NCBI GenBank assembly: GCA_903842505.1
Contig: CAIMMI010000283.1
Location: forward strand, 2,568-66,567
DNA length: 64,000 bases
From: an uncultured Verrucomicrobiota bacterium
GTDB lineage: Bacteria; Verrucomicrobiota; Verrucomicrobiia; Limisphaerales; UBA9464
Direction of reading: 5' to 3'
Part shown: positions 1-64,000 of the stretch, piece by piece
How the letters are laid out: every line of letters begins with the position of its first letter
How positions within the stretch are numbered: the first letter of the stretch is position 1
Position numbers and translations under genes: made by a program
Notes under the pieces: model-generated
Databases searched by the model: none
What the model saw: the letters and a program-made list of their open reading frames with translations, nothing else
Told to the model about the DNA's origin: nothing

Positions 1-57
1 AAGGGCCAGGAGCCAAAGCAAACAGATCAGCCGGGGGGGGAGGGGGTACTCCTTCAT
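1..57 (-). CDS. 5' end (19 codons) of a secreted or membrane protein gene that runs off the window start (partial)
   Basis: Minus-strand ATG at 57-55 followed by MKEYPLPPRLICLLWLLAL, which is signal-peptide-like. The ATG overlaps the TGA of the upstream small ORF in an ATGA junction. Confidence 0.3.
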   Translation of the reverse strand, partial: MKEYPLPPRLICLLWLLAL

Positions 58-242
58 GCGAACGCGCCCACAGTGGGTCGAAAAAGGGGACTTCTGCGAG
101 CCCGGAAAATCACCTGAAACCTGCTGAGACGGTCGGTGAAGTCCTTCGGGTCAATGACTCCGTGAAGTCGGGGGAGAAGCCGGGATCTCCGACGCGCCGC
201 GGTGACTTTCCGCGGCATTGCTGCGAGGCTCGGCTGAGCCAT
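54..242 (-). CDS. small basic hypothetical protein (62 aa, or 54 aa from the ATG at 218)
   Basis: This is the only sizeable ORF covering 58-240. Its stop overlaps the start of the next minus-strand gene (ATGA). I recognise no family. The start at 242 would overlap the divergent TatD-family start at 241, so the ATG at 218 is more plausible. Confidence 0.25.
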   Translation of the reverse strand: MAQPSLAAMPRKVTAARRRSRLLPRLHGVIDPKDFTDRLSRFQVIFRARRSPLFRPTVGAFA

Positions 243-1116
243 GCGGGCCTACGACGCGCACAATCATCTTCAGGACGAACGCCTGGCGGCGTGGCGCGGA
301 CCGATCCTTGATGCCTGCCGGAGTGCGGGCGTCCAGCGGATGGTCGTCAACGGGGCCTGTGCGTCGGACTGGCCGGATGTGGTCCGCCTGGCGGCCGACA
401 ATCCGGATCTGGTGATCCCCAGCCTGGGTTGGCATCCGTGGTACCTGCACGAGCGCCGAAGGGGGTGGGAGGGGGAGTTTCGGGAATGGCTGGACCGGAC
501 GCCGGGGGGGATGGTGGGCGAGATTGGTCTCGACCGATGGATCCTGGATCAACCTGCAGGGCTGCGTGCCCGGTATGTCCCGGCGCTGGGTGAAGTGGAA
601 CCGACGGCCCTGGAAGAACAGGTGGAGGTCTTCCGCTTCCAGTTGGCGGAAGCGGCTGCCCGCGATCTGCCGGCCTCGATCCATTGCCTCCAGTGCTGGG
701 GCCGGATGCTGGAGATCCTGAAGGAGGGACCGGTGCCGGCGTGCGGATTCCTGCTGCACAGCTACGGCGGGCCGGTCGAGTTGGTGGGGGAGTTCGTGCG
801 GTTGGGAGCTTACTTTGGATTCCCTGGGTACTTCCTGCACCCGCGCAAGGAGCGGCAGCGGGAGGTGTTCCGGAAGGTTCCGCTGGAACGGGTGCTGGTG
901 GAGACCGATGCGCCGGACCAGTCCCCTCCGGATGAATTCCTGGAGCACCGATTGGAGGGCGGCGTGGCTGGGAGGCCGCTGAATCACCCGGCGAATCTGG
1001 TGGGGATCCAACGGGCCTTGGCGGGCGTGCTGGAGGTGGCGCCCGAGCGGTTGGAGGACCAGTTGGAGCAGAACTTCCAGCGGTTGTTTCTGGGGGGATC
1101 AGTCCGATCGGTCTGA
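241..1116 (+). CDS. TatD-family metal-dependent hydrolase
   Basis: 291-aa ORF with an N-terminal YDAHNHL metal-ligand motif, plus IHCLQCWG, LLHSYGGP and LVETDAPDQ, all typical of TatD/YcfH-type hydrolases. Confidence 0.85.
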   Translation: MRAYDAHNHLQDERLAAWRGPILDACRSAGVQRMVVNGACASDWPDVVRLAADNPDLVIPSLGWHPWYLHERRRGWEGEFREWLDRTPGGMVGEIGLDRWILDQPAGLRARYVPALGEVEPTALEEQVEVFRFQLAEAAARDLPASIHCLQCWGRMLEILKEGPVPACGFLLHSYGGPVELVGEFVRLGAYFGFPGYFLHPRKERQREVFRKVPLERVLVETDAPDQSPPDEFLEHRLEGGVAGRPLNHPANLVGIQRALAGVLEVAPERLEDQLEQNFQRLFLGGSVRSV

Positions 1117-1194
1117 TCCGACCGATCGTACCGATCTTTTGCAGGGGAGGCTCGTGGGTTGTCACGGGGGGCGTGGGTGGCGCACGGTGCAGGC

Positions 1195-2598
1195 ATGCGT
1201 CGCGGGTTGAGGTGGGTGTTCCGGATTCTGGCGGCCTTGGTCGTCCTGATTGGGGTGGCGGTTGTGGCCTTGGTGTCGCCCGTGGATGACCGGCCGTACC
1301 TGCGGACGGCGTATCATTCCAACACCGTGGTCCGCTTGAATGCCGCGCTGGCGTCCCTGCCAACGGCGCCGGAAAGACAGGTGGTGAAGGCTGGTTGGGC
1401 GCGGGTGAAGCTGACGCCAACGATGGGAACGGCGGCGGATGCACCGGCGAAAGGCGAGTTTCGGTGGGTGCCGTTGGCCGGGTTCGGGGCGAGGCGGGGA
1501 GCGCCGGCGGAGGGAGTCCACGACGATGTCTGGGTGAAGGCACTGGCCTTGGAGTCGGGGGGGCGTCGGGTGGTGTTCGTGGGGATCGATGCGTTGATTG
1601 TGCCGAGGGAGGTGTCGGAAGCGGTGGCGGCAGAACTGGGGCGGAGTCCGGGGTTGCGACGGGAGGAACTCTATCTGGGCGCGACCCACACGCACTCGAG
1701 CGTGGGGGGGTGGGGTGAGGGCGTGGTGGCGGAGGCGTTCGCGGGGGATTTCCAGCCGGGGGTTCGGACCTGGATGACTCATTGTCTGGTGGAAGCGGTG
1801 CGTGGCGCGCTCGCGGGTATGGGGTCAGCGGAGGTGGCCGTGGGTTCATTCCGGGCTCCGGGACAGGTCCGGAACCGTCTGGTGGGCGAAGCGGGGCGGG
1901 TGGACGACGAGTTCAGCCTGCTGGCCGTGAAGAAGGCGGAGGGCGGGACTGCCGTGCTTGGCGCGTTTGCAGCCCACGCGACCGTGCTGGGATCGGGGAA
2001 CCGCCAGTTCAGCGGGGACTATCCGGGGCACTGGGCCGCGGAAGTGGAAAAGGCGACGGGTGGGATGGCGGTGTTCATCGCGGGTGGCGTGGGCAGCCAT
2101 TCACCGCAGACGGGTGCGGGAACCGACTTCGAGCGGGTCGCAGGTCTTGGATCCCGTCTGGCATTGGAGACCGTGGGTCGGGTGAGCCAGATGAAGTTTC
2201 AGTCGCAGGTGGAACTGGCGGTGGCCGGGATCGAAGTGGACCTGCCGCCGCTCAATCCGCGGGTGTCGGACGACATCCGGATCCGACCCTGGGCGGCGGA
2301 GAAACTGTTGCCGGTGCGGCCGACCTCGTTCCTGCAGGGAGTCCGGATCGGCGACACCGTCTGGGTGTCAACACCCTGCGACTTCTCGGGAGAGTTGGCG
2401 CTGGTCCTGAAGGAACACGCCCAGTCCCGCGGACGCCGCCTGACCGTCACGAGCTTCAATGGCGATTACATCGGATACGTCATCCCGACGAAGTACTATC
2501 ACCTCGGCGGGTATGAACCGCAGACCATGTCCTTTCATGGTCCGGCGACGGCGGATTACTTCGAGGAGTTGATCCGCCGGTTGGTGGACGGGATCTGA
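1195..2598 (+). CDS. neutral/alkaline ceramidase-like N-terminal domain protein, membrane-anchored
   Basis: ORF 1159..2598, with the start moved to ATG 1195 (MRRGLRWVFRILAALVVLIGVAVVALV is a TM anchor). Motifs PLAGFG, DDVWVKALAL, GIDALIVP and LGATHTHSSVGGWG resemble the ceramidase-like family. Confidence 0.65.
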   Translation: MRRGLRWVFRILAALVVLIGVAVVALVSPVDDRPYLRTAYHSNTVVRLNAALASLPTAPERQVVKAGWARVKLTPTMGTAADAPAKGEFRWVPLAGFGARRGAPAEGVHDDVWVKALALESGGRRVVFVGIDALIVPREVSEAVAAELGRSPGLRREELYLGATHTHSSVGGWGEGVVAEAFAGDFQPGVRTWMTHCLVEAVRGALAGMGSAEVAVGSFRAPGQVRNRLVGEAGRVDDEFSLLAVKKAEGGTAVLGAFAAHATVLGSGNRQFSGDYPGHWAAEVEKATGGMAVFIAGGVGSHSPQTGAGTDFERVAGLGSRLALETVGRVSQMKFQSQVELAVAGIEVDLPPLNPRVSDDIRIRPWAAEKLLPVRPTSFLQGVRIGDTVWVSTPCDFSGELALVLKEHAQSRGRRLTVTSFNGDYIGYVIPTKYYHLGGYEPQTMSFHGPATADYFEELIRRLVDGI

Positions 2599-2606
2599 CG
2601 CGGGCG

Positions 2607-3545
2607 TCAGTGCGTCGCCGAGAATTCGTCCGCGTGGTAGGAGCTACGGACGAGCGGACCGCTGGCGACATGGATGAAACCCATTTCCTCGGCGATCCGG
2701 CCGTACTCGGCGAACTTCTCCGGGGAGACGTAGTCGACGACGGGCAGGTGCTTCAGGGTGGGCTGGAGGTACTGGCCGAGGGTGAGGATGTCGACCCGGG
2801 CGGTGCGGAGGTCGCGCATGGATTCGAGGACCTCGGACTCCTGTTCCCCGAGGCCCAGCATCATGCCGGACTTGGTATGGATGCGTTCGCCGGCGCGGTC
2901 CTTGACCTTGCGGAGCACGGCGAGGGATCGGTCGTACATCGCGCGGTGGCGGACGGAGGGTGTGAGGCGGCGGACGGTTTCGAGGTTGTGGTTGAAGATC
3001 TCGGGGGAGGCTTCGATGACGCGGTCGAGGGCGAAGTCCCGGTCGAGGAAGTCCGGAGTGAGCACCTCGACGACGATACCGGGGTTCAGTTCGCGGACGG
3101 CGGCGATGGTGGAGGCGAAGTGTTCGGCGCCGCCATCCTGCAGGTCATCGCGGGCGACCGCGGTGATCACGACGTGCTTCAGACCGAGACGACGGGTGGC
3201 TTCGGCGACGCGGCGGGGTTCGTCCTGTTCGAGGGCGAAGGGCTTGGCCGTGCTGACGGCGCAGAAGCCGCAGGCGCGGGTGCAGCGGTCGCCGGCGATC
3301 ATGAAGGTCGCGGTGCCCTTGCTCCAGCATTCCCAATGGTTCGGGCACTTGGCGCTCTCGCAGACCGTATGGAGTTTCAGGTCTTCGAGCAGGACCCGGG
3401 TCTTGGTGAACGCACTGCTCGCGGGCAGCGAAACCTTCAGCCAATCCGGCAGGCGGCGACGCGACCGCAGGGCGATCGGTGCCGGAGCCGCTTCGAGGCC
3501 GATTGCCGGCCCTGATCCACAGGTACTCATCCGTGGGGCCAACAT
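2607..3545 (-). CDS. lipA: lipoyl synthase
   Basis: Contains CESAKCPNHWECW and the radical-SAM motif CTRACGFCAV. The 431-aa ORF is trimmed to an internal ATG (3545, or alternatively 3530) because the upstream ~120 codons are Ser/Pro/Ala-rich shadow sequence. Confidence 0.9.
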   Translation of the reverse strand: MLAPRMSTCGSGPAIGLEAAPAPIALRSRRRLPDWLKVSLPASSAFTKTRVLLEDLKLHTVCESAKCPNHWECWSKGTATFMIAGDRCTRACGFCAVSTAKPFALEQDEPRRVAEATRRLGLKHVVITAVARDDLQDGGAEHFASTIAAVRELNPGIVVEVLTPDFLDRDFALDRVIEASPEIFNHNLETVRRLTPSVRHRAMYDRSLAVLRKVKDRAGERIHTKSGMMLGLGEQESEVLESMRDLRTARVDILTLGQYLQPTLKHLPVVDYVSPEKFAEYGRIAEEMGFIHVASGPLVRSSYHADEFSATH

Positions 3546-3576
3546 GGGGACCCATTGGCCGTTGGCAAGCGTCGGG

Positions 3577-4185
3577 TCAGTCCGGACGTGCAAGACGGAG
3601 CTGTTCGCCGCCGCGCAGGTAAACGTCGCCGCCGCCGCGGGCGACGAGGTCGAGTTGGGAAAGATCGGGGAAACCGTCGGATCCAAGGACGGCGTCATCG
3701 ACGTGGAGGGCGACGATGCGGCCAAGGACAATATTGCCGCCAGCGGGGCCCTCGCTGACGCGGATGATGCGATCCAGTCGGCACTCGAAGGAGATCGGGG
3801 AACCGGCGACGTGGGGAGGGCGGACGTGGGAAGAAGGGCTTGGGGAGACGTGGAACCGCTCGAACTCGCTCTCGCCGTGGGGAAGGGAGGCAGCGGTGTC
3901 ATTCATGGCGCTGCAGAGTCGGGCTGGGACGAGGTTGACGACGAACTCGCCCGTTTCCTCGACGTTGCGAAGCGTGTCCTTGGGGCGGCCGAAGCGGTCG
4001 TTGACGGGGCAGAAGAGGAGGGTGGGTGGCTTGGCGCAGACGCCCATGAAGAAGCTGAACGGCGCGAGGTTCGTGCGTCCCTGGGTGTCGAGCGTCGAAA
4101 CCCAGGCGATGGGGCGCGGGAGGATCGTGTGGATCATCCACTGGTACATGTCGCGGATGGAGAGGGCCTCGGGATCGAGATGCAT
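3577..4185 (-). CDS. flavin reductase family protein (FMN-binding split barrel)
   Basis: MHLDPEALSIRDMYQWMIHTILPRPIAWVSTLD...NLAPFSFF is typical of flavin reductase-like domain proteins. The start is taken at the internal ATG 4185. Confidence 0.8.
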   Translation of the reverse strand: MHLDPEALSIRDMYQWMIHTILPRPIAWVSTLDTQGRTNLAPFSFFMGVCAKPPTLLFCPVNDRFGRPKDTLRNVEETGEFVVNLVPARLCSAMNDTAASLPHGESEFERFHVSPSPSSHVRPPHVAGSPISFECRLDRIIRVSEGPAGGNIVLGRIVALHVDDAVLGSDGFPDLSQLDLVARGGGDVYLRGGEQLRLARPD

Positions 4186-4296
4186 GGTTGCGGGTAGGGG
4201 TTGCGTGACGGGTTGGCGGTGGGCACGAAAAATCCCGCAGGGGATCCGGGGTGGCTGCAAAGCCCCATGGAATCCGCTGCGGGAGTGGTTGACGAC

Positions 4297-6012
4297 TCAG
4301 CGGCCCTGCGTGCCGAGGCTGAGGAGGAACATGATGTTGTTCGGCGTCTTCTTGAGCTTGTTGAGGAGCAGTTCCATCGACTCGACGGGCGGCACGCTGG
4401 TGAGCGCGCGGCGCAGGACGGCGACGCGGTTGAACTCGTCCGGGTGGTAAAGGAGCTCCTCCTTGCGGGTGCCGGAACGTTCGATGTTGATCGAAGGGAA
4501 GATCCGGCGATCGACGAGGGCGCGATCGAGGTGGACCTCCATGTTGCCGGTGCCCTTGAACTCCTCGAAGATGACCTCGTCCATGCGGGACCCGGTATCG
4601 ACGAGGGCGGTGGCCATGATGGTGAGGGAACCGCCTTCCTCGATATTGCGCGCGGCGCCGAAGAAGCGCTTGGGCTTGTGGAGGGCGTTGGCGTCCACGC
4701 CGCCGGAGAGGATCTTTCCGGAGTGGGGTTGGACGGTGTTGTAGGCGCGTGCGAGGCGCGTGATTGAATCCAGGAGGATGACGACATCCTTCTTGTGCTC
4801 AACGAGACGGCGGGCCTTCTCGATGACCATCTCGGCGACCTGGACGTGGCGCTCGGGCGGTTCGTCGAAGGTCGATGAAACGACCTCGGCGCCGCGGCAC
4901 GTCCGTTCCATGTCGGTCACTTCCTCAGGACGTTCGTCGATGAGGAGGATGATGAGGTGGGACTCCTTGTTGTTGGCGAGGATGGCGTTGGCCAGCTTCT
5001 GCATCAGCACGGTCTTGCCGGTGCGGGGCGGGGCGACGATGAGGCCGCGGGTGCCCTTGCCGATGGGGCAGACGAGGTCGACGACGCGGGTGTTGAGTTC
5101 GTCGGGGGCGGTTTCGAGGAGGAAACGCTTCTGGGGGAAGAGCGGCGTCAGATTCTCGAAGTGGGTCTTCTCCTTGGCGATGTCGGGGTCGAGTCCAGCG
5201 ACCTTCTCGACCCTGAGGAGCGCGTAGAACTTCTCCTTGTCCTTGGGCGGGCGGACCTGGCCCTCGACGTCGTCGCCGGTCTGGAGATCAAAGCGGCGGA
5301 TCTGGGAGGGCGAGACGTAGATGTCCTCTGGGCAGGGGAGGTAGTTGAAGGCGGGGGACCGAAGGAAGCCGAAGCCCTCGGGCATGACTTCGAGGATGCC
5401 ACGGGTGTAGATCGTGCCGCCGGCCTGGAGGTTGCGCTGGACGATCTGGAAGATGATCTCCTGGCGCTTGAGCGTGCCGTAATTCTCGATGCCGAACTCC
5501 TTGGCCACCTCGCTGAGCGGGGTGATGGGCATCGGTTGGAGTTCGTGCAGGTGGATCGTCCGGGGCGAAACCTTGATGGTGGGAGCCTCGGGAGCCGGGG
5601 GGGCGGGAGTATCCTCGTTGGGATTCTCCATGCGTTCCCTGGGTCTCGGGGTGGACTTCAGGACGAGGGGAGGTTCCTCGTCGAGTTCACTGGCAACGGG
5701 GAGAGGTTCGACCGGGGCCAGCTCCGCTGCGGACGGTTCCTCGAAGCGGGGGACGGGTGTGGGCTCGGGTTTCGGCTCAGGCCGGGCAATGAGATCCGGT
5801 TGGGTGGCAGTCGGGGACTCGGTCTGCCGGGCGGCACCCCGACGGCCCTTGGCGGGCTTGGGTGCGGGCGGCGGTTCCGGTTCGGGTTCCTGAACGGAGG
5901 CAGCGGGGATTTCCGGAGCCGACTCCGGCAGGATGGGATCTTCCTCAGCCGCCTTCTTGCGGGGCGCGCGGGGCTTCTTGGGCGCCGCCGCTTCTTTTGG
6001 TGCTCTTGCCAT
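4297..6012 (-). CDS. rho: transcription termination factor Rho with a ~155-aa Pro/Glu/Ala-rich N-terminal extension
   Basis: Walker [23 protein letters not shown]-binding region GFGFLRS, and a conserved C-terminus. The start is at ATG 6012 ([13 protein letters not shown]). The ORF-track extension to 6948 is shadow sequence that overlaps glnD. Confidence 0.92.
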
Positions 6013-6303
6013 GGATGAAAGTGATCGAGTGTTCGTGTCGTCGGTGGACGGGTCACCCAAACGGATGGGCGGCGGATTACCTTCGGGGGGGAATACACCG
6101 ATGAGGGGGACGACGTGAACCGGGAGGGAACCGTTGGAGGTAAACCCGTGGACGACAGGCGGAACATGAAGCGCAGCCGGGAGGGTGCAAACAGAAATTT
6201 TGCGACATTTGGGGGACGAACGGAACGGCGGGAATCCGGGACGAACGAACCGTCCATCGCGGGGCTCCACATTCATCCGGAGGTGGGGCAGAGTGGGCCC
6301 CGG

Positions 6304-9033
6304 GTGAACCACCTGATTGCAAAAATCGAGGAGAACGCGCGGCGACGGCTGATCCTGCCGCCCCTCAGCAAACCATCGGATGAACTGCCGCGGTACCGGC
6401 ACTTCCTCAAGGTGGAATCCCATCGGCTTCGGATCCTGCACCGGGGCGGGGCCGATGGTTTGACAGTCTGTCAGGCGCGGTCGGCGATGATGGACGTGCT
6501 GGTGCGGCATGTCTGGGAGGCGGTGCAGAAGGCGTTTCCTGCGCGTGGGGTGGTGCCGCGGATTGCGCTGGTGGCTTTCGGGGGGTACGGACGCGGCGAG
6601 CTGAATCCGGCCTCGGACATCGACCTGATGTTCCTGCACGCGGGTGGTCCGGCCTTGTCGACGGAGTTGCAGAAGGTGCTGGCGGACTGGACGAGCGGTC
6701 TGTTGTACACGCTTTGGGACATTGGGCTGAAGGTGGGGCACTCGGTGCGGACGGTGGACGACTGTGTGGAAGTGGCGAACGGGGACATGCAGTCGAAGAC
6801 GTCGTTGCTGGAGTCGCGTCGGGTGGCGGGGGACGAGCGGTTGTACCAAGAGTTCGAGACGCGGTTTCAGGCGAAGTGCGTGGAGGGGCACGCGGAGGAG
6901 TACATCCGGCAGCGATTGGAGGACCAGCGGGTGCGCCGGCAGAAGCATGGCAACTCACCGGCGTTGCAGGAGCCGAACATCAAGAACGGCGTGGGAGGCC
7001 TGCGGGACTTCCAGAACCTGCTCTGGATGGCGTTTTTCCAGGAGGGTTCGAAGACGCTGGAGGACCTGCAGGCGCACGACCTGCTGGGGACGGCGGAGCG
7101 GAAGCAGTTGGAGGCAGCGTACGACTATCTGTTGCGGACCCGGACCGAGTTGCACCATGTGGCGGGCCGGCCGGTCGATGTCCTGGCGGCGAACGTGAAG
7201 CCGGCGGTGGCGTTGGGGTTGGGTTACTCGGAGCGGTCACCCCGGGTTCGGGTGGAGCGGTTCATGCGGGATTACTACACGCATGCCCGGAACATCTACC
7301 TGATCACGCGGACGCTGGAGCAGCGACTTGCGTTGGGGCGCGGGCGCACCTCGACACCGGTGGTCCCGGCGGTTGGGGCGCAGTTCGACGGCTTCCGGGT
7401 GGTGGACGGGCAATTGCGCCATGTCTACAAGACGGCGCTGCGGGATGATCCTCGGCGGTTCCTGCGTGCGTTCCTGCATTGCCAGCAGCGCGGCCTTGAG
7501 TTGCATCCGGACCTGGCGCAATTGATGCGCCAACAGATGTCGGTGCTGGACCGGAGCTTTCTGGCGGACCGGCACAACCACGTGACCTTCCTCGAGATCC
7601 TGAACCAGCGGGGCAACGTGTCCGCGCACCTGCGGGCGATGCATGAGGTGGGATTCCTGGGGAAGTTCATCCCTGAGTTCGGGAAGCTCACGAATCTCGT
7701 CCAGCACGAGTTCTACCACCAGTACGCGGTCGACGAGCACACGTTGACCTGTGTGGAGAAACTGGATCAGGTCTGGAACGCGACCGAGCGGCCCTACCGC
7801 AACTACACGGAGGTGTTCCGGTCGCTGGAGCGACCCTTCGTCCTGTATCTGGCATTGCTGCTGCATGACGCGGGCAAGGCGGCGGAAACAGGGCATCATG
7901 AGATCGTGGGGGGTGAGTTGGCGCTGAAGGTGGCGAAGCGGTTGAAGCTGGATTCGGGGACCACCGACTCGCTGCGGCTGATCATCGAGTTGCATCTGCT
8001 CATGGTGCAGGTCTCGCAGCGGCGGGACCTGGAGGATCCCGGGGTCATCTCGGACTTTTCGAGGACGGTGGGGAGTCCGGAGAACCTGATGATGCTGGCG
8101 TTGCACACGTTCGCGGATTCGATGGGGACCAGCGACACGCTTTGGAATGGGTTCAAGGATTCGCTCCTGTGGACGCTCTACCACAAGGCCATGGCGTTGA
8201 TGCGTGGCGGTCCGGAATTCATCGAGGCCCAACGTGCGGTTTTGGACCGGCTCCGGGGGGAAGTGCGGGCGTTGTTGCCGAAGACCTTTGCGCCCGATGA
8301 AATCGATGCGCACTTCGAGGGGCTTCCGCCGCGCTATTTCCAGTTGCACGGGGCGCGGGACATCGTCCGGGACCTGACGCTTGCCCATCGGTTCATGCAT
8401 CTGCAGTTGACCGAGGCGGAGCGGTCGTTGGAGCCGGTGATTGCCTGGCAGGAGGACCGGGATCGCGGCTATGTGGCCGTCCATATCTGCACGTGGGACC
8501 GGGCCGGCCTGTTCGCCAAGGTTGCCGGCGCGCTGACGGCGGCGGGGTTGAACATCTTCGGTGCACAGATCTTCACGCGGGCGGACGGGATCGTTCTCGA
8601 CACCTTTTACGTGGCCGAGGCCCGGACCGGTACCCTGCCGACGCAGGAGGTCCGGGATCGGTTCGAGCGGATCCTGTTGCGGGTGTTGACGGGGGCGTTT
8701 GACCTGGATGCGGCGATCGCCAATGCCCCGAGGTATCCCTCGTTGTTCCGGGCGGGAGGCGAGCGGTTGCCCTTGAAGGTACGCGTGGCCAACGGCGAGT
8801 CACCGACGGCCACGGTGATCGACATCGAGGCGGAGGATCGGGTCGGGTTGCTCTATACGGTTTGCCGGGTTTTGTACGGGCTGGGGCTTTCGATCGCGCT
8901 GGCGCGCATCAGCACCGAAAGGGGAGCGGTGCTGGACACGTTCTACGTGACCGATGTCAAGGGATCGAAGATCGAGGATCCGGAACGTTTGGCGCGGATC
9001 GAACCCGAGCTGCGCCGTGGGCTCGGAGGATGA
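6304..9033 (+). CDS. glnD: [protein-PII] uridylyltransferase / uridylyl-removing enzyme
   Basis: Nucleotidyltransferase motif [22 protein letters not shown] domain (LLLHDAGK) and two C-terminal ACT-like repeats. The start is uncertain: GTG 6304 is chosen, and ATG 6166 or GTG 6115 are possible. Confidence 0.85.
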
Positions 9034-10058
9034 ATTGCTTGAGCGATCCTGTTGCCACCTTCGACTCCCTCCTGGCGGGGCCGTCGCCCCTTTTGGCGCT
9101 GGCGCCGATGCAGGATGTCACAGACCTGCCGTTCTGGCGCCTGCTGGCACGGTACGGAGGGCCGGATGTCTACTGGACCGAGTATTCCCGGGTGCACGGG
9201 ACGAGCAGCATCGAACGTTCGGTGTTGGAGGCCATCGAAAAGAATCCCACCGGACGTCCGGCGATCGCCCAGTTGATCGGGAACGACCCCGTGGCGATGG
9301 CTCGGGCGGCGCGGGAGTTGGACCGGATGCCGATTGCGGCGGTGGATCTGAACCTGGGCTGCCCCGCCCCCGTGGTGTACCGGAAGTGCGCGGGCGGAGG
9401 CCTGTTGCGGGAACCGCGTCGGATCGATGTCCTGCTCGGGACGTTGCGGGAGGCCGTCACGCGGGTGCGCTTCACCGTGAAGACGCGGTTGGGCTTCGGC
9501 GACGCGGCAGCGGAATGGGAGCCGTTGCTGGAAGTGTTCCGTCGGCATCCTATCGACCTGCTGACCGTGCATGGCCGGACCGTCGTGGACATGTACCGCA
9601 CGGAGGTTCGGTACGACCTGATCGCGAGGGCGGTGGAGGCAATGCCCTGTCCGGTGATCGCGAACGGGAACATCTGGTCGCCGGAGCGGGCGTCGGAGGT
9701 GATGGGGCGGACGGGTGCGCGCGGGCTGATGATTGGGCGCGGTTGCATCCGGAATCCGTGGCTGTTCGAGCAGATCCGGGCGCATCAGGCGGGGCGGATG
9801 CCGGTACACCCCTCGGGACGTGAGGTGTTGGCGTATGTGCAGGCTTTGTATGAGGAGACGATCCCGGTGGCGGAGTTCCGGGAACGGTTGCAGGTCGAGA
9901 AGATGAAGAAGTACATGAACTTCATTGGCGAAGGCGTGGGGCGTCCGGCGGAGTTCCTGCATGCCATCCGGAGGGTGGAGGATCGGGCATCGTTCTTTGC
10001 GGTGTGCCGCGAGCATCTGGATCACGGGGATCCGATGCCTTTGGTGCCGCGCGGATAG
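9030..10058 (+). CDS. tRNA-dihydrouridine synthase
   Basis: LAPMQDVTDLPFWRLL, VDLNLGCPAPVV and HGRT are Dus-family motifs. ATG 9030 overlaps the glnD stop (ATGA). Confidence 0.88.
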   Translation: MNCLSDPVATFDSLLAGPSPLLALAPMQDVTDLPFWRLLARYGGPDVYWTEYSRVHGTSSIERSVLEAIEKNPTGRPAIAQLIGNDPVAMARAARELDRMPIAAVDLNLGCPAPVVYRKCAGGGLLREPRRIDVLLGTLREAVTRVRFTVKTRLGFGDAAAEWEPLLEVFRRHPIDLLTVHGRTVVDMYRTEVRYDLIARAVEAMPCPVIANGNIWSPERASEVMGRTGARGLMIGRGCIRNPWLFEQIRAHQAGRMPVHPSGREVLAYVQALYEETIPVAEFRERLQVEKMKKYMNFIGEGVGRPAEFLHAIRRVEDRASFFAVCREHLDHGDPMPLVPRG

Positions 10059-10191
10059 TTTGAAGTTTTCCGATTCCGTTTGGAGGTTGGTAGAGGGCAA
10101 TTCCGGCTTCCTTCGCCGGCGGAGTCGGAGCAACGTCAAGAATCCAGTCGTCGACTGGTCGAGGGTGGGCAACGGAGAGGAGGGTACTTCG

Positions 10192-10629
10192 GTGAATCCT
10201 TGGTGGTATGTGGCGATAGGAGCAACGGGTCTGGCGTTCGTGTTTGGAATGGCCTGCTGGCTGCGTTCGCGCGTCCGTTATGTGATCGGGCGTTCCTCGC
10301 TTCGGGTGATGTGCCTGGGCGTGACGCTGCGGCGCATCCCTTTCACGGACATCGAGCGGGCATCGACGCCGAAGCGGGAGGCGGGTTGGACGACCACGGA
10401 GAGTTGGAGGAACACGTGGAGTCCGGACCATCGGGAGTTGGTGGTTCATCGGCGTACCGGATGGCGGCGGCGGGTGTTGATCACCCCGAAGCATCGGTAT
10501 GCGTTCCGGGCGGAATTGAGGACGGCGTTGGAGAAGGCGGGCCAGTCGATGGGTGCGGAGGAGGACGAGGTGGCAGGCGTGAACCAGGACTCAGGAAAGG
10601 CTTTGGAGTCCGATGGAGTTTGCGATTGA
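10192..10629 (+). CDS. hypothetical small membrane-anchored protein
   Basis: Lies in frame with ORF 9925..10629. GTG 10192 precedes a TM helix (WWYVAIGATGLAFVFGMACWL), followed by a ~100-aa soluble domain. I recognise no family. Confidence 0.4.
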   Translation: MNPWWYVAIGATGLAFVFGMACWLRSRVRYVIGRSSLRVMCLGVTLRRIPFTDIERASTPKREAGWTTTESWRNTWSPDHRELVVHRRTGWRRRVLITPKHRYAFRAELRTALEKAGQSMGAEEDEVAGVNQDSGKALESDGVCD

Positions 10630-10660
10630 ACGCCGGGCGGACCCGGAACAGGTTGATTCG

Positions 10661-11962
10661 ATGACTGAATTCCCGGTTTCGAAATGGAAGCGAGTCGCCC
10701 TGGCGGCTGGCGTGCTGGCGGTGATGGGTGTGCAGGCGGCGGATTGGCCGTCGTACCGAGGCCCGTTGGGCAACGGGCATTCGCCTGAGAAGATCAGTCG
10801 AGCGTGGCCTGAAGGGGGCCCGAAGGTCCTTTGGCGGGTGCCGAGCCGCGGTGGGTTCAGTTCCTTCGCCGTGGCAGGGGGGCGAGCGGTTTGCCTCGAG
10901 TTGCGGGAATTCAACGGGGTGGAGCAGGAGGCCGTGGTGGCGCGCGCTGCAGACACGGGCAAGGAACAGTGGGTCCAGCCGCTGGGAACCCTGAAGATCA
11001 ACGACGGTGGTCAGGATGGCGCTGCTGGAAACAAGGGAGGCGATGGGCCCCGTTCGACACCGGCGGTGGATGGTGGTCGGGTTTACACGCTTTCAGCGAA
11101 GCTCGTGCTGCAGGGTTGGGACGCGGCGACGGGCAAGGAGGTCTGGAAGCATGATTTGGTGAAGGAATTCGCCGGTCGGAACATTTCCTGGCAGAACGCG
11201 CAGTCGCCCGTGGTGGAGGGGGATCTGGTGATCGTGGCGGGTGGCGGGGCAGGGCAGTCCTTGCTCGCCTTCGACAAGAAGACGGGCGAGGTGAAGTGGA
11301 AGGGCTTTGACGAGACGATGACCCATTCGACGCCGGTCGTGGGCGAGATCCTCGGGCAGCGTCAGGCGGTGTTCTTCCTGAAGTCGGGATTGCTCGCCGT
11401 GGATTTGAAGACCGGGGCCGAACTCTGGCGCTACACGTTCCCGTTTGCGGTTTCCACCGCCATCAGTCCGGTGATCGCTGGAGACGTGGTCTATTGCTCG
11501 GCCGGGTACGGTGTCGGGGCCGGGGCGGCGCGAATCACGCGCGAGGGGAATGTCTGGAAGGCGACGGAGATCTACCGCAAGCCCGGCAACAAGCCGTTGG
11601 CCAACCACTGGTCCACCCCCGTGCTCTTCGATGGACATCTGTTCGGGATGTTCCAGTTCAAGGAATATGGATCCGGCCCCGTGAAGTGCGTCGATGTGAA
11701 GACGGGGGACGTAAAATGGGAGAAGGCGGGATTTGGGCCCGGTCATGTCATCGGGATCGACCGGCATGTGCTGGCGCTTTCGGACTCCGGGGAACTGGTG
11801 CTGATCGAGGCGGTGACCGGAGAGTACAAGGAGGTCGCGCGGGCTGACGTGCTGCCGGGCAAGTGCTGGACGACACCGGTGGTTGCGGGCGGGCACGTGT
11901 TTGCGCGGAGCGCCGAGGAAGCCGTGTGCCTCGACGTTGCGCCTCGCGGGGCCTCACGATAG
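10661..11962 (+). CDS. PQQ-like beta-propeller repeat protein (BamB-like fold), secreted
   Basis: Signal peptide MTEFPVSKWKRVALAAGVLAVMGVQA, then DWPSYRGPLGNGHS. The recurring pattern G.V....G.L.A.D..TG...W is typical of PQQ-like propellers. Confidence 0.8.
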   Translation: MTEFPVSKWKRVALAAGVLAVMGVQAADWPSYRGPLGNGHSPEKISRAWPEGGPKVLWRVPSRGGFSSFAVAGGRAVCLELREFNGVEQEAVVARAADTGKEQWVQPLGTLKINDGGQDGAAGNKGGDGPRSTPAVDGGRVYTLSAKLVLQGWDAATGKEVWKHDLVKEFAGRNISWQNAQSPVVEGDLVIVAGGGAGQSLLAFDKKTGEVKWKGFDETMTHSTPVVGEILGQRQAVFFLKSGLLAVDLKTGAELWRYTFPFAVSTAISPVIAGDVVYCSAGYGVGAGAARITREGNVWKATEIYRKPGNKPLANHWSTPVLFDGHLFGMFQFKEYGSGPVKCVDVKTGDVKWEKAGFGPGHVIGIDRHVLALSDSGELVLIEAVTGEYKEVARADVLPGKCWTTPVVAGGHVFARSAEEAVCLDVAPRGASR

Positions 11963-11971
11963 AGGCTGCGG

Positions 11972-12436
11972 ATGCTGCCGTTGCTGCTGAAATCGACGAT
12001 CTGGGCGGCGCTGTGGTTGGCGGTGCTGTCGGCGTGGGTGCGGTGGTCGCGGGGGTGCTGGATAGGGGGCGGCGTGTGCCTGGCGGCGCACGTCGCCCTT
12101 GCGTTTCAAGGGGTTCACGGGTGGAGCCACGAGGCCGCTGTGGAGGCGACCGCACGACAGGTGGAAGCGGTGACCGGGGTGAGATCGGGTGGCGGCATCT
12201 GGGTGAATCACCTGTTCCTGGCAGCGTGGGCCTGGGTGGCGTGGCGCTGGGACCGATTGGGTTTCCCCGGGCGCCGGATCTGGTGGGGCGTCCTCCTGTT
12301 CATGGGGGTGAACGGAGGCGTGGTGTTTGTCGAAGGGGCGGCGCGCTGGATCGGGATTGGGTGGGGGGTGGCTGCGGGAGTGTCGGCGTGGCGGAGCCTG
12401 GGGTGGGGTCATGGGCCGGCACGCGGAAGGGGATGA
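11972..12436 (+). CDS. hypothetical Trp-rich integral membrane protein
   Basis: 154-aa ORF with about 4 hydrophobic segments (IWAALWLAVLSAW, GGGVCLAAHVALAF, HLFLAAWAWVAW, WWGVLLFMGVNGGVVF). It starts 7 bp after the upstream stop codon. Confidence 0.5.
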   Translation: MLPLLLKSTIWAALWLAVLSAWVRWSRGCWIGGGVCLAAHVALAFQGVHGWSHEAAVEATARQVEAVTGVRSGGGIWVNHLFLAAWAWVAWRWDRLGFPGRRIWWGVLLFMGVNGGVVFVEGAARWIGIGWGVAAGVSAWRSLGWGHGPARGRG

Positions 12437-12677
12437 ACCGTTGGCTACCGGTTGCAACACCTCCGGCGTTGGGGCGGATCTCCCGCAGAGGCGCGGCGGC
12501 GCAGAGGTCTGGTCTGGTTCAAGGGATGAGGAGGGTGGGAGGCGGGTTGGTGCCGACCGGGGCGAGGCGCTCGTGCCCCAACGGGGCAGACGATGAAAGC
12601 CCGGGGTGGAACCCCGGGAACCGGGTCCGCGCAATGTTCGACGTGCCCTGAAAGGGCACACGGATCTGGCGGCGGGG

Positions 12678-12752
12678 GCGAGTAGGAGTACGAGTACGAG
12701 AGCGAGGGGGAAGTCGGAGCTTGAAACTTGGGGCTTCAAACTTGGAACTCCC
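12678..12752. repeat. mosaic intergenic repeat: GAGTAC hexamer array plus GCTTGAAACTTGG / GCTTCAAACTTGG units
   Basis: gcgagtaggagtacgagtacgagagcgag ... gcttgaaacttggggcttcaaacttggaactccc. This closely resembles the right arm of the 20832-21004 element (gagtacgagtacgagtacgaagcgaagccggcttgaaacctgg). Confidence 0.7.
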
Positions 12753-12768
12753 TCCCCATGAAACCGGG

Positions 12769-14001
12769 GTGGATGGACGAAGGAAGCCGGTCGGTGAATT
12801 GCGCGTGAAGGCAGGACCCAAGAGTGCGGGCGCGGTGTGGCAGGTGTTCCGGGCGTTCCTGTGGCTCGGGCTGACCTCGTTTGGCGGGCCGGTTGCGCAC
12901 ATCGGGTATTTCCGTAGGGAGTTCGTGGTGCGACGCGGGTGGCTTACGGAGGATCAGTACGCGGCTTGGGTCGGCCTGTGCCAGTTCCTGCCGGGACCGG
13001 CCAGCAGCCAGTTGGGATTTTGCATCGGCATGTTGCGTGCCGGGGTGGCGGGGGCGATCGGGGCGTTCGTCGGGTTTACGCTGCCTTCGGCGTTGATGAT
13101 GGCGGGACTGGGGATCCTGCTGGGAGGGCCGGGTGCCGGCGGGATCGACGGCGTGGTGCACGGACTCAAGTTGGTCGCAGTGGCGGTGGTGGGTCAGGGC
13201 GTGTGGGCGATGGGACGGCGGCTGTGTCCGGATCCGACGCGTTGGGTGCTGGCCGCGGGTGTGGCGGCGGGAAGCCTCTTGCTGAAGCCCGCGTGGGTGC
13301 AGCCGATGCTGGTGGTGGTGTCGGCGTTGGTGGGGTGGAAGCTTTGCCCGGGGACGGAGTCGGCCGGCGTGGAGGCGGGGGCGGTGCCGTATGGGCGTCG
13401 GGGTGGTGTGTGGTGTCTGGGGTTGTTCGGAGGGTTGGTGTTTGGGTTGCCGTGGGTCGCGTCGGGCGTGGGTGGGTCGTTGGAGCCGGCGTCGGGATTC
13501 GTGCGGGCGGGGGCGATGGTTTTCGGAGGTGGGCACGTGGTGCTGCCGCTGCTGGAGGAAGCGGTGGTGCAGCCGGGCTGGATCCGTCGGGACGAATTCC
13601 TGACAGGTTACGGTGCGGCGCAGGCGGTGCCGGGGCCGATGTTCACGCTCGCGGCGTTCCTGGGGGCGTTGATGCCGGGGACGAGCGGCGGGTGGTTTGG
13701 GGCGCTCGTGGGTGTGCTGTCGATCTTCGCACCGGGGTTGCTCCTGGTCGCTGGGGTGCTGCCGTTCTGGCATCGGCTCGGGCGCGACTCGTCGATGACG
13801 CGGATGATGTCGGGTGTGAACGCGGGCGTGGTGGGTCTGCTGGCGGCGGCGCTGGTGGATCCGGTGTGGATCGGGGCGGTGCAGCGATGGCCGGATGCGG
13901 TGGTCGCCCTCGCCGGGTTGGCGGCGTTGCTGTGGGGGCGGGTCCCGGTGATCGCGGTGGTGGGCGGCTGTGTGGCGGCCGGGTGGATCACGCGGGGTTG
14001 A
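12769..14001 (+). CDS. chrA: chromate transporter (ChrA/CHR family)
   Basis: FLWLGLTSFGGPVAHIGYFRREFV...CQFLPGPASSQLGF, with a second half carrying VFGGGHVVLPLL...AQAVPGPMFT. This is the duplicated CHR domain. The start is uncertain: GTG 12769 is chosen because 12678-12752 is occupied by a repeat element. Confidence 0.85.
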   Translation: MDGRRKPVGELRVKAGPKSAGAVWQVFRAFLWLGLTSFGGPVAHIGYFRREFVVRRGWLTEDQYAAWVGLCQFLPGPASSQLGFCIGMLRAGVAGAIGAFVGFTLPSALMMAGLGILLGGPGAGGIDGVVHGLKLVAVAVVGQGVWAMGRRLCPDPTRWVLAAGVAAGSLLLKPAWVQPMLVVVSALVGWKLCPGTESAGVEAGAVPYGRRGGVWCLGLFGGLVFGLPWVASGVGGSLEPASGFVRAGAMVFGGGHVVLPLLEEAVVQPGWIRRDEFLTGYGAAQAVPGPMFTLAAFLGALMPGTSGGWFGALVGVLSIFAPGLLLVAGVLPFWHRLGRDSSMTRMMSGVNAGVVGLLAAALVDPVWIGAVQRWPDAVVALAGLAALLWGRVPVIAVVGGCVAAGWITRG

Positions 14002-14106
14002 GGACGCGGAATTTGGGGACGGTTCACGCGGAGCCGCGGAGAACGCGGAGCGGACCAAGATGGCGAAGTCTCGATCGCTGCGGGTGCGGCGGGGAGAGGC
14101 GATGCC

Positions 14107-16326
14107 TTACTCAGCAAGCGCGCGGATGGTGCGGTTGCAGTTGACGATCCGTTCGGCCATGTAGCGGACGAGGAATTCGTAGAACTCCCCGGCGACCTCG
14201 GGGTCGGTCCGTTTCATCTCGGCGAGGGAGGAAGCCGAGAGTCGGTAGGCGACGCTCGGGAGTTCGACGACGACGGAAGCGGTGCGGGGTACGCCGAGGA
14301 AGAGTCCCAGTTCACCCAGAACGGTACCGCCTGACTGACGACGGAGCCGTTGGGTCTGACCGTTGCCGAGTTCGAGGCGCGTGGTGACCTCCCCGGACTC
14401 CAGAAAGTACAACGCATCTGCGGGATCGCCCTGACGGATGAGGTGCATGCCCGGTTCAAAGGTGACCCGATCCAGATAGGTCATGAGCTTGGCGACACAG
14501 GCCGGTTTGGACCAGATCGCCTCCAGTTGGGAACGGATGTCGAGCTTGTCATCGATCTCGTCCCGGTGCTCGGACAGGGTCTGTTCCTCGCACCACTCAT
14601 GCGCATGGTCGAGGTCCGGAAAGAAGCGGTAGGCTTCATCGGTTTCGGACTCAAAACCCGCCCGGTTCAGTTGGCGTCGGACTTCGGGCGGCACGTGGGA
14701 AAAGCACAGCGTGAACCCCTGCTTTTCGGCGAGTTGCCGGGCCCGGGCGAGACTGAGCGTGGCCGAGGAATCGATGCCGCTCACCTGACGGAAATCCAGG
14801 ACGAAGAAGCGCAGCTTGGGCAGTTGGGCGTCTGTCGCGAGCCTGCGGATCTGGTCGAGGATGCGGGCGGAGGTTCCGAAGAAGATGAACCCATGCAGGC
14901 GGAGAACCTGGGTTTCCGATCCGTGGTCCCGAAGCACGCGTTGGTGGACGAGGGGGCGTTCGACGTTGCTTTGGCGATCGGTTCCGGTGTGGGTGCGCGT
15001 TACGACTCCGACCTGGCTGTAGTTGTGGATGAAGAGGCAGATGGCCGCCACGATTCCGGAAGCGACCCCGGCCAGATATCCGGCACCGCCAATAACGCAC
15101 AGGATCAGGATCACCACGGCATAGTCTGCTTTCGGGAGTCGGAACCAGGCTGCGTAGCCCCAGTCGAACAGGAAGCCCAAGCCCAGATAAAACAGCAGTC
15201 CCCCGGGCACGAACTTCGGAAGGAAAGCCAGCGACGATGGCCCCGCGATCAGCGCGGCCAGACACAAGCCGGCCGCCACCGTGCCCGTCAACCGGGTCCG
15301 CGCACCCAGGTCAAAGGCGAGCCGCGAAAGGCTCAGGGAATTGAAGCCGGGCATGCCTCCCAACAGGCCGCTTGCCAGGTTGCCGATTCCGGCGGCGCGC
15401 AACTCCCGGTTGATGTCGATTTCCTCGTGGACCACCAGTTCCAGACCCGATGTGTTCAGGAGGATCGAGATCAGCGCGGTGAGGAGGACGGTCCCGGCGA
15501 TTCCCGCGACCTTCAGCAGGGGCGTTGCGCTGAGTTCGGTGATCATTCGCGGCGACCACAGTTCTCCGTGGATTCCGCCCTCGCCCGGCGGTACCGGCAA
15601 CCAACCGGCCAGTCGCGCGGACTCGATGCTGGTTCCCGTTGCCAGCAGCACGAGGTAGAACACGACCACGACTGCCACCAGCAGGGTTGGCATCAGTGCA
15701 GGTTTCCGAAGCCTCCGAAGCGTGATGAACAGGGCCGTTCCAAAGGCAATCCCCGGGGCTGACTTGGCAATCACGTCCCACTCCAGCAACCGCCCGACAG
15801 TGTCCACGCCGAGTTGGAAGTCCGCCATCACCCGGAATGAACCACGCGCCAGCATCCAGCCGGACCCCGCGAGGAACCCCCCGATCACGGGATACGGGAT
15901 GAATCTGAAGACGTTTCCCAGACGGAATCTGCCGACCAGATAAAGAACCAAGCCGGTCCCGATACTGGTGATCGCGATGGCGGCCATGACGACGCGAGCT
16001 TTCAGATCGGCTCCCGCAGACGCAGGCAGGGCCGCCGCGATCTCGGCTGCCATGACGGCGAGGATGGGCGCGATCCGGTCCTGTGGGATTGCCATCACCG
16101 CCGAGTAAGAGCTCCGCCAGGTGACGATCACCCCCGTAATCACAGCAGTGATCAGGGCAATGAGCACCCCTTGGGCACTCGCCAGCGCCAGTCCTCCCGA
16201 GAAGATCAAGGAGCTGAAGGAGAGGGAGAGCACCAACGTGAACGCCGCGACCACAACACCCGCCTGCAAGTCCCGTTGGATCTGCTCTGCCGGGGGAAAC
16301 ACGAATCCCTTTGACCTGGACGCCAT
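14107..16326 (-). CDS. SulP-family anion transporter with C-terminal STAS and cyclic-nucleotide-binding domains
   Basis: A multi-TM SulP core, a STAS-like segment (VLRLHGFIFFGTS...FVLDFRQVSGIDSSA), and a cNMP-binding-like segment (FEPGMHLIRQGDPADALYFLESGEV...GELGLF...RTASV). The start is at ATG 16326 (MASRSKG). Confidence 0.88.
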   Translation of the reverse strand: MASRSKGFVFPPAEQIQRDLQAGVVVAAFTLVLSLSFSSLIFSGGLALASAQGVLIALITAVITGVIVTWRSSYSAVMAIPQDRIAPILAVMAAEIAAALPASAGADLKARVVMAAIAITSIGTGLVLYLVGRFRLGNVFRFIPYPVIGGFLAGSGWMLARGSFRVMADFQLGVDTVGRLLEWDVIAKSAPGIAFGTALFITLRRLRKPALMPTLLVAVVVVFYLVLLATGTSIESARLAGWLPVPPGEGGIHGELWSPRMITELSATPLLKVAGIAGTVLLTALISILLNTSGLELVVHEEIDINRELRAAGIGNLASGLLGGMPGFNSLSLSRLAFDLGARTRLTGTVAAGLCLAALIAGPSSLAFLPKFVPGGLLFYLGLGFLFDWGYAAWFRLPKADYAVVILILCVIGGAGYLAGVASGIVAAICLFIHNYSQVGVVTRTHTGTDRQSNVERPLVHQRVLRDHGSETQVLRLHGFIFFGTSARILDQIRRLATDAQLPKLRFFVLDFRQVSGIDSSATLSLARARQLAEKQGFTLCFSHVPPEVRRQLNRAGFESETDEAYRFFPDLDHAHEWCEEQTLSEHRDEIDDKLDIRSQLEAIWSKPACVAKLMTYLDRVTFEPGMHLIRQGDPADALYFLESGEVTTRLELGNGQTQRLRRQSGGTVLGELGLFLGVPRTASVVVELPSVAYRLSASSLAEMKRTDPEVAGEFYEFLVRYMAERIVNCNRTIRALAE

Positions 16327-16441
16327 CAAGCGGGGATGGGGACTTACTGGCTTCTTTCTGTCGAACCTCCAAGCGCCTGTCACCGTACTGTAACCTGGGG
16401 GTCACCTGCCGCGCACCTTGCCGCCCCGTTCGGCGCCTGGC

Positions 16442-17071
16442 CTAACCTTCGGCGATCTCAACGAAGTTGCGGAGCAGGCGAAGCCCGTTGGCCTGACTCT
16501 TCTCGGGATGGAACTGGGTGGCGTAGACGTTGTCGCGCCAGACGGCGGAAGCGAACTTGCGACCGTACTCCGTCCGGGTCGCGATGACGGATTCGTCCGC
16601 GGGTTGGGGGAAGAAGCTGTGGACGAAGTAGAAGTAGGCGCCGTCCGGGATGCCGCGGAAAAGGGGGCAGTCGGGGCGAGCGAGCTCGATCTGGTTCCAG
16701 CCGATCTGGGGGATCTTCAGGTGGGGTTCGGCAGGAGTGGGCTGGAAGCGGACGACGGGTCCTTTGAAGACGCCGAGGCCGAGGGCGCAGGAGTTGAATT
16801 CCTCGCTCCGTTCGAAGAGGGCCTGGTAACCGACGCAGATGCCGAGGAACGGTCGGCCGTCGGCGATCCACTTCTGGATGCCGCCGAGGAGTTCCTGTCG
16901 GCGAAGGGCGTTGACGCAGTCGTCGAAGGCGCCGACGCCCGGTAGGACGATGCCGGAGGCCTTCTCGAGCCCATGGACGGAATCCATGCGCTGGACGTCG
17001 GCACCGACGGCCCGGAGGGCCTTCTCGACGCTGCGGATGTTTCCGGCGCCGTAATCGAGGAGCGCTAGCAC
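16442..17071 (-). CDS. hisH: imidazole glycerol phosphate synthase, glutamine amidotransferase subunit
   Basis: LALLDYGAGNIRSVEKAL, LPGVGAF, GICVGYQ and FHPEKS are class I GATase/HisH motifs. GTG start. Confidence 0.92.
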   Translation of the reverse strand: MLALLDYGAGNIRSVEKALRAVGADVQRMDSVHGLEKASGIVLPGVGAFDDCVNALRRQELLGGIQKWIADGRPFLGICVGYQALFERSEEFNSCALGLGVFKGPVVRFQPTPAEPHLKIPQIGWNQIELARPDCPLFRGIPDGAYFYFVHSFFPQPADESVIATRTEYGRKFASAVWRDNVYATQFHPEKSQANGLRLLRNFVEIAEG

Positions 17072-17117
17072 GGGGAAAGGTTGGGTTGGGCTGGGGCGGG
17101 AATGAAGTCCGGAGTTT

Positions 17118-18302
17118 TCAACCGGGCTGTTCGGAAGGTTGGGCAGCGGGCTGCCCGGAGATCTCGCGTTCGGTCCGGAGCCGGAGCTGGCCGCAGGCGG
17201 CGTCGATGTCGTGCCCCTTTTCGATGCGGAGGGTGGTGACGACGTCGGTGGCCTCGAGGGCGGAGGCGAAGGCGCGGCAGCGTTCCTCGGCGGGGCGGGA
17301 CCATTCGAGGCCCTCGACCTTGTTGTAGGGAATGAGGTTCACCTTGGCGTTGAGGCGCCGGGCGAGCTGGGAGAGCGGCTGGACCTGGTCGCGGGCGTCG
17401 TTGACTCCGTCGATCAGGATGTACTCCAGCGTGATCATGCGGCCCTTGCGTTGGACGTAGTCGTCGCAGGCCGCGGTGAGTTCCGCGAGGGGGTACTTCC
17501 GGTTGATCGGCATGATCCGGTTGCGGACCTCGTCGGTGGCCCCATGGAGGGAGATGGCGAGCTGGAACTGCTCGGGTTCAGCGCCCAGTTGGCGGATGCG
17601 CGGGACGACGCCGGAGGTGGAGATGGTGATCTTGCGGGCGCCGATATGGGCTCCCCACGGGGCGTTGAGGGAACGCAGGGCGGCGAGGAGGTTGTCGTAG
17701 TTGGCGAGGGGTTCGCCCATGCCCATGATGACGAGATTGTTGATCAGGCGCTCGGGTTGGCTGGCGGCCGCGCGTGTGGGAGTCGCGGTTTCAGTGGAGC
17801 CTTCGGCGGTGGGGGCAGGCGTTTCGGCGGCCGGTTGGGACTGGTTCCAACGTTCGATGGCGAGGACCTGTCCGGAGATTTCCCAGGGGGCCAGGTTGCG
17901 CTTCCATCCGTCGAGCCCCGAGGCGCAGAAGCGGCATCCATAGGCGCATCCGACCTGGGTGGACACGCAGAGCGTGTGGCGGTCAGCGCGATCGCCGTAA
18001 AGGGCAGGGTTGGCGGGGATGAGAACGCTTTCGACGTAGGCCCCGTCGTGGAGTTGCCAGAGGAACTTCTGGGTGGTGTCGCGCGATCCCTGCTTGCGGG
18101 CCAGGGTGAGGGAGCCGAGGGAGAACGTGCCGGCCAGCGATTCGCGCAGGGCCTTGGGCAGGTTCGTCATCTCGTCCCAGGAGGCGGCTCGGCGCGGCCA
18201 CAGCCAGTGGAGCAATTGGTCGACCCGGTAGTGGGGAACGTCCCATTCCTTGAATCGGGCGGTCAGCGTCTCGCGGGTCTCTTGTCGGACATCAGGCAAC
18301 AC
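17118..18302 (-). CDS. rlmN: 23S rRNA (adenine2503-C2)-methyltransferase
   Basis: Radical-SAM motif CVSTQVGCAYGCRFCASG, plus MGMGEPLANYD and the C-terminal GHDIDAACGQL. It contains a short Ala/Thr/Pro-rich insert. Confidence 0.92.
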   Translation of the reverse strand: MLPDVRQETRETLTARFKEWDVPHYRVDQLLHWLWPRRAASWDEMTNLPKALRESLAGTFSLGSLTLARKQGSRDTTQKFLWQLHDGAYVESVLIPANPALYGDRADRHTLCVSTQVGCAYGCRFCASGLDGWKRNLAPWEISGQVLAIERWNQSQPAAETPAPTAEGSTETATPTRAAASQPERLINNLVIMGMGEPLANYDNLLAALRSLNAPWGAHIGARKITISTSGVVPRIRQLGAEPEQFQLAISLHGATDEVRNRIMPINRKYPLAELTAACDDYVQRKGRMITLEYILIDGVNDARDQVQPLSQLARRLNAKVNLIPYNKVEGLEWSRPAEERCRAFASALEATDVVTTLRIEKGHDIDAACGQLRLRTEREISGQPAAQPSEQPG

Positions 18303-18355
18303 GGGGACAGCCTAGCGCCCGGGAGCGGGGGTTCCCAGCGGGGAGTTGGGCCAGA

Positions 18356-18410
18356 GAAGTTCCCAGTTTCCAGACTCCAGTACCCTGTAGGCTGGGGTGC
18401 CCTCACCCGG
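18356..18410 (+). repeat. diverged copy of the dispersed intergenic repeat (GAAGTTCCCAGTTTCCAGAC...GGGGTGCCCTCAC)
   Basis: gaagttcccagtttccagactccag...ggctggggtgccctcacccgg aligns with 21186-21250 (gaagttcccagtcgccagtttccagaccccag...ggtggggcgagtgtcctcacgagccgg). Confidence 0.6.
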
Positions 18411-18459
18411 CGTTGCTCGTCAACCGCCGCGTGGGGCACGCGGCCTCCAAAAACGGGCC

Positions 18460-18480
18460 TGGCAACTGGCAACTGGCAAC
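18460..18480. repeat. perfect heptamer tandem (TGGCAAC)x3, 7 nt downstream of the rex stop
   Basis: tggcaactggcaactggcaac read directly from the sequence. Confidence 0.9.
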
Positions 18481-18486
18481 TCTCCT

Positions 18487-19125
18487 TCAGTCCTGAATGA
18501 AGTAGGAGAGGTTTTCGAGTTCGATGGCGAGGTTCACGCTGTTGACCATGACGTTCTCGGGGACGTAGGGGACGATGGGAGCAAAGTTGAGGATGCCGAC
18601 GACGCCGTTCTCGACGAGGTCGTTGATGACCTCCTGGCCGCCGACGGCGGGGACGGCGACGATGGCCATGCGGACGTGGTTCTCGCGGACGAATTCGCCG
18701 AGTTGATCCATGCCGAAAAGGGGAACCTTCGGGGCCTTTTCGCGGGCGCGGACGGGATCGAGGTCGAAGGCGGCCACAATTTCGAAGCCCTCCTGCTCGA
18801 ATCCGCGGTACTGGAGAAGCGCGGCGCCGAGGTTGCCGACGCCGACCAGGACGACGGGTTGGAGGCGGCTGGTGCCCAGGAGGTCACCGATCATCCGGGC
18901 GAGTTGGTCGACGTCGTAGCCGAGGCCGCGGGTGCCGAACTGACCGAAGTAGGTGAGATCCTTGCGGAGTTGGGTGGGCTTGACGCCAGCGGCGCGGGCA
19001 AGTGCCTCGCTGCTTACGGTCTGAAGCTGGTTCTGCTTCAGACGTTGGAGACAGCGCAGGTAGATGCTCAGCCGGTAGATCGTCTTCCTCGGGATTTCCG
19101 GGCGGGTCGACTTCTTCAAGCACAC
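18487..19125 (-). CDS. rex: redox-sensing transcriptional repressor Rex
   Basis: IPRKTIYRLSIYLRCL and a winged-helix region (LRKDLTYFGQFGTRGLGY), plus the Rossmann motif VVLVGVGNLGAAL. The 319-aa ORF is trimmed to GTG 19125 or TTG 19119. Confidence 0.85.
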   Translation of the reverse strand: MCLKKSTRPEIPRKTIYRLSIYLRCLQRLKQNQLQTVSSEALARAAGVKPTQLRKDLTYFGQFGTRGLGYDVDQLARMIGDLLGTSRLQPVVLVGVGNLGAALLQYRGFEQEGFEIVAAFDLDPVRAREKAPKVPLFGMDQLGEFVRENHVRMAIVAVPAVGGQEVINDLVENGVVGILNFAPIVPYVPENVMVNSVNLAIELENLSYFIQD

Positions 19126-19177
19126 GCAAGCTAGGGAACGTGGGGCGGGTGGGCAAAGCAGGAAGTGGGGAGCAGGA

Positions 19178-19208
19178 GTCGCCAGTTGCCAGAAGCCAGT
19201 TTCCAGAG
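19178..19208. repeat. GCCAGTT-type heptamer array, in inverted orientation relative to 18460-18480, upstream of rex
   Basis: gtcgccagttgccagaagccagtttccagag. It contains gccagttgccag, the exact reverse complement of ctggcaactggc at 18459-18470. Confidence 0.8.
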
Positions 19209-19294
19209 AGGGGGAACCGGCGCGGACCGGGGGGCTGTGCGAAGGCTTCCGGTGCGTTGACGGTTCCCGGTCGGGGTCCGTAGGTTTGGGGCAG

Positions 19295-20173
19295 ATGAAC
19301 GTATTGCTCGATTCGCTGGTGGAGTTGATCCGACGGACTTCAGCCGAGATTCCGGATGATGTGAACCGGGCCCTGGTGGCGTCGCTGGAGAACGAGAAGA
19401 AAGGGACGATCGCGGAAAGCGCGTTCAAGATCATCGAACGGAACATTGAATTGGCGAAGCGGAAGTCCCAGCCGATCTGTCAGGACACGGGCAGCATCCT
19501 GTTCTACGTCGATTGTCCGGTGGGCTTTGACCAGATCACGTTCACCGAGGTCTGCCGGGAGGCAGTGAAGCTGGCGACGAAGAAGGGCTACCTGCGGCAG
19601 AACTCCGTCGATTCGATCACGGGCGAGAACGACGGCACCAACCTCGGGCCGGGATCGCCAACGATCCACTTTCACCAGCATCGCTCGGAGAAGATCGAGG
19701 TCCGGCTGATGCTGAAGGGTGGCGGGTGCGAGAATGTCGGGGCGCAATACTCGTTGCCGGCGGAGAAGCTGAAGGCGAACCGGGACCTCGATGGATGCCG
19801 GAAGGTGATCCTGGACGCCGTGCTGCAGGCACAGGGCAAGGGGTGCGGTCCCGGAATCCTGGGCGTCTGCATCGGCGGCGATCGCGCCGTGGGATACGAA
19901 TTCTCGAAGCTTCAATTCCTGCGGATGCTGGATGACCGCAACCCGGACGGGCGTCTCGACGCGTTGGAGCAGGACATCCTGAAGACGGCAAACGAGCTCG
20001 GGATCGGGCCGATGGGCTTCGGCGGCAAGACGACGCTGCTGGGCGTGAAGATCGGGGTGGCGAACCGCCTTCCGGCCTCGTTCTTTGTCTCGATCAGCTA
20101 CATGTGCTGGGCCTTCCGGCGGCAGGGTGTGGAGCTGGATTCCAGCCTCGGCATCGCCCATTGGCTCTATTGA
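19295..20173 (+). CDS. class I (Fe-S) fumarate/tartrate hydro-lyase, alpha subunit
   Basis: PICQDTGSILFYVD, MLKGGGCEN and the overall length match the Fe-S hydro-lyase alpha (N-terminal) subunit. Confidence 0.85.
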   Translation: MNVLLDSLVELIRRTSAEIPDDVNRALVASLENEKKGTIAESAFKIIERNIELAKRKSQPICQDTGSILFYVDCPVGFDQITFTEVCREAVKLATKKGYLRQNSVDSITGENDGTNLGPGSPTIHFHQHRSEKIEVRLMLKGGGCENVGAQYSLPAEKLKANRDLDGCRKVILDAVLQAQGKGCGPGILGVCIGGDRAVGYEFSKLQFLRMLDDRNPDGRLDALEQDILKTANELGIGPMGFGGKTTLLGVKIGVANRLPASFFVSISYMCWAFRRQGVELDSSLGIAHWLY

Positions 20174-20236
20174 ACCGAACCGCCCACCAACCGACTCCAA
20201 GCTTCCGATTCCATCCCATCTCATCCCCATCCACGC

Positions 20237-20812
20237 ATGAAGATTCTCCAGGCTCCGTTCACCGAGGAAATGATGCGGTCACTCCGCGTCGGCGACGAGG
20301 TCGCCATCAACGGCATCGTGTTCACCGGCCGTGACGCGGTGCACAAGTACCTCCATGAAGGCGGCGAGTTACCGCCGGGGGTGAACCTCCGCGACGGGAT
20401 CATCTATCACTGCGGTCCGGTGGTGATGCAGGAACCCAACGGCGAGTGGAAGGTGACGGCGGCCGGGCCGACGACTTCCATCCGCGAGGAACCGTATCAG
20501 GGGCAGATCATCCGCGACTTCGGTGTGCGGGGCGTGATCGGCAAGGGTGGCATGGGAGACCGGACGCTCGCAGCCTGTGCGGCGCACGGATGCGTGTACC
20601 TCCATGCGATCGGGGGCGCGGCGCAGGTGTTGGCGGAGTGCGTGAAGAAGGTGCGGAACGTGTACCTGAAGGAGAAGTTCGGGTCGCCGGAAGCGATCTG
20701 GGAGTTGGAGGTGGAGAACTTCCCGGCGGTGGTGACGATGGATTCGCACGGCGGCAGCCTGCATCAGGAAGTGCTGAAGCACAGTCAGGCGGCGTTGGCG
20801 GAGAGGGTTTGA
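20237..20812 (+). CDS. class I (Fe-S) fumarate/tartrate hydro-lyase, beta subunit
   Basis: GDEVAINGIVFTGRDAVHK, IYHCGPV and IGKGGM match the beta (C-terminal domain) subunit. It lies immediately after the alpha subunit. Confidence 0.85.
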   Translation: MKILQAPFTEEMMRSLRVGDEVAINGIVFTGRDAVHKYLHEGGELPPGVNLRDGIIYHCGPVVMQEPNGEWKVTAAGPTTSIREEPYQGQIIRDFGVRGVIGKGGMGDRTLAACAAHGCVYLHAIGGAAQVLAECVKKVRNVYLKEKFGSPEAIWELEVENFPAVVTMDSHGGSLHQEVLKHSQAALAERV

Positions 20813-20831
20813 AGCGGGCGCAGAAGTTCAT

Positions 20832-21004
20832 AGTTTTCAGTTTCAAGTTTCAAGTTGGGCTCGTACTCCTACTCGTACTCGAGCCCATGAAGCCTCTCAG
20901 CAGACGAGAGGCCTTCTCCGGATCGAGTACGAGTACCGCCCTGCGGGCTGAGTACGAGTACGAGTACGAAGCGAAGCCGGCTTGAAACCTGGATCTGAAA
21001 ACTC
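20832..21004. repeat. 173-bp element made of two ~55-nt imperfect inverted arms (heptamer GTTTCAAG units plus hexamer GTACTC/GAGTAC arrays) around a ~63-nt centre; MITE/REP-like
   Basis: Left arm: agttttcagtttcaagtttcaagttgggctcgtactcctactcgtactcgagc. Reverse complement of the right arm: gagttttcagatccaggtttcaagccggcttcgcttcgtactcgtactcgtactcag. The centre holds the hairpin gcctctc-agcagac-gagaggc. Confidence 0.8.
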
Positions 21005-21185
21005 GCGACGTCAGCAACGACCCCCTCTGCGTCCCTGCGCCCCTGCGGGAAAAACCCCCGCCCTCACCGCGTGCCACCTCCCGACGCGGTCCTCCCGCAG
21101 AGACGCTGGGACGCAGGGAAAACCACTCCAGACAAAGCTCCTCCGCGCCTCTGCGGGAAAAATCCCCAACCCACGAGCCGGGCGT

Positions 21186-21292
21186 GAAGTTCCCAGTCGC
21201 CAGTTTCCAGACCCCAGCTCCAAAGGGTGGGGCGAGTGTCCTCACGAGCCGGGTGGGGAGTTCCGAGTTTCAAGATTCAAGTTTCAAGGCCC
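21186..21292 (+). repeat. dispersed intergenic repeat, full composite copy (CCAGTTTCCAG module plus GTGGGGCGAGTGTCCTCACGAGCC core plus GTTTCAAG array)
   Basis: 21227-21290 matches the reverse complement of 28848-28908 at roughly 90% over ~62 nt: gtggggcgagtgtcctcacgagccg..tggggagt.cc..gtttcaagattcaagtttcaag. Confidence 0.85.
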
Positions 21293-21335
21293 CCTGGGCC
21301 CCGCCTCCTGACGTCGACGGCTACGGGGTCGGAGG

Positions 21336-21920
21336 CTACGGGGTCGGAGGCGGGTAGGCGGCGGATTCCCGGATGGCGGCGGCGACGTGCGGAGGGAGCA
21401 GGTGGTCGACGGGGCGGCCTGTCCGGATGCGCTCGCGGATCTCGGACGAAGAGACTGCCAACGGCCAACCGCGGAGCGGGCGGACCCGGAAAGGTTCGGG
21501 TGCCGGCACCGGCGGGTTCCCCGGGCGGGGGATCATGATGAACTCGACCGTCCGGGCGAGCGTATCGGCCTCGCGCCATTGGTTCAGGGTGGGAACGTGG
21601 TCGGCACCGATCAGCCAGCAGAGTTCGGCACCGGGATGACGGGCGGCGAACTCGCGGACGGTGTCGATGGTGTAGCTGGTTCCACCGCGGCGGAGTTCCA
21701 GTTCGTCGACGGCGAAGTCCGGGCGGCCGGCCAGGGCGATGCGAAGCCACCGGAGGCGGAGCGCATCGTGGGCCGGCGCTGTACCCGGCTTGAAGGGGGA
21801 ACGGGCCGCTGGAATGAAGACGATGCGGTCGAGGTTCATCTCCTCGCAGGCGGCCTCGGCCACGAGGAGGTGGCCGAGGTGCACGGGATCGAACGAGCCG
21901 CCGTAGAGACCGATGCGCAT
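21336..21920 (-). CDS. nadD: nicotinate-nucleotide adenylyltransferase
   Basis: MRIGLYGGSFDPVHLGHL carries the (H/T)xGH nucleotidyltransferase motif. The start is at ATG 21920, 7 nt after the cstA stop. Confidence 0.9.
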   Translation of the reverse strand: MRIGLYGGSFDPVHLGHLLVAEAACEEMNLDRIVFIPAARSPFKPGTAPAHDALRLRWLRIALAGRPDFAVDELELRRGGTSYTIDTVREFAARHPGAELCWLIGADHVPTLNQWREADTLARTVEFIMIPRPGNPPVPAPEPFRVRPLRGWPLAVSSSEIRERIRTGRPVDHLLPPHVAAAIRESAAYPPPTP

Positions 21921-21927
21921 GGGAGGT

Positions 21928-24291
21928 TCAGCAGCAACGGTTGATGCCGTCGAACCGCTTCTCGGCGGCGGCGACGTAGGCCTGGGCGCGGGCATCGTCC
22001 GAGACGGCCTCGCGGACTTCGGGCAGATCGATCAGCACGCGTGGACCACAGGCGGGTGCAGCGGTCGACACGGCGGTGGCGGCGGCTTGGTCGATCGCGT
22101 CCTGGTCAGTGAGGTGCCGGGCGAGTCCGACGGCGATGGCGACCGCACCCAGGGCTGAGGCTGGGACGTGGGGATCGAGCGGACGAAGGACCGTTTCGGA
22201 TTCGCGGAGGTCCGGTTTGCGGGAGCCGCGGACCAGTCGGGTCCACTCGTAGAGCGCGACGAGGATCACGATTCCGGCGAGGGACAGGAAGGATCCGGTG
22301 ACGACGAAGTCGATGAGGTTGTTGGAGCGGAGGGCGCGATTGACGGTGACGGCTTTGGCGGCGGCTTTGCCAGCGGGGGAATCGGGAGCACCCGCTTCGG
22401 CGAGTGTCTGTTGGAGGGGCGGGAGCTTGGCGTCGAAGTCCCGGACGGCGGCGAGGAAGCCGATGCGCGGCGTCTCATGGAACATCTTCTGGTAGCCGGC
22501 GGTGAAGGTGACCGTCAGCAGCCAGCACAGGGGAAGCAGCGTGACGAGGGCGAGGGCCGGGGACCGTTTCCGGGCGAGGGCCATCTTGAGGATGAGGGTC
22601 GTCGCGAGGATCAGCGCGATGGAGGCCAGCAGTTGGTTCGCGATGCCGAACAGGGGCCAGAGCGAGTTGATCCCGCCGAGGGGATCGCGCACGCCCTGAA
22701 TCAGGAACCAGCCCCACGCGCTGACGACGAGGACGGACGCGAGGAGGTTGGGGCCGAGGGCGCGGGTGTTGCCGAGGGACGGGTGAACGTGACCGAGGAA
22801 ATCCTGGAGGAGGTAGCGTCCGACCCGGGTGCCGGCGTCGAGGGTGGTCAGGATGAACAGGGCCTCGAACATGACGGCGAAGTGGTACCAAAGCCCGAGC
22901 CCACGCCCTCCGGTGATCTGCTTGAAGATCTGGGCCATCCCGACGGCGAGGGTGGCGGCGCCGCCAGTGCGGCCGTAGAGGGACTTTTCTTCGACCTCGG
23001 TGGCGAGGACTTCCATGACGCCGGGTTCAAGGTGGAATCCGGTGGCATTGACGCGTTGGAGGATGTCGGCGACCTGAGCAGCCTCGGTGGCGCCGGCGCC
23101 CTTGACGTTCATGGCGAGGTAGACGCCGGGTTCGAGCGTGCAGGCCGCGACGAGCGCCATGATGGCGACGAGCGATTCCAGCAGCATCGCACCGTAACCG
23201 ACCGGCCGGGCGAAGCGTTCCCGCGTGATGATCTTGGGGGTGATTCCCGACGAGATCAGCGAGTGGAATCCGCTGATGGCACCGCAGGCGATGGTGATGA
23301 AGCAGAAGGGGAAGAGCTTGCCGCCCACGACGAGTCCCTTGCCGGCGACGGCGAAGTCGACGAGGGCCGGCATCTTGAGTTGGGGCAGCATGGCGACAAC
23401 GCCGGCGGCCAGCGCGCCAATGGTGCCGAGCTTCATGAAGGTGGAGAGGTAATCGCGCGGGGCGAGCAGGAGCCACACGGGGAGGACCGACGCGGCGAGG
23501 CCGTACACGATCAGCGTCCACGCGAGCGGTTCGGCCTTCATCGTGAAGGCCTTCGCCAGATCGTCGTGGGAGTGCACGTATTGACCGCCCCAGACGGCCA
23601 GCAGCAGCAGGATCACGCCACCAATCGAGGCTTCCAGCGTCCGGCCGTGCCGCAGGAACCGGAGGTATCCGCCCATGATCATGGCAATCGGGATCGTGGC
23701 TCCGACGGTAAACACGCCCCACGGACTCTCCGCAAGGACCTGGACGACCACGAGACCCAGCACGGCGAGCAGGATGATCATGATCGCGAGGATGGCCACG
23801 AGGGCGACCGCTCCCGCGAATCCGTTGAGCTCGTCCTTCACCATCTGGCCGAGCGATTTTCCGTTTCGGCGCATCGAACCGAAGAGGATCACGAAATCCT
23901 GCACCGCGCCGCCGAGCACAACGCCGATCAGGATCCAGAGCGTCCCGGGAAGGTATCCGAACTGCGCGGCGAGGACGGGTCCGACCAGCGGCCCGGGTCC
24001 GCTGATGGCGGCGAAGTGATGGCCGAAGACGATCCAGGGGTTCGTCTTCACGAAGTCCTGTCCATCCTCGTGGACTTCGCAGGGCGTGGAGCGGCGGTCG
24101 TCGAGCGCCAGAACCCGTGCGGCAATCCACTTCGAGTAGAAGCGGTATCCGATGGCGTACGTGCAAAGGGCGGCGACGACGACGTATCCCGAGTTGAGGG
24201 TTTCGCCGCGGTTGCGGGCAATCGCGGAGTAGCACCAGGCACCGGTCCCGGCGACGAGCAACCAGATGAGGATGGCCAACGGCTTCGGCAT
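21928..24291 (-). CDS. cstA: carbon starvation protein CstA (peptide/pyruvate transporter family) with a C-terminal tail ending in RCC
   Basis: YRFYSKWIAARVL...NPWIVFGHHFAAISGPGPLVGPVLAAQFGYLPG is the CstA signature. The 787-aa protein has many TM segments and a ~90-aa soluble tail. Confidence 0.9.
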   Translation of the reverse strand: MPKPLAILIWLLVAGTGAWCYSAIARNRGETLNSGYVVVAALCTYAIGYRFYSKWIAARVLALDDRRSTPCEVHEDGQDFVKTNPWIVFGHHFAAISGPGPLVGPVLAAQFGYLPGTLWILIGVVLGGAVQDFVILFGSMRRNGKSLGQMVKDELNGFAGAVALVAILAIMIILLAVLGLVVVQVLAESPWGVFTVGATIPIAMIMGGYLRFLRHGRTLEASIGGVILLLLAVWGGQYVHSHDDLAKAFTMKAEPLAWTLIVYGLAASVLPVWLLLAPRDYLSTFMKLGTIGALAAGVVAMLPQLKMPALVDFAVAGKGLVVGGKLFPFCFITIACGAISGFHSLISSGITPKIITRERFARPVGYGAMLLESLVAIMALVAACTLEPGVYLAMNVKGAGATEAAQVADILQRVNATGFHLEPGVMEVLATEVEEKSLYGRTGGAATLAVGMAQIFKQITGGRGLGLWYHFAVMFEALFILTTLDAGTRVGRYLLQDFLGHVHPSLGNTRALGPNLLASVLVVSAWGWFLIQGVRDPLGGINSLWPLFGIANQLLASIALILATTLILKMALARKRSPALALVTLLPLCWLLTVTFTAGYQKMFHETPRIGFLAAVRDFDAKLPPLQQTLAEAGAPDSPAGKAAAKAVTVNRALRSNNLIDFVVTGSFLSLAGIVILVALYEWTRLVRGSRKPDLRESETVLRPLDPHVPASALGAVAIAVGLARHLTDQDAIDQAAATAVSTAAPACGPRVLIDLPEVREAVSDDARAQAYVAAAEKRFDGINRCC

Positions 24292-24297
24292 GAGAAC

Positions 24298-24337
24298 GTG
24301 AGTGTCACGGAGCCCGTGGTGAGTTTGAAGTTTGAAG
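24298..24337 (+). repeat. diverged copy of the dispersed repeat core, upstream of cstA
   Basis: gtgagtgtcacggagcccgtggtgagtttgaagtttgaag compared with ggcgagtgtcctcacgagccgggtggggagttccgagtttcaagattcaag. Confidence 0.5.
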
Positions 24338-24476
24338 ATGGGGTGGGCGGGAACGAATCGGACTGGGTTCTGGGGTGCGGGAACCCGGGGACTTGGGGGT
24401 AACTGTTATTAGGTAAAATGCGGGCTAAGCTGTCGAAGCTTGAGTGGAAAGGGGGTTTGTAAGGTAAAACCCTACC

Positions 24477-25631
24477 ATGAATTCCAGCCGTTGGCTGACG
24501 CGCCTGACCCTCCTCTGGGTCGCGGCGATGCCAAGCCTCTGCCGTGCACTGGACCCTCTCCCGGTGCCCGCCCCTGATGAAAATGATCGGATCCAGATCG
24601 TCCTTCCCCGACCCGGATGGGGAGGGAAGGTGGACCTGTCGTGGGAGGGTGCGCCGTTGGCCGCCGTGCACGTGGAAGGGGAGCCAAAGCGTTACGTGCG
24701 ATCGTGGCTCCCGGGAGGTGGGACGCGTCCTACAAGGCTCCGATTGGCGAATGTGCGGGGCTGGGAATTCCCTGCGACGGCGACGTTTGAGGTGCTTCGG
24801 GCGACGAAGCAATACGGGGACGGACGTTGGGTCTTCCGGCTCGAAGATGCGGTGGCCAGTCCGGCTGGGCCGACCGGAGTCGAGTTGTACACGTGGCGAT
24901 TCGATGCGACCCGCGGTGGCAATTACACCGTTGAGGTGATCGGCGGGGCTTGGCGGGAACAGACGGAAGCGGTCGAGGTGGAGTGTTCCGGAAAGCTTCG
25001 TACGGGACAGTTGGATTTCACCGGGACCCGGGCGGTGGTGAACAAGTCGATCGGCCGGTTGCGGATCGCGGGTGCGGGGCCGCAGACCCTGCGATTGACG
25101 GTGGGCGAAGCGAATCGGCCGCGCCTGGGCCGGGCGGTGGGGGTGATCCTGCGACCGGCGCCGGAAGGACCGCGGAACCGGCCGGGGCCCGCGGGCAATT
25201 ACGAGTTGGCGGCCGCCGCTGCGGCCGTCGAGGGAATGCACCTGAGGCTCGAGGAGAGGAATGGGATTCGGCGGGTAACGGGTTGGCCGGACGGGCCGGG
25301 GGCGTTGGCGTGGGAGATCGATGACGTGCGATCGGGTCGGTATGGGGTGTGGGTCGGAGTGCGTTGCGGTCCGGAAACGCCCGAGCGCATTGAGGTTGAG
25401 GTGGCGGGCAACGGGGTGTCGGTGCCCCCCGTGGATACGGCGGGTGCGGTCCGGTGGTTGGAGGCCGGCGAGGTGGACATCCGCCGGATGGCCGATCATC
25501 CGGTCCGGTTGCGGACGAAGGGGAAGATCCCGGAGACGGGCTGGGACGTGGAAGGCGTGCGGCTTGTACCGCGGGAACCTGGGGCTGGGAATCAGTCCCC
25601 GTCCCCGGACTCCTCGAGTTCGCGGATGTAA
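24477..25631 (+). CDS. hypothetical secreted protein with two beta-sandwich-like modules
   Basis: Signal peptide MNSSRWLTRLTLLWVAAMPSLCRA. There are two similar modules (GGNYTVEVIGGAW...LRLTVGE and SGRYGVWVGVRCG...VRLRTKG). I recognise no family. Confidence 0.6.
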   Translation: MNSSRWLTRLTLLWVAAMPSLCRALDPLPVPAPDENDRIQIVLPRPGWGGKVDLSWEGAPLAAVHVEGEPKRYVRSWLPGGGTRPTRLRLANVRGWEFPATATFEVLRATKQYGDGRWVFRLEDAVASPAGPTGVELYTWRFDATRGGNYTVEVIGGAWREQTEAVEVECSGKLRTGQLDFTGTRAVVNKSIGRLRIAGAGPQTLRLTVGEANRPRLGRAVGVILRPAPEGPRNRPGPAGNYELAAAAAAVEGMHLRLEERNGIRRVTGWPDGPGALAWEIDDVRSGRYGVWVGVRCGPETPERIEVEVAGNGVSVPPVDTAGAVRWLEAGEVDIRRMADHPVRLRTKGKIPETGWDVEGVRLVPREPGAGNQSPSPDSSSSRM

Positions 25632-26116
25632 TCCCAGATGGGGCGGAGGTCAGGGTCGGAGAGCGCGTGCTGGATGACCCCCTTGCGCAGGCCGATCTGC
25701 ATGGCGGATTCGAGCCAGTGGACGGCTTGGGCGGCATCGCCAAGCTTCATCCAGTAGCAGGCGAGGTTGTAGGGCAGGGCAGCGATCTTCGGATGCTGCG
25801 GCAGGATGTCCATGACCGAGTCGATGGCTTCCTGAGGGCGGTTGAGCCAGAACAGGGCGTTGGCCTGATTCATGTGGCCGCGGAAGTCGGTGGGAAAGTC
25901 GGCGACGTGCTGTTTGGCGATGGCGAGGCCTTCGGTGTAGCACTGGCGACGGGCGAGGACCTGAAAGCGGATTTCGAGGACATCCGGGCAACCGAAGTAC
26001 TGGGGACGGATGTTGCCCAGTTCGGCCTCGGCTTCCTGGATGTTGCCGAGCTCCAGCCAGCCACGGGCGAACTGGAGATGCACGCTGTCCGGATGTGGAG
26101 GGACACTCTCGATCAC
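25592..26116 (-). CDS. TPR repeat protein
   Basis: TPR-like helices (GWLELGNIQEAEAEL, YNLACYWMKLGDAAQAVHWLESAM). The start is uncertain: GTG 26116 or 26083 is preferred over ATG 26242, because 26150-26242 contains an intergenic repeat and abuts the purC start. Confidence 0.6.
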   Translation of the reverse strand: MIESVPPHPDSVHLQFARGWLELGNIQEAEAELGNIRPQYFGCPDVLEIRFQVLARRQCYTEGLAIAKQHVADFPTDFRGHMNQANALFWLNRPQEAIDSVMDILPQHPKIAALPYNLACYWMKLGDAAQAVHWLESAMQIGLRKGVIQHALSDPDLRPIWDYIRELEESGDGD

Positions 26117-26254
26117 GAAGGAAAGGAGGTTTGTTGGCGGGCCAACTTTCAAGAGGCAAGTTTTGGTGAGTGGGAACTGGGGACTCGAAACTCCCCTGCA
26201 GTCCGGGAAATCGCGCTTTCGCCGTGGCCGCCTTCCAATCATGTTCTGCGCCCC

Positions 26255-27145
26255 ATGTCCGATGTCCCGCTATTGTCCCTCGAACTGCCTGGAATCCCGA
26301 AGCTGAAGTCCGGGAAGGTTCGGGAGGTGTTTGATCTGGGTGACCGGTTGTTGTTCGTGGCGACCGACCGCATTTCCGCGTTCGACTGCATCATGCCGAA
26401 TGGGATTCCGCAAAAGGGCGAGGTGCTCACGCAGATTTCGCACTTTTGGTTCGACCGGACGGAGTCCTGGTTGCCGAACCACCGGTTGGCGCGGGCGGGC
26501 GACGCCCTGCCGCCGGAGTTGAAACCGTTCGAGGCCCAGTTGAAGGGCCGGAGCATGATCGTGTGCAAGGCGGCGCCGTTGCCGATCGAATGTGTGGTGC
26601 GCGGCTACCTGGCGGGCTCCGGATGGAAGGAATACCGCAGTCACGGGACCGTGTGCGGAATCCGCCTGCCTGCCGGGTTGAAGGAATCGGATGCCCTGCC
26701 GGAACCGATCTTCACGCCGGCGACGAAGGCGGAGACGGGGCACGACGAGAACATCCCGTTCGAGAAGGCGGCGGAATTGACGGGGGCGGACCTGGCGGCG
26801 CAGGCGCGGGATCTGAGCCTGAAGCTTTATTCGTTCGCGCGGGATTACGCCCGGAGCCGCGGGATCATCATCGCCGATACCAAGTTTGAGTTCGGCGTTT
26901 TCGAGGGGCGATTGGTCCTGATTGACGAGGTGTTGACGCCGGATTCCTCGCGGTTCTGGCCGGCGGACCAGTACGTTCCGGGCCGGAGCCAGCCGAGCTA
27001 CGACAAGCAGTACGTCCGCGACTACCTGGAGACCCTGACGTGGTCGAAGACGCCGCCGGCACCTGCGCTGCCGCCGGAGGTGGTGGCCCGGACGCAGGCC
27101 AAGTATCTGGAGGCCTTCGCCCGTTTGACGGGAAGGCCGCTTTGA
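26255..27145 (+). CDS. purC: phosphoribosylaminoimidazole-succinocarboxamide (SAICAR) synthase
   Basis: SGKVREVFDLGDRLLFVATDRISAFD, IADTKFEFG and LIDEVLTPDSSRFW are PurC motifs. The 563-aa ORF is trimmed to ATG 26255. Confidence 0.93.
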   Translation: MSDVPLLSLELPGIPKLKSGKVREVFDLGDRLLFVATDRISAFDCIMPNGIPQKGEVLTQISHFWFDRTESWLPNHRLARAGDALPPELKPFEAQLKGRSMIVCKAAPLPIECVVRGYLAGSGWKEYRSHGTVCGIRLPAGLKESDALPEPIFTPATKAETGHDENIPFEKAAELTGADLAAQARDLSLKLYSFARDYARSRGIIIADTKFEFGVFEGRLVLIDEVLTPDSSRFWPADQYVPGRSQPSYDKQYVRDYLETLTWSKTPPAPALPPEVVARTQAKYLEAFARLTGRPL

Positions 27146-27185
27146 TCTCCGCCTGCCCGTCTCCGGGGTGGGGGAATTGAGGAGA

Positions 27186-27215
27186 GAACCCCGATAACGT
27201 CGGGTATCGGGGTTC
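27186..27215 (+). terminator. probable intrinsic terminator after purC
   Basis: Perfect 11-bp stem gaaccccgata / tatcggggttc with an 8-nt loop (acgtcggg). It is followed by attctgt and lies 41 nt after the purC stop. Confidence 0.6.
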
Positions 27216-27419
27216 ATTCTGTGGATTGGGTGCGGGGCGAAGGTCTGGTGGGCCTCGACCCGTTGGGCGGCGATCGAGCAGTTCCCAAGGAACCGATCCA
27301 CCCCGGGAATCCGGCTTCACGCCACAAGCTTGCTGCAAGCTGGCGGTAGATTTTGCGTGATCTGAGGAAGCGCGGTGGGTAATTTTTGCCGCCAGCTCAA
27401 AAAGATCACCGAAATACCG

Positions 27420-28712
27420 ATGAAACCGATCCCTATTCGGCAAGCCTTCCTGGCCTTGGTGGCCATCGTCGCCAGTTTTGCGTGTCTCGAAGCGGCTCTG
27501 CCCGTCACCGGCAGTCCCGTCGCCGCCTGGAATGAGCAGGCCCTCGACGCGATCCGGGCCACGTCAACGCCTCCCCCAAAGGCTTCGCGCGGCCTGGCCA
27601 TCCTGCATGCATCGATCCACGACGCGTATAACGGTATCGCGCGGGATTATCGCCAGTACCTGGTCACGGAAGGTCGGCCAATCCGGAACTCGTCGAAGGA
27701 TGCCGCGCTGGCGGTCGCAGCCCATGACGTGCTGGTGACGTTGTTCCCTTCGCGTACCGCCCAGTTTGATGCTGAGCAGGCCGCCCAGTTGGCCCCGATT
27801 GCCATCGGCCCCGCGCGGACCCGGGGAATGGCATGGGGACAGGCTGTGGCGGCTGCAATTCTTGCTGCCCGTGCCAACGACGGTTCATCGAGCGTGGTCA
27901 CCTACACCCCGGGAGTCGGGCCCGGCTATTGGCGGCCGACCCCACCTGCCTACGCACCGGCCCTGCTGCCGCAATGGGGCGACCTGGTTCCATTCGGTCC
28001 GAAGCCGATTGCCAGCTTCGTGCCGATGGCTCCGCCGGCCTTGAACACAAGCAAGTACGCCGAGGAGGTGGCTCAGGTAAAGGAACTCGGCTCTGCCAAC
28101 AGCACGGTCCGCACGGCCGACCAAACCCAGATCGCGCGCTTCTGGGCCAACGGTGGGGGTACGGCCACGCCGCCGGGGCACTGGAACCAGATTGCCCGCA
28201 TCGCGATCGCCCAGCAGGGCCTGGATGTGGGGGAAGAGGCTCGATTGATGGCGCTCCTCAACCTCGCCATGGCCGATGCCGCGATCGTTTCGTGGAACAC
28301 CAAGTACGAGTACAATCTCTGGCGTCCGGTGGCCGCCATCCGGGAAGCCGACACCGACGGCAACCCCCTTACGATTGCGGATCCGACCTGGACTCCGCTC
28401 CTCGTGACGCCTCCCTTCCCGGAATACACTTCCGGGCATTCGACGTTCAGTGGGGCTGCTGCGGCTGTTCTGGTCCGGGTGTTTGGGAGGGATTCGATTG
28501 CGTTCGTGGCTGAGTCGGATGATGTGCCAGGCATCGTTCGGAGCTATCCCAGCTTTTCCGCGGCGGCAGTCGAAAGTGGCATGAGCCGGATCTACGGCGG
28601 TATCCACTTCATGAGCGCGAACCGCTTTGGTCTCTCCTCGGGCGGTGCAGTGGGTGACTCGATCGCCAAGCGGCTTCTCAGGAGCCTGGACGATGACGAG
28701 TCGGGCGACTGA
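27420..28712 (+). CDS. vanadium-dependent haloperoxidase / PAP2-superfamily protein, secreted
   Basis: Signal peptide MKPIPIRQAFLALVAIVASFA. The motifs PEYTSGHSTFSGAAA and SRIYGGIHF are acid-phosphatase/haloperoxidase-type histidine motifs. Confidence 0.75.
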   Translation: MKPIPIRQAFLALVAIVASFACLEAALPVTGSPVAAWNEQALDAIRATSTPPPKASRGLAILHASIHDAYNGIARDYRQYLVTEGRPIRNSSKDAALAVAAHDVLVTLFPSRTAQFDAEQAAQLAPIAIGPARTRGMAWGQAVAAAILAARANDGSSSVVTYTPGVGPGYWRPTPPAYAPALLPQWGDLVPFGPKPIASFVPMAPPALNTSKYAEEVAQVKELGSANSTVRTADQTQIARFWANGGGTATPPGHWNQIARIAIAQQGLDVGEEARLMALLNLAMADAAIVSWNTKYEYNLWRPVAAIREADTDGNPLTIADPTWTPLLVTPPFPEYTSGHSTFSGAAAAVLVRVFGRDSIAFVAESDDVPGIVRSYPSFSAAAVESGMSRIYGGIHFMSANRFGLSSGGAVGDSIAKRLLRSLDDDESGD

Positions 28713-28806
28713 TGCCTGTCCGGATCCTCCGTCAAAAACCCGATGGTTACGGAACATCGCCCCGCCGGTCCACCTGGTGGGGCGAGACTTTGTCGAACCG
28801 CCTCAG

Positions 28807-28908
28807 AGTTTGAAGTTTTCAGTTTCAAGTTTGAAGCGGCAGCCGGGCTTGAAACTTGAATCTTGAAACCTGGGACTCCCCAGCGGCTCGTGAGGACACT
28901 CGCCCCAC
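28807..28908 (-). repeat. dispersed intergenic repeat, inverted-orientation copy, with an extra GTTTCAAG/CTTGAAAC hairpin
   Basis: agtttgaagttttcagtttcaagtttgaagc-ggcagccgg-gcttgaaacttgaatcttgaaac forms an imperfect hairpin. It is followed by ctgggactccccagcggctcgtgaggacactcgccccac, the reverse complement of the 21227-21262 core. Confidence 0.85.
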
Positions 28909-29006
28909 ATCCCCAGGCTTGGGGACCGTGGCGGGATGACCCCCTCTGGTCGGAGGTTCCCCGTCCGTTCTCGCCCGCGGTTGCGGTGGGTGGATAGGCT
29001 TGCCTC

Positions 29007-30053
29007 ATGGAGTTGGCATACCGGCAGTTTGACCTGGCGCTCCGCCACCACTGGGCCATCGCAACCGATCTGGGGCGCGGAGGTGGAAAGAGCGTCTATC
29101 CCGTTGTCTTCGTCGAGTTGAAGGACGGGCAGGGGCGCACCGGTCTGGGCGAGGCCTCGCCGTCGAGTCAGTACGGGGAGAACCACGCGACCGTGACCGA
29201 GTTCCTCGCGAGGGTGGACCCGAAGCGACTGAGCTTCGATGACATCGCCGGGAGCATGGCCTACATCGAGGGGTTGGTCCCCGGCCGGTATCCGGCCAAG
29301 TGCGCATTGAACATCGCGCTGCTGGACGGCGCCTCGAAGGCGGCCGGGAAGCCCTTGTGCGAGTTTCTCGGCCTCGGGTCGTTTCGCGAGGGGGCGCACG
29401 TCTCTTCGTTTACCATCGGCATCGATACTCCGGAAGCCATGGCCTTGAAGACCGTCGAAGCCGCCCGGTACCCGATCCTCAAGATGAAGCTCGGCAGCCC
29501 GAAGGATCGGGAGAATTTCGCGGCCGTCCGGAGCGCCGCTCCGGGCAAGTGGATCCGGGTGGATGCGAATGCCGGTTGGAAGACACGCGAAGAGGCCCTG
29601 GAACGGATCGAGTGGCTGGCGTCGGACGGTCGCGTGGAGTTCGTCGAGCAGCCGATGCCGCCGGAGTTGCCGACTGCCGATTGGGCGTGGCTGAAGGCCC
29701 GCTCACCGCTGCCATTGATCGGCGACGAGCTTTATCAGAGTGCCGCGGACGCGACGCGCTGCGCCGAGTGTGTGCATGGAATCAACGTGAAGTTGGTGAA
29801 GACCGGCGGTGTGACCCGGGGCAAGGAGGCGCTCGAAGCCGCCCGGGCACTTGGCCTGAAGACCATGCTCGGCTGCATGATCGAGTCGTCCGTCCTGATC
29901 TCCGCGGGCGCCCATCTGGCGGCCCTGACCGACTACCTCGACCTCGATGGTAACGTCCTGATCACCAACGATCCCTACCGGGGCGTGCTCAACCTTGATG
30001 GGCGGATGAGTTTCGAGGGCGTGGAGGCCCAGTCCGGCTTGCGGGTCCGTTAG
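29007..30053 (+). CDS. dipeptide epimerase (enolase superfamily, L-Ala-D/L-Glu epimerase-like)
   Basis: KMKLG, RVDANAGW, EFVEQP, IGDE, NVKLVKTGG, GCMIESS and DLDG are the enolase-superfamily catalytic pattern of the MLE subgroup. Confidence 0.8.
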   Translation: MELAYRQFDLALRHHWAIATDLGRGGGKSVYPVVFVELKDGQGRTGLGEASPSSQYGENHATVTEFLARVDPKRLSFDDIAGSMAYIEGLVPGRYPAKCALNIALLDGASKAAGKPLCEFLGLGSFREGAHVSSFTIGIDTPEAMALKTVEAARYPILKMKLGSPKDRENFAAVRSAAPGKWIRVDANAGWKTREEALERIEWLASDGRVEFVEQPMPPELPTADWAWLKARSPLPLIGDELYQSAADATRCAECVHGINVKLVKTGGVTRGKEALEAARALGLKTMLGCMIESSVLISAGAHLAALTDYLDLDGNVLITNDPYRGVLNLDGRMSFEGVEAQSGLRVR

Positions 30054-30077
30054 AGGCCCGTGCGGTGCCGAATAATG

Positions 30078-30110
30078 AAAAACCCCCGGCGCCTTTCGGC
30101 ACCCGGGGGT
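30078..30110 (-). terminator. probable intrinsic terminator of the prepilin-like gene (minus strand)
   Basis: 8-bp stem acccccgg / ccgggggt (30082-30089 / 30103-30110), followed on the minus strand by TTTTT (plus-strand aaaaa at 30078-30082). It lies 30 nt after the stop at 30140. Confidence 0.6.
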
Positions 30111-30139
30111 GAATTCCGGCAATCCGATTCGCTGACGGG

Positions 30140-31024
30140 TCAGCGGGTAGCGCGGGAGTTGAACGACGTGCGGTCCAGCAGCCAGCCCCAGTCCGCGTCC
30201 CGGACGGGCACGGGTGGAGGGCTGTAGGTGAAGTTGGGCTTCTCGAGGCGGACCGTGGTGCGCCAGGACTTGATCTCAGAGTGGCCATCGACGAAGGAAA
30301 GGCCACCTGCGCCGTTGTGGTAGTTGGCCGGCATGTCGATCCAGCGACGCTCGGTCTGCGAGTTGAAGAAGGCACCGTCGTTGATTGAGTCCGGGTTCTC
30401 ATCCAGGAACATCCAGAGTTCGGACGGCGACGGACGGTCGACGTCGGTCATCTTGATGAACAGCTTCTCGCAGCTCAGGAGGCCGTCGCCGGCGCTCTTG
30501 TTGCCCTTGCCGATGGCGCCGTTGGCGGAGATGGAGCGGACCCGTTCAGACCAGCCCTTACGCTTTTGGTTGGAGTGGACCAGCGTGTCGGCCGGGCACT
30601 TGTAGATCTTGGCGCTGTTGGCGGAATACTTGGCGAGCACCGCGTAGCGGGAATCCGTCAGGTAAACCCGGTTGGTGTTGTGCGCGCTCGTGTCCCACGT
30701 CAGCCAACCCATCACCCAGGGGCGTTCGCTGCCGCTGGACGCCTCGTTGATGATCGCACCGCTCTGGGCCGAGCCGCCGTGCGTGACCATCGGGAACTCT
30801 TCGCGGTTGTCACCGGCGTAGAGGTTCACGGCGAGCATGAGCTGCTTGGTGTTGCTCATGCAGAGGACGCCTTGGGCCTTGGTCTTCGCCTTGGCCAGCG
30901 CCGGCAGGAGCATGCCAGCCAGGATCGCGATGATGGCGATCACGACCAGCAACTCGATCAATGTAAACCCTGAGCAACGTCGCTGCGCTCGGGGCATGGG
31001 AGAACGCATAGGTGTACTGTTCAT
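30140..31024 (-). CDS. prepilin-type N-terminal cleavage/methylation domain protein with H-X9-DG motif (PVC-type pseudopilin-like)
   Basis: [29 protein letters not shown] is a class III signal sequence. [13 protein letters not shown] gives H-X9-DG near the C-terminus. Possible starts are at 31024, 31009 or 30997. Confidence 0.85.
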
Positions 31025-31138
31025 ACAAATCTTCCGCGGGGTAACGCTTTGGAAATATGATCCACGCGGTTGACGATTGGCAAGGGGGATTCCCCCTGCT
31101 CGCGGACCTTTGGGGCGGTATTTCAGTCGTGGCAGCTT

Positions 31139-32281
31139 TCAGGCCGCGGTAGACCCGCCTCTGGCAGTCTGCAGGCGCCGCCTTCGCCACCACTGGTTGA
31201 GTTGGTCGAGCAGGACGGCCGCCACCACCACCGCACCGATGAGGATCTGGGAATAGCTCTGGTCGATTCCCAGGATCACGATGCCGCTGGTGATCATCTG
31301 GATGATCAGGGCCCCGAGGAGCGCTCCCGCAGCGCTGCCTCGGCCACCCGTCAGGGAAGCACCCCCGACGACTGCCGCGGCAATGACGTTCAGTTCGTAG
31401 CCCTGTCCGTCCCCGGACGAGGCAGCTCCGTAGTACCCGAGTTGCAGAAGCGCCGCGATCGCAGCCGTGACGCCCGACAGGATGAAGACCCCCATCTTGA
31501 CAGGCCCAACCCGGATCCCGCTGAACCGGCTGGCCTGCTCGTTTCCGCCGACCGCATAGATTCGCCGGCCTGGCGCCGTGCGCGTCAGGTAGACTGCTGC
31601 TACGGCGGTGACCACAAGGGTCACGATCAATGGGGTCAGGCTCAAGTCGCCACCGGCCTGCCAACTCACGACATCCCGCAACGGTGCCGGGAACTGGCCG
31701 ATGCTCTGTCCCTGGGTAACCACAAAGGCGATCCCCCGGAAGATGGCCATGGTGCCCAGCGTGATGATGAAGGGGTGGACACGAAGCCAGGTGACCATGG
31801 AGCCGTTGAGCAGGCCACAGAGGGCGCCGATCGATAGGCAAATGCTGATTCCGAGGAGGGAGCCGAGGATGGGCGAACCGGAGTGAAAGCCTTCGGGGCC
31901 GTACCGCCGCAGGAGGAGTCCCGTGAGGACGCTGCACAGGGCGTAGACCGAGCCGACGGAGAGGTCCATCTGGCCCGCAATGATGACGAGGGTCATTCCC
32001 ACGGCCATGATGGCGATGAAGGAGGTGTCCTTCGTCAGTTGGGCCAGATTTTGCAGGTTGAGGAATTTGTTCACCCGCTCGGTGGCGGGAACCTCCTCGC
32101 CCGTTGCATCCGTCACCCGCACGCGCTGGCGGCTTCCATCCGGCATCCGTTCGAACTTCGGCCTCTCCACGGTGCCTCCGCCCAGGGCGAGGATCGCGCC
32201 GAGCACGAGGACGACCAAGACGAGGCCCAGTTCCTGGAAGCGGGGGTGTTTGAAGGCGGTCCTGGAGGAGATCGGCAACAT
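31139..32281 (-). CDS. ABC transporter permease (ribose/xylose RbsC-like family), orphan
   Basis: 380 aa with about 10 TM segments. AIMAVGMTLVIIAGQMDLSVGS and VVGGASLTGGRGS are typical of sugar ABC permeases. No ATPase or binding-protein gene is adjacent. Confidence 0.8.
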   Translation of the reverse strand: MLPISSRTAFKHPRFQELGLVLVVLVLGAILALGGGTVERPKFERMPDGSRQRVRVTDATGEEVPATERVNKFLNLQNLAQLTKDTSFIAIMAVGMTLVIIAGQMDLSVGSVYALCSVLTGLLLRRYGPEGFHSGSPILGSLLGISICLSIGALCGLLNGSMVTWLRVHPFIITLGTMAIFRGIAFVVTQGQSIGQFPAPLRDVVSWQAGGDLSLTPLIVTLVVTAVAAVYLTRTAPGRRIYAVGGNEQASRFSGIRVGPVKMGVFILSGVTAAIAALLQLGYYGAASSGDGQGYELNVIAAAVVGGASLTGGRGSAAGALLGALIIQMITSGIVILGIDQSYSQILIGAVVVAAVLLDQLNQWWRRRRLQTARGGSTAA

Positions 32282-32493
32282 TCGCGAAGATCGAGCGTAA
32301 CGGTCGTCGTGGGTCGTTGTCCAATCACCTGAACCCCCGTTTCAGGTCGATGCCGAGAGTCGATGGGGCGGGAATTCCCTCAAGCCACACCGCCTTGTGA
32401 ATCGCAGCATCCAGAACCACCGACCGACTGCGCACGCGACCATCATGGTCGTTGCGGGATCGTCTGCAGTCCGGCAGGGTGCGGGTCTGGTTC

Positions 32494-33225
32494 ATGCGTA
32501 TCGTACTGTTCGACATCGATGGGACGTTGATCCGGACCGGGGGCGCTGGAATCAAGGCCTTCGCCCGGACGTCCGAGTCGGTATTTGGCCTTCCCGGCGG
32601 AACGGCCCACATGAGCTTTCACGGCAGGACGGATACGTCGTTGGTCCGGGAGTTCCTCCGGCATCACTCGCTTCCGGAAACGAAGGAGAACATGTCCCGT
32701 TTCCTCGATTCCTATCTCGTCCTCCTCGCCGAGATGCTGGCGGAGCATCCCGGAGAGCGGTGTCCCGGAGTGGGGCCGTTTCTCGAGGCGTGTCGGGCGA
32801 TGGTTCCGAAACCCGTCATCGGCCTGCTGACGGGCAACGTCCGGTTGGGAGCCGAACTGAAGCTTCGCGCCCACGGCCTGTGGGAGGAGTTCTCGGTCGG
32901 AGGCTTCGGCGACGATCACGAGGACCGCAATCAGATCGCGGCCATCGCCCGCCAACGGGCGGAGTTGGAGTTGGGCGTGCAGGCGTTGGATCACGAGGTG
33001 GTCGTCATCGGGGACACGGAACGGGACGTTGCCTGCGCGCGGGCCATCGGTGCCCGCTGCCTTGCGGTGGCTACGGGAGGAATTTCTGCGGGAGATCTCG
33101 CGCGGAGCAGCCCCGACTGGTTGTTCGCCGGGTTGGACGAAGTTCACCCGGAAGACCTCCGTTCGGGGGATCCCCGAGACCGGAGCCCGTTACACAAATC
33201 AGTGTCAGATCGGTTTTTGGTTTGA
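32494..33225 (+). CDS. HAD-superfamily hydrolase (phosphoglycolate phosphatase-like)
   Basis: MRIVLFDIDGTLI is the DxDGT motif I, and VVVIGDTERDVACA is motif IV. The start is at ATG 32494. Confidence 0.8.
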   Translation: MRIVLFDIDGTLIRTGGAGIKAFARTSESVFGLPGGTAHMSFHGRTDTSLVREFLRHHSLPETKENMSRFLDSYLVLLAEMLAEHPGERCPGVGPFLEACRAMVPKPVIGLLTGNVRLGAELKLRAHGLWEEFSVGGFGDDHEDRNQIAAIARQRAELELGVQALDHEVVVIGDTERDVACARAIGARCLAVATGGISAGDLARSSPDWLFAGLDEVHPEDLRSGDPRDRSPLHKSVSDRFLV

Positions 33226-33337
33226 CCCTAACCCCCGCTTTCTTTAGTCACCCGCCCAACTTCGCCGAGTCGCCTGCCTTCGGGCACCCCATGGTGGGCG
33301 TATTGTTCTCGGTGGGGGGCGTGAGCCGAGCACGCAT

Positions 33338-35215
33338 ATGCTGAAATCAAAGTCATTCCTGACCCTCGATTTTGGGGCTGGTACCCTCAAGATCGCCGAA
33401 TTTGAGCCGTCCGAGGACGGAGGCCTTCGCTTGCTCCGCTTCGGCGTGAAGCCGCTCGGCCTTGCCGGTTCGCAGGAACCGGCCCGCGAGAACACCGTCA
33501 AAAAGGCGTTGGCCGAGTTGATCGCCGAGGGTGGCTTCGGTGGCCGTCAGGCGAATCTCTGCGCCCCCGGGTTCCAGGTCTTCTCCAAGTTCGTCAAGCT
33601 GGCCCCGGTCGATGCTTCGAAGGTGCCGCAGATCATGCAGTACGAGGCGCAGCAGAACGTGCCTTGGCCGCTGGCCGAATCCGCGTGGGATTACCAGATC
33701 CTCAGCACCACGCCCGGAGGCGAACTCGAGGTCCTGCTGGTCGGCATCAAGTCGGAGATCGTCGAGAAGCTGTTCTCGGTGGGCGAGGGAGTCGGTCTGA
33801 AGATGGACGTGGTGGACACATCCGTTGCCGCCCTCTGCAATGCTTTCCGTTACAACTACGCCGATCTGGACGGCTGCAGCCTCCTGATCGACGTGGGAGC
33901 CAAGACGAGCAACGTCCTGCTGATCGAGAAGAACCGCCTTTACGGTCGCTCGGTTCCGGTTGGCGCGAATGCGATCACCCAGGAGTTCGCTGCCGAGGCC
34001 AAACTTCCCTTCGCCGAGGCCGAAAAGATCAAGGTCAACGACGGCATGGTCAGTCTGGGCGGGGCGTACGAGGAACCGGACAATCCGCGGATTGCCGCCG
34101 TCTCCAAGGTTGCCCGCAACGTCCTCACCCGTCTGCACCTCCAGGTCAACCAGACCGTCCAGTTCTACCGCACCCAGCAGGGTGGCAACGCGCCCGTCCG
34201 GGTCTTCCTCTGCGGCGGCGGTTCCATCCTCCCGTACTCGGTCGAGTTCTTCGCCGAAAAGCTCAATCTCCCGGTCGACATCTTCAATCCGTTCCGCAAC
34301 GTCCTGATCGAGCCCTCGGTCGATGTTGCAGCGCTGGAAAAGGTGGCTCAGTCCTTCGGAGAAGTGGTCGGCCTGGGCCTGCGGAATGTGGCGCAGTGTC
34401 CGGTCGAGTTGAACCTGATGCCGAAGTCGTCCAAGTCCCGGCAGGAGTTCAACGCCAAGAAACCCTACCTGCTCGCCGCCGCCTACGCATTGGTGGTGGG
34501 TGTCTTTGCCTACGGGTGGTTCTACTCCCGGGTCGAAGCCGCGCGTCGCGAAGGTCTGGAGAAGATCACCGCCCAGGTGGAGCCGCTCAAGCAGCTCAAT
34601 GACACCCTGGCCCGGGAGATGGAAAACCTGAAGAAGGTTCAGGAGGAGTCGGGTCAACTGTCCACGTGGCTTGAGGACCAGACATTCTGGGCCGATGTGC
34701 TCTCGGAGTTGCGCCGGATCCTGATCGCCGCGGAGGAAGCCCAGCGGGTGAAGCTGAATAGCGGCCCCGGCACCGTCGGCGTCTGGATCGACACGTTGAT
34801 CACCACCGAGCCGACCCAGCCGGTCGCTCAGGCTTCCTCTGAGGAAACTCCCTCGAACTCGGCCAATCCTTACGGCATGGACCCGGTTCTGATGAAGCGG
34901 TACGGACTCGTGCCCCGCACCCAGCCGGCAGGCGAGGGTGGGGACGCAGCCGCTGACTCCGGTGCGGCCAAGAAACCCAAATCATCGAACTCGACCAACG
35001 AGATTGCGACGGTCAGCCTGACCCTCCGAGCGGTGAATCTTTCCCGCATCAAGACCGGGGCCAACAATGAACTGGTGTTCGAGGTTCAGAACCAGATGAA
35101 GGCCAGCCCGTTCTTCGATGCCAACGAGACCCGCTTCGACGGGACCCTCAGTGAGGAGGAGAACACGTTCTCCTTCCCGATGAAGATCAAGTTGAAGCGC
35201 CCGATGAAGCTCTGA
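33338..35215 (+). CDS. pilM: type IV pilus-like assembly protein, PilM-PilN fusion (Amuc_1101-like position)
   Basis: Residues 1-355 are an actin-like PilM fold (LTLDFGAGTLKIAEF, LLIDVGAKTSNVLL, FLCGGGS). Then comes ELNLMPK, a TM helix (PYLLAAAYALVVGVFAYGWFY), a coiled coil and a periplasmic domain, which matches a PilN-like architecture. Confidence 0.8.
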   Translation: MLKSKSFLTLDFGAGTLKIAEFEPSEDGGLRLLRFGVKPLGLAGSQEPARENTVKKALAELIAEGGFGGRQANLCAPGFQVFSKFVKLAPVDASKVPQIMQYEAQQNVPWPLAESAWDYQILSTTPGGELEVLLVGIKSEIVEKLFSVGEGVGLKMDVVDTSVAALCNAFRYNYADLDGCSLLIDVGAKTSNVLLIEKNRLYGRSVPVGANAITQEFAAEAKLPFAEAEKIKVNDGMVSLGGAYEEPDNPRIAAVSKVARNVLTRLHLQVNQTVQFYRTQQGGNAPVRVFLCGGGSILPYSVEFFAEKLNLPVDIFNPFRNVLIEPSVDVAALEKVAQSFGEVVGLGLRNVAQCPVELNLMPKSSKSRQEFNAKKPYLLAAAYALVVGVFAYGWFYSRVEAARREGLEKITAQVEPLKQLNDTLAREMENLKKVQEESGQLSTWLEDQTFWADVLSELRRILIAAEEAQRVKLNSGPGTVGVWIDTLITTEPTQPVAQASSEETPSNSANPYGMDPVLMKRYGLVPRTQPAGEGGDAAADSGAAKKPKSSNSTNEIATVSLTLRAVNLSRIKTGANNELVFEVQNQMKASPFFDANETRFDGTLSEEENTFSFPMKIKLKRPMKL

Positions 35216-35216
35216 T

Positions 35217-36173
35217 ATGCTCTGGATCAAGCGAAACCTGCTGTTTGTTGTCGGTCTGGCAGTGGCGGTAGCCCTGCTCGGCTTCGGCATCTTCTTCTAC
35301 CTCCTCGGCAACAGGGACGCTGCGGCGGCCGTGGATGCGGAGTTGGAATCCAAGAACACCGAGTATACGACGTTGGTCGATACCAAGCCGGCCCCCAGCA
35401 AGGCCAACATCGACGAGGCCAAGGATCAGCAGAAGCGCCTGGTCGCGTTCCGCGAATCCATGCGCCCTCAATTCCTGGTGACGCCGCTCCCGGAGAGCCT
35501 GGATGATGCCGCCTTCAAGAACCTGCTCGATCGCACGATCGACACCTTGGGCAAGATGGCCGACCGCAACGGAGTCAAGGTTCCCAAGCCCTCGGAAAAG
35601 GATCGGTACGCCTTCACTTTTGACACGCAGTTGAAGCAGTTGGAGTTCAGCCAGAAGTCCCTTCAACCGCTCTCGGCACAGTTGCTCGACATCCAGGATC
35701 TTTGCCGGACGTTGTTCGAATCGAAGATCCATTCGCTGGAGTCGATCCGCCGCACGCCGGTCAGCACCAATGACGTGACCCCGGTCGGCAACTACCTCGT
35801 CAAGAAAGTGACGACCAACTCCGTGACCGGAGCGTCGATCTTCCCCTACGAGGTCACCTTCCAATGCTTCAGTGCCGAGTTGGCCAACGTCCTGGCGGCC
35901 ATTGCCAACTCGGGCCCCACCTACGTCGTGAAGTCCGTCAACGTGGAACGTGGATCGGCAGAGGCTTTCAGCACGGCCAGTTCTGCCCCGGCCGCGGGTG
36001 GGATGAATGCGGTCCTGGCTGGACGCTATGGTCTCGCCGGTCGTGCGGCGCAGCCAGCGCCGGTCGCCCAGCGTCCGGGTGAGGCTGTTCTCGATGACAA
36101 GCCACTCCGGGTGACCCTGAATCTAGAGGTCATCAAGGTCCCGCTCCCTGCTCCCGCCGGAAAGAAGGGCTGA
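35217..36173 (+). CDS. Amuc_1100-family pilus-like (PilO-like) bitopic membrane protein
   Basis: 318 aa with an N-terminal TM helix. It shows collinear similarity to Akkermansia Amuc_1100 as recalled (AAFKNLLDRTIDTL, PYEVTFQCFSAELANVLAAI, LRVTLNLEVIKV). It starts 1 nt after the pilM/N stop. Confidence 0.7.
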   Translation: MLWIKRNLLFVVGLAVAVALLGFGIFFYLLGNRDAAAAVDAELESKNTEYTTLVDTKPAPSKANIDEAKDQQKRLVAFRESMRPQFLVTPLPESLDDAAFKNLLDRTIDTLGKMADRNGVKVPKPSEKDRYAFTFDTQLKQLEFSQKSLQPLSAQLLDIQDLCRTLFESKIHSLESIRRTPVSTNDVTPVGNYLVKKVTTNSVTGASIFPYEVTFQCFSAELANVLAAIANSGPTYVVKSVNVERGSAEAFSTASSAPAAGGMNAVLAGRYGLAGRAAQPAPVAQRPGEAVLDDKPLRVTLNLEVIKVPLPAPAGKKG

Positions 36174-36197
36174 GAGAAAACCTGAACTTCACGCATC

Positions 36198-36977
36198 ATG
36201 GATTTCCTAAAGAAGCATTACGAGAAGCTGGTTCTCTCGATCGTCCTTTTGGCGGTCGCTGTGGCCGCGTTCCTGCTCACGGTTCAAGTAGGTAACGTGA
36301 AGCAGACGCTCGCCGACCAACTCCAGCAGAAGATCGTCAAGAAGGGCGCCGTCCTTCCCCCGATCAATCTTTCGACCAATCAGGCCATCGCCACCCGGGC
36401 TGCCGCCCGGATCAAGGTGGTTCTCGACGGTCCACACAACACGTTCAATCCCGGTAGCTGGGAGAAGACCCCGGATGGTCTCCGCCGGAAACCGGGCAAG
36501 GCCGGTCTCGCCGGATTGAGCATCACCCGCGTCATCCCGTTGAATCTGGTGGTTGCCTTCAAGGCCGTTGCCGGAACTGCCGGTGAGTACCGATATCAGT
36601 ACTCGGTGATCCGGGAGTTCGAGAAGGTTCCAGCCAGCCGCCAAGCCCGGATCAAGTCGCTCAATCTGGGCGCCAAGGACGACCTCATCCATCTGGTCGA
36701 GGTCAAGGGCCCCAAGGAGGATCCGACGGAGCTCGTGTGCGAGTTGGTGGAGACGCGTGAGCGTTTCGTCCTGACCAAGGACAAGGATTTCCGGAAACCG
36801 TTTGGGTACGCTGCCGATCTTCGCTCCGAAGGGAAGGACTTCCTGGCGAAGCGGGTCGATGACGCGCTCAACCTTTCGGGAGTGACCTACAAGATTGTTG
36901 CCATTGGAAAAGACGAACTTGTAGTCTCTGCCCCCAATCAAGTGCGCACCACCATTGCCGCCGTTCCGGCTCAGTAA
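36198..36977 (+). CDS. pilus-like assembly protein (Amuc_1099-like / PilP-like position), bitopic
   Basis: 259 aa with an N-terminal TM helix (LVLSIVLLAVAVAAFLL). It sits between the Amuc_1100-like gene and the secretin. I have no motif-level identification. Confidence 0.55.
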   Translation: MDFLKKHYEKLVLSIVLLAVAVAAFLLTVQVGNVKQTLADQLQQKIVKKGAVLPPINLSTNQAIATRAAARIKVVLDGPHNTFNPGSWEKTPDGLRRKPGKAGLAGLSITRVIPLNLVVAFKAVAGTAGEYRYQYSVIREFEKVPASRQARIKSLNLGAKDDLIHLVEVKGPKEDPTELVCELVETRERFVLTKDKDFRKPFGYAADLRSEGKDFLAKRVDDALNLSGVTYKIVAIGKDELVVSAPNQVRTTIAAVPAQ

Positions 36978-37016
36978 TTCAGATTAAGTCTTTGATTCTT
37001 AACCGTAAAGAAACCC

Positions 37017-39941
37017 ATGACCAACGCGTCCCGTCTCCTCAGCGTTCTCCTCGTGTGCGCATCTGCCCAGGGAGTGATGAGCCAAAGTCCCGGCCAGGTG
37101 GCTGAAGAAGAGGCCATTCGTCGGCAGGAAAAGACCATCGTTCTGCGCGATGCCCTGAATTCCGCCAACCAGCAGCAGAAGCAGGGTGATCTTGGCTCCG
37201 CTGCCAAGACCTATGAACAGGCTTGGGGTCTGGTGGAGCAGCTTGGTTCCTCGGTCGAGGCTGAGCGCACCCAGACTGTCCAGGGGTTCACCTCCGTCTA
37301 CATGGAACTTGTTGTCCGCTCCCTCAAGGACGGCGATTACAAGGAGGCGGATGCCCGTTTGAAGCGCGTCCTGGCCGTGGATCCCACCCACACCCTCGCC
37401 AAGCGCCTGAAGCGTGAGAACGATGAGCGCCTCGAGGAGATGAAGGGGCGGGCGCCGTCGGATAAGGCTCTGGAGTCGGTCGGCGACAAGCGCAAGGAGA
37501 TGATCGAGGCCGGTACCCACGAGCATAACGGCCAGCTTTTCTTCGAACTCGGCAAGCTTGAGGAGGCTGCTGCTGAATTCAAGGAAGCCTTGAAAATCAA
37601 CCCGGACAGCCGGGCAGCTCACCACTACCTCGCGGCCATCGAAGAACGGCAGTATTCCCGTGCGGCAGCCAAGCGCGAGTTGGCTTCCAAGGGACGCCTG
37701 GTTGAAGTGGAGGTCAACTGGGCCACCGAACTGCCCAAGCTTCCCGAGGCCAATCCGTACGCCACCACCAACTCGGTGCGCACGAGCCGCGGTCGGCAGG
37801 TGATCTACAACAAGCTGGATCGGATCCGGCTCAATGAGCTGAAGTTCGAAGGCCTTCCCCTCAGCGAGGTCGTCAAGACTCTTGAGGAGCAGTCCCGGCT
37901 CCGGGACCCGGACAAGAAGGGCATCAATTTCATCATCTCGTCCTCGGTGGACATTCCTCAGGCTCAGGCTGGTGTCGGAGGCATCGATCCGACGACTGGA
38001 CTTCCTGCTCCTGCCGCTCCGGTGGAGCCTCTGGATGTCTCGGCCGTAAACGTGCGCCTCGTTCCCGGACTGAAGGATGTCCGCTTGGCCGACGCTTTGG
38101 ACGCGATCACCAAGGTCGCTGAGAAGCCCATCAAGGTCTCCGTCGAGGACTACGCGGTCATCTTCACGCAACGCCTTCCGCAGGCGGAGCAACTCTTCAC
38201 GCGCCGTTATCGAGTCAATCCCAACACCTTCTATCAAGGCTTGGAGTCCGTCATTGGCTTGCCCCTGCCGATTGACAGCCAAGGCGGTGGTGGCGGCGGC
38301 GCCGGTGGTGGTGGTGGTGGTGGTGGCGCTGGCGGCGGTGCCGGCGGCGGCATGGGCGGTCAGGGTGGCGGCATGTTCACGATTCCCCGCGTCGAGGTCA
38401 CCATGGGTGGCGGCGGCATGGGCGGTGGCATGGGCGGCGGCATGGGCGGCGGCATGGGCGGCGGCATGGGCGGCGGCATGGGCGGCGGCATGGGCGGCGG
38501 CATGGGCGGCGGCGGCATGGGCGGCGGCATGGGTGGTGGTGGCGGCGGTGGAAGCATTGGCTTCGGCCCCGGCATCGGTGGTGTGACCCGGACGCAGTAC
38601 ATGGTCAGCATCCAGGACATCGTCCGGCAGTTCTTCATTGCTTGCGGTGTCAACTTCCCCCTCAGCCCGCTTCAACTCCAACAGGGCGGTGGCCTGGGTG
38701 GTGGTGGACTCGGCGGCGGTCAGGGCCAGTTCGGCGGTGGTCTCGGGGGCCAGGGCCAACTCGGTGGCCAGCAGTCGCAGGACACGAAGGCCATGTTCTT
38801 CAACGACCGAACGGGTATCCTGTTCGTTCGTGCGACCCTCAGCGATCTCGACATCATCGAGCAGGCCATCCAGGTCCTCAATGTCGCGCCGCCCCAGGTG
38901 CAGATCGAAGCCAAGTTCGCCGAAGTCACCCAGCAGGACGGCCGGGCCATCGGCTTCGACTGGTATCTGGGCAACTTCCTGATGAACAACGGGTCGATGG
39001 GTCTTGGTGGTGGCACCGCCCCCAGCGTGAACACGCCGGGTGGAGCGACCGAACCCAGGACCTCCCTGGCCAACAGCGAAGGCACCTTCCCGGGCAATGT
39101 CGCCTCCGGAACTGCCATCCCTGCCGGCGCCAGCGACGGATTGCTGACCTCGGGTGTCCGCAATCAGGACGCCAACCAGTCGGCCATCCCCACGATCGCC
39201 ACCTTCAGCGGCATCCTCACGGATCCTCAGTTCCGCCTCGTCATCCGCGCTCTGGAGCAGCGCGATGGTGTTGATCTGCTCTCCGCTCCGCGCGTTACGA
39301 CCCTCTCGGGCCGGCAGGCGCAGATCTCCGTCGTCGATGCCCGTCGGATCGTGCTCGACGTGAACCAGAACCAGGGCGGCCAGCAGGGCGGCGGGGCCGG
39401 GGTGGTCCAACCGACCGGTGTCGGTCAGGTCATCCAACAGAACCCGATCGGGTTCGGTTACACCACGGCGAGCCTGCCGTTCGGTCCGACGTTGGACGTC
39501 ATTCCTTACGTCTCTGCCGACGACGTCTCCATCCAGATGTCGATCATCCCGGCCTACACCGAGTTCATCGGATATGACAATCCGGGTGACTTTGTGCCCG
39601 TCCAAACGGGCCCGAATGTGGCGCCGGTCCGCGCTCGCTTGCCGTTGCCGCGCATCCGCCTCCGTCAGGTGACGACGTCGGCCATCGTCTGGGACGGCCA
39701 GACCGTGGTTCTCGGTGGCTTGATCGCAGAGGACGTGAAGAAGACCCGTGACAAGGTCCCCGTGCTCGGTGACATCCCGTTCGTGGGTCGTTTGTTCCGG
39801 TCCGAGGCTTCGCTCAACGCCAAGAAGAACCTCGTGATCTTCGTGACGCCGACGATCATCGATCCCGCCGGCAAGCGCATCCATCCGGATGACTCTCTGC
39901 CGTTCGACCCGAACACCGTCCCGACTCAGGCAGCCCACTGA
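37017..39941 (+). CDS. pilQ: secretin (type II/III secretion / PilQ family) with TPR-like N-terminal region and a Gly/Met-rich insert
   Basis: Signal peptide MTNASRLLSVLLVCASAQG. The C-terminal secretin core includes PRVTTLSGRQAQISVV, LDVIPYVSADD, VVLGGLI, VPVLGDIPFVGRLF and NLVIFVTPTII. Confidence 0.88.
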   Translation: MTNASRLLSVLLVCASAQGVMSQSPGQVAEEEAIRRQEKTIVLRDALNSANQQQKQGDLGSAAKTYEQAWGLVEQLGSSVEAERTQTVQGFTSVYMELVVRSLKDGDYKEADARLKRVLAVDPTHTLAKRLKRENDERLEEMKGRAPSDKALESVGDKRKEMIEAGTHEHNGQLFFELGKLEEAAAEFKEALKINPDSRAAHHYLAAIEERQYSRAAAKRELASKGRLVEVEVNWATELPKLPEANPYATTNSVRTSRGRQVIYNKLDRIRLNELKFEGLPLSEVVKTLEEQSRLRDPDKKGINFIISSSVDIPQAQAGVGGIDPTTGLPAPAAPVEPLDVSAVNVRLVPGLKDVRLADALDAITKVAEKPIKVSVEDYAVIFTQRLPQAEQLFTRRYRVNPNTFYQGLESVIGLPLPIDSQGGGGGGAGGGGGGGGAGGGAGGGMGGQGGGMFTIPRVEVTMGGGGMGGGMGGGMGGGMGGGMGGGMGGGMGGGMGGGGMGGGMGGGGGGGSIGFGPGIGGVTRTQYMVSIQDIVRQFFIACGVNFPLSPLQLQQGGGLGGGGLGGGQGQFGGGLGGQGQLGGQQSQDTKAMFFNDRTGILFVRATLSDLDIIEQAIQVLNVAPPQVQIEAKFAEVTQQDGRAIGFDWYLGNFLMNNGSMGLGGGTAPSVNTPGGATEPRTSLANSEGTFPGNVASGTAIPAGASDGLLTSGVRNQDANQSAIPTIATFSGILTDPQFRLVIRALEQRDGVDLLSAPRVTTLSGRQAQISVVDARRIVLDVNQNQGGQQGGGAGVVQPTGVGQVIQQNPIGFGYTTASLPFGPTLDVIPYVSADDVSIQMSIIPAYTEFIGYDNPGDFVPVQTGPNVAPVRARLPLPRIRLRQVTTSAIVWDGQTVVLGGLIAEDVKKTRDKVPVLGDIPFVGRLFRSEASLNAKKNLVIFVTPTIIDPAGKRIHPDDSLPFDPNTVPTQAAH
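38403..38550 (+). repeat. in-frame 12-bp tandem repeat (GGCATGGGCGGC)n encoding 11 consecutive M-G3-4 units inside the secretin gene
   Basis: The DNA reads catgggcggcggcatgggcggcggcatgggcggcgg... The protein reads MGGGGMGGGMGGGMGGGMGGGMGGGMGGGMGGGMGGGGMGGGMGGGGGGG. Confidence 0.95.
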
Positions 39942-39955
39942 GTGGACGTACCGTG

Positions 39956-39979
39956 TTCTCCGGACTTCGGTCCGGAGAA
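39956..39979 (+). other. perfect 10-bp hairpin with a UUCG tetraloop between the secretin gene and the downstream cargo-like genes
   Basis: ttctccggac-ttcg-gtccggagaa, 15 nt after the secretin stop. No U-tract follows (tgctcacaaaac). Confidence 0.7.
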
Positions 39980-40019
39980 TGCTCACAAAACTGGTCTTAA
40001 CTTAAGCACTTGAGGGAAC

Positions 40020-41912
40020 ATGATGGACCTACGGAACATCAGCGGAACTCGGTGGTACGGGGGCAGGGGCCCCGGCCTGATTCAGGCGGCTGTCGCGGCA
40101 TGCGCATTGGGTCTGGTACCCATTGCCCACGCCGAGGTGGCACTGGAGGGGACAGAGTACAACGTGGTCGGTCGCATCAACGGCGATCAGACTCATCCGG
40201 CAGTAACCTTCCAAGGTAGCCGAGGCTACGTGGCGTGGCAGGACAACTCCACGGATGGCTCGGGTCTCGGGATCCGCGCCCGTCGGATCGAAGCCAGCGG
40301 CAGCGCTTCTTCGGAGGCCTTCCGCGTCAACGAGTCCGCTTCGGACGATCAGGAAGCCGTTGCCGTTGCCACCTTGAAGGATGGATCCACCGCATTCGCT
40401 TGGCTGGGTGGCAAGCGGGGGCAGCAGGGGATCTTCGTTCGGATTCTTTCTCCCGATGGCACCTTCGTCCGGGGTGAAACCCGGGTCAGCGCTGCCGGTT
40501 CGGATTGCCGGGCTCCCTCGATCGCCGCGCTTGCCAACGGCGGCGCAGCGGTGGTGTGGTCCGCCCAGGGTGCGGATGGCGACGGGCTCGGCATTGTTGC
40601 CCAGCGATTGAGCGCTTCCGGCCTTCCGGTTGGCCCTTCTATCGCCGTCAACGAATACACCTGGGACAACCAACGCAGCCCTCAGGTTGCCGCTGGTTCT
40701 GACGGCGGTTTTGCCGTTGCTTGGGTTTCTGACCTTCAGAACGGGAACAACCGGGCTGATGTCTACGTCCGCCCCGTCTCTGCTGACGGAGTTGCGGGTG
40801 CGGAGTATCGGGTCAACTCGGGCACTGCGCCTTGCAGTTATCCGACGCTCGCTTCGGTGGGGCAGGGATGGGTGGTGGCCTGGTCTGCTGCGGAGATCTC
40901 GCAGGAGGACTCCCGCTTCACCATCAACGCCCGCTGGTTGGATGCGAATGGATTCCCGGCTCAGGCCGTGAAGGCGGTTTCCGGGGCCGAGGGCAACCAC
41001 ACACGCCCTTGTATCGCGGTATCCGCTCAGCGTTTGCTGGTGTCGTGGACCGGAACCAAGGTGGACGCTTCGGGCGTTGGCATTGGCGGTCGAGTGTTCA
41101 CCGTGCAAGGCGAGGCCGTCGGGCCTGCGTTGCCTCTGAACGCGGTCTCCCGAGGTGACCAGATGACACCGGCGGTTTCCGGCTTGGGCGATGGCCGTTT
41201 CCTGGCCGTCTGGTCCAACTGGTCCGGTCTGGACAAGGGCATGGATCTCTCCGCGCAGCGCCTCGCCCCGGACGTGGCTCCGCTGGTGGCGCCCGGTGCT
41301 CCGGTGGTTTCCGGTTTGAGTTCCTGGCAGGTCCGAGCGGCATGGGCTCCGGTTTCCGGACTGCCCGTGACCCACTACGAAGTCTACTTCGACGGCAGCG
41401 AGACTCCTCAGACGACGACCGACTCCTTCTGGTCTTCGCCCGATGTCCTGCCGGCAACGACGCACACCGTTCAGGTGGCGTATGTGCTTGGCGACGGCCG
41501 ACGTTCTCCCAAGTCCCCCGTGGTCGCCGGCAAGTCGTGGGGCAAGGATGCCAACAGCGATGGACTTCCCGATGACTGGCAGTCGCAGTTCTTCGGCACC
41601 AGTGCGGTTGCCTGGCCTTCCCCTTCTGTCGACAGCGACAAGGACGGCGTGAGCAACCGGGATGAGTTCCTGGCCGGGACGGATCCCAAAAATGCTGCCG
41701 ATGTCCTGAAGGTCGCCCTCAACCAGACCGAGCAGGGCCCCGAACTGTCCTGGAGCGCGCTCCCGGGCGGTGTTTACCAACTCCAGATGTCCACCAATCT
41801 GGAGAGCTGGGATAACGTGGGTGGATACCGTTTCTCCGCTGGTTCAACGGACTCCCTGGTTCTCCAGGAAGCCCCTCTGAACGCCTATTTCCGGGTCAAC
41901 CGCATTCGCTGA
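40020..41912 (+). CDS. secreted 7-repeat beta-propeller-like protein with FN3-like domain, TSP3-like Asp repeats and a lineage-type C-terminal domain
   Basis: Signal peptide ending ...LVPIAHA. There are seven ~53-aa repeats (Q..PAVA...G.F.VAW.S...DG...GI.ARR....G). An FN3-like segment follows (VTHYEVYFDG...HTVQVAY), then DANSDGLPDDW and DSDKDGVSNRDEFLAGTDP, and a C-terminal W..Y.LQ.S..L..W...FRV domain. Confidence 0.7.
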   Translation: MMDLRNISGTRWYGGRGPGLIQAAVAACALGLVPIAHAEVALEGTEYNVVGRINGDQTHPAVTFQGSRGYVAWQDNSTDGSGLGIRARRIEASGSASSEAFRVNESASDDQEAVAVATLKDGSTAFAWLGGKRGQQGIFVRILSPDGTFVRGETRVSAAGSDCRAPSIAALANGGAAVVWSAQGADGDGLGIVAQRLSASGLPVGPSIAVNEYTWDNQRSPQVAAGSDGGFAVAWVSDLQNGNNRADVYVRPVSADGVAGAEYRVNSGTAPCSYPTLASVGQGWVVAWSAAEISQEDSRFTINARWLDANGFPAQAVKAVSGAEGNHTRPCIAVSAQRLLVSWTGTKVDASGVGIGGRVFTVQGEAVGPALPLNAVSRGDQMTPAVSGLGDGRFLAVWSNWSGLDKGMDLSAQRLAPDVAPLVAPGAPVVSGLSSWQVRAAWAPVSGLPVTHYEVYFDGSETPQTTTDSFWSSPDVLPATTHTVQVAYVLGDGRRSPKSPVVAGKSWGKDANSDGLPDDWQSQFFGTSAVAWPSPSVDSDKDGVSNRDEFLAGTDPKNAADVLKVALNQTEQGPELSWSALPGGVYQLQMSTNLESWDNVGGYRFSAGSTDSLVLQEAPLNAYFRVNRIR

Positions 41913-41915
41913 CAT

Positions 41916-43409
41916 ATGGGATCCACCTTTAGACTTACGACCAAACTCCTGCCTTTGTTCGCCGGGTGTTATCTGGCGCAGGGGTTTTCGCTGATGGGGC
42001 CCGCTGAGTCGTGGCAAACGGCTGATCTTGGGTACAGCCCGCCGGGCGTTCAGACTTTCGCCCAGGAGGGCGACGTTGGATTTCCGGTCGCCTTGGGAGA
42101 GGAGTTCCGGGTCAATATCCCGGTGATCACCTATGGTTTCGACCAGTCGTTTCTCGAGTACTTCGGGGTCGAGGGTGTGAAGGCGGTCGATGCGGCCTTC
42201 AAGGCTTTCAACGATCTGGCTCCCGTTTCAAACTTCAGTTCCGACCTGACGGAGTTTCCCAAGGCAACGGCGCGGGTCAACTTTACCGCGCAGCGATTGT
42301 CCCTGTTGGATGTCAAGTCCATCACCATGGGGCTGATCATCGAGCAGTTGGGGTTGGCGGCACCGGAGCGGTTCGTGTGGACCCTTCGTCAGCGCAATGA
42401 GGATAACGGGTTCCAGATGTTCAATGTGATCAGCCGGAATTATGATCCGGTGACCCTTCGAGCCACGCCCTACGTCAACGACAGCCTTTACACCTACCTG
42501 GTCCGTCCGTTCGTTCGGAACGGGGCTATCGTTTACTGGGACGCTCAGGAGATCTCGCTGGACGCCGCCGAGCCCAATGTCTCGCTCGCCGCTTACGCCG
42601 GGATGAACGTGCCAACGATTGACGGTCGGGTTGGCCGGCAGATCGCGTGGACCAGTTATGGTTCCTATTATACCGGTTTGACGCGCGACGACGCGGGCGG
42701 ACTGAGATATCTCTACCATCCGGAAAACCGGAACGTGGAGGTATTGCCTGCACTGGTTGGTCCCTTGAGCACAACTCCGGTCACAAAACTCGGGAGCAGC
42801 TCCGGCGGGTCCGGAAACTGGGCGCCTTTTACCGGAACGGGATTCGCCAACGGGAACACCAACGCTCCCGGAGGCGGTGTTACCATCATCAATCAGGGTG
42901 TTCGACCTGGACTCGACAAGATCCAGTTCATGCGGGTGGACATGGATCCGTTGTTGAGTCAGTTCACCCGTCCGCTTGTCTTCCGATACACGGATACGGT
43001 GATGACCAATGGGGTTACACGGACCCAAAGGGTGGAGAAGCAGTTGGCGAGGCCTGACATTGTGTTGACCATGGGTGACCTCGGGACTTGGCCTGCACCG
43101 TTCGCTCCCTATCCCTGGATCTACGGTCGTGGCAAGGAATACAACCTGCTCGGCAGCATCAACGGCATCAGTGGGAATACTTTCGATGCCCAAGGGCCTG
43201 GATTGGTTGAATTCAATACGGGCGGTCTCTTCCTCTTCAACCGTGCCGCGGGTGGCCGGATCAATCTAGGCTCCGGAACCACGGAACAGGACTCCACCAC
43301 GACTTTCGTGTGGGGCAGCTTTGACGGTTCTACGAATGCGCCCGTGGTCTACCCGGCAGGGCGTTTGACTCTGAGAGATCTGGAACGTGTGGCCCTGAGC
43401 GGGAACTGA
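41916..43409 (+). CDS. hypothetical secreted protein or lipoprotein (497 aa)
   Basis: The N-terminus MGSTFRLTTKLLPLFAGCYLAQGFSLMGP is a signal peptide with a possible lipobox (FAGC). It starts 3 nt after the upstream stop. I recognise no family. Confidence 0.65.
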   Translation: MGSTFRLTTKLLPLFAGCYLAQGFSLMGPAESWQTADLGYSPPGVQTFAQEGDVGFPVALGEEFRVNIPVITYGFDQSFLEYFGVEGVKAVDAAFKAFNDLAPVSNFSSDLTEFPKATARVNFTAQRLSLLDVKSITMGLIIEQLGLAAPERFVWTLRQRNEDNGFQMFNVISRNYDPVTLRATPYVNDSLYTYLVRPFVRNGAIVYWDAQEISLDAAEPNVSLAAYAGMNVPTIDGRVGRQIAWTSYGSYYTGLTRDDAGGLRYLYHPENRNVEVLPALVGPLSTTPVTKLGSSSGGSGNWAPFTGTGFANGNTNAPGGGVTIINQGVRPGLDKIQFMRVDMDPLLSQFTRPLVFRYTDTVMTNGVTRTQRVEKQLARPDIVLTMGDLGTWPAPFAPYPWIYGRGKEYNLLGSINGISGNTFDAQGPGLVEFNTGGLFLFNRAAGGRINLGSGTTEQDSTTTFVWGSFDGSTNAPVVYPAGRLTLRDLERVALSGN

Positions 43410-43439
43410 CAACGAAACGAGCGACTTACCCCTGTAAAC

Positions 43440-46400
43440 ATGAAGCGTTTCCCAGCCTCTCTTTTCGCCTTGGCTACCGCCTCGGTGGCGTTGCTTGCCC
43501 GCACGGACGAGCAGTACGTCAACAACGGCACTGTCACGGTTCCCCCGCAGATCGACGCGAAGCGGGTGATCAACCGTGGCACGATGACCCTCATCGGCAG
43601 CACCAAGCCCTTCGAGACCTCCAATACGGAGATCTACCAGAACGAGGGTACGATCCTTGCCAACCCTGGCATCCGATTCCACCTGGTTGATGACGCAGGA
43701 TTCCGTCGTCCGTCGACCCTATTCTCCAACTCGGCGGCGGGGGTTGTCGCGACGACGAACAACTTCTTCCTTTCGGCAAGCCCGACGTCATTGGGGGGGC
43801 TCGGATCGCCTTCGATCCTGAACATCTTCCGGAGTGTTCCGGACGCCTTCCTGTCGATTGATGCCAACAAGATCGTCAATCGCGGCGCTCTGGTGACCTC
43901 CTCGGGAGGCGAGATTCGCCTGACGGGTTCGGACATCGATCTGGCCCGTTCGACAATCAATGTACAACCGCTGCCGGATGGTCGGAGCACGACCGGACGG
44001 CGTGACGGTGGGGTGACCCCGTTGCCTGGGCAGTTGGACACGTATTGGTGGTACGATGTCACTAGGGTGGACTACGACCAGTTGGTGACGCTGCAGACGG
44101 CGACGATTCCGACTCCTGCGGGCCGCGTTACGTTGACCAATGCTGCGGTCTTCTCTCCACTGTTTCCTTATGTGGCTCCCGGGGTGAATCCCGCGGAATT
44201 GCCGTTGCCGGAACGCTTGATCCGGATGCAAGGCCTGTTGGGGAGTACGGTTCATCCGTTTGTCTGGATCACCACCAACGATGCGGCAGCGACGTCCATT
44301 ACGAACAGCACCAACCAGGTCATCACGGTTCTGTTGGTCCGCAGCTCGGATCCGAATGTCCTCGTTGAGGCCAAGGCACAGCGCGGTCGTGATCCGAACC
44401 AGCCTTTGCCGACGGTGCGCCTCCGCTTGACCTCGGTGGGTACGAACCTGATCACGGGAAAGAGCGATGCGGTCGCGTTCACGCTGCAGAACACGTTTGG
44501 GTCTGATTATCAGAACCTGCTCCTGAGCAATCGGGTTTCGGGAAACACGTATCAGCCGACGAACTTCCTGATGTTCAAGCAGACGTTCGCGGACGTAGTG
44601 AATCCTTTTGGTGGGTTGGCCTCAGTTGACACCAACCTGTATGCCAAGGCGCTCGCTGCGTTGAAGGCGGATCTGGAACTCCGGGATATCAGTTTCGCCG
44701 GCCAGACTTCGAATGCTGCTTTCCGGCAAGACCTCTTCACGACCTGGAACGGGGTCGGCGCTACCAACCTCGCCTACACCAATTTGGTGGCGACGAATTC
44801 GTACGCGGCTTACGGGGCGACGTTCACCTACCAGGGTTCGACGATCCCCCGACCTGCTGATGTTGAGGCGGCCGCGCCAACGAACCTGTCCGGGCGCGTC
44901 ATCATCGATGCCAACAAGCTCGATCTCAGCCGCACCCGCATTCGGGCCCAGGGACCGGTCATCATCCGGGCCAACGACCTCAAGACCTCGACGGGCAGTG
45001 CCATCGACGCTCCGTTCATGAATGTGGAGCTGGGTTCGAGCACGGGCGACCTGAAGATCCAGAACCTGTTCCAGGGATCGATCGATCGTTTCGCCGGTCG
45101 CCTTCAGGTCTTCTCGAGCTCCTGGTCCAACAATCCTCCTGACCAGACGGTCACGATCACCAATGCGCCGACCAATCCGGGGGATCCTGCCACGACGACC
45201 GATGTGACGGTCGCCTTGAATGCTGTCTTCCACGTCATGATTGTGGACGCGGACTTCAGCGCGTCGGTCCAGACGCCCTTCGTCGACCTGAAGCTCAACA
45301 GCACCAACGTGACGATTACGGATGGGATCCGGGTGGATCGTTTCGCTGCGGTCCAGACCGAGAATTTGACCATCGACGGTTCCTTGCTGCTGAAGGGCAC
45401 GAACGGGGGTTCGGCCACCTTCAACTGGGATAGGACCTCCTTCCCGACCCTCAAGCGGCTTACCAACAACGGCACCATCGAAGTCGCGCAGGTCGGCGAG
45501 TTCGGCACGGCCCAGAACCCCTACGACGTGCTCGTCAATAATGGCGAGATTACGGCAGCAGGGGTGGTGATGGCGGCGAACGACCTGATCGCGTCTGAGG
45601 GATCCCAGATCACTTCGCAAGGCGGTTTGCTCGATATCACGGCGAAGCGGTTGACGGTGCGGGGTGGCCTTTCCGCCCCGAACTCGATGACCCTTCGTGC
45701 CGAGGATGCGGTCTTCGGGGGTGGCTCGAGGTTCGTAGCCGATTACGTCGACGTTTCTGCGGGTCGTCGCCTCTTTGTTGAGGACACGGGGGCCAGCCTT
45801 GTGACCGGCTACGGAGTCTCGGTTGCTTCGCTGCCTGCGGGTTCGGATGTTCAGGGACTGACGATCTCGACCAAGGTTGAGGCCTACCAGGAAGCCATTC
45901 ACGTCTGGCCGGGTGCGGACGTTGGGCCGACGGCAGCGGGCTTTGACCGCGAGTCGATTGCCTCGCTGGAGTTGGACGGCGGAACGCTGTCCCAGCTGAC
46001 GTTCCGGGGAACGGGGGCGCAGAACGCCCTGTATGTGAGTTTCCTCACCCTCTCCACGAATCTGGCTACCACCAACACGGTTGGCGGCAAGCTCGCCCTT
46101 CTGGACCCGAGCATCTTCAACGTGGAGCCGGGCTTCACGGTTTACTTCGCTGGTGCGAATGTTCCGCCTGCCCAGTTCGAGGCCCTCACGGGAGGCAAGT
46201 TCAAGTACGTGAGCTTCGCCGGTGCGGGTTCACCGCTGGTGACCGCCACGGTCAACGGCAAGCCGACTCAGGTTTCCCGAGGCCTGCGCACGAGCGTCCG
46301 GATCGATTCGGATGGCGACGGCGTGGTGAACGCTTATGACGCGGATCCGTTCGAAGGCGTCGTCACGAGCCCGAATGTGGCACAGGACACGGACCGCGGT

Positions 46401-46586
46401 TTCGTGGTCAAGTGGGACGCCGCTGGTTGGGGAACCTATGAGGTCCAGTACAGCGATCGCCTGAACGGGGAGTGGAAGACGCTCCAGAAGGTGACGAATC
46501 CTGACGGAACCCGGAAGCTCCTCTGGGTTCGGGATCCGATTCCCGAATCGGACGGCGCCCGGGCCTACCGGGTTCTGACCAAGTGA
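43440..46586 (+). CDS. large secreted protein (1048 aa), probable beta-helix/adhesin-like, with a TSP3-like repeat and the shared C-terminal domain
   Basis: Signal peptide MKRFPASLFALATASVALLA. Recurrent N(N/R/E)G(T/A/E)(I/L/M) turns (NNGTVTV, NRGTMTL, NEGTILA, NRGALVT, NNGTIEV, NNGEITA) suggest a repetitive beta-solenoid. DSDGDGVVNAYDADP is followed by the C-terminal W..Y.VQYS..L...W...YRV domain. Confidence 0.7.
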   Translation: MKRFPASLFALATASVALLARTDEQYVNNGTVTVPPQIDAKRVINRGTMTLIGSTKPFETSNTEIYQNEGTILANPGIRFHLVDDAGFRRPSTLFSNSAAGVVATTNNFFLSASPTSLGGLGSPSILNIFRSVPDAFLSIDANKIVNRGALVTSSGGEIRLTGSDIDLARSTINVQPLPDGRSTTGRRDGGVTPLPGQLDTYWWYDVTRVDYDQLVTLQTATIPTPAGRVTLTNAAVFSPLFPYVAPGVNPAELPLPERLIRMQGLLGSTVHPFVWITTNDAAATSITNSTNQVITVLLVRSSDPNVLVEAKAQRGRDPNQPLPTVRLRLTSVGTNLITGKSDAVAFTLQNTFGSDYQNLLLSNRVSGNTYQPTNFLMFKQTFADVVNPFGGLASVDTNLYAKALAALKADLELRDISFAGQTSNAAFRQDLFTTWNGVGATNLAYTNLVATNSYAAYGATFTYQGSTIPRPADVEAAAPTNLSGRVIIDANKLDLSRTRIRAQGPVIIRANDLKTSTGSAIDAPFMNVELGSSTGDLKIQNLFQGSIDRFAGRLQVFSSSWSNNPPDQTVTITNAPTNPGDPATTTDVTVALNAVFHVMIVDADFSASVQTPFVDLKLNSTNVTITDGIRVDRFAAVQTENLTIDGSLLLKGTNGGSATFNWDRTSFPTLKRLTNNGTIEVAQVGEFGTAQNPYDVLVNNGEITAAGVVMAANDLIASEGSQITSQGGLLDITAKRLTVRGGLSAPNSMTLRAEDAVFGGGSRFVADYVDVSAGRRLFVEDTGASLVTGYGVSVASLPAGSDVQGLTISTKVEAYQEAIHVWPGADVGPTAAGFDRESIASLELDGGTLSQLTFRGTGAQNALYVSFLTLSTNLATTNTVGGKLALLDPSIFNVEPGFTVYFAGANVPPAQFEALTGGKFKYVSFAGAGSPLVTATVNGKPTQVSRGLRTSVRIDSDGDGVVNAYDADPFEGVVTSPNVAQDTDRGFVVKWDAAGWGTYEVQYSDRLNGEWKTLQKVTNPDGTRKLLWVRDPIPESDGARAYRVLTK

Positions 46587-46630
46587 ATCAACGAACGGCC
46601 GCCCCACGGGGCGGCTGTTCCCTTTCTGAC

Positions 46631-47248
46631 ATGGTCCGTTGGGGAATCACCGGTGGCATTGGCGCCGGGAAATCCGTCGCTGGAGGTATCCTGGCCGCGC
46701 GTGGTATTCCGGTGCTCGATACCGACGATGTCGCGCGGGAGGTGGTTCAACCGGGCACGGAGGGTCTTGCGGAGGTTGTGCAACGGTTTGGGCACGGAGT
46801 GCTGCGGGAGGATGGGAGCCTCGACCGTGCAGCGCTGGCGGCCGTCGTCTTCCACTCGGACGAGCGCCGAAGGGAACTGGAATCCATTCTCCACCCCCGG
46901 ATCCATGCCACCTGGTCCGCTTGGTTGGAGCGTCAGCAGGCGATGGGAACCCCTTTGGCTGCGGTGGTGATCCCTCTGCTCTTCGAGAAGGGGTATGCGG
47001 GCGACTTCCACGACGTGATCGCCGTGGGATGTACGGACCTCACCCAGCGCATCCGGTTGTTGGCACGCGGCTGGGACGATTCACAGAGGGATGCCCGGGT
47101 CGGGTCGCAATGGCCTACGGCGTGCAAGATGGCGGCCGCGGATCGGGTCATCTGGAACGAGGGCACTGCCGACGTCCACGCGAGGCAATGGGACCGATTA
47201 CTTGCTGCCCGGCTTGGTGGCGGGGGTGGCTGCCAGATCGGCCGGTAG
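46631..47248 (+). CDS. coaE: dephospho-CoA kinase
   Basis: WGITGGIGAGKS is a P-loop, followed by VLDTDDVAREVV. The start is at ATG 46631. The 3' end overlaps pyrE convergently by 51 bp. Confidence 0.88.
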   Translation: MVRWGITGGIGAGKSVAGGILAARGIPVLDTDDVAREVVQPGTEGLAEVVQRFGHGVLREDGSLDRAALAAVVFHSDERRRELESILHPRIHATWSAWLERQQAMGTPLAAVVIPLLFEKGYAGDFHDVIAVGCTDLTQRIRLLARGWDDSQRDARVGSQWPTACKMAAADRVIWNEGTADVHARQWDRLLAARLGGGGGCQIGR

Positions 47249-47764
47249 TTGGTCCGGGGCGAAGGTTTCGACGTTGAGCCGGATCAGGCTCACGGTCTGG
47301 ACGCCGAGGTCGAGGGTGCCATCCGAACGGTCCACCAGCATGGCAACGGCCACGGTGGAACCCTGAAGTTGCCGGACAATCTCGAGGGTCTCCTGGACGC
47401 GTCCGCCCTTGGTGACGACGTCCTCGACGATCAGCAGGCGTTCACCTGGAGCGATCTTGAATCCACGCCGGAGGACCAATTTTCCCTCCTCCTTCTCCGC
47501 GAAGATGAACCGGCATCCGAGTTGTCGGGCGACTTCCTGTCCGATCACCAAGCCACCCATCGCGGGCGAGATCACCGTCTGGACCTGAAGACCCGCGACC
47601 CGCTGGGCAATCGCCGCCCCGAACTTTTCAACGATCGGCATCTGCTGAAGGGCCAAGGCGCATTGGAAGAACTGGCGGGAGTGCAGTCCGCTGCGAAGGA
47701 CAAAATGCCCTTCGAGGAGTGCACCGGTCTGACGGAAGAGATCCAAGGCTTCAGCGTTTGTCAT
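47198..47764 (-). CDS. pyrE: orotate phosphoribosyltransferase
   Basis: GHFVLRSGLHSRQFFQ plus the PRPP-binding loop LLIVEDVVTKGG. Confidence 0.92.
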   Translation of the reverse strand: MTNAEALDLFRQTGALLEGHFVLRSGLHSRQFFQCALALQQMPIVEKFGAAIAQRVAGLQVQTVISPAMGGLVIGQEVARQLGCRFIFAEKEEGKLVLRRGFKIAPGERLLIVEDVVTKGGRVQETLEIVRQLQGSTVAVAMLVDRSDGTLDLGVQTVSLIRLNVETFAPDQLPADLAATPATKPGSK

Positions 47765-47799
47765 GCGGCGAGACTGAAGCGCGAAACCTGACGGGAGTC

Positions 47800-49287
47800 A
47801 TGCCCGGATTTCAGTCCGAAGCTTTGCGAATGCCGGATCCTGTGCTTTTGTTGCAACGCATGAGCGAGTCCACCGACACGCACCAGAAGGCGCTGCAGAT
47901 CAATCTGGATCCCAATAAGTACGGCGTATTCGCCGAGATCGGGGCCGGGCAAGAGGTCGCCCGGTGGTTCTTCCGGGCAGGAGGAGCCAGCGGAACCATC
48001 GCGAAGTCGATCTCCGCCTACGACATGATCGTCAGCGATGCGATCTACGGCACCACGGATCGGTACGTGAGCCAGCGTCGCCTGGGGGCGATGTTGGACC
48101 ACGAGTATGGGTTGCTGGTGGAGCGTCTGGCCGAGAAGCGGGGCGCCACCACCCGATTCTTTGCCTTCGCGGACACGGTCGCGGCACGCAGTTACAGTCG
48201 TCGGGAGGAAACGCACGGATGGATGGGCATCCGCTTCCAGACGCACCCGGGCGCGGCGCCGAGCGAGATCCTGATGCACGTGATCATGTGGGATCGGGAC
48301 AACCTGCAGCAGCAGGAAGCCCTTGGCATCCTGGGCGTCAATCTGGTCCATGGCGCCCTCTATCATTTCGACAGTGCGGAGCGGGTGGTCAGCGACCTTC
48401 TCGACAACCTGACGATCGAGCGGATCGAGGTCGACATGATCGAGTTCCGGGGTCCGGCTTTCGAGAAGGTGGACAACCGGTTGCTTGCGCTCCAGTTGGT
48501 GGAGAAGGGTCTAACCAACGCCGCGATGTTCCTTCCGGACGGTCGGATCGTCCAACCGGGCGACTCCCTCTATAAGAAGTGCGTTCTGGTGGAACGTGGG
48601 TCCTTCCGGCCGGTGACCAATGTGACCGTCGACATGCTCCGGCATGCGCAGGCGCAGTTCATCCAGGAGCCCAATGTCAAACCCGAGGACGTGGTCATCC
48701 TCATGGAGATGACGCTCAAGAACCTGAGCTCGGAAGGGAAGATCGACCATCAGGACTTTCTCGACCGGGTGGATCTCCTCCGCACCCTGGGGCATCCGGT
48801 GCTGATCTCGAACTACGGTGAGTTCCACCGCCTTTCGTCGTATTTATTCCGGTTCACGAAGTGTCCGATTGGGTTGGTGATGGGGTTGCCGACGCTTCGG
48901 GAACTCTTCGAGGAAAAGTATTATACCGACTTGTCAGGAGGGATTCTGGAGAGCTTCGGCCGCATGTTCAAAAACGAGCTCAAGCTCTACGTGTTCCCCT
49001 ATAGGGATCCCAAGTCCAGAGCCGTGATCACCGCGGGCAACCTCCGTGTGGCACCGCATCTCCGGCACCTATACATGTACCTCGTCGAAAATCATTTCAT
49101 CCAGGGCATGAGGGATGTCAGCGAGGCGTCGATGGATGTGTTCAGCCGGGATGTGCTCAAGACGTTGCAAGGGGGTGAACCGGGATGGGAGGACAAGGTT
49201 CCGGTCCAGGTGGCGCAATTGATCAAGGAGCGTCGGTTGCTGGGCTATCGGGCGACGCCCCCCGAACCGGTTTCTCCGGCGGTCTGA
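47800..49287 (+). CDS. conserved protein of unknown function (~495 aa)
   Basis: Long high-GC3 ORF with a distinctive N-terminal block, INLDPNKYGVFAEIGAGQEVARWFFRAGGASGTIAKSISAYDMIVSDAIYG. I recall this block from uncharacterised proteins in several phyla but cannot name it. Possible starts are at 47800, 47830 or 47860. Confidence 0.7.
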   Translation: MPGFQSEALRMPDPVLLLQRMSESTDTHQKALQINLDPNKYGVFAEIGAGQEVARWFFRAGGASGTIAKSISAYDMIVSDAIYGTTDRYVSQRRLGAMLDHEYGLLVERLAEKRGATTRFFAFADTVAARSYSRREETHGWMGIRFQTHPGAAPSEILMHVIMWDRDNLQQQEALGILGVNLVHGALYHFDSAERVVSDLLDNLTIERIEVDMIEFRGPAFEKVDNRLLALQLVEKGLTNAAMFLPDGRIVQPGDSLYKKCVLVERGSFRPVTNVTVDMLRHAQAQFIQEPNVKPEDVVILMEMTLKNLSSEGKIDHQDFLDRVDLLRTLGHPVLISNYGEFHRLSSYLFRFTKCPIGLVMGLPTLRELFEEKYYTDLSGGILESFGRMFKNELKLYVFPYRDPKSRAVITAGNLRVAPHLRHLYMYLVENHFIQGMRDVSEASMDVFSRDVLKTLQGGEPGWEDKVPVQVAQLIKERRLLGYRATPPEPVSPAV

Positions 49288-50074
49288 AGGATTCCCACGC
49301 AAGCTTGGCCGCCAAGGCGAGGACCACGGTCAGGAACACCGGGCGGATCAGGCGTGGTCCCAGTCGGATCGCGATCCGGGAGCCGGTATAGGCCCCGATG
49401 AGTTGGCCTGCCGCCATGAGCAGGCCGATCCGGAAGTCGACCTTGCCCGCGAGCAGGAACAACCCGAGCGAGCCGACGTTGCTGCTGAGATTCATCATCT
49501 TGGTGACGCCGGTTGCGGCCGTCAGGTGGAGGCCCTGGATGAGGACGCAGGCCATCATCCAGAAGGATCCAGTGCCCGGGCCGAGGAATCCGTCATAGAA
49601 TCCCAAGGCGCTGCCCAGGATCAGGCTGAAGGGGAGCCGCTTCATTCGGGCGGGACGCGTGCCGGCGCCCAGATCCGGTTTGAAGGCGGTGTAGGCGGCG
49701 AGGAGGACGAGCACGACCGGGATGAGTTTCCGGAGGTGGGAAGGTTCGGCTGCGGTTGCGGTCAAGGCACCGGCAATCGATGCGGCGGCGGTCATCGCGA
49801 TTCCGGGGATCCAGTCCTTCCAGTCGATGAGCCCGGCGCGGGCGTAGTTGAAGGTTGCCAGCGCCGTTCCACACGAGGACTGCAGCTTGTTGGTGCCCAG
49901 AGCCAGTTGGGGTGGCAAGCCTGCCGCCAGAAGAGCTGGCACCGTCAGCAACCCGCCGCCGCCAGCAATGGCATCCACAAACCCGGCAGCGCCTCCGATG
50001 AGGAAGAGCGCGAAGTATTGCCACGTGAATCCGTCCACCGGGACAGGGTGAGGCCGGGGCTTCTGGGATGCCAT
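49223..50074 (-). CDS. TSUP (TauE/SafE) family sulfite/organosulfonate exporter-like membrane protein
   Basis: FLIGGAAGFVDAIAGGGGLLTVPALL...LGTNKL, with a second-half repeat GFYDGFLGPGTGSF. The start is at ATG 50074. Confidence 0.8.
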   Translation of the reverse strand: MASQKPRPHPVPVDGFTWQYFALFLIGGAAGFVDAIAGGGGLLTVPALLAAGLPPQLALGTNKLQSSCGTALATFNYARAGLIDWKDWIPGIAMTAAASIAGALTATAAEPSHLRKLIPVVLVLLAAYTAFKPDLGAGTRPARMKRLPFSLILGSALGFYDGFLGPGTGSFWMMACVLIQGLHLTAATGVTKMMNLSSNVGSLGLFLLAGKVDFRIGLLMAAGQLIGAYTGSRIAIRLGPRLIRPVFLTVVLALAAKLAWESFRPPEKPVRGASPDSPATDAP

Positions 50075-50210
50075 GGAGAAGCTTGGGACTCCCGATTTGA
50101 GGACCGGGTAGATCCGGACCGCGGGGAACTTCACCCGGGCGCCAGACTGGAACCGGCGGATATGGACGGGATCGGTGGCGAGGATTCCGTCCAGTACCGG
50201 CGTCGCTTCC

Positions 50211-51143
50211 TCAGCTCAGGGCGAGCCAGCAGACGCCGCCGACGCCGATGAACCCGCCAAGGACGGAAGCGGGGGTGGGGCGCTCGCGGTTGAGGAGCCA
50301 GGACAGCGGGATGACGGCGAGGGGGGTGAGGGCGGTGATCGCCATGACGATGCCGGTGGGGCGCTCGGCGAGGGCCCATTGGTAGCAGGCGACGCCGAGC
50401 GAAGGGCCGCTGAGGGCGTTGGCGAGGATCCAGGGCCAGGCGGCGCGCCAGTCGGGCTTCGGCTGGATGGAGTCCGGTCGGCGGATGCGTTGCTGCCAAA
50501 GCCACCAGAGGGCGATGAAGAGGACGCCGGCCCAGATGCGTTGGTAGGCGATGCTGAGGCCATCGATGGGTTGTCCGGCGTCCCGCGCGAGGTGGGTGCC
50601 GTGGCGGCTCAGGACGGCACCCCAGGCCTGACCGGCAGCGGCCAGGACGCCTAGGGCCAGGGCGGCGGCGCCGGGGCCATGGGATTGGCCCGGTTGGGGA
50701 GCGGCCGTGTCGGTGGTGGCCTCTGAGGGTTGCGGGCGTGGGGTGGGTTTGAGGGCGATGGCAACGCCGGTGAGGATGAGGGTAATGGCGGCGAGTTGGG
50801 TGCCGGAAAGCCGGGTGCCGAGCCACAGCCACTCGGTGACGAGCCCGATGGGGACGGACAGGCATTGCACCATCAGGCTGGTGAGTTGGGCGCCGAGCCG
50901 TGGAAGGGCAATGAAGATGGCTGTGTCGCAGATGCCGAATCCGATGAAGCCACTGGCCAGGAACCAGCCGAGGGCGGGGCCGCTGAATCCGGCGCCCCAT
51001 CCGTGGGCGTAGAGGCCGAGCAGGAGCGTGGCGATGAGGATCCGGACGAGGCTGGCGTTGTTGGAGCCGAGGTGGTGGATCGATTGGCGCGCGGCGACCG
51101 AGGAGGTTGCAAACAACCCCATCGCGAGGAAGGCAGGGAGCAT
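50211..51143 (-). CDS. DMT-superfamily (EamA-like) transporter
   Basis: 310 aa with about 10 TM helices in a two-repeat architecture. It starts 6 nt after the rpe stop. Confidence 0.75.
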   Translation of the reverse strand: MLPAFLAMGLFATSSVAARQSIHHLGSNNASLVRILIATLLLGLYAHGWGAGFSGPALGWFLASGFIGFGICDTAIFIALPRLGAQLTSLMVQCLSVPIGLVTEWLWLGTRLSGTQLAAITLILTGVAIALKPTPRPQPSEATTDTAAPQPGQSHGPGAAALALGVLAAAGQAWGAVLSRHGTHLARDAGQPIDGLSIAYQRIWAGVLFIALWWLWQQRIRRPDSIQPKPDWRAAWPWILANALSGPSLGVACYQWALAERPTGIVMAITALTPLAVIPLSWLLNRERPTPASVLGGFIGVGGVCWLALS

Positions 51144-51149
51144 CTCGCG

Positions 51150-51827
51150 CTAGAGGAGTTTCGGGTCGCGGCTGGCCTCGGTGGCAATCCGGCGCATGCG
51201 TTTGACGGCGTTGCCCAGGTTGCGGTGCTTGAAGAGCGACGTGCCGGCGACAAAGGTGTCGGCCCCGGCGCGGGCGCATTCGGCCGCGATGGTGTCGTTG
51301 ATGCCACCGTCGACCTCGATGCGGAACTGGAGTCCCATCTGCTGCCGCCACGCGGCGACCTGCTGGATCTTGGGGACGCACTCCTCGATGAAGGGTTGGC
51401 CTCCGAAACCCGGGTTCACCGTCATGATGAGGATCAGGTCGACCTGGGACAGGTAGGGCTTGAGCTCGGAGACGCGGGTGGGTGGGTTGACGGCGAGCCC
51501 GACCTTCTTGCCGAGCGACCGGATCTTCCAGAGGAGCGGAGTGACCTGGGCACCGAGTTCGACGTGGATGGTGATGCTGTCTGAACCGGCGGCGGCAAAG
51601 GGTTCGAGGAGGATCTCGGGCTTCGAGCACATGAGGTGCACGTCAAGGGTCCGTTCGAAGTGGGGGCGGACGGCCTTCACGACCTGGGGACCGAAGGAGA
51701 TGTTCGGCACGAAGTGACCGTCCATGATGTCGAGGTGGAGCCACTCGGCGCCGGAACGGTGGGCCCGGGCGGCTTCATGGCCGAAGCGGGCGAAGTCGGA
51801 GGCGAGGAGTGAAGGCGCGATGATCAC
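51150..51827 (-). CDS. rpe: ribulose-phosphate 3-epimerase
   Basis: IIAPSLLASDF, HLDIMDGHFVPN, MTVNPGFGGQ and VDGGIN are Rpe motifs. Confidence 0.93.
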   Translation of the reverse strand: MIIAPSLLASDFARFGHEAARAHRSGAEWLHLDIMDGHFVPNISFGPQVVKAVRPHFERTLDVHLMCSKPEILLEPFAAAGSDSITIHVELGAQVTPLLWKIRSLGKKVGLAVNPPTRVSELKPYLSQVDLILIMTVNPGFGGQPFIEECVPKIQQVAAWRQQMGLQFRIEVDGGINDTIAAECARAGADTFVAGTSLFKHRNLGNAVKRMRRIATEASRDPKLL

Positions 51828-51929
51828 GGCGGGGGCACCCTATTCCGTGACCGGCCGGGCTCCAGCCGGAAAATTGTGTGGAAGCAGAGACTGTTTTCTT
51901 CCGGCGTCCGGTTGTCGCAGGGTGTGGCC

Positions 51930-52631
51930 ATGTTGACTGGAACACGGGTTCAGGCGCAGGAGGCGGGGAGCAGGCCATTGCTGGTGGTCCTGCATGGGCT
52001 GGGAGACTCATCTGAAGGATGGGAATGGCTTCCGCAGGAGTTGCAGTTGCCGTGGATGAACTACCTGCTGGTCAATGCACCGGACGAATACTTCAGCGGG
52101 CGGAGTTGGTTTGGGATCCGATTCCCGAAGGATGGGCGCGTCGATGGGACGCTGCCGCCGGTGGATGGTGGGGCGATTGAACGGTCGCGGAGGCTGCTGT
52201 GGGAGTTGATCGATGCCGAGCGGGCGAACGGGTTGAAGTCGGAAGAAATCGCCGTGCTGGGATTCTCGCAGGGTTGTCTGATGACTCTGGAAGCTGGGCT
52301 TCGGTATCGGGATCCGCTCGCCGGCTTGGTTGGGATCAGCGGTTGGGTGCATGAGCCAGAGCAGTTGATTGCGGAGGCGCCGGGCCATGCGCGATCGGTT
52401 CCGGTATTGATGACGCACGGGACTGTCGATCCGCTGTTGGGGATCGAGCACGTGAGGCCGCAGGCGAAGCGTGTGAAGGATGCCGGGTTCGACCTGTCTT
52501 GGCAGGAGTTCGACAAGGAACACACGGTGGCCGGTCGCGCCGAGGTCCAGTTCATCGCGCGATTCCTGGAACAGAGTTTCGGCAGGCCGGTGGCGCGTCG
52601 CCGGGGTTCCGCAGGGACTGCGGCCGAGTAA
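51930..52631 (+). CDS. alpha/beta hydrolase (phospholipase/carboxylesterase family)
   Basis: LLVVLHGLGDS and the nucleophile elbow GFSQGC, with HGTVDPL near the C-terminus. The start is at ATG 51930. Confidence 0.8.
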   Translation: MLTGTRVQAQEAGSRPLLVVLHGLGDSSEGWEWLPQELQLPWMNYLLVNAPDEYFSGRSWFGIRFPKDGRVDGTLPPVDGGAIERSRRLLWELIDAERANGLKSEEIAVLGFSQGCLMTLEAGLRYRDPLAGLVGISGWVHEPEQLIAEAPGHARSVPVLMTHGTVDPLLGIEHVRPQAKRVKDAGFDLSWQEFDKEHTVAGRAEVQFIARFLEQSFGRPVARRRGSAGTAAE

Positions 52632-52699
52632 AAACCAGTTTTGACACACCGGAAGCCGGCCGTTGGATCGGTCGGATTCCAATGCAGGATGGATCGTCC

Positions 52700-54880
52700 A
52701 TGAATCGACTATTTGCCCGCGCCGCGCGCGGTTGGTGGCTCCTGATGTTGCTGGGGGCCTTTCTACCGTTTTCGTCCCGAGCCCAGGAGGTCAACGCCAG
52801 GTTGTTGGGTCGGGTCAATCCGCCCGCTTCCGGAGTCGAGCGAAAGCGGATCCGTCCCGGGGACTGGGTGGAGATCACGGGGAGCGGGTTGACCGCGGTC
52901 CGGTCAATCCGGTTCGGTCTGGCAACGGCGACATTCACAGGGAACTCAACGCGCCTGGTGGCGGTGGTGCCGCCGGGTGCCACGATCGGGCCGCTGTCGC
53001 TGTCGGATTCGTTCGGGCTGTTCTTCGTCACCGAGTTCAACTTTCAGGTCTCGCCCAGGGTGACGGGATTTGGGCGGGCCATTCCCTCGCCGAGTTCGCC
53101 GGCGGACGCACTCCGGGGAGCACCCGGGAACTCAGTCCTGTTCACCGGCGAGAACTTCGTCGATCCCTCGGATCCGACCTTCACTTCGGGGGTATTCTTT
53201 CCCGCGAGTGGTGGCGGGTACCTTCGGGGAACGACCGAGTTCGTGTCGTCGACGAGCATCCAGGTGAAGATTCCGGCGGGTGCCGTTTCGGGGGTGCCAG
53301 TGGTCTCGAATCCTTCGGGCGACGGAGCGGCGCCGGGCGACTTCTATCTGCAGCCGTTGGTGACGTCGATCGACCCGCCGCGGGCGAAGGTCGGCGACGT
53401 GGTCACGCTGAAAGGCATCAGCCTGCTGGGGACCAGCGAGGTGTTGTTTGGTGCGACGCGCGTGGTCCCGAGCCAGGTGACTTCGACCAACGTGGTGGTG
53501 ACCGTACCGGCGCTGACCCAGTCGGTGCAATTGACGGTGACTTCGCCGGGAGGGTCATTCCTGACGGCATCGAGCCTGTTGCTGCTGCCGAGGATCACCT
53601 CGTTCACGCCGACGGGTGGGGCGCCGGGCGCGGTGGTGACGTTGAATGGCGACGGTCTGGCGGGAGCGACCGGTGTGTGGTTTGGAGGCGTCGAAGCCGT
53701 GCGGGCGACGAACGTTTCGGCTGCCCGGGTGGATGCCGTGGTACCGACCGGGGCGCTCGCCGGTCCCATCACCCTGACGACGGTCAATGGCACCAACGTG
53801 ACCTCGGCGCCGTTCATCGTCGCTCCGACGATCTCCGACTATCAACCGGCGCAGGCCAAGCCCGGTGTCTCGATCGTCATTCTCGGGTCCAACTTCACGA
53901 ACGTTTCGCGGGTGCAATTCGCCGGGGGTGTGGACGCTGTGTACACGGTCGTCGCCTCGAACCGCATCACGGCCACCGTTCCACTGGGCGCCGTGAGTGG
54001 GCCGGTGAAGGTGACGAATCCAGGCGGGGACAGTTCGACGACCCGGGCGTTCGTGGTGACGACGTTGCAGCCAGTGATCTTTGGATTCACGCCGACGTCT
54101 GGCGCAGTTGGGACGACAGTGCGGATCAACGGCGACAACCTCTCGACGGCGACGGAGGTTCGATTCAACGGGGTCGCTGTCGCCAACTTCACGGTGAACG
54201 GGGATACGAACATCGTGACCGCGCTGCCGGCCGGCGCGACCTCGGGGAAGATCTCGGTCGTGGCGTCATCGGGTACAGCGGTAAGCCCAACGGACTTCCT
54301 GGTGGGAACCACTGCGGACCTGCTGGTGACGGGGCAGGTCCTTCCCCTGTCCCCCATCGTTGGGGATGAGGCGACCTTCACGTTCCGGGTTCAGAATCGC
54401 GGTCCCCTGAATTCCGTGGGATCCATCTTTACCGTGCAATATCCCGGGGCGACCTACATCGAGGCCATCACGAGCCAGGGAACCTTCGATGCGTTTGGGA
54501 GCACGGTGGTATTCGCGGCAGGGACGATTGCGCGGAATGATTCGCTCCTGGTCAGTGTCCGGGTCCGGACCCGATCGACCTCGGCGGTTACCGCAACCGG
54601 ACAGGTAACCTCGGATACGCCCGATCCGACGACCGCCGACCAGCGCGCGCAGGTGACGATCGTCCCGGTCCAACCATCCCTCGCCCTGAGTCTTTTGGCG
54701 GATGGACGCGTGCAACTCAGTTGGCCGTCACAGTCGTCGACCCTGGTTCTGCAGGAGGCTGCGGATCCATTGGGTCCCTGGCAGACAACGAGCGGCACTC
54801 CCGAAGCAGCCGGAAATGGGCGCAGGTTGATCCTGACACCCCTGCTGGGTGAGCGGGTGTACCGTCTGCGGCTGCCGTGA
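52700..54880 (+). CDS. secreted IPT/TIG-repeat protein with DUF11-like domain and the shared C-terminal domain
   Basis: Signal peptide MNRLFARAARGWWLLMLLGAFLPFSSRAQ. There are about 7-8 IPT-like repeats (P..G.PG..VT..G..L.....V.F.G......V.....V.A.VP.GA..GP.T). A DUF11-like segment (ADLLVTGQV...FTFRVQNRGP) follows, then the C-terminal LSWPS...LVLQEA..PLGPW...VYRLRLP. Confidence 0.8.
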   Translation: MNRLFARAARGWWLLMLLGAFLPFSSRAQEVNARLLGRVNPPASGVERKRIRPGDWVEITGSGLTAVRSIRFGLATATFTGNSTRLVAVVPPGATIGPLSLSDSFGLFFVTEFNFQVSPRVTGFGRAIPSPSSPADALRGAPGNSVLFTGENFVDPSDPTFTSGVFFPASGGGYLRGTTEFVSSTSIQVKIPAGAVSGVPVVSNPSGDGAAPGDFYLQPLVTSIDPPRAKVGDVVTLKGISLLGTSEVLFGATRVVPSQVTSTNVVVTVPALTQSVQLTVTSPGGSFLTASSLLLLPRITSFTPTGGAPGAVVTLNGDGLAGATGVWFGGVEAVRATNVSAARVDAVVPTGALAGPITLTTVNGTNVTSAPFIVAPTISDYQPAQAKPGVSIVILGSNFTNVSRVQFAGGVDAVYTVVASNRITATVPLGAVSGPVKVTNPGGDSSTTRAFVVTTLQPVIFGFTPTSGAVGTTVRINGDNLSTATEVRFNGVAVANFTVNGDTNIVTALPAGATSGKISVVASSGTAVSPTDFLVGTTADLLVTGQVLPLSPIVGDEATFTFRVQNRGPLNSVGSIFTVQYPGATYIEAITSQGTFDAFGSTVVFAAGTIARNDSLLVSVRVRTRSTSAVTATGQVTSDTPDPTTADQRAQVTIVPVQPSLALSLLADGRVQLSWPSQSSTLVLQEAADPLGPWQTTSGTPEAAGNGRRLILTPLLGERVYRLRLP

Positions 54881-55207
54881 CGGCGGCGGCCTGCGTCGTC
54901 CACGACGGTTTCTGGCGCTGAATCTTTGGGCCTCGATGCTTACCGTGGGGTTGAAGCTGGAAATGGTTCACGCGGAGACGTGGAGGGAGCGGATGGGGGC
55001 GCGCCGAACGTGGTTGGAGGTCGGGGTGGTGGGAAGCACCCTGCGGTTGGTGTTGGGGAAGCCGAAGGAGTGGATCGTGAGCGGCGCTTGTGGGGGGGCG
55101 ACACGGGGTCCGTTCGGCTGGGTGATCTGGGCCATCTGCGGATCCATGAACTGCGGATTCCAAGACCCAGGCACCCGTCCTCGGTCGGAGGCCAGCTCCC
55201 CCTGGAA

Positions 55208-55651
55208 TCAGGAAGTCAGGGGATTCCAGACCTTGCGGAAACCCAACCCCTCGAAATCCTTCACATTCACCGTCGCGAACGTGGTCACGCCCTGGGAGAG
55301 CATGGTGAGTGCCGTGCGCACGTCGTAGAGCCTCCGGAACGCGAACCCCTTCGTTCGGGCGTGCTTCCAGAGGGCGTCATGCAGTGGTCGGCTTTCCACC
55401 TGGAATCCGATGAGCCGCCAACGTGGGTGGGCACGATAGGTCTGGATGACCTCCACCGCCTCCTCCGCCGAAAGAGGATTCCTGAGGGCAGCCGGGTTGC
55501 GCAGGAGTCCGTAGAACTCGGCCAGGATCAGTTCGGAGATGGCCACGTCTTCCTTGCCAGCGATGGACATCAGCCAGCGATGTGCCGCTGCGTGATGCGG
55601 CGAATCCGCGTTGAAGGCGTGGAACAGGATGTTCGTGTCAACGGAGAGCAT
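55208..55651 (-). CDS. vapC: type II toxin-antitoxin system toxin, PIN domain (VapC family)
   Basis: MLSVDTNILFHAF is the N-terminal acidic PIN motif, followed by ELILAEF, DVRTALT and ATVNVKDF. It overlaps the upstream antitoxin gene by 14 bp. Confidence 0.85.
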   Translation of the reverse strand: MLSVDTNILFHAFNADSPHHAAAHRWLMSIAGKEDVAISELILAEFYGLLRNPAALRNPLSAEEAVEVIQTYRAHPRWRLIGFQVESRPLHDALWKHARTKGFAFRRLYDVRTALTMLSQGVTTFATVNVKDFEGLGFRKVWNPLTS

Positions 55652-55925
55652 TGGCAGACTTCTTTCGTGGACGGGCGAGGTCGAGTTGGGCCGAAGTTGC
55701 CTGTGCTGCTTCCTTCAATTCAGCATCGCTGAGCCCCTGCCAGCCGAGCTTGCGCGGTGTGGGTGGTTGCCACTCCGGGTTTGCCTCCGGCTCGGGCGAA
55801 TAAACGCTCAGGATGTACTCGATGCCTCGCCGGGCGAGCTCAGCCATCGAGATCTCCCGCGCCTCACAGACTTTCCTCGCGCGCGCGTGGATCTCGTCAG
55901 GAAGTTGGATCTGAGTTCGTGTCAT
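55638..55925 (-). CDS. vapB: type II antitoxin (ribbon-helix-helix/CopG-like, VapB-type)
   Basis: MTRTQIQLPDEIHARARKVCEAREISMAELARRGIEYIL shows an RHH-like beta-alpha-alpha pattern. The protein is 95 aa and lies immediately upstream of and overlapping vapC. Confidence 0.7.
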   Translation of the reverse strand: MTRTQIQLPDEIHARARKVCEAREISMAELARRGIEYILSVYSPEPEANPEWQPPTPRKLGWQGLSDAELKEAAQATSAQLDLARPRKKSANALR

Positions 55926-55938
55926 GACGACAGATTGC

Positions 55939-55978
55939 CAGCACGGCGTAGCGCCGTCAATGTGACGGCATCGTGCTG
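55939..55978. promoter_or_regulatory. nested inverted repeat immediately upstream of vapB; candidate antitoxin operator
   Basis: cagcacg-gcgtagc-GCCGTCA-atg-TGACGGC-at-cgtgctg. The 7-bp perfect palindrome (55953-55969) is flanked by a second 7-bp inverted pair. It begins 14 nt upstream of the vapB ATG (55925, minus strand). Confidence 0.45.
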
Positions 55979-56155
55979 CCATGCTCCGGAATCAACGAAC
56001 CCTGGGAACTGACGCAGGCCGGATACGTCGTGGTCCATACGACCCATCCGACGATGCTCTCCCATCGCACGGTGATTTCTGCGGTGAGCCGGTTTTTGAG
56101 GACAGGGACGTTTCGGGAGGCGGCAGAACAGGATTCTGGAAACCGGTGACTGGGT

Positions 56156-56308
56156 CTGCCTCGTGACCTCGTCAGCTACGAGCGTAGCAGACGACGTGAG
56201 GAGGCTGTGGAAGAAGTCCCGAGTCTGAAGATTCAAGCCTGCCTGCATCCCTGCCTCGTGACCTCGTCAGCTACGAGCGTAGCAGACGACGTGAGGAGGC
56301 TGTGGAAG
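56156..56308. repeat. two identical 58-bp internally palindromic units (56156-56213 and 56251-56308) separated by a 37-bp spacer
   Basis: The unit is ctgcctcgtgacctcgtcagctacgagcgtagcagacgacgtgaggaggctgtggaag, and the two copies are identical by eye. The spacer aagtcccgagtctgaagattcaagcctgcctgcatcc carries the GAAGATTCAAG family motif. Confidence 0.9.
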
Positions 56309-56367
56309 GAGTTGCATCGCCCTTGCCCGCATTTTGGGGCCGCCGGGTGAGGGCACCCGGCCTTCAG

Positions 56368-59300
56368 CTACTTCCCAAGCGACTGGATCAGGCGGCGGAT
56401 CTCGGCGATGCGGGCGGAGGCGGTGCGTTTGGTGAGGCGCGGGAACTGGCCGCCGATGGTGACGAGGTCGTTGTTGCGGGTGAGCTTGAGCTTGCCCTCG
56501 GTCACCTCGATGCCCGTGACGCGGTGCGAGGCGGCGAAGATGCGGAGTTCGGCGAGTTCGAGGAGGAGGTCGACCGGGGGAGGCAGCGGTCCGAAGCGAT
56601 CGCGGAGTTCGCGTCGGAGGGTGTCGAGGCCCGCCTTGTCGGCGAGTTGGGCGAGTTTGCGGTGGACCTCGATGCGCTGGGCCGGTTCGCGGATGTAGTC
56701 GAGCGGCAGGAAGGCGGGTTCGCGGGTGGCGGGGCCCTCGGCTTCGTCGGTGCGTTTCTTGCGGCCCCGTCCAGACCGGGTGGTTGAATCGTCGTCTTCA
56801 TCGTCGTCGGTGCTCCAGACGTCCGAGTCGCGGGGCACTCGGATGGTGAGGCGTGGGCGATTGGGATCGAGGACGGTATCCGACGGGGCGGAGGGAATGG
56901 GGGTGGCCTCGGCTGGATTGAGGGCGAGGAAATCGATGCGGGTACGGACGTCGACGCGAGGCTTGGGAGACTCGCCCTTGAGCGTGGAGATGCTCTGACC
57001 GAGAAGTTGGCAGTAGAGGTCGAATCCGACGGCGGTGATGTGGCCGGACTGCTGGGCGCCGAGGAGGTTGCCGGCGCCGCGGATCTCCAGGTCGCGCATG
57101 GCGATCTTGAAGCCGGATCCGAGCGCGGAGTACTGCTTGATGGCCGACATGCGCTTGCGGGCTTCCGTGAGCAGCTGGGCGTGACGCGGGAGCAGGAGGT
57201 AGGCGTAGGCCTGATGCTTGTAGCGTCCGACGCGACCGCGGAGTTGGTAGAGTTCGGAAAGGCCGAAGCGGTCGGCGCGGTCGATGATGATGGTGTTGGC
57301 GTTGGGGATATCGAGGCCGCTTTCGATGATGGTGGTGGAGATCAGGACATCGGCCTCGCCATTGACGAAGCGCGTCATGACGCGTTCGAGGTCGTCGGGA
57401 TCCATTTGGCCGTGGCCGACGAGGACGCGGGCCTCGGGCAGGAGGGAGCGGACGCGGAGGGCGAGGGCTTCGATGGACGAGACGCGGTTGTGGAGGAAGT
57501 AGACCTGACCGCCGCGGTTGATCTCACGCTGGATGGCGTCGCGGATCAGACGTTCGTCGTAATTGGTGACGACGGTCTCGACGGGGAGACGGTCCTGAGG
57601 CGGCGTCTCCAGGGTGGAGAGGTCGCGGGCGCCGGTGAGGGCGAGGTAGAGGGTGCGCGGGATGGGGGTGGCGGAGAGGGTGAGGACGTCGATGGTCTGC
57701 CGGAGGAGTTTGAACTGTTCCTTGTGGCGGACGCCGAACTTCTGTTCCTCGTCGACGATGACGAGGCCGAGGTCCTTGAACTGGACGTCGGACGAGACGA
57801 TGCGGTGGGTTCCGATGACGATGTCGACGGTCCCGTTGGCGGCGGCCTCGAGGACGGCGCGCTGTTGCTTGGGAGTGCGGAAGCGGGAGAGGAGTTCGAT
57901 GCGCACGGGGTATTCGGCCATGCGATCGCGGAAATTGTTGTAGTGCTGTTGGGCGAGGACGGTGGTGGGGACGAGGATGGCGACCTGTTTTCCTCCGAGC
58001 ACGGCCTTGAAGGCGGCGCGGATGGCGACCTCGGTCTTGCCGAAGCCGACGTCGCCGCAGAGCAGGCGGTCCATGGGCTTGGGGGCCTCCATGTCGGTCT
58101 TGGCGGCGGCGATGGCGCGGAGTTGGTCGGGGGTTTCCTCGTATTCGAAGGAGGCCTCGAACTCGCGTTGCCAGGGGGCGTCGGAAGGGAAAGCGTGACC
58201 GGGTTTCGTGGCGCGGGTGGCCTGGATGGTGAGGAGTTCGGCGGCGAGATCGCGTACGGCGCGCTGGGCCTGTTCCTTGGCCTTGGTCCAGCGGTTGCCG
58301 CCGAGGGTGGAGAGTTGGGGGCGGGCCTTGCCGGCGCCAACGTACTTCGAGACGAGGTGGGCCTCGTTGACGGGAACGTAGAGGCGGGGTGGTTCGGTGG
58401 CGGAACCGGAAGGGGCGTACTCGATGACGAGGCATTCGTCGCCGGTGGATTCGTTGGAAGTGGCCTCGCCGCGGCGTCGATTCTGGGGCTGAAGCGTCTT
58501 CAGTCCGCGGAATATTCCGATGCCATTCTCCAGGTGGACGACGTAGTCGCCTTCCTCGAACTCCGTGAAGTCGACCTCGAAGACGGATCGGACGGCGGAG
58601 GCGTGGCGGGACTTGAGTCGGCGTGGGCGCTGGACCTTGTAGCGGCCATAGATCTCGGCGTCGGTGACGACCACGAGACGGGCATCAGGAACGAGGAATC
58701 CGCGATTGAGGACGCCGATGTGGCAATGAGGGGCGGGCAACGGGAGCCCGAATTCGGTCCAGAGTTCCTGGAATCGCTGACGTTCGCCTTCGTGGCCGCA
58801 GAACACGTGGACTTCGTGTTCCTGACGGGTCCATCGATGGAGTTGCTGAAAGAACTCGCGGCGCTGGGCTTCGGCGACTTGCGGGTCGGGGAGGGTGGCG
58901 CCGATGGGGCGGTAGGCATCGAGGCCCGGGAAACCGGAAGGGGCGGAATCGGGGAGGTCGGTATCGAGGCCTTCCGTGAGACTGAGTCGGCGCAGGCCGC
59001 GACGGGAGGTCTCGGCAAGGACGTCATCCCAATCGATGGAAAATCGGTCGCCGGGTGGCACCTGCTGGCGGTAGCGGAGGGACTGGTCGAGGAGGGCGTC
59101 CGGTTCGGAGAGGAGGAGGAGGGTGTCCTTGGGGAGGAAGTCGAGGAGGGAACCGAGTTTGGGTTCGGGGTGCGGAGCGGCGGTGGGGGCGTCGTCGTGG
59201 GTTGAGGCGCGTCGGGAGGGCTTGAGAAGGCCGAGTTCGCCGGCAGGTGGGATGACGATTTCGGAAATGGTCTCGCGGGAGATCTGGGCTTGGGGGTCGA

Positions 59301-60006
59301 ATTCGCGGAGCGATTCGAGGTCATCGCCGAAGAACTCCAGTCGGACCGGCCAAGGCGAAGAGAGCGGCCAGAGGTCGACGATGCCGCCGCGCCACGAGAG
59401 TTCGCCTTTGCCGGTGACCTGGGCCTCGGGTTCGTAGCCCTGTTCCTCGAGCCATTCGATGAGGTCGAGTGGGTTGAGGGTGTCGCCGCGGCGAAGGGTG
59501 CGGGTGCGGGTCCCGAGATCGTCGCGGGTGAAGGTCCGTTGGAGCAGGGCGATGACGGAGGTGACGATGATGCGTGGGCGATCGGGGCCGGGTGAGGCGA
59601 GATGGATGAGTGTTTCGAGACGTTCGGCGATGACGTCGGAGTGAGGCAGTTTGTTTTCGTGCGGGAGGGTTTCCCAAGCGGCGTGGAAGAGCGGGGCGGG
59701 GCCGGGTTCGAGCCAGGTGGCGAGGTCGGCGTGGAACCGTTCCTGGGACTTGAGGCCGTCGGTGACGATGAGGAGCGTGCGGGCAGGGTTGGCGCGGTGG
59801 AGTTGGGCGGCGAGGTAGGGTTGGGCGCCGGCGGAGACACCGCGCAGGAGGGGATCGGTATCGGGAGCCGCGAGGGCCTCGAGTGAAGGCGCGACGTGGG
59901 CAGGGAAGAGCGATTCCGGGCGGGGAACCCGGATGGGCGGGGCAGGGGTGGGTGCCGAATCGTTGGCCAAGTGCGGGGAAGCTGGAAAGCGTTGGCAGGA
60001 AGTCAA
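56368..60006 (-). CDS. mfd: transcription-repair coupling factor
   Basis: 1212 aa. Superfamily-2 helicase motifs LLCGDVGFGKTEVA, VIVDEEQKFGV, TLSATPIPRTL and HGQM are present, as are a CarD-like domain (GDYVVHLENGIG) and a TRCF C-terminal domain. Confidence 0.93.
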   Translation of the reverse strand: MTSCQRFPASPHLANDSAPTPAPPIRVPRPESLFPAHVAPSLEALAAPDTDPLLRGVSAGAQPYLAAQLHRANPARTLLIVTDGLKSQERFHADLATWLEPGPAPLFHAAWETLPHENKLPHSDVIAERLETLIHLASPGPDRPRIIVTSVIALLQRTFTRDDLGTRTRTLRRGDTLNPLDLIEWLEEQGYEPEAQVTGKGELSWRGGIVDLWPLSSPWPVRLEFFGDDLESLREFDPQAQISRETISEIVIPPAGELGLLKPSRRASTHDDAPTAAPHPEPKLGSLLDFLPKDTLLLLSEPDALLDQSLRYRQQVPPGDRFSIDWDDVLAETSRRGLRRLSLTEGLDTDLPDSAPSGFPGLDAYRPIGATLPDPQVAEAQRREFFQQLHRWTRQEHEVHVFCGHEGERQRFQELWTEFGLPLPAPHCHIGVLNRGFLVPDARLVVVTDAEIYGRYKVQRPRRLKSRHASAVRSVFEVDFTEFEEGDYVVHLENGIGIFRGLKTLQPQNRRRGEATSNESTGDECLVIEYAPSGSATEPPRLYVPVNEAHLVSKYVGAGKARPQLSTLGGNRWTKAKEQAQRAVRDLAAELLTIQATRATKPGHAFPSDAPWQREFEASFEYEETPDQLRAIAAAKTDMEAPKPMDRLLCGDVGFGKTEVAIRAAFKAVLGGKQVAILVPTTVLAQQHYNNFRDRMAEYPVRIELLSRFRTPKQQRAVLEAAANGTVDIVIGTHRIVSSDVQFKDLGLVIVDEEQKFGVRHKEQFKLLRQTIDVLTLSATPIPRTLYLALTGARDLSTLETPPQDRLPVETVVTNYDERLIRDAIQREINRGGQVYFLHNRVSSIEALALRVRSLLPEARVLVGHGQMDPDDLERVMTRFVNGEADVLISTTIIESGLDIPNANTIIIDRADRFGLSELYQLRGRVGRYKHQAYAYLLLPRHAQLLTEARKRMSAIKQYSALGSGFKIAMRDLEIRGAGNLLGAQQSGHITAVGFDLYCQLLGQSISTLKGESPKPRVDVRTRIDFLALNPAEATPIPSAPSDTVLDPNRPRLTIRVPRDSDVWSTDDDEDDDSTTRSGRGRKKRTDEAEGPATREPAFLPLDYIREPAQRIEVHRKLAQLADKAGLDTLRRELRDRFGPLPPPVDLLLELAELRIFAASHRVTGIEVTEGKLKLTRNNDLVTIGGQFPRLTKRTASARIAEIRRLIQSLGK

Positions 60007-60031
60007 CCGGGGTTTGCGGCAGGCGCCAGGA

Positions 60032-60754
60032 TCAGCACCAGGGGCGGATGCGGGAGTCGAGGTTGAAGACCTGTCCGGAGATGTTCCGGGTTGAGACCAG
60101 GAACGCGACGAATCGGGCGACTTCGTCGGGATCGTTGGGAGTTCCGAGCGTGTTGGACTCGACGAGGTGCTGACGGGCAGCGGGCGAAAGTCGATCCGTC
60201 ATGGGGCCCTGGAGGATTCCTGGGAAGAGGGTGTTCACGCGGACCCCGTCGTGGGCGAACTCGCGCGCGAGCGATTGGGCGAGTCCAACGAGGGCAGCCT
60301 TGGTGGCGGAGTAGATGGATTGTCCTGCGCCCCCCACGGAAGAGGCGAGGCTGCTGACGAGGACGACGTGCGCCGGCGAGGAGCGGGCGAGGAGCGGGAA
60401 CAATAACCGAGTACCGAAGGCTGCCGGGCGCAGGTTGACCGCCATGCTCCGGTCCCAGGAGTCCTCGGATTGCTGGAGGAGCAATCCGTCCTCCGCAACT
60501 CCGGCATTGTGGATGAGGACCGTGAGTGCCGGGGTGACGGCGCCGATGCGTTCGGCGGCGGATTTCCAGTCGCTGTCGCTGGTGACGTCGAGATCCAAGG
60601 GCACGATACCGGGATCGGTTGCGGGCGGCCGTGATCGGTGGAAGCCGGCGAAGGTGGTCCAACCCTGAGAGGCAAACTGGCGGGTCAGTGCAGAGCCGAG
60701 CGTGCCGCCGGCACCGGTGATCAGCACGGATGGAATGGGCCCGCTCCGGCTCAT
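60032..60754 (-). CDS. SDR-family oxidoreductase
   Basis: VLITGAGGTLGSAL is a TGxxxGxG-type motif. NAG and the catalytic YSATKAAL are also present. The start at ATG 60754 overlaps the upstream stop (ATGA). Confidence 0.85.
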   Translation of the reverse strand: MSRSGPIPSVLITGAGGTLGSALTRQFASQGWTTFAGFHRSRPPATDPGIVPLDLDVTSDSDWKSAAERIGAVTPALTVLIHNAGVAEDGLLLQQSEDSWDRSMAVNLRPAAFGTRLLFPLLARSSPAHVVLVSSLASSVGGAGQSIYSATKAALVGLAQSLAREFAHDGVRVNTLFPGILQGPMTDRLSPAARQHLVESNTLGTPNDPDEVARFVAFLVSTRNISGQVFNLDSRIRPWC

Positions 60755-62013
60755 GGGATCAGGAGGTCGGCACGATCCGGGTGGATCCAGGAAGGCATGC
60801 CGCCGATCCACGTGGCGGACGCAGAGCCCTGGTGGTGGACGATCGCGTCCGTGATATCGTCCTCCGAGGCATGGCACGGAATGACGCAGAGGTCAGCGAG
60901 CAAGCCGGGTTGGAGGGATCCGATTTCGTGTTCGAGTCCGAGGGCCCGAGCCCCGTTGACGGTGGCGCGGCGGAGGATCTCGGTGGAGTTGATGGTGGTG
61001 TCGTGGGCGGCGAGTCCGGCCATTTCGGCGAACATCGAGAGTTCGGTGGGGACGCCGGGTTGGACCCGGGTGCTGGCCAGCGAGTCCGTGCCGAGGCAGA
61101 GGTTGATACCGGCGGCGGCGAGGGCTTCGCCGGCGAACCGTTGGTGGCGGAAGTAGGCGTGGGAGCCTGGGCAGTGGACGACAGAGACGCCGTGCTGGGC
61201 CAGGATCCGGACGTCATCGTCCCAGAGGTAGTTCACGTGGACGGCGAGGAAATCAGGGCCGAGCAGGCCGTGGCGGGCGGCGTGCTGGATGGGTGATCCA
61301 AGGCCGCAGTCGGAGTCGGGGCGCTGGCTGTGCAGCCAGTCGTGCATGGGGCCGCGGCGGAACATGAACATCTCGAATTCCTCGCGGGATTCGGCGAGGT
61401 GGGTGGTCAGTCGCATGCCGCGGAGACGGGCTTCGCGGGCGGCGATGCTGAGGAGGGCTGGGACGGTGGAGTAGGGCGCGTGTGGAGAAAGTCCAACGGC
61501 GCCGGGATGGACGGGCAGTGCGTCGAGTGCCTGAATGGCTTCCTCGACGAGGACGGAAGGTTCCTTGCGGAGTCGGACGCCGGTGAGTTCGAGGAAGGAG
61601 TGGATTCGGAGGGGCGTGGAGGCGCGGAGGCTGGAGAGCGCGTGGGGAAGGGTCTCGATGTTGGCGACGGTGGTGGTTCCGTGGGTGAGCAGTTGTTGGG
61701 CTCCGCGTTGCCACGAACGGAAGAAGTCTTCATCGGACCACGAGGCCTTGGCGGCGAGGATGGCCTTGATCCAGTCGGGAAAGGAGCGGGGCGGGGCGAG
61801 TTGCCCAGCGAGGTCGGTGTAGTCGAGGTGGCAGTGGGCGTTGACGAGGCCTGGAAGCAGGATCGAGTCGCCCAGATCGATCAACTGGTCGGAGGCGGTT
61901 TGCGTCGAGTCCGACCAGGGTTCGACGGAGAGGATCCTGCCGTTGAGGATCCTGACGGCTCCATCGGAGAGGGGTGGGGTGGCGACCGGGACGACGTGCC
62001 GGGCGCGGAACAG
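60751..62013 (-). CDS. amidohydrolase-family deaminase-like protein (chlorohydrolase / aminofutalosine-deaminase-like)
   Basis: LLPGLVNAHCHLDYT is the HxH metal motif, with HLAES, VHCP and LGTDS also present. The first canonical start is TTG 61884. However, the frame is open and homologous-looking (ILFRARHVVPVATPPLSDGAVRILNGRILSVEPW) up to about 62034, with only CTG 62013 and ATC 62016/62034 as candidate starts. The 5' end is therefore uncertain. Confidence 0.75.
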   Translation of the reverse strand: MFRARHVVPVATPPLSDGAVRILNGRILSVEPWSDSTQTASDQLIDLGDSILLPGLVNAHCHLDYTDLAGQLAPPRSFPDWIKAILAAKASWSDEDFFRSWQRGAQQLLTHGTTTVANIETLPHALSSLRASTPLRIHSFLELTGVRLRKEPSVLVEEAIQALDALPVHPGAVGLSPHAPYSTVPALLSIAAREARLRGMRLTTHLAESREEFEMFMFRRGPMHDWLHSQRPDSDCGLGSPIQHAARHGLLGPDFLAVHVNYLWDDDVRILAQHGVSVVHCPGSHAYFRHQRFAGEALAAAGINLCLGTDSLASTRVQPGVPTELSMFAEMAGLAAHDTTINSTEILRRATVNGARALGLEHEIGSLQPGLLADLCVIPCHASEDDITDAIVHHQGSASATWIGGMPSWIHPDRADLLIP

Positions 62014-62032
62014 GATTGGGCGAAGGAGATTG

Positions 62033-62062
62033 ATAGAAAGAAGGCGGGCCTTTGGGCCCGCC
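62033..62062 (-). terminator. probable intrinsic terminator after hpf (minus strand)
   Basis: Perfect 8-bp GC stem ggcgggcc-tttg-ggcccgcc (62043-62062), followed on the minus strand by ttctttct. It lies 32 nt after the hpf stop. Confidence 0.65.
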
Positions 62063-62093
62063 TGGCAGGACGTTGGTTTTCGGAGTGGCCAGT

Positions 62094-62462
62094 TCAGCTG
62101 GCGCGCCGCGTTTCCTTGGTGCGGGCGGCTTCCTTGGTGCGGGCCGCGACCTTGTGGGTGCGGGACTTGGCCTTGTTGTGTTTGCGGCGGATCTGGCCTT
62201 CGAGCTTCTTGGTGGTCGAGTCGATGGCGGCGTAGAGGTCGGAATTGCGATCCTCGGCGTAGAGGTCATTGCCACGGACCCCGATGCGGATCCCGCACTT
62301 GAACTGCTTTTCGGGGGAGTGGGCCGTGTGATCCTTTTCGAGGGTGACCCGGGCATCCAGGAGCCAGCGGTCGATGTGATCGAGTTTTTCGAGCCGCTCG
62401 AGTACGTGCTGCTCGATGGCATCGGTCAGCGTGACGTTGTGGGTCGACAGGATAAACTTCAT
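62094..62462 (-). CDS. hpf: ribosome hibernation-promoting factor (short HPF/YfiA type)
   Basis: MKFILSTHNVTLTDAIEQHVLERLEKL...LYAAIDSTTKKLEGQIRRKH is the HPF/RaiA pattern. The start is at ATG 62462. Confidence 0.9.
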   Translation of the reverse strand: MKFILSTHNVTLTDAIEQHVLERLEKLDHIDRWLLDARVTLEKDHTAHSPEKQFKCGIRIGVRGNDLYAEDRNSDLYAAIDSTTKKLEGQIRRKHNKAKSRTHKVAARTKEAARTKETRRAS

Positions 62463-62610
62463 GGCTGAGACGAAAGTGCTTTCGGAACGGGCGCATTTCA
62501 ATCCGCCAATTGGCCTTGGTGAAAACGGAGTTGCCGTGACGGCTGAAAATGCCACTTGCGACACGGTGGATGCGACAGCATAAATCCGCCGTCAATTTTG
62601 ACTCGCGCCT

Positions 62611-62841
62611 ATGGCTGATCTGGCAAACCGGTATTCTCAAAACTTCGCTGGCAAGTACTTCGTCGACAATCAATGCATTGATTGTGACCTGTGCCGCGAA
62701 ACCGCCCCGAAAAATTTCACCCGCTTTGACGACGGCGGCTACTCCTACGTCTTCAAGCAGCCGGAGTCTCCGGAAGAGGAGACACTCTGCAAGGAAGCCA
62801 TGGAGGGCTGTCCTGTGGAGGCGATCGGCAACAATGGCTGA
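62611..62841 (+). CDS. small ferredoxin (single [4Fe-4S]/[3Fe-4S] type)
   Basis: 76 aa. CIDCDLC...CP cysteine pattern (DNQCIDCDLCRETAP ... EGCPVEAI). Confidence 0.85.
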   Translation: MADLANRYSQNFAGKYFVDNQCIDCDLCRETAPKNFTRFDDGGYSYVFKQPESPEEETLCKEAMEGCPVEAIGNNG

Positions 62842-62909
62842 TCGCTCGGGATCCATCTGAACCTCGGTCTGTCCGGATTCGGATCTGGATTGACGCGGGT
62901 TCGGGTCAG

Positions 62910-62939
62910 GGGAGGCCGCCGGGCAACCGGTCGCCTCCC
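62910..62939 (+). terminator. possible intrinsic terminator after the ferredoxin gene
   Basis: Stem gggaggc...gcctccc with inner ccgg/ccgg pairs and a gcaa loop, followed by ttgtgctttcc. Confidence 0.45.
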
Positions 62940-62956
62940 TTGTGCTTTCCGGGGTG

Positions 62957-64000
62957 CTACTTTCCGAGGCAGAACGAGCTGAAGATCCGGTCGAGCAGGT
63001 CTTCGGTCGTGGTCTTTCCAACGACCTCGCCAACGGCTGCGACCGCGATGCGGAGGTCGAGTGCGACCAGATCCAGGCTGACGCCCTGTTCGAGGGCGGC
63101 GCGAGCTCGGTGAGTGGCTTCCAGCGTGCGTCGGAGCGCGTCCTGATGCCGGGAGTTGATGGCGATGGCGGCGGACTCAGACGTCGGATTGCCTTCGAGG
63201 AGCCGTGCGTGGAGGGCTGCCCTCAGGGCATCGAATCCTTCGCCGGTCCGGCAGCTGATCCGGACCGTGGGTTGGTCTGGAGCCTGGTGCCAGGCTGGGT
63301 CTTGCGGCAGGTCACACTTGTTCCCTACGTGGAGGCTTCGACGGGAACCTTGCCCCGCGTCGAAGGCGGATGGGCCTTGAATGGGTGGCGCAGAGAGATC
63401 GGACAGTTCGAGCACGAGGTCCGCCCGACGGGCGGCGTCGTGACTGCGGCGGATGCCCTCGGCCTCGACGGGATCGGATGAATCACGGAGGCCGGCGGTG
63501 TCGACAAAGACGACAGGAATGCCATGGATGCTGGCGGTTTCCTCGATGGTGTCGCGGGTGGTTCCGGCGATCGGGGAAACGATGGCACGATCCTGACCGA
63601 GGAGCAGGTTGAGGAGGCTGGACTTACCGGCATTCGGGAGGCCCACGAGAGCGACGCGGGCACCGGAACGGAGCAGGTGTCCTTCGTGCGCGGTATCGAG
63701 AAGACGCTGGCAATGCTGGCTTGCCCGGGTGAGGCGATCGAGGAGGGCTGTGGATGTGTCCGGATGGATGTCCTCGTCGGGGAAGTCCAGGTGGGCCTCC
63801 ACGTGGGCGAGGACATGCATGAGATCATCGCGGAGTGGATCGATCTCCCGCGAGAGGCGGCCGGCTAGCTGGGCTGAGGCGGCGCTGGAGGCCAGTTCGG
63901 TGCGGGCGTGGATGAGATCAGCAACGGCCTCGGCCTGGGTGAGGTCGATTCGGCCGTTGAGAAATGCGCGCCGCGTGAATTCGCCGGGTTCGGAATGCCT
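62957..64000 (-). CDS. mnmE: tRNA modification GTPase MnmE (C-terminal ~347 codons; the N-terminus lies beyond the window end)
   Basis: GEFTRRAFLNGRIDLTQAEAVADLI, G1 GLPNAGKSSLLN, DTAG and the C-terminal FCLGK. The frame is open to position 64000. Confidence 0.9.
   Translation of the reverse strand, partial: RHSEPGEFTRRAFLNGRIDLTQAEAVADLIHARTELASSAASAQLAGRLSREIDPLRDDLMHVLAHVEAHLDFPDEDIHPDTSTALLDRLTRASQHCQRLLDTAHEGHLLRSGARVALVGLPNAGKSSLLNLLLGQDRAIVSPIAGTTRDTIEETASIHGIPVVFVDTAGLRDSSDPVEAEGIRRSHDAARRADLVLELSDLSAPPIQGPSAFDAGQGSRRSLHVGNKCDLPQDPAWHQAPDQPTVRISCRTGEGFDALRAALHARLLEGNPTSESAAIAINSRHQDALRRTLEATHRARAALEQGVSLDLVALDLRIAVAAVGEVVGKTTTEDLLDRIFSSFCLGK

Follow-up and report, generated by a model that had tools for sequence, protein, structure and literature searches.

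A strain-variable gap between convergent genes in a Limisphaerales genome as a probable mosaic of REP-like hairpin repeats

What fills an unusually wide, gene-free space between two converging bacterial genes? In the 64,000-nucleotide stretch of Verrucomicrobiota DNA analyzed here (the window), the gene for the fumarate hydratase beta subunit (fumB; 20237-20812, plus strand; PF05683) converges on a gene for a nadD-like nucleotidyltransferase (21336-21920, minus strand; PF01467). The gap between them, at 20813-21335, holds neither a gene nor a tRNA nor a known Rfam family. A reading made from the letters alone (the sequence-only reading) had likewise called the gap gene-free, but had given its length as 524 bp, whereas the gene ends at 20812 and 21336 leave 523 bp. 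Its statement that convergent genes in the window usually lie less than 120 bp apart or overlap fits the data. Specifically, the three other convergent pairs within the 20 kb for which genes were called are separated by 105 bp, by an overlap, and by 86 bp.

The same reading had suggested either an insertion hotspot for small nonautonomous elements or a cluster of structured RNAs. We conclude that the gap is dispensable, fast-changing repeat DNA and not a hidden gene. Moreover, the gap is probably a mosaic of small noncoding, hairpin-forming repeats of the REP/REPIN (BIME-like) type that has accumulated where a permissive spacer separates the convergent 3′ ends of two genes in a Limisphaerales genome.

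Coding and RNA content of the gap

Stop-free frames of 109 to 131 codons span the gap, as might be seen if a gene there had decayed or escaped annotation. However, the three longest stop-free frames that cross the gap match no Pfam family, in agreement with the earlier claim that the region has no credible open reading frame. It could also be argued that the gap is an assembly artifact, given that such repeat clusters do break assemblies, as exemplified by a run of Ns at a sister cassette (18353-18477) in the L003 scaffold. We consider both explanations extremely improbable. The 523-bp sequence or its spacing is present in at least four independent assemblies, the sequence is made of repeats, and sister strains exist that do not carry it. 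Because those strains do without it, the gap is not needed for viability. For annotation purposes, the region should be labeled as a repeat cluster, and a search for a missing gene is not warranted.

The possibility that the gap carries functional structured RNA deserves more attention. Sequences here could serve as a bidirectional terminator, as an array of 3′-UTR stabilizers for fumB and nadD, or as small RNAs, and be kept for that function. The location between convergent 3′ ends would suit such a role, and both strands fold into structures of exceptional stability (z = -5.6 for the plus strand and -4.9 for the minus strand, whole gap compared to shuffled sequence). In addition, two GGGG(A/G)TTTTTCCCGCAG motifs and one terminator-like match are present on the nadD strand. 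However, that match is a weak intrinsic-terminator site (minus strand, 21182-21165) where 0.8 are expected in shuffled sequences, and a scan for promoters and terminators yielded nothing beyond the shuffled background. No tRNA or tmRNA was found, and no Rfam family is matched at gathering score in the window or in 12 other loci that bear the REP-like unit described below. When the gap was scanned with a permissive E-value, only weak subthreshold matches emerged, all to microRNA-precursor models, which are due to the long hairpins present. Furthermore, the modules of the gap occur in both orientations and both upstream and downstream of genes, and the region is missing from strains whose flanking genes are nearly identical. 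A functional RNA is thus an unlikely explanation, and the proposal of a structured-RNA cluster gains no positive support.

Repeat modules and the REP-like unit

The left part of the gap is a nested hairpin of 172 bp (20832-21003) whose predicted free energy as DNA is -50.5 kcal/mol (z = -8.4). From outside to inside it consists of heptamer arms, hexamer arms (CTCGTA / GAGTAC), and, near 20886-20912, an inner hairpin. The arms pair 20832-20863 to 20972-21003 and 20861-20880 to 20950-20969. The left outer arm is an imperfect heptamer array phased on AG (20825-20856, plus strand; AGTTCAT, AGTTTTC, AGTTTCA, AGTTTCA, and a final AG), and the right outer arm is a CT-phased array (20980-21003, plus strand; CTTGAAA, CCTGGAT, CTGAAAA, and a final CT) that is also 84% complementary to 21264-21288. 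Between them lies the hexamer array CTCGTACTCCTACTCGTACTCG (20860-20881, plus strand), set between GGGCTCG and CGAGCCC, which complements the GAGTAC arrays at 20925-20969 (plus strand). The latter are divided into 20925-20936 and 20950-20969, with CCGCCCTGCGGGCT in between, and GCCCTGCGGGC forms a side hairpin near 20938-20948. The sequence-only reading had already placed an inverted-repeat element at 20832-21004, and the hairpin itself stands. Its description of the repeating unit as “GTTTCAAG” does not, as the units are 7 nucleotides long and phased on AG (AGTTTCA and similar). Arm motifs of this hairpin are also found at 12679-12757 and in L024, L058, L063, and L091. For example, the 45 nucleotides at 20925-20969 are 95.6% identical to positions 4406-4450 of L063, which derives from another Limisphaerales genome.

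A second hairpin module (21021-21125), of a CTGCG type, has arms formed by 8-nucleotide arrays, with CTGCGTCC, CTGCGCCC, and CTGCGGGA facing TCCCGCAG, AGACGCTG, and GGACGCAG. These arms (21027-21050 and 21093-21116) are 88% complementary (z = -5.2). The left arm terminates in GGGAAAAACCCCC, and an inner hairpin (ACCGCGT...ACGCGGT) is located at 21066-21090. The inverted pair tgcgtccc / gggacgca, listed earlier as a separate feature, proves to be part of this structure. Part of the left arm recurs in direct orientation at 21140-21167 (plus strand; CTCCGCGCCTCTGCGGGAAAAATCCCC), 108 bp 3′ of the first copy. This bears out the earlier description of CTCTGCG/CGCAGAG modules with a partner copy, in that 23 nucleotides at 21037-21059 recur directly at 21145-21167 with 91% identity. 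The 23-mer is also seen at unrelated loci on seven metagenome contigs. Neither this module nor the long hairpin contains the canonical REP-like unit, and so the name “REPIN-like” applies to these two only through their shared arm motifs.

The unit itself resides at 21227-21250 (plus strand). It carries a GTGG tag followed by the imperfect palindrome GGCGA-GTG-TCCT-CAC-GAGCC, whose stem includes a tandem G·A / A·G mismatch, and it has the size and shape of a REP (an imperfect palindrome of 20 to 40 nucleotides that forms a stem-loop). Together with the AG-phased heptamer array at 21259-21288 (plus strand; AGTTCCG, AGTTTCA, AGATTCA, AGTTTCA, and a final AG), it makes up the gap's version of a dispersed composite (21226-21296). 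The array begins 8 nucleotides past the unit, and the same spacing is observed at 28848-28876, in L006, and in L024. Immediately upstream, the tail of a truncated unit (CACGAGCCGGG) leads into another AG-phased array (21172-21221, plus strand; AGTTCCC, AGTCGCC, AGTTTCC, AGACCCC, AGCTCCA). Tail and array together make up copy one of a 71-bp tandem duplication, in which 21172-21210 and 21243-21281 are 77% identical. Thus, the full composite copy previously assigned to 21186-21292 is instead a tandem duplication over 21172-21296 (truncated unit plus array, then full unit plus array). Its two units, one of them truncated, point in the same direction, and the whole is equivalent to half of a complete composite.

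Such a complete REPIN-like composite is present elsewhere in the window, at 28779-28908, and is kept in all five of the strains compared. It reads as a unit (GTGG GGCGA GAC TTT GTC GAACC), a heptamer array, a loop, an inverse heptamer array, and an inverted unit. The inverted unit (28884-28908, minus strand) is an exact second copy of the unit in the gap, giving two exact copies in the window among only three credible units detected there by a pattern scan. L024, another Limisphaerales genome, has a composite of the same plan (unit, 7 nucleotides, AGTTCCGAGTTTCAAGATTCAAGTTTCAAG, loop, inverse array, inverted unit; 3481-3624), and the inverted doublet that characterizes REPINs occurs at many other loci as well.

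More generally, imperfect tandem arrays of 6, 7, or 8 nucleotides surround REP-like units, and the AG-phased heptamers build hairpin arms. The window holds nine AG- or CT-phased heptamer arrays where 0.73 are expected, and eight occurrences of GAGTACGAGTAC where 0.07 are expected. None of the four kinds of module is unique to this locus, as each is found again elsewhere in the window or in another genome. Heptamer arrays are also present just upstream of fumA (19177-19206) and cstA (24322-24337).

At least 80 stretches of DNA from Verrucomicrobiota (members of Limisphaerales, Lentisphaeria, and Kiritimatiellia) contain the exact 21-nucleotide core of the unit, and about 37 of the exact cores among the matches listed reside on a single Limisphaerales chromosome of 7.9 Mb. 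Units usually form inverted doublets 15 to 100 nucleotides apart whose top stems differ (GTG/CAC, GAC/GTC, ACG/CGT, GCG/CGC). Units were counted with a transparent pattern scan, judged against a simulated background. A covariance model was dropped because MAFFT placed the gap of units with a 9-nucleotide middle within the stem. The top stem of the unit clearly covaries. Among the 218 matches to the flank pattern whose top stem is not GTG, 60 have a fully complementary 3-nucleotide stem, compared to an expectation of 1.6%. Cells changed on both sides of the stem number 28, compared to 7.9 in shuffles (none of 500 shuffles reaches 28), and 94.6% of cells are paired, compared to no more than 45% once the partner is shifted along the sequence. 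The unit is rarer inside long stop-free frames than are random positions (0.33 versus 0.64), a measure to be read with caution given that calling genes from stop-free frames is noisy at high GC content. The tag is GTGG in Limisphaerales copies and GGAG in copies from Lentisphaeria and Victivallales. A GTGG variant has been reported for the GTAG-20 family of Opitutus terrae, whereas GGAG is not listed there (PMC3733652). A full-text literature search with the 15-nucleotide core in either orientation retrieved no paper.

Strain variation and the origin of the cluster

Strains that are 98 to 99.9% identical in the flanking genes have either the 523-bp gap (L001, L003, and two further assemblies) or a short gap of 90 bp (L002) or 82 bp (L004) that contains only one heptamer array. 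Their flanks differ by 0 to 2 positions per 200 bp, and their FumB proteins are identical. It follows that the long form segregates among strains as an indel or cassette. Between the two alleles, everything from the stop codon to CCCGCCTCC is replaced. The module CCCGCCTCCTGACGTCGACGGCTACGG (21297-21326, plus strand) is shared by both, and is also dispersed in L021, L038, L039, and the alternative cassette of L001 and L004 noted below. In related species (86 to 93% FumB identity), nadD is not downstream of fumB, and so an orthologous gap is not available for comparison. The spacers 3′ of their fumB genes carry other REP-like families with varying numbers of units.

A second variable cassette lies outside the gap at 18353-18482. 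It comprises an AG-phased heptamer array, a pair of GTAG-tagged REPs (GTAGGCTGGGGTGCCCTCACCCGGC and its partner; 18386-18412), and a CTGGCAA array. The spacer at 18353-18477 holds one of two unrelated array-core-array cassettes depending on the strain, with L001 and L004 carrying the different element. Array copy numbers also vary. CTGGCAA is present 3 times in the strain of the window and 10 times in L002, AGATGCC varies between 1 and 2 copies, and the 15-nucleotide tandem repeat GGCTACGGGGTCGGA (21319-21351), which has 2.2 copies across the nadD stop codon in the window, has 3 in L002.

Copy-number differences among nearly identical strains, together with the arrays upstream of fumA and cstA, might be taken to indicate a contingency locus, wherein heptamer number switches a neighboring gene by phase variation. 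This is very unlikely for the gap. Its arrays are 3′ of both genes, imperfect units slow slippage, and the 15-mer copies come after the nadD stop codon, such that their number leaves the protein unchanged.

A broader alternative dispenses with transposition altogether. The mosaic could have formed locally, through replication slippage, tandem duplication, and exchange between short dispersed repeats by gene conversion or homologous recombination, with the long and short forms being old alleles that recombination shuffled through the population. Several observations fit this view. Alleles are replaced between fixed borders without target-site duplications, changes in array copy number are directly visible, and the gap contains tandem duplications of 71 bp and 108 bp. 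In addition, all four combinations of the 18353-18477 cassette with the long or short gap, 2.4 kb away, are observed. We nevertheless regard this explanation as doubtful, because an identical hairpin of 21 to 25 nucleotides cannot be spread by slippage and conversion to dozens of unrelated loci in several classes of the phylum, and because the covarying stem points to a structure-specific agent of copying or binding.

Also in line with an origin free of transposition, tblastn searches with eight RAYT or Y1 proteins (from PMC3733652) gave no hit, either in the window or across some 560 kb of loci that carry the unit. When all open reading frames of at least 90 amino acids at 80 loci were clustered, no protein family recurred beside the unit. 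Neither analysis turned up a RAYT or any other transposase. Three candidates were set aside. RAYT homologs of Oter_2468 from O. terrae in other Verrucomicrobia are flanked by GTAG REPs of different sequence rather than by this unit, an 800-bp segment between inverted units in L061 encodes a small membrane-like protein and no transposase, and the gene beside Victivallaceae copies in L067 appears by eye to be nucleotidyltransferase-like and unlike a transposase. No target-site duplications border 20832-21003, 28779-28908, or the part found only in the long allele. Likewise, no clean pair of empty and filled sites was identified among the alleles, which differ by replacement and not by simple insertion. 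Given that no RAYT-type transposase was found in the DNA searched, the mobility of the unit family is something we infer. Of the proposed hotspot, the nonautonomous repeat elements are largely supported by copies elsewhere, strain polymorphism, and variable fumB spacers in related species, and insertion as such is inferred.

We favor the following scenario for a REP/REPIN-like mosaic. The building blocks would be the GTGG-tagged stem-loop, inverted pairs of imperfect 6-, 7-, and 8-nucleotide arrays that give long stems, and short unique cores. Hairpin units may be copied in trans on single-stranded DNA, with a Y1/HUH transposase of the RAYT type as the likeliest agent, as for other REPINs. New copies landing in or beside existing hairpins would create nested palindromes. 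Local tandem duplication could then add copies, as the 71-bp and 108-bp repeats suggest, slipped-strand events would shift array copy numbers, and recombination might remove or swap whole cassettes. The anatomy of the cluster and the comparison of strains indicate that it probably grew and shrank by such steps. By analogy with the REPs of Escherichia coli, its very stable hairpins would probably serve the transcripts arriving from either side as 3′-end barriers or stabilizers.

A more speculative reading is that the GTGG hairpin and the phased heptamer arrays are not decaying selfish DNA, but an actively maintained, phylum-wide system in which a conserved, structure-specific host or domesticated enzyme swaps cassettes at fixed docking sites near gene ends. 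This reading is allowed because Limisphaerales, Lentisphaeria, and Kiritimatiellia share an identical 21-nucleotide core, because the stem covaries while the G·A mismatch stays fixed, and because unrelated array-core-array cassettes share exact intergenic borders in sister strains. We consider it quite improbable. If true, the same chemistry could also account for the cyanobacterial heptamer repeats discussed below, which have long lacked an explanation, either as its by-products or as its substrates.

Comparison with known repeat systems

GTAG-tagged REP and REPIN elements, together with RAYTs, are known from Pseudomonas, E. coli, Stenotrophomonas, and O. terrae. A RAYT is usually a single-copy Y1/HUH transposase (PF01797) flanked by its own REPs, and many REP families are species-specific. 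REPs have been described as GTAG-tagged stem-loops that occur as head-to-head or tail-to-tail dimers and in clusters “reiterated in tandem,” and they are abundant in the verrucomicrobium O. terrae, where one family has GTGG in place of GTAG (PMC3733652). Some families reside in multiple species (Di Nocera et al. 2013), and a REPIN consists of two inverted REPs and a spacer, mobilized by a RAYT (PMC3337134, PMC3116915). The elements described here share the short imperfect palindrome, the inverted doublets that fold into one long hairpin, and the tandem clusters gained or lost among strains. The GTGG tetranucleotide that precedes the palindrome may correspond to the unpaired tag of REPs, and the many copies may likewise be mostly extragenic. 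In contrast, our unit is not tied to a RAYT in the DNA searched, its stem has a fixed tandem G·A mismatch, its core is identical across classes of the phylum, and the doublet spacer and upper stem consist of phased heptamer arrays.

Resemblances to other repeats are more limited. As with miniature inverted-repeat transposable elements (MITEs), the modules are noncoding, 100 to 200 bp long, multicopy, and polymorphic for presence, with long inverted arms. However, neither target-site duplications nor a parental insertion sequence with matching ends accompanies them, and their arms consist of tandem arrays instead of unique terminal repeats, and so they do not qualify as MITEs. The cyanobacterial repeats STRR1 (CCCCAGT) and STRR3 (CAACAGT) have the same AGT phase as the AGTTTCA and AGTTCCC units of the gap. 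TAACTGA heptamer repeats have been reported from Beggiatoaceae, Cyanobacteria, and Bacteroidetes (PMC4679880). Like both, the arrays here are intergenic tandem heptamers of variable copy number and no known function. Unlike them, they occur in a high-GC verrucomicrobium, each heptamer differs from its neighbor, and they are arranged in inverted pairs that form hairpin arms physically coupled to REP-like units. The likeness to STRRs, which are heptamers of heterocystous cyanobacteria, is therefore one of resemblance and not membership.

Parallels in overall organization are provided by the BIMEs of E. coli and the mosaic clusters of Neisseria, wherein several repeat types share an intergenic spacer, often between convergent genes, and vary in composition among strains. 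BIME types are defined by linker motifs and by binding sites for proteins such as IHF and gyrase. The sequence families differ here, and the likeness is drawn independently of such motifs or sites. The gap provides a natural case in which entire REP/REPIN-type cassettes, and the number of copies in the arrays, distinguish wild strains that are otherwise nearly identical, and such differences could thus serve as fine-scale strain markers for uncultured freshwater Verrucomicrobia. Moreover, a REP-like core that does not differ by a single letter between classes of the phylum, combined with STRR-like arrays, gives an opening to study what recognizes these hairpins and how the arrays originate. 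In terms of classification, the gap is a REP/BIME-like mosaic, and as such a variant of an already known class of elements.

A strain-variable spacer

In a Limisphaerales genome, the convergent genes for the fumarate hydratase beta subunit (fumB; plus strand, 20237-20812) and for a nadD-like nucleotidyltransferase (minus strand, ending at 21336) are separated by a mosaic that combines hairpin repeats of the REP/REPIN type with phased arrays of short tandem units and that varies between strains. The spacer spans 20813-21335, or 523 bp rather than the 524 bp first counted, and is unusually long: of the three other convergent pairs in the 20 kb with gene calls, one overlaps and the other two have gaps of 105 bp and 86 bp. 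The sequence-only reading saw no credible open reading frame here, and no stop-free frame of the spacer matches a Pfam family. No tRNA was found, and a terminator consensus scan of the spacer gave nothing above chance. Folding is far stronger than that of shuffled sequence (z = -5.6 and -4.9 on the two strands).

Comparison of the same intergenic region in related genomes, proposed earlier as a check, was most informative. Exact matching of the FumB protein yielded contigs of sister strains from independent assemblies; over 17-20 kb, their identity to the window is 98-99.9%. Two of them (L001 and L003) carry the 523-bp spacer, and two further places have equal gene spacing, judged by spacing alone. 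The other two have short spacers, 90 bp in L002 and 82 bp in L004. In these, TGA and CGGG are followed by a single heptamer array (AGTTCCC AGATGCC [AGATGCC] AGTGACC AGAAGAC) and CGATCGA, and then by the shared CCCGCCTCCTGACGTCGACGG. The flanking genes of long and short alleles differ at only 0-2 positions per 200 bp. Because near-identical strains carry either spacer, the long form is a segregating indel or, more exactly, the segment from the stop codon to CCCGCC is wholly replaced. Target-site duplications, which had also been suggested for inspection, are absent when the two alleles are compared.

A second variable spacer lies 2.4 kb away between rlmN-like and rex-like genes (18353-18482). 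In its variable part (18353-18477), the window and L002 share one array-core-array element, and L001 and L004 have an unrelated one between the same borders; in scaffold L003, a run of N falls exactly on this spacer. The CTGGCAA array there has 3 copies in the window versus 10 in L002. The two polymorphisms occur in all four possible combinations, implying recombination or recurrence. The population comparison directly shows gain, loss, and remodeling of the mosaic. The strains also differ at 12445-12477 / 13052-13911, where L002 has about 1.1 kb extra with a gene faintly matching SBP_bac_10, and a deficit of about 860 bp in L004 cuts short the chromate transporter gene.

In relatives with 86-93% FumB identity, nadD is not downstream of fumB, and therefore orthologous spacers cannot be compared across species. 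The spacers downstream of fumB in these relatives contain other REP-like hairpins, which have the same TCCT loop as the unit of the window (GGCGACG-TCCT-CGTCGCC). In that position, two contigs with identical FumB proteins, 90% identical to that of the window, are distinguished by a single 39-nt REP-like unit with spacer sequence (L087 3577-3801 versus L088 3577-3762), which is a gain or loss at the unit level.

Anatomy of the spacer

From left to right, an AG-phased heptamer array (20825-20856) is followed by an overlapping 172-bp nested hairpin (20832-21003) with outer arms of heptamers, inner arms of hexamers (CTCGTA / GAGTAC), and an inner hairpin, which folds as DNA at -50.5 kcal/mol (z = -8.4). 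The second hairpin, or CTGCG module (~21021-21125; z = -5.2), has arms made of 8-nt arrays CTGCGNCC. Its left arm terminates in GGGAAAAACCCCC and is partially copied in direct orientation at 21140-21167. Each copy of a 71-bp tandem duplication (21172-21296) comprises a 24-nt hairpin unit (tail or whole) and then a heptamer array, such that the two units, of which one is full and the other truncated, are in direct orientation and amount to half-doublets in a tandem duplicate. A module common to long and short alleles (21297-21326) comes next, and a 15-nt tandem repeat GGCTACGGGGTCGGA (21319-21351) runs across the nadD stop codon. This repeat has 2.2 copies in the window and L004 and 3 in L002. 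Because every repeat holds an in-frame TAG inside GTAG on the minus strand, the nadD protein is unaffected by copy number. All four repeat features of the sequence-only reading are therefore present, with phase and borders slightly corrected.

A dispersed REP-like unit and its arrays

The most clearly defined module, the REP-like unit at 21227-21250 (GTGG GGCGA-GTG-TCCT-CAC-GAGCC), is an imperfect palindrome whose stem includes a tandem G.A mismatch. An exact inverted copy in the window (28884-28908) belongs to a complete REPIN-type doublet (28779-28908), and L024 3481-3624, in another genome, is also a complete doublet. GTDB genomes contain at least 80 stretches with the exact 21-nt core. Among the matches listed, a single Limisphaerales chromosome of 7.9 Mb accounts for ~37; MAGs labelled Verrucomicrobia subdivision 3, Lentisphaeraceae, Victivallaceae, and Kiritimatiellia hold others, and a few contigs, possibly mis-binned, are in MAGs labelled as other phyla.

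Most unit sites have an inverted partner 15-100 nt away, with a 3-bp top stem that is different yet complementary (GAC/GTC, ACG/CGT, GCG/CGC). Excluding the GTG type, which was the search query, 60 of 218 flank-pattern matches have a top stem that is fully complementary, versus 1.6% expected. In an alignment chosen by flanks alone, 28 cells changed on both sides versus 7.9 in shuffles (0/500), and 94.6% of cells are paired compared to at most 45% with the partner slid.

The setting of the unit varies. In a Kiritimatiellae MAG, units in direct tandem recur every 26 nt (L074 1869-1915) or every 63 nt (L076 664-747), the latter locus superficially resembling a two-repeat mini-array. A ~130-nt near-perfect palindrome with an inverted unit at either end (L057 2368-2496; L078 ~335-470) is common to MAGs labelled 'uncultured bacterium' and Armatimonadota, and is either a phylum-crossing mobile hairpin element or the result of mis-binned contigs. 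In Victivallaceae/Victivallales (L011, L029, L034, L044, L046, L048, L062, L067, L068, L073), ~70 nt left of the doublet are also conserved between copies, and therefore the repeated element in these MAGs is larger than the doublet that it includes. The neighbors of the doublet in L067, by eye, are presumably argB-like and nucleotidyltransferase-like genes, not transposase-like ones.

AG/CT-phased heptamer arrays number nine in the window versus 0.73 expected; eight lie in gaps between called genes and the ninth (56215) is outside the gene-called stretch. In the composite of unit and array, the array begins 7-8 nt past the unit. Another Limisphaerales genome has the unit followed by an identical array AGTTCCGAGTTTCAAGATTCAAGTTTCAAG, and hexamer (GAGTAC; GGNNTC) and 8-nt arrays also lie beside units there.

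The other modules are likewise dispersed rather than unique to this locus. The GAGTAC stretch (20924-20968) matches L063 4406-4450 at 95.6% identity, with related arrays at window 12679-12757 and in L024, L058, and L091. Seven metagenome contigs contain the 23-mer of the CTGCG module at unrelated loci, and the 21297-21326 module recurs in L021, L038, L039, and the alternative 18353 cassette of L001/L004. Of the two earlier proposals, that of small non-autonomous elements is largely supported by these dispersed, strain-variable REP/REPIN-type repeats; for the other, a cluster of structured RNAs, no Rfam family matched the spacer.

The stem base of the unit (GGCGA...GAGTA; TACGA...GAGCC, minus strand) encloses the GAGTAC arrays at 12677-12696 and 20858-20877, which suggests that hexamer arrays may derive from units via slippage between their two CGAG repeats. 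Additional repeats in the window include a pair of 62-nt direct repeats (98% identity, separated by 95 nt) that flank heptamers AGTCCCGAGTCTGAAGATTCAAG in an apparently intergenic region (56156-56312); 8-nt arrays of the form GGTTCACGCGGAG(N)CGCGGAG (14020-14050 and 54966-54993), a motif also present in the unit-rich Limisphaerales genome OZ260084.1 (L017); and a long GGC / GGCGGCGGCATG tandem repeat (38283-38548; 12-nt unit, ~10 copies, 93% matches) that is probably a Gly/Met-rich coding repeat.

Mobilization and relation to known systems

No transposase linked to the unit emerged when ORFs around 80 loci were clustered or when eight RAYT or Y1 proteins were used as tblastn queries. Verrucomicrobia do have RAYT homologues, flanked by GTAG REPs of a different sequence. 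By analogy, copying might involve recognition of the hairpin on a single strand by a Y1/RAYT-type enzyme, and slippage, tandem duplication, and recombination would act alongside. This kind of element (REP/REPIN) is already known; the unit itself was found in neither Rfam nor the searchable literature. Two traits lend it moderate interest: it is identical to the letter in different classes, and it is coupled with heptamer arms that resemble STRRs.

Cyanobacterial STRR repeats have an AGT phase, and the window heptamers resemble them in both period and phase. They also resemble TAACTGA heptamer repeats, whose function is unknown (PMC4679880). REPs are GTAG-tagged stem-loops that form head-to-head or tail-to-tail dimers and tandem-reiterated clusters (Di Nocera et al. 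2013; PMC3733652), and a REPIN, two inverted REPs plus spacer, is believed to be mobilized by RAYT (PMC3337134, PMC3116915). Classical GTAG-tagged REPs are present in the window (e.g., GTAGGCTGGGGTGCCCTCACCCGGC at 18386-18412), with hairpins of the GTAGGCCGGGTGCCCTCACCCGGC type at 18386-18412, 18430-18455, and 56343-56368; this family also occurs in OZ260084.1 (L012, L017, L026, L082). The verrucomicrobium Opitutus terrae is strongly enriched in GTAG REPs, and one of its REP families carries GTGG in place of GTAG (PMC3733652).

Follow-up and report, generated by a model that had tools for sequence, protein, structure and literature searches.

A probable family of selfish palindromic repeats with heptamer arrays in the intergenic regions of a Limisphaerales genome

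Hairpins and tandem arrays in the window

The 64-kb stretch of DNA analyzed here, referred to as the window, comes from an uncultured soil/freshwater bacterium, and its spacers, among them those between Rex and RlmN and between FumB and a cytidylyltransferase, contain hairpins and short tandem arrays. Two of these stretches, 21227-21288 on the plus strand and 28848-28908 on the minus strand, were compared by global alignment, and 57 of 62 aligned positions (92%) were identical, with one 1-nt gap; this bore out the identity of about 90% originally predicted for 21227-21290 and the reverse complement of 28848-28908. The core was exact over 25 out of 25 nt (21227-21251 of the plus strand and 28884-28908 of the minus strand), and the next 43 nt were 86% complementary. 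The 24-mer was detected exactly twice in the window, the count was still two when 3 mismatches were permitted, and the expectation by chance was 0 (100 shuffles). The original prediction had taken a conserved core of ~62 nt, within the boundaries 28807-28908, as the unit of the family. We found that this stretch makes up only the left half of a larger composite hairpin, of ~134 nt and spanning 28776-28909, where the conserved part is a 26-nt arm, and that the other sites proposed as its diverged or partial copies have only the AGTTNNN heptamer and GAGTAC hexamer modules in common with it. The features are the following:

28776-28909, minus strand: complete composite GTGG hairpin of ~134 nt, size class 2 (architecture, fold and strain comparison)
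28884-28909, minus strand: left arm of 26 nt, GGTGGGGCGAGTGTCCTCACGAGCCG, the conserved core of the family; this copy begins TGT and has 1 mismatch to the consensus
28776-28800, minus strand: right (partner) arm of the RB type, reading GGTGGGGCGAGACTTTGTCGAACCG on the plus strand, with 3 mismatches to CGGCTCGACGGAGTCTCGCCCCACC
28807-28877, no strand assigned: inner hairpin (TRF period 7, pattern matches, coordinates), made of the heptamer array AGTTTGA AGTTTTC AGTTTCA AGTTTGA AG (28807-28836), a loop (28837-28847) and the inverted array CTTGAAA CTTGAAT CTTGAAA CCTGGGA CT (28848-28877)
21226-21288, plus strand: half element, with an exact left arm (21226-21251, 0 mismatches) and a sense heptamer array (21259-21288)
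21172-21217, plus strand: 5'-truncated left arm, CACGAGCCG, then the CCAG-flavour array AGTTCCC AGTCGCC AGTTTCC AGACCCC AG (heptamer matches)
20825-21003, no strand assigned: nested hairpin of ~180 nt (predicted fold of -95.3 kcal/mol, z -8.06; arrays by TRF and patterns), with heptamer arrays on the outside (20825-20861, 20981-21003), GAGTAC/CTCGTA hexamer arrays (20860-20886, 20925-20970) and, near 20890-20915, a small hairpin in the center
18358-18481, no strand assigned: heptamer-flanked REP doublet between Rex and RlmN (TRF, pattern matches, strain comparison), with an array (18358-18380), a GTAG-headed REP at about 18387-18411, GTAGGCTGGGGTGCCCTCACCCGGCG, an inverted decayed REP at about 18426-18448 and the inverted array (CTGGCAA)x3 at 18459-18481
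19177-19206, plus strand: unpaired heptamer array AGTCGCC AGTTGCC AGAAGCC AGTTTCC AG in the divergent Rex/fumarase spacer (TRF, pattern)
24315-24337, plus strand: short heptamer array AGTTTGA AGTTTGA AG (TRF, pattern)
26150-26196, no strand assigned: small heptamer hairpin upstream of SAICAR synthase (pattern match at 26170-26192)
12679-12756, no strand assigned: GAGTAC hexamer array (12679-12706) and inverted-type heptamer array (12720-12756) (TRF, patterns)
56156-56312, plus strand: two direct repeats (D8) of 62 nt with 98% identity, both built as an inverted doublet, GCCTCGTGACCTCG...CGACGTGAGGAGGC
10057-10075, plus strand: two heptamer units that immediately follow a stop codon, a weak and doubtful member (63% match, family D2)

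Read on the minus strand, the composite hairpin is composed of left arm, sense heptamer array, loop, inverted heptamer array and right arm, and it matched loci L044, L013, L054, L011, L057 and L014 in both architecture and length (133-138 nt). Its predicted fold, in which the right arm pairs with the left one, had -74 kcal/mol and a z of about -4 on either strand. The head of the arm is G-GTGG-GGCGAG (T88/G100 conservation), and left-arm conservation was 82-100% within the arm and at background level beyond its ends. On its own, the GTGG arm is not a palindrome and showed no fold (-9.3 kcal/mol, z -0.73); the 50-nt bare doublet reached -46 kcal/mol with a z of -8.8, and the hairpins folded far better than shuffles (z -4 to -8.8). 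The half element at 21226-21288 has neither inverted array nor right arm, no right arm was found within 380 nt, and it folded no better than shuffles (z -0.06); its 21243-21281 portion forms a direct repeat (D6) with the truncated stretch at 21172-21217. Among the matches listed, an inverted partner arm lay within 380 nt for 34 of 68 left arms, the other half being solitary, and the hairpin lengths were discrete (50, 60-78, ~134 and ~166-172 nt); in every case the insert lay between ...CGAGCCG and CGGCTCG....

A search for three AGTTNNN units with up to 3 mismatches gave 25 matches in the window versus 0.84 expected, all of them at sites named in the original prediction, and GAGTAC arrays were found at 12680-12706 and 20860-20970 by pattern search and TRF. 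The 3-unit pattern missed the site at 10057-10075, and the spacer between the two 56156-56312 repeats contained a weak array (56215-56237). The GTAG-headed second module begins GTAGGCCGGGTG... and is a palindrome, GCCGGGTG-CCCT-CACCCGGC. Regarding the neighboring genes, the 24315-24337 array lies 24 nt upstream of the opposite-strand CstA start and was invariant in 6/6 other strain contigs compared, and that at 12720-12756 stops just before the ATG at 12758. The 26170-26192 match falls inside a 216-aa ORF call, and the shorter ORF called in other strains leaves the array intergenic. The original prediction that all copies are intergenic held in the window, where no intragenic hairpin copies were found.

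Copies in related genomes and turnover between strains

A scan of public genomes detected at least 68 copies of the 20-mer core in at least 17 MAGs, and at least 47 exact-core copies were present in one closed 7.9-Mb Limisphaerales genome (OZ260084.1), whose species is sister to that of the window, the orthologous genes being ~92% identical in nucleotides; 46 of its 47 listed copies fall outside called genes. The core was found in this genome and in other PVC MAGs, across several PVC classes, and the listed matches include two non-PVC MAGs, of 'Sulfotelmatobacter' and Hydrogenedens, both of which depend on MAG binning. Both outcomes that would have refuted the original prediction were ruled out: additional copies are numerous, and the similarity does not stem from a duplicated gene fragment. 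The core was absent from viral contigs, and plasmid matches were at chance level only. A CRISPR array was ruled out, as the copies are scattered, have either orientation and mostly stand singly or as inverted pairs. In the sister genome, we counted 70 heptamer arrays per 344 kb (0 in shuffles), and 2 of these 70 were in genes although the DNA is 83% coding (p ~1e-49).

Analysis of relatives showed that the hairpin is also found in-frame in the genes for acetyl-CoA synthetase, NadE, MutS and QueA of four other MAGs, and the Pfam domains of these proteins resume on both sides of the hairpin. Because relatives carry it inside genes, the claim that all copies are intergenic fails for the whole family.

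The strains compared encode identical Rex or FumB proteins, yet they differ in the elements at the same sites, whose alleles range from a 4-5-heptamer array up to a 440-nt mosaic. The FumB-cytidylyltransferase spacer has 523 nt in the window vs. 82-186 nt in strains with identical FumB, and three states of this site were observed: the 523-nt mosaic, a simple array of 82-90 nt, and three GTAG REPs, which in L075 alternate in orientation. The 20825-21003 hairpin is part of a ~440-nt mosaic absent from other strains. The Rex-RlmN element, whose architecture is retained in the sister species, has given way in the 99.9%-identical L001 to another element sharing this architecture, and the module at 56156-56312 is the center of this alternative allele in L001/L069; other strains contained 4 heptamers or had lost REP segments at this site. 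In some strains, the REP palindrome was lost right after its GTAG. Smaller changes were also detected: heptamer copy number differed by strain (3 vs. 4 and 4 vs. 5 units), a 10-nt indel adjoining the 19177-19206 array was polymorphic, and the left array upstream of SAICAR synthase was CAAG-flavour in the window and CCAG-flavour in other strains, a concerted CCAG-to-CAAG change with C-to-A substitutions in each of its three units. The 12679-12706 hexamer array is a single unit in the sister species, indicating that it expanded in the window's organism. The 28776-28909 element was present in 5/5 other strain contigs sampled, with scattered, non-compensatory SNPs, and no empty-site allele was found in these strains, where it is fixed; insertion of the GTGG module is inferred from the size classes and the intragenic copies. 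Collectively, the modules are significantly repeated, reordered, arranged in inverted doublets and alternating clusters, and strain-polymorphic, in agreement with the dispersed mosaic intergenic family in both orientations that had been predicted.

Origin and mobility of the elements

The best reading of these results is a REP/BIME-like palindromic repeat mosaic with STRR-like heptamer arrays, to which we assign a probability of about 0.6. The elements would then probably be palindromic DNA repeats that are selfish and non-autonomous and form one family of the REP/REPIN/BIME kind in this Limisphaerales (Verrucomicrobiota) genome, and the two look-alike stretches are likely copies of a short, selfish hairpin resembling the REP/BIME repeats of E. 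coli, with which the intergenic gaps are filled and quickly remodeled. The repetition, the anatomy, the nesting classes, the strain polymorphism, the in-frame intragenic copies and the lack of covariation were directly demonstrated. The family itself is genuine and new, although repeats of this kind are already known. The likeness to BIME/REP noted in the original prediction was upheld by the GTAG/GTGG heads, inverted doublets and alternating clusters, with no RAYT found adjoining this repeat, and so was the statement that no named family applies; Rfam gave no match at the elements (window, 18 diverse loci and a permissive scan of the bare hairpin). The only Rfam matches were to the unrelated Acido-Lenti-1, elsewhere in L018.

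In the proposed mechanism, the basic unit would be an inverted doublet of two GTGG-headed arms of 25-26 nt, giving the 50-nt hairpin, and larger forms would arise when further hairpin modules enter the apical loop of existing hairpins, generating nested, 'Russian-doll' elements. These loop modules would be inverted pairs of AGTTNNN heptamer arrays, NATCGG or GAGTAC hexamer arrays, or GTAG-headed REPs. A composite of ~134 nt, such as that at 28776-28909, may then spread as a unit, and the arrays would grow, shrink and homogenize via replication slippage. Copies would be gained and lost at the DNA level, probably via single-stranded hairpin intermediates and with a Y1/HUH-type enzyme acting in trans; effects on RNA, e.g., 3' hairpins stabilizing or ending transcripts, would be secondary. 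Among the matches listed, core copies showed a replication-strand bias of 32:15 (p = 0.019), which fits a single-strand mechanism like the one described for IS200/IS605 (PMC6006769).

The search for a mobilizing enzyme, also proposed originally, gave negative results. Neither tblastn nor a profile HMM detected a RAYT/TIRYT match in the window and 61 core-bearing loci (544 kb), and no transposase ORF was found between or beside the arms in these 61 loci. The RAYT profile HMM is blind to IS200-type TnpA, and tblastn with the Limisphaerales TnpA gave no match in the window. The survey was also conducted from the RAYT side, where the loci of relatives of Oter_2468 and 80 RAYT loci from metagenomes were inspected: verrucomicrobial RAYT genes are flanked by REPs of the GTAGGG-plus-palindrome type, which heptamer arrays adjoin in L080, and the GTGG arm was never present, being absent from the 80 metagenomic loci (229 kb) and L078-L084. 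One Y1 gene seen in the sister genome encodes an IS200/IS605-type TnpA and is flanked by a different repeat of ~245 nt. Because no cognate RAYT was found, the family was placed as REP/BIME-like and not as formal REP.

This lack of a partner transposase in the loci searched speaks against the preferred REP/BIME-like reading, as do the lone arm, which is non-palindromic, unlike the classical REP unit, the lack of an empty-site allele of the GTGG element among the strains sampled, and the unusual exact conservation of the arm (20/20) across PVC classes. A different idea, which we hold improbable, is the following: the GTGG arm, invariant across several PVC classes while its partner arm drifts, would be the recognition site of a conserved enzyme outside the RAYT clade that inserts hairpins into apical loops, the elements would nest in themselves, and the fixed-polarity 6-/7-mer arrays would be by-products of the same single-strand mechanism. 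If so, they would represent a distinct class of mobile hairpin DNA colonizing both spacers and ORFs, which is more than another REP family.

Other features fit a role in place, and they are also points against selfish repeats. The hairpins could be cis-acting RNA elements selected where they are, i.e., 3'-UTR stabilizers or U-tract-independent terminators between genes, and an RNA-binding protein would recognize either the arm or the AGUUNNN arrays. Consistent with this, the sense strand of the bare hairpin was more stable by 4-7 kcal/mol because of G.U pairs, arrays begin 3-13 nt past the FumB and Rex stop codons in every allele, unpaired arrays after stop codons read AGUUNNN in a 17:5 ratio, and the 12720-12756 array was identical at 37/37 positions between species that are ~92% identical. 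In addition, among the matches listed, the core was co-oriented with flanking transcription in 18 of 24 tandem gene contexts (18:6, p = 0.023); the gene calls on these loci were home-made (codon log-odds) and several tests were performed with p ~0.02 each, so the orientation statistics are at most suggestive. However, compensatory changes were found in 0/35 pairs among 10 composite copies, the pattern of young, decaying duplicates, and the right arm varied without compensation while the left arm was invariant. The check for RNA structure called for by the original prediction thus revealed neither covariation nor an Rfam family, and a structured non-coding RNA family was rejected, with no covariance-model match and no double changes in these 35 pairs. 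Intrinsic terminators were likewise rejected, as 5 terminator-like sites were detected versus 7.4 expected, none at the elements, and no T-run follows the hairpins. Moreover, the elements are swapped, truncated or absent in strains with identical flanking proteins, and copies are also found in divergent promoter regions and, in relatives, inside ORFs in either orientation. Selection as RNA elements is therefore unlikely.

Somewhat less credible is the proposal that a regulator binds to the heptamer arrays as tandem sites, in the manner of the TAACTGA repeats that precede start codons in Beggiatoaceae and Cyanobacteria or of heptad operators, the GTGG hairpin being a separate entity. The arrays and TAACTGA (reverse complement TCAGTTA) have a CAGTT/AACTG-type core and 7-nt steps in common (PMC4679880), three unpaired arrays in the window are 2-80 nt upstream of starts, where the mRNA reads CTKGNAA, and paired arrays of the sister genome always had the same polarity (18:0). 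Nonetheless, unpaired arrays located up to 150 nt upstream of starts in the sister genome showed no orientation preference (8 forward vs. 6 reverse), the units are degenerate and switch flavour between strains, arrays are gained, lost or replaced at one site with flanking proteins unchanged, and a promoter scan found no sigma-70-like matches and no enrichment.

MITEs, such as Correia/NEMIS and ERIC, are small non-coding elements with inverted ends that form hairpins between genes, and they are accompanied by target-site duplications and by a related insertion sequence of the DDE type. The elements could be classical MITEs derived by deletion from such an insertion sequence, in which case the 26-nt arms would be its terminal inverted repeats; we regard this as very unlikely. 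The imperfect inverted terminal arms of 25-26 nt, with sharp outer boundaries and a variable interior, agree with it, and the patchy distribution over PVC and two non-PVC MAGs could reflect horizontal spread; but no direct repeat flanked the complete 50-78-nt copies of L005, L015, L017, L018, L021, L028, L041 and L053, no related DDE element was found in the loci examined, and the solitary arms, the missing transposase ORF, the absence from viral contigs and plasmids beyond chance, and the GT[A/G]G head, which is characteristic of REPs (PMC3733652), all disagree with it. Repeats do disturb assemblies: the Rex-RlmN element coincides exactly with an N-run in one scaffold, and the 28.8k hairpin is cut by the end of one contig. 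Chance, low complexity or an assembly artefact can nevertheless be dismissed, as the expectations for core and arrays given above are far below the counts and the same sequences are present in assemblies made independently (ENA, JGI, Logan and NCBI), one of them a closed chromosome.

Under the preferred reading of selfish REP/BIME-type repeats, such hairpin DNA is a major, fast-changing intergenic component in uncultured Limisphaerales, and the family unites three phenomena that are usually separate: GTAG/GTGG REP doublets, STRR-like heptamer arrays and in-frame palindromic inserts. On the practical side, short-read assemblies break at the repeats and ORF calls are inflated by them, and the repeats provide hypervariable markers for metagenomic strain typing. 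The arm, invariant across PVC classes, and the strict array polarity are handles for finding the mobilizing enzyme, and they could also help to explain the purpose of heptamer repeat arrays, an old question.

Comparison with known repeat systems

REP families are normally lineage-specific, and this differs from the GTGG arm, of which 20-26 nt are the same in several PVC classes. In several respects, the elements resemble REP, REPIN (Bertels & Rainey 2011, PMC3116915) and BIME sequences: the units have 25-26 nt and a GT[A/G]G head, they form hairpins as inverted doublets, clusters of alternating orientation and heterodimers of two sub-types, and they are mostly intergenic, of high copy number, without target-site duplication and polymorphic in presence between strains. 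The window also contains bona fide GTAG-headed palindromes (18387-18411). The GTAG-tagged REP superfamily was described by Di Nocera et al. 2013 and includes the GTAG-17/18/19 dimers of Opitutus terrae; GTGG is reported as a head variant in a PVC REP family (PMC3733652). Unlike REPs, the GTGG arm alone is non-palindromic and no RAYT flanked by it was found, and unlike classical BIMEs, which are without hairpins of tandem 6-/7-mer arrays, the apical loops here carry them.

The O. terrae REPs are similar in that the dimers are 0-2 bp apart and that in-frame inserts of 15-26 codons are found in housekeeping and DNA-repair genes, with QueA interrupted near residue 100 in both; insertion in-frame was described for these GTAG dimers and for Rickettsia RPEs alike (PMC3733652). 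Identity with the published O. terrae families was rejected, since the encoded peptides (GGASVLTSRLAGTLAPP) differ from those of every family listed, a comparison made at the peptide level. According to PMC3733652, the RPEs are also short palindromic repeats that enter coding genes in-frame and add a peptide with the ORF kept intact; they differ in being CGTC-tagged or longer, AT-rich and Rickettsia-restricted, and intragenic copies of our family were found in relatives only, not in the window.

Finally, the arrays were compared with the cyanobacterial STRR heptamers and the TAACTGA repeats of Beggiatoaceae, Cyanobacteria and Bacteroidetes (PMC2670836; PMC4679880). Common traits are intergenic tandem 7-nt units, hairpins built from inverted arrays, 7-nt steps between close strains and a related CAGT(T)/AACTG core. 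The arrays described here belong to another phylum and have other unit sequences, which are degenerate (AGTT plus 3 variable bases), and they show no 'forward' preference upstream of starts, unlike the TAACTGA type. They are mostly paired, with strict polarity, and lie in or around REP-like arms.

Anatomy of the GTGG hairpin element

End-to-end alignment bore out the reported identity of about 90% between the two repeats, with 57 of the 62 shared positions identical; positions 21227-21251 (+) and 28884-28908 (-) were complementary at 25/25 nucleotides, and the adjoining 43 nt were 86% complementary. The 24-mer occurred exactly twice in the window with 3 mismatches tolerated, and never in 100 shuffles. 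The sites listed by the original prediction as diverged or partial copies were not copies of the 62-nt stretch, but have in common either its second half, which TRF resolved into tandem AGTTNNN heptamers (AGTTTCA, AGTTTCC, AGTTGCC and similar units), or arrays of the hexamer GAGTAC, also detected by TRF and found in the window at 12680-12706 and 20860-20970. A three-unit heptamer pattern, allowing up to 3 mismatches, gave 25 matches in the window against 0.84 expected, and all 25 fell on sites named in that prediction. The surrounding genes, taken from Pfam and the gene calls of a near-identical contig, were:

17118-18302 (-), RlmN
18487-19125 (-), Rex
19286-20812 (+), fumarase subunits
21336-21920 (-), cytidylyltransferase
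21928-24291 (-), CstA
26255-27145 (+), SAICAR synthase
27420-28712 (+), PAP2/VCPO protein
29007-30053 (+), MR_MLE enzyme

As had been proposed, every repeat site in the window lay between mapped genes, the one exception being dependent on the ORF call: 26170-26192 falls inside the first codons of a 216-aa call, and the shorter ORF of other strains leaves the array out. Separately, a coding low-complexity tract at 38283-38548, (GGC GGC GGC ATG)n of about 10 units plus GGT/GGC runs, encodes a Gly/Met-rich segment of a 974-aa ORF (37017-39941, +). The C-terminal end of the cytidylyltransferase (21319-21351) carries a 15-nt tandem repeat, GGCTACGGGGTCGGA, whose copy number is 2 or 3 according to strain, and since the adjacent GCCTCCTGACGTCGACGGCTACG resembles the module at 56156-56312, the 3' end of this gene may have been built from repeat DNA.

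The suggested search of public genomes, run with a 20-mer of the core against one genome per species, returned at least 60 stretches in Verrucomicrobiota and beyond. At least 43 of those listed came from OZ260084.1, a closed 7.9-Mb MAG whose RlmN clusters at ≥90% identity with that of the window organism, an uncultured Limisphaerales bacterium (Verrucomicrobiota), and whose orthologous genes share about 92% DNA identity with the window; the others belonged to further Verrucomicrobiota, to Kiritimatiellia and Lentisphaerota, and to two MAGs labelled as Acidobacteriota and Hydrogenedentota. When the 68 copies listed were lined up, the core was found to be the left arm of a hairpin, GGTGGGGCGAGTGTCCTCACGAGCCG, with a conservation of 82-100% over 26 nt and background levels directly outside. 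The right arm has two versions, CGGCTCG-CGGGGACG-CTCGCCCCACC or CGGCTCG-ACGGAGT-CTCGCCCCACC, and was located within 380 nt of 34 of the 68 left arms listed; in the window the left arm occurs twice and the right arm once. Element lengths fell into discrete classes.

Length classes of the GTGG hairpin element among the copies listed
50 nt: no apical insert, arms abut
60-78 nt: apical insert is a short loop
~134 nt: apical insert is a hairpin of inverted heptamer arrays
~166-172 nt: apical insert is a hairpin of inverted NATCGG hexamer arrays

The repeat originally reported near 28.8 kb is a complete copy of the 134-nt class (28776-28909), and the one near 21.2 kb is a half element made up of a left arm and a sense array; ahead of it lies a truncated arm with another array. 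Reversed nesting was also observed: at 18358-18481, two GTAG-headed REP palindromes form a doublet enclosed by heptamer arrays, and at 20825-21003, a small hairpin lies inside hexamer arrays, themselves inside heptamer arrays.

Turnover between strains

The window was compared with contigs of other metagenomes whose Rex, FumB or SAICAR synthase proteins are identical to its own. The spacer between FumB and the cytidylyltransferase, 523 nt in the window, was 82 or 90 nt in five other contigs, with merely 5 or 4 heptamers, and 186 nt in one contig, with three GTAG REPs in alternating orientation. The Rex-RlmN spacer held a wholly different element of the same architecture in a contig that shares 99.9% identity with the window over 22 kb; in this element, CAAG-flavour heptamers surround another inverted doublet, the module duplicated at window 56156-56312. 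Other strains had four GTTGCCA units there where the window has three, and further ones had a REP lacking 25 nt directly after GTAG and a partner REP lacking 10 nt. The array upstream of SAICAR synthase showed an identical C-to-A change in all three units between strains. The CGTACT array at 12679-12706 arose by expansion, since the sister species has a single unit at its counterpart, and the adjoining heptamer array was 37/37 identical in that species. Every strain sampled carried the 28.8-kb composite, with scattered, non-compensating substitutions. In the divergent Rex/fumarase spacer, both a 10-nt indel, AGGGTGGGCT, and a separate deletion of about 28 nt segregate between strains immediately next to the heptamer array (window 19216 and its L062/L066-L069 equivalents). 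Two assembly breaks coincided with elements: an N-run in scaffold L064 (3151-3250) exactly at the Rex-RlmN element, and the end of contig L167 inside the 28.8-kb hairpin (window ~28827).

Structure, orientation and proposed mobility

The best-supported reading, in keeping with the BIME/REP-like mosaic first suggested, sees these repeats as selfish palindromic DNA forming a REP/REPIN/BIME-like family. The main rival, RNA elements selected where they sit, explains the sense-strand G.U asymmetry but leaves the wholesale replacement between strains unexplained. Complete elements folded at z -4 to -8.8 versus shuffles, while the half element at 21.2 kb and an isolated arm did not fold above shuffles, in agreement with the nested anatomy. 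In the proposed test for conserved RNA structure, no Rfam family matched the elements, and pair-preserving double changes were found at 0 of 35 predicted pairs in ten composite copies, a lack of compensation that the RNA reading does not account for. Substitutions in these copies broke pairs or made G.U pairs. The left arm was nearly invariant and did not respond to the right-arm versions, which alter the internal loop. Together with the missing compensatory change, this points to an arm recognised as sequence and copies of recent common descent, rather than to selected structure. No T-run followed the hairpins, and a scan for terminator-like and promoter-like sites showed no enrichment of either. 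In L018, a Verrucomicrobiota MAG, two inverted Acido-Lenti-1 RNA (RF01687) matches at 1190-1234 (-) and 1338-1383 (+), about 100 nt apart and several kb from a GTGG hairpin, look like a repeat doublet.

Orientation biases, which the RNA rival also explains, were modest, and they are based on our own gene calls and on several tests. With the replichores of OZ260084.1 defined by GC skew, 32 of the 47 copies listed had their core on the C-rich sequence, the lagging strand (p = 0.019); this genome showed no gene-strand bias, and in tandem gene contexts the core was co-oriented with the genes in 18/24 copies listed (p = 0.023). Unpaired heptamer arrays 3' of stop codons read AGUUNNN at 17:5, and those upstream of starts had no preference (8:6). 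Paired arrays were 5'-(AGTTNNN)n...(NNNAACT)n-3' without exception (18:0). These biases are compatible with a DNA process that is strand-specific and partly filtered by transcription, though they fall short of proof. Binding of the heptamers by a regulator, as proposed for TAACTGA repeats (PMC4679880), gains no support from orientation. A DDE-type MITE is unlikely, because target duplications are absent.

REPs are defined in part by a RAYT partner. The suggested search for a RAYT/TnpA(REP)-like transposase found no such gene in the window and 61 core-bearing loci (544 kb). Relatives of the Opitutus terrae RAYT are flanked by GTAGGG-plus-palindrome REPs, one such locus carrying a REP of the GTAG type present in the window, and an Opitutaceae RAYT relative also adjoins tandem GTCCTCN heptamer arrays; the GTGG arm was absent from these loci and from 80 more metagenomic RAYT loci. 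The sister genome encodes a Y1 protein, which by score is an IS200/IS605 TnpA, at a distance of 5 kb from its RlmN ortholog. The phylum thus has the machinery and the habit. The Opitutaceae genome (Rariglobus-like; L080 7601-7699, 10637-10700, 11722-12023 and 12649-12722) has its GTCCTCN arrays, direct and inverted, around the RAYT gene with GTAG REP flanks, along with TCAGGTT and GCAGAG-type arrays, so heptamer arrays may be a general verrucomicrobial feature. A third repeat family, of ~245-nt units with several short hairpins, flanks this TnpA gene of the sister genome on either side with tandem copies (L085 13717-13930 and 15890-17710; gene at 16325-16816); more copies occur in L009 and L020, and window 12567-12676 is a 110-nt partial copy (85% identity) beside GAGTAC/heptamer arrays.

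Under the selfish-DNA reading, the basic unit would be an inverted doublet of GTGG arms, with the additional hairpin modules that occupy apical loops perhaps placed there by loop-targeted insertion. Composites would spread as units, and arrays would change via slippage and homogenisation. By analogy, mobilisation may proceed via single-stranded hairpins through a Y1/HUH enzyme (PMC3733652; PMC6006769).

In-frame copies and known systems

In four low-copy MAGs, a bare or short-loop GTGG hairpin lay within real genes (acetyl-CoA synthetase, NAD synthetase, MutS and QueA), whose Pfam domains carried on past it at both ends. The reading frame continues through the element, the 51-nt form encoding GGASVLTSRLAGTLAPP; as a quasi-palindrome, the element encodes an almost identical peptide, GGASVPASRLVRTLAPP, in the opposite orientation. 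The RNA rival leaves ORF copies in both orientations unexplained. The GTAG REP dimers of O. terrae, in which the partners are spaced by 1-2 bp and the head may be GTGG, likewise form in-gene inserts of 15-25 codons, frequent in DNA-repair genes (PMC3733652). The peptides listed for them differ from ours, and on these we judge the two to be different families of the same kind. In QueA, distinct repeat families have hit nearly the same residue in two separate lineages: the palindromic repeat starts at about residue 98 in our copy (L052 2091-3239), and O. terrae QueA (Oter_2037) is interrupted at residues 101-124 (PMC3733652), which hints that the protein has a permissive surface loop, or the repeats a preferred target, near residue 100.

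REPs in Verrucomicrobia and in-frame palindromic inserts were already known, and heptamer STRR hairpins have been described in cyanobacteria (PMC2670836); our literature search found no description of the GTGG-arm family or of Limisphaerales repeats. New are the family itself, whose arm is conserved between PVC classes, the nested arrangement in which it joins hairpins of tandem 6- and 7-mer arrays to REP-like arms, and the documented hypervariability of these elements inside one species.

Follow-up and report, generated by a model that had tools for sequence, protein, structure and literature searches.

Introduction

Few "postbiotic" proteins have been studied as much as Amuc_1100 of Akkermansia, which is mostly treated as an outer-membrane protein that faces the host and is specific to Akkermansia. 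It was placed in the outer membrane or on the cell surface by fractionation, in which it accompanies outer-membrane and envelope proteins, and by immunofluorescence on cells (PMC5332112). A comparative-genomics paper of 2019 found no homologue even in A. glycaniphila (PMC6828834). Crystal structures are available (PDB 6KNY, 6LAD and 6LAF), and their two alpha-beta-beta motifs are said to resemble proteins of type IV pili as well as of type II secretion systems (T2SS) in the account given by PMC13119276, which cites Wang et al. 2020. The protein has also been described as PilO/PilN-like, its gene cluster defining MUL2, a locus to which importance in acquiring mucin is attributed (bioRxiv 10.64898/2025.12.30.696933). 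MUL2 (amuc_1099-1102) was reported from Akkermansiaceae and other Verrucomicrobiales, in a study that followed MUL2A (Amuc_1102) and the PilM-like MUL2B; sequence identity is low and synteny conserved, reaching beyond Akkermansia (PMC13174399).

Two better known assemblies serve for comparison. PilO (2RJZ, 5UVR and 3JC8 chain O) is bitopic, its short N-terminus lying in the cytoplasm and being followed by a transmembrane (TM) helix, a coiled coil and a ferredoxin-like core; its gene lies after the PilM/PilN-type genes and ahead of the secretin gene. In the T2SS, GspM is the PilO-like partner of GspL, a protein that unites a cytoplasmic PilM-like domain with a TM helix and a ferredoxin-like domain in the periplasm.

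A preliminary description had proposed that a gene from an environmental bacterium encodes a homologue of Amuc_1100 in its conserved operon context, with a structural, PilO-like role. Earlier publications already report the PilO-like fold and show that the locus is conserved beyond Akkermansia, and NCBIfam and Pfam contain curated families; the inference is right, and it is not new. No new kind of system was discovered. We report here how far this locus agrees with the described ones, and where it departs from them.

Results

A locus that keeps part of the gene order of the Akkermansia cluster

The window, by which we mean the whole 64-kb stretch of DNA analysed, comes from an organism whose closest genome is a Limisphaerales MAG. 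Its DNA is GC-rich (64%). The genes considered are the following.

32452..33225, + strand, HAD-family hydrolase, 5' boundary of the cluster, in the position held by Amuc_1102 in Akkermansia
33338..35215, + strand, Amuc_1101-family PilM-like protein, 625 aa
35217..36173, + strand, Amuc_1100-family gene, ATG start, 318 aa product
36198..36977, + strand, p259, bitopic protein of 259 aa in the Amuc_1099/PilP slot
37017..39941, + strand, Amuc_1098-family outer-membrane secretin with N-terminal TPR repeats, 974 aa
40020..46586, + strand, three large secreted proteins of unknown family, co-directional and tightly packed:
40020-41912, + strand, p630
41916-43409, + strand, p497
43440-46586, + strand, p1048
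46583..47248, + strand, dephospho-CoA kinase (coaE), the downstream anchor common to the Akkermansia locus

The 318-aa product is a distant relative of Amuc_1100

The limits and product length of the 35217-36173 reading frame were exactly as first described, and the length then given for Amuc_1100, about 317 aa, is that of the real protein (317 aa). The four fragments of Amuc_1100 quoted in that description, TPSRSSNEELEKELNRYAKAVGSLETAYKPFL, TAFQNELKTFRDSLISSCKKKNILI, PLEIAFQGDRESVLKAMNAITG and VFVQVSLNLVHF, all occur verbatim in it. When the two proteins were aligned by hhalign, the collinear pairing of blocks proposed earlier was recovered in the same register for blocks 2, 3 and 5, and to within about 2 residues for block 1. 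The linker noted as Ala/Pro-rich in both proteins is indeed Ala/Pro/Gly-rich in both, and precedes the last strand.

Family profiles gave the clearest evidence of relationship. The NCBIfam model NF038287 (Amuc_1100_fam) matched residues 1-307 over profile positions 1-322 of 326, with E=1.4e-20 and 74 bits, as well as 30 of 30 members of the clade (best E 9.8e-26); relatives carry the source name "hypothetical protein". The score of 74 bits is far under the equivalog cutoff of 180 bits set by NCBIfam for this model, so that functional equivalence to Amuc_1100 is not implied. A profile-profile comparison (hhalign) between the window clade and the Akkermansia clade yielded a probability of 96.4% and E=1.1e-9 over 299 columns, end to end and including the structured core. 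The Pfam family PF28028 "Amuc_1100" is precomputed on a 99%-identical relative, on every listed homologue and on Akkermansia Amuc_1100 itself; the window protein showed no Pfam family in our direct search because the copy of Pfam used did not contain the PF28028 model.

Direct comparison of sequences gave a different picture. Identity to Akkermansia Amuc_1100 is about 14-15%, and pairwise BLASTP against the 6LAF sequence was not significant (E=1.1, in a wrong register). A phmmer search of PDB with the window protein found nothing relevant, the window-clade profile reached 6laf among PDB sequences at E=0.36 only, which is not significant alone, and tblastn with Amuc_1100 as query found no match in the 64-kb window. 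Alignment with the real Amuc_1100 thus had a divided outcome, pairwise similarity being not significant and profile-profile and Foldseek similarity (see below) significant. As the relationship is invisible to BLASTP and phmmer, the "clear homologue" of the preliminary description is true only at the level of profiles and structures. Membership of the 318-aa product in the Amuc_1100 family, as a divergent, distant but genuine member, is well supported; the protein is a family-level homologue rather than a curated equivalog.

Topology and predicted fold

The protein is a bitopic membrane protein. Its sole strongly hydrophobic stretch, LLFVVGLAVAVALLGFGIFFYLL, covers residues 8-30 (23 residues), with a Kyte-Doolittle maximum of 2.78 centred on residue 17 (19-residue window), which bears out the single N-terminal TM helix described at first. 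K/R residues flank the segment on its N-terminal side, where a highly conserved cytoplasmic M-x-W-I-K-R-N motif is found; in Amuc_1100, too, a W-I-x-x-N motif precedes the only TM helix. In the periplasm, helices extend to about aa 118, and are followed by a core of two alpha-beta-beta units (aa 146-245 plus a strand at 297-307). A disordered linker, aa ~246-296, interrupts this core ahead of the last strand; 14 A, 7 G and 5 P were counted among its 51 residues.

The fold was taken from a template-free AF2 model (pLDDT 74), whose core elements are H146-168, E173-179, E207-217, H219-230, E235-245 and E297-307. Compared by Foldseek with 350,542 PDB chains, the model had as its ten best matches Amuc_1100 crystal structures exclusively (6laf, 6lad and 6kny; E 1.9e-8 to 1.2e-7, target TM 0.66-0.80), with which it shares the helical region, the two alpha-beta-beta motifs and the Ala/Pro-rich loop before the last strand. 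The next matches were PilO structures, namely 2rjz (E=1.5e-3, probability 1.00), 3jc8 chain O (3.3e-3) and 5uvr (7.4e-2). This second similarity is modest, with target TM of 0.52-0.63 and E of ~1e-3 to 7e-2.

Upstream and downstream genes

The stop codon of the PilM-like gene and the start of the Amuc_1100-like gene are 1 nt apart, in a TGA-T-ATG junction. The best family match of the PilM-like product is NF045709 (Amuc_1101_fam, 479 bits); it also matched PilM_2 at E=1.3e-29, and is 31% identical to Amuc_1101 by tblastn. Its first 350 residues form a PilM/FtsA-type ATPase-fold domain, which a PilN-type "ELNLMP" motif and a TM helix connect with a C-terminal part in the periplasm, an architecture like that of GspL. 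The LNL[ML]P motif and TM helix are present in the PilM-like proteins of 74 loci. When the C-terminal half was compared with the PilN, GspL and T2SSM families of Pfam, only an insignificant match to T2SSM was obtained (E=0.014).

Downstream, p259 was found in 77 of the 80 related loci; it combines an N-terminal K-x-Y-E-K motif and a TM helix with a periplasmic region of beta structure only (aa 108-254). The Amuc_1099_fam model (NF042425) matched 26 of 30 p259 members weakly, over the N-terminal 45 aa only (best E 8.5e-5). No match of p259 was found among PDB sequences, and its model (pLDDT 80) gave no Foldseek match in PDB at E<=1e-3 and no PilP-like fold. The secretin has NF042912 (Amuc_1098_fam) as its best family (376 bits), GspD ranking after it, together with Pfam Secretin (E=3.6e-32) and TPR matches; tblastn segments of 33% and 24% identity to Amuc_1098 were obtained. 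For both neighbours, then, the best families are the Amuc_1101 and Amuc_1098 ones, and not generic PilM or GspD.

Behind the secretin, p630, p497 and p1048 are conserved in 50, 47 and 28 loci, respectively. These proteins bear signal peptides, match no Pfam family but a TSP3 repeat, and share a C-terminal module among them. No excess of terminator-like sites was seen inside the cluster.

Comparison with the Akkermansia locus

The order PilM-N fusion, Amuc_1100-like gene, p259, secretin is kept in every related locus whose length allows it to be seen, and the flanking of the Amuc_1100-like gene by an Amuc_1101-type PilM gene upstream and an Amuc_1098-type TPR-secretin gene downstream, conserved in 80 related loci, has the same order as in Akkermansia, where Amuc_1098 is followed by a CoaE-Rho fusion. 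Judged by these sequence features, the locus corresponds to the Amuc_1098-1102 / MUL2 cluster of Akkermansia, reportedly required for the acquisition of mucin, and is its equivalent in Limisphaerales; the two share a PilM-like gene of the MUL2B type, an Amuc_1100 gene, a nearby secretin and the coaE/rho neighbourhood.

Of the conserved operon context first claimed, the PilM-like gene, the secretin gene and coaE are in place, and three qualifications have to be made: no Amuc_1102-like gene was detected beside the cluster, the Amuc_1099 slot holds a shorter protein, devoid of a TSP3 repeat and weakly similar in its N-terminal part, and three genes for secreted proteins, with no counterparts in the Akkermansia locus, are inserted behind the secretin. 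Searches by tblastn for Amuc_1102 and Amuc_1099 gave no match in the 64-kb window or in the 80 related loci. The Amuc_1102 position is taken by the HAD hydrolase gene, conserved upstream in 41 loci. A 315-aa ORF with a GTG start at 32397 was considered as an Amuc_1102 counterpart and rejected: its product is Arg/Gly-rich and out of frame, the real gene being that of the HAD hydrolase in another frame. Neither a pilus ATPase, nor a platform protein, nor an Amuc_1102-like pilin was found in the 64-kb window. One prepilin-type protein is encoded elsewhere in it, on the opposite strand.

The window clade thus differs from the MUL2 loci of PMC13174399 by the absence of a detectable MUL2A beside the cluster, and belongs to an order, Limisphaerales, that the main text of that paper does not mention. 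It could be that the Limisphaerales version is a distinct variant of the MUL2 machine, devoid of an adjacent Amuc_1102-type pilin and having p630, p497 and p1048 as fibre, adhesin or cargo; we put this forward tentatively, and rate it below an even chance.

A probable PilO-like role

We consider it likely that this divergent Amuc_1100-family protein plays the part of PilO or GspM in a trans-envelope machine of the type IV pilus/type II secretion kind. The protein would be anchored in the inner membrane and have the periplasmic portion of the PilM-PilN-type fusion as its partner; together with p259, it would connect that platform to the outer-membrane TPR-secretin. The machine probably acts on environmental polymers, through attachment, uptake or a secretion connected with them, and the three secreted proteins encoded in the same operon may be handled by it.

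Gene position and fold both point to such a role, as the preliminary description had suggested. The gene follows a PilM domain, LNLMP motif and TM helix, with the secretin two genes downstream, that is, at the place of pilO in pilMNOPQ; the protein, like PilO, has a short N-terminus in the cytoplasm, a single TM segment, a coiled coil and a ferredoxin-like, twice alpha-beta-beta periplasmic domain; and PilO is its next best fold after Amuc_1100. Differences from PilO are also seen. The window protein exceeds PilO in length by about 100 aa and has additional helices and a long insertion that is disordered, PilM and PilN form a single fusion in the window, and the next gene product, p259, has no detected PilP-like fold. 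No match to Pfam PilO, PilN or T2SSM was obtained with the window protein even at E<=10, and PilO models (PilO being PF04350) were absent among its NCBIfam matches. A weak GspM signal was detected with NF040576 (E=8e-5, 22.4 bits for a cutoff of 60, aa 213-264 only), which matched 5 of 30 clade members (best E 6.6e-6); the GspM family PF04612 did not match the window protein.

Alternative readings of the protein

A resemblance to Amuc_1100 due to convergence or to chance composition, a TM helix, a coiled coil and a low-complexity Ala/Pro linker being all that an unrelated hypothetical membrane protein has in common with it, would agree with the low identity and the failure of BLASTP, phmmer and the PDB profile search reported above. 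This reading is effectively refuted, its probability being close to nil, by four independent kinds of evidence: the full-length match to a curated HMM, the profile-profile alignment, which includes the structured core, the ten best structures out of 350,542 chains all being Amuc_1100, and the common neighbours, namely members of the Amuc_1101 and Amuc_1098 families, and coaE. A difficulty for the preferred reading is that the outer-membrane or surface placement of Akkermansia Amuc_1100 conflicts with an inner-membrane PilO role. The window protein, homologous and syntenic to Amuc_1100 and provided with a long flexible Ala/Pro-rich loop that could be exposed, might be exposed on the surface, associated with a pilus or located in the outer membrane; it would then be displayed outside as a component with a structural or adhesive function, and would not be an assembly factor of the inner membrane. 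We regard this as unlikely. The 23-residue N-terminal segment, with K/R before it and no obvious signal-peptidase site, looks like a TM anchor and not like a cleaved signal peptide, and the highly conserved cytoplasmic motif makes sense only if the N-terminus is kept in the cytoplasm. The fold is that of a PilO/GspM-type inner-membrane component, not of a pilin or a beta-barrel outer-membrane protein, and trans-envelope complexes also occur in envelope fractions.

Alternatively, the protein could be the GspM equivalent of a dedicated T2SS-like system, in which the PilM-N fusion stands for GspL, p630, p497 and p1048 are exported, and no pilus is made. The GspL-like fused architecture of the PilM-like protein, the weak NF040576 matches, GspD as the secretin's next family after Amuc_1098_fam, and three conserved signal-peptide proteins directly downstream all fit with this proposal. 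However, the NF040576 score is 22 bits against 60 and concerns 5 members of 30 only, GspC, GspE, GspF and GspG-K genes are absent from the window, the secretin carries TPR repeats unlike that of a T2SS, and the best structural match beyond Amuc_1100 is PilO and not GspM. In addition, the Akkermansia locus has no cargo-like genes and has the pilin-like Amuc_1102 instead (PMC13174399). We hold such a dedicated exporter to be quite improbable, and retain the PilO/GspM-type role in a pilus- or secretion-like machine as the preferred reading.

Discussion

The family to which the window protein belongs comprises 2,888 clusters at 50% identity, and is found in 349 species genomes, nearly all of them Verrucomicrobiota. 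That a free-living Limisphaerales has a homologue matching over its full length, alike in fold and encoded in the corresponding secretin/PilM cluster, within a family of thousands of clusters, supports the view that the primary, ancestral job of Amuc_1100 is inside a type IV pilus/T2SS-like envelope machine, host signalling being a by-product. The host of the window is a GC-rich environmental bacterium and not a gut Akkermansia, and the TLR2/host-signalling activity of Amuc_1100 has no obvious relevance for the window protein.

If the Limisphaerales version is a distinct variant of the MUL2 machine, the ancestral Amuc_1100 would be a PilO/GspM-type factor of the inner membrane that helps to assemble an apparatus for capturing polymers or for secretion, widespread in free-living Verrucomicrobiota; the "outer-membrane, host-signalling" behaviour seen with Akkermansia would then be secondary or incidental. 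Periplasmic "selfish" polysaccharide uptake has reportedly been observed in aquatic Pedosphaeraceae, and the same machine might underlie it. The locus provides a context in which the localisation and mechanism of Amuc_1100 can be read, and the family offers many natural variants with which to trace TLR2 activity to particular features, should any be responsible for it.

Homology with Amuc_1100

The gene lies exactly where the preliminary description put it, at 35217..36173, on the plus strand, with an ATG start and 318 codons plus stop; the opposite strand of this span is stop-rich throughout. The single N-terminal TM helix claimed there was also confirmed, the quoted segment being residues 8-30, the sole TM-like stretch of the protein. 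In an alignment of 30 relatives the N-terminus, M-x-W-I-K-R-N, was almost invariant, and part of it (W-I-x-x-N) is common to Akkermansia. This agrees with an N-in topology and with a contact made in the cytoplasm.

The true Amuc_1100 sequence was obtained twice, from the PDB alignment of 6LAF and from a 317-aa Akkermansia cluster representative (P0082). It contained verbatim all the fragments that the preliminary description had given for it, and the length of about 317 aa given there was right. Pairwise comparison detected nothing: BLASTP against Amuc_1100 gave a misregistered alignment (E=1.1), no Amuc_1100 entry came up when all PDB chains were searched with phmmer, and tblastn of Amuc_1100 found no match in the entire window. 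The pairwise alignment proposed as a check thus failed, whereas the profile-profile comparison succeeded. With hhalign, a profile of the 30 relatives and one of 13 Akkermansia Amuc_1100 proteins aligned with 96.4% probability (E=1.1e-9) over 299 columns, from residue 2 to the C-terminus, and reproduced the blockwise register of the preliminary description, identically for blocks 2, 3 and 5 and to within about 2 residues for block 1. The NCBIfam profile NF038287 (“Amuc_1100 family pilus-like protein”) matched residues 1-307 over its positions 1-322 of 326 (E=1.4e-20), as well as 30 of 30 diverse relatives (best E 9.8e-26). In the precomputed Pfam annotation, PF28028, named “Amuc_1100”, is found on a 99%-identical relative (P0001), on all listed relatives and on the Akkermansia proteins.

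A template-free AlphaFold2 model (pLDDT 74) showed a long N-terminal TM/helical segment, two more helices, a helix-strand-strand-helix-strand unit, a disordered loop and a last strand. When this model was compared by Foldseek with 350,542 PDB chains, the best ten matches were all Amuc_1100 crystal structures (6LAF, 6LAD, 6KNY; E 1.9e-8 to 1.2e-7, target TM-score up to 0.80, about 14% identity). PilO came next (2RJZ, E=1.5e-3, then 3JC8 chain O and 5UVR). Because profile, profile-profile, structure and PF28028 evidence agree, chance or compositional similarity is excluded, and the claimed homology holds: undetectable pairwise, it is clear at the profile and structure levels. The NF038287 score of 74 bits is nevertheless far under the equivalog cutoff of 180 bits, which explains why relatives are labelled “hypothetical protein”; functional equivalence with Amuc_1100 is therefore not to be assumed.

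The gene cluster and the Akkermansia locus

The neighbouring genes are as follows.

32452-33225: HAD hydrolase
33338-35215 (+): PilM-like protein, 625 aa, 31% identical to Amuc_1101; best family Amuc_1101_fam, 479 bits vs 129 bits for generic PilM
35217..36173 (+): Amuc_1100-like gene, starting one base past the stop codon of the PilM-like gene
36198-36977 (+): p259, 259-aa TM protein, in the Amuc_1099/PilP slot
next after p259: TPR-secretin, 974 aa, 33% and 24% identity with Amuc_1098; best family Amuc_1098_fam, 376 bits
40020-41912 (+): p630, secreted, 630 aa, without Pfam family
41916-43409 (+): p497, secreted, 497 aa, without Pfam family
43440-46586 (+): p1048, secreted, 1048 aa, without Pfam family
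46583-47248 (+): coaE, its predicted start overlapping the stop of the p1048 gene

The Akkermansia locus reads Amuc_1102 (238 aa), Amuc_1101 (PilM-like, 612 aa), Amuc_1100 (317 aa), Amuc_1099 (337 aa), Amuc_1098 (TPR-secretin, 906 aa) and a CoaE-Rho fusion. The conserved operon context put forward in the preliminary description was therefore borne out in part. The two loci have in common the PilM-like gene, the Amuc_1100-like gene, the secretin and, downstream, the coaE anchor, but the window has no detectable Amuc_1102-like gene, carries three additional secreted-protein genes, and its p259 shows a weak resemblance to Amuc_1099, confined to the N-terminal motif and the TM helix (matches in 26 of 30 family members, best E 8.5e-5). 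Among 80 related loci, the order PilM-like/Amuc_1100-like/p259/secretin/p630/p497/(p1048) was kept in all long-enough contigs. Terminator-like sites showed no excess within the cluster. In Akkermansia, CoaE and Rho form one 673-aa protein directly after the secretin; in the window, rho (4297-6948, minus strand) lies 40 kb from coaE and encodes an 883-aa product with a long N-terminal extension.

The tightly packed p630, p497 and p1048 genes, whose products have signal peptides, follow the secretin in order in 50, 47 and 28 of the 80 loci, many other loci ending earlier, and are not in the Akkermansia locus. p630 and p1048 have in common a TSP3-like repeat and a C-terminal module (31% over 61 aa). 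In the machine, these three proteins may serve as cargo, fibre or adhesin. A TSP3-like repeat, DPDNDG, is also present in Akkermansia Amuc_1099.

A probable PilO-like role

In type IV pili, the N-terminal INLLP peptide of PilN binds PilM. Directly after its PilM domain, the PilM-like protein has a CPxELNL[ML]P motif and a TM helix, conserved in 74 related loci (CPVELNLMP in the window, region of residues ~355-405); Akkermansia Amuc_1101 has a degenerate version, LNIDLEP, also with a TM helix. On this combination of PilM domain, INLLP-like motif and TM helix, the protein looks like a PilM-PilN fusion with the motif in cis, an architecture also typical of GspL. Since the Amuc_1100-like gene follows this PilM-PilN-type gene and lies two genes upstream of the secretin, it occupies the PilO/GspM position. 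This position, together with PilO as the next fold match, makes the PilO-like structural role proposed in the preliminary description probably correct. From the homology, fold, conserved gene order and topology signals shown here we infer a component of the inner membrane, which would pair with the PilN-like part of the upstream protein and help to link the platform to the secretin. With NCBIfam profiles, a GspM signal was present but weak in the protein and its clade.

Several observations count against such a role. Neither the protein nor the C-terminal half of the PilM-like protein has a PilO/PilN match at the sequence level, and no ATPase or platform gene was found within the window. p259, whose relatives are all unannotated and without Pfam domain, has an invariant N-terminal K-x-Y-E-K motif, a TM helix and an all-beta periplasmic region in its model (pLDDT ~90 for aa 110-250), but this region had no significant match in the PDB and no PilP-like fold match. 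Counter to an inner-membrane location, PMC5332112 reports Amuc_1100 at the surface of Akkermansia cells and in their outer-membrane fractions. A PilO-like reading of Amuc_1100 itself is already published: a passage of PMC13119276, citing Wang et al. 2020, describes two alpha-beta-beta motifs similar to T4P/T2SS proteins, and a recent preprint presents Amuc_1100 as PilO/PilN-like, its cluster defining the MUL2 locus, important for mucin acquisition (10.64898/2025.12.30.696933).

Distribution and novelty

When one genome per species was scanned, 349 genomes had a relative, nearly all labelled Verrucomicrobiota; the top match was a Limisphaerales chromosome (91% identity). Many carried the labels “Limisphaerales”, “Pedosphaera” or “subdivision 3”; these are MAGs with isolate names that point to lakes, ponds, groundwater and peat. 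Given these labels and names and a window G+C of 64.3%, the host was rightly described as a GC-rich, apparently free-living relative. An exhaustive profile search returned 2,888 clusters (50% identity) at E<=1e-3, and 1,889 at E<=1e-10. The public records of nine loci (L004, L008, L019, L030, L034, L035, L042, L047, L049) bear the title “Akkermansia muciniphila” or “uncultured Akkermansia sp.”; these are environmental MAGs, 38-63% identical to the window protein, and because their cluster composition is of the Limisphaerales type, not that of Akkermansia, the labels are probably wrong.

A 2026 ISME J paper (PMC13174399) describes synteny of MUL2 (amuc_1099-1102) for Akkermansiaceae from aquatic habitats and, in many cases, for further families of Verrucomicrobiales; it is less common in Chthoniobacterales and absent in Methylacidiphilales. 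The paper still counts amuc_1100 among uncharacterised genes. In an older comparative study, even A. glycaniphila yielded no Amuc_1100 homologue (PMC6828834), a sign of how strongly the family diverges. Our literature search found no paper treating the locus in Limisphaerales/Pedosphaerales. The protein is a divergent new addition to a database-defined family; what is modestly new is its extension, at the level of the order, to free-living Limisphaerales, together with the family size and the variant locus composition, without a detectable Amuc_1102-like gene and with three extra conserved secreted proteins.

Other genes in the window

The sole pilin-like gene seen in the window (30140-31024, minus strand) is on the strand opposite to the cluster, 2.3 kb upstream of it, and encodes a 294-aa prepilin-type protein with an N-terminal methylation motif and an H-x9-DG-like motif near the C-terminus. 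A 793-aa protein (52499-54880, plus strand) with four IPT/TIG domains and a DUF11 domain is a probable cell-surface protein.
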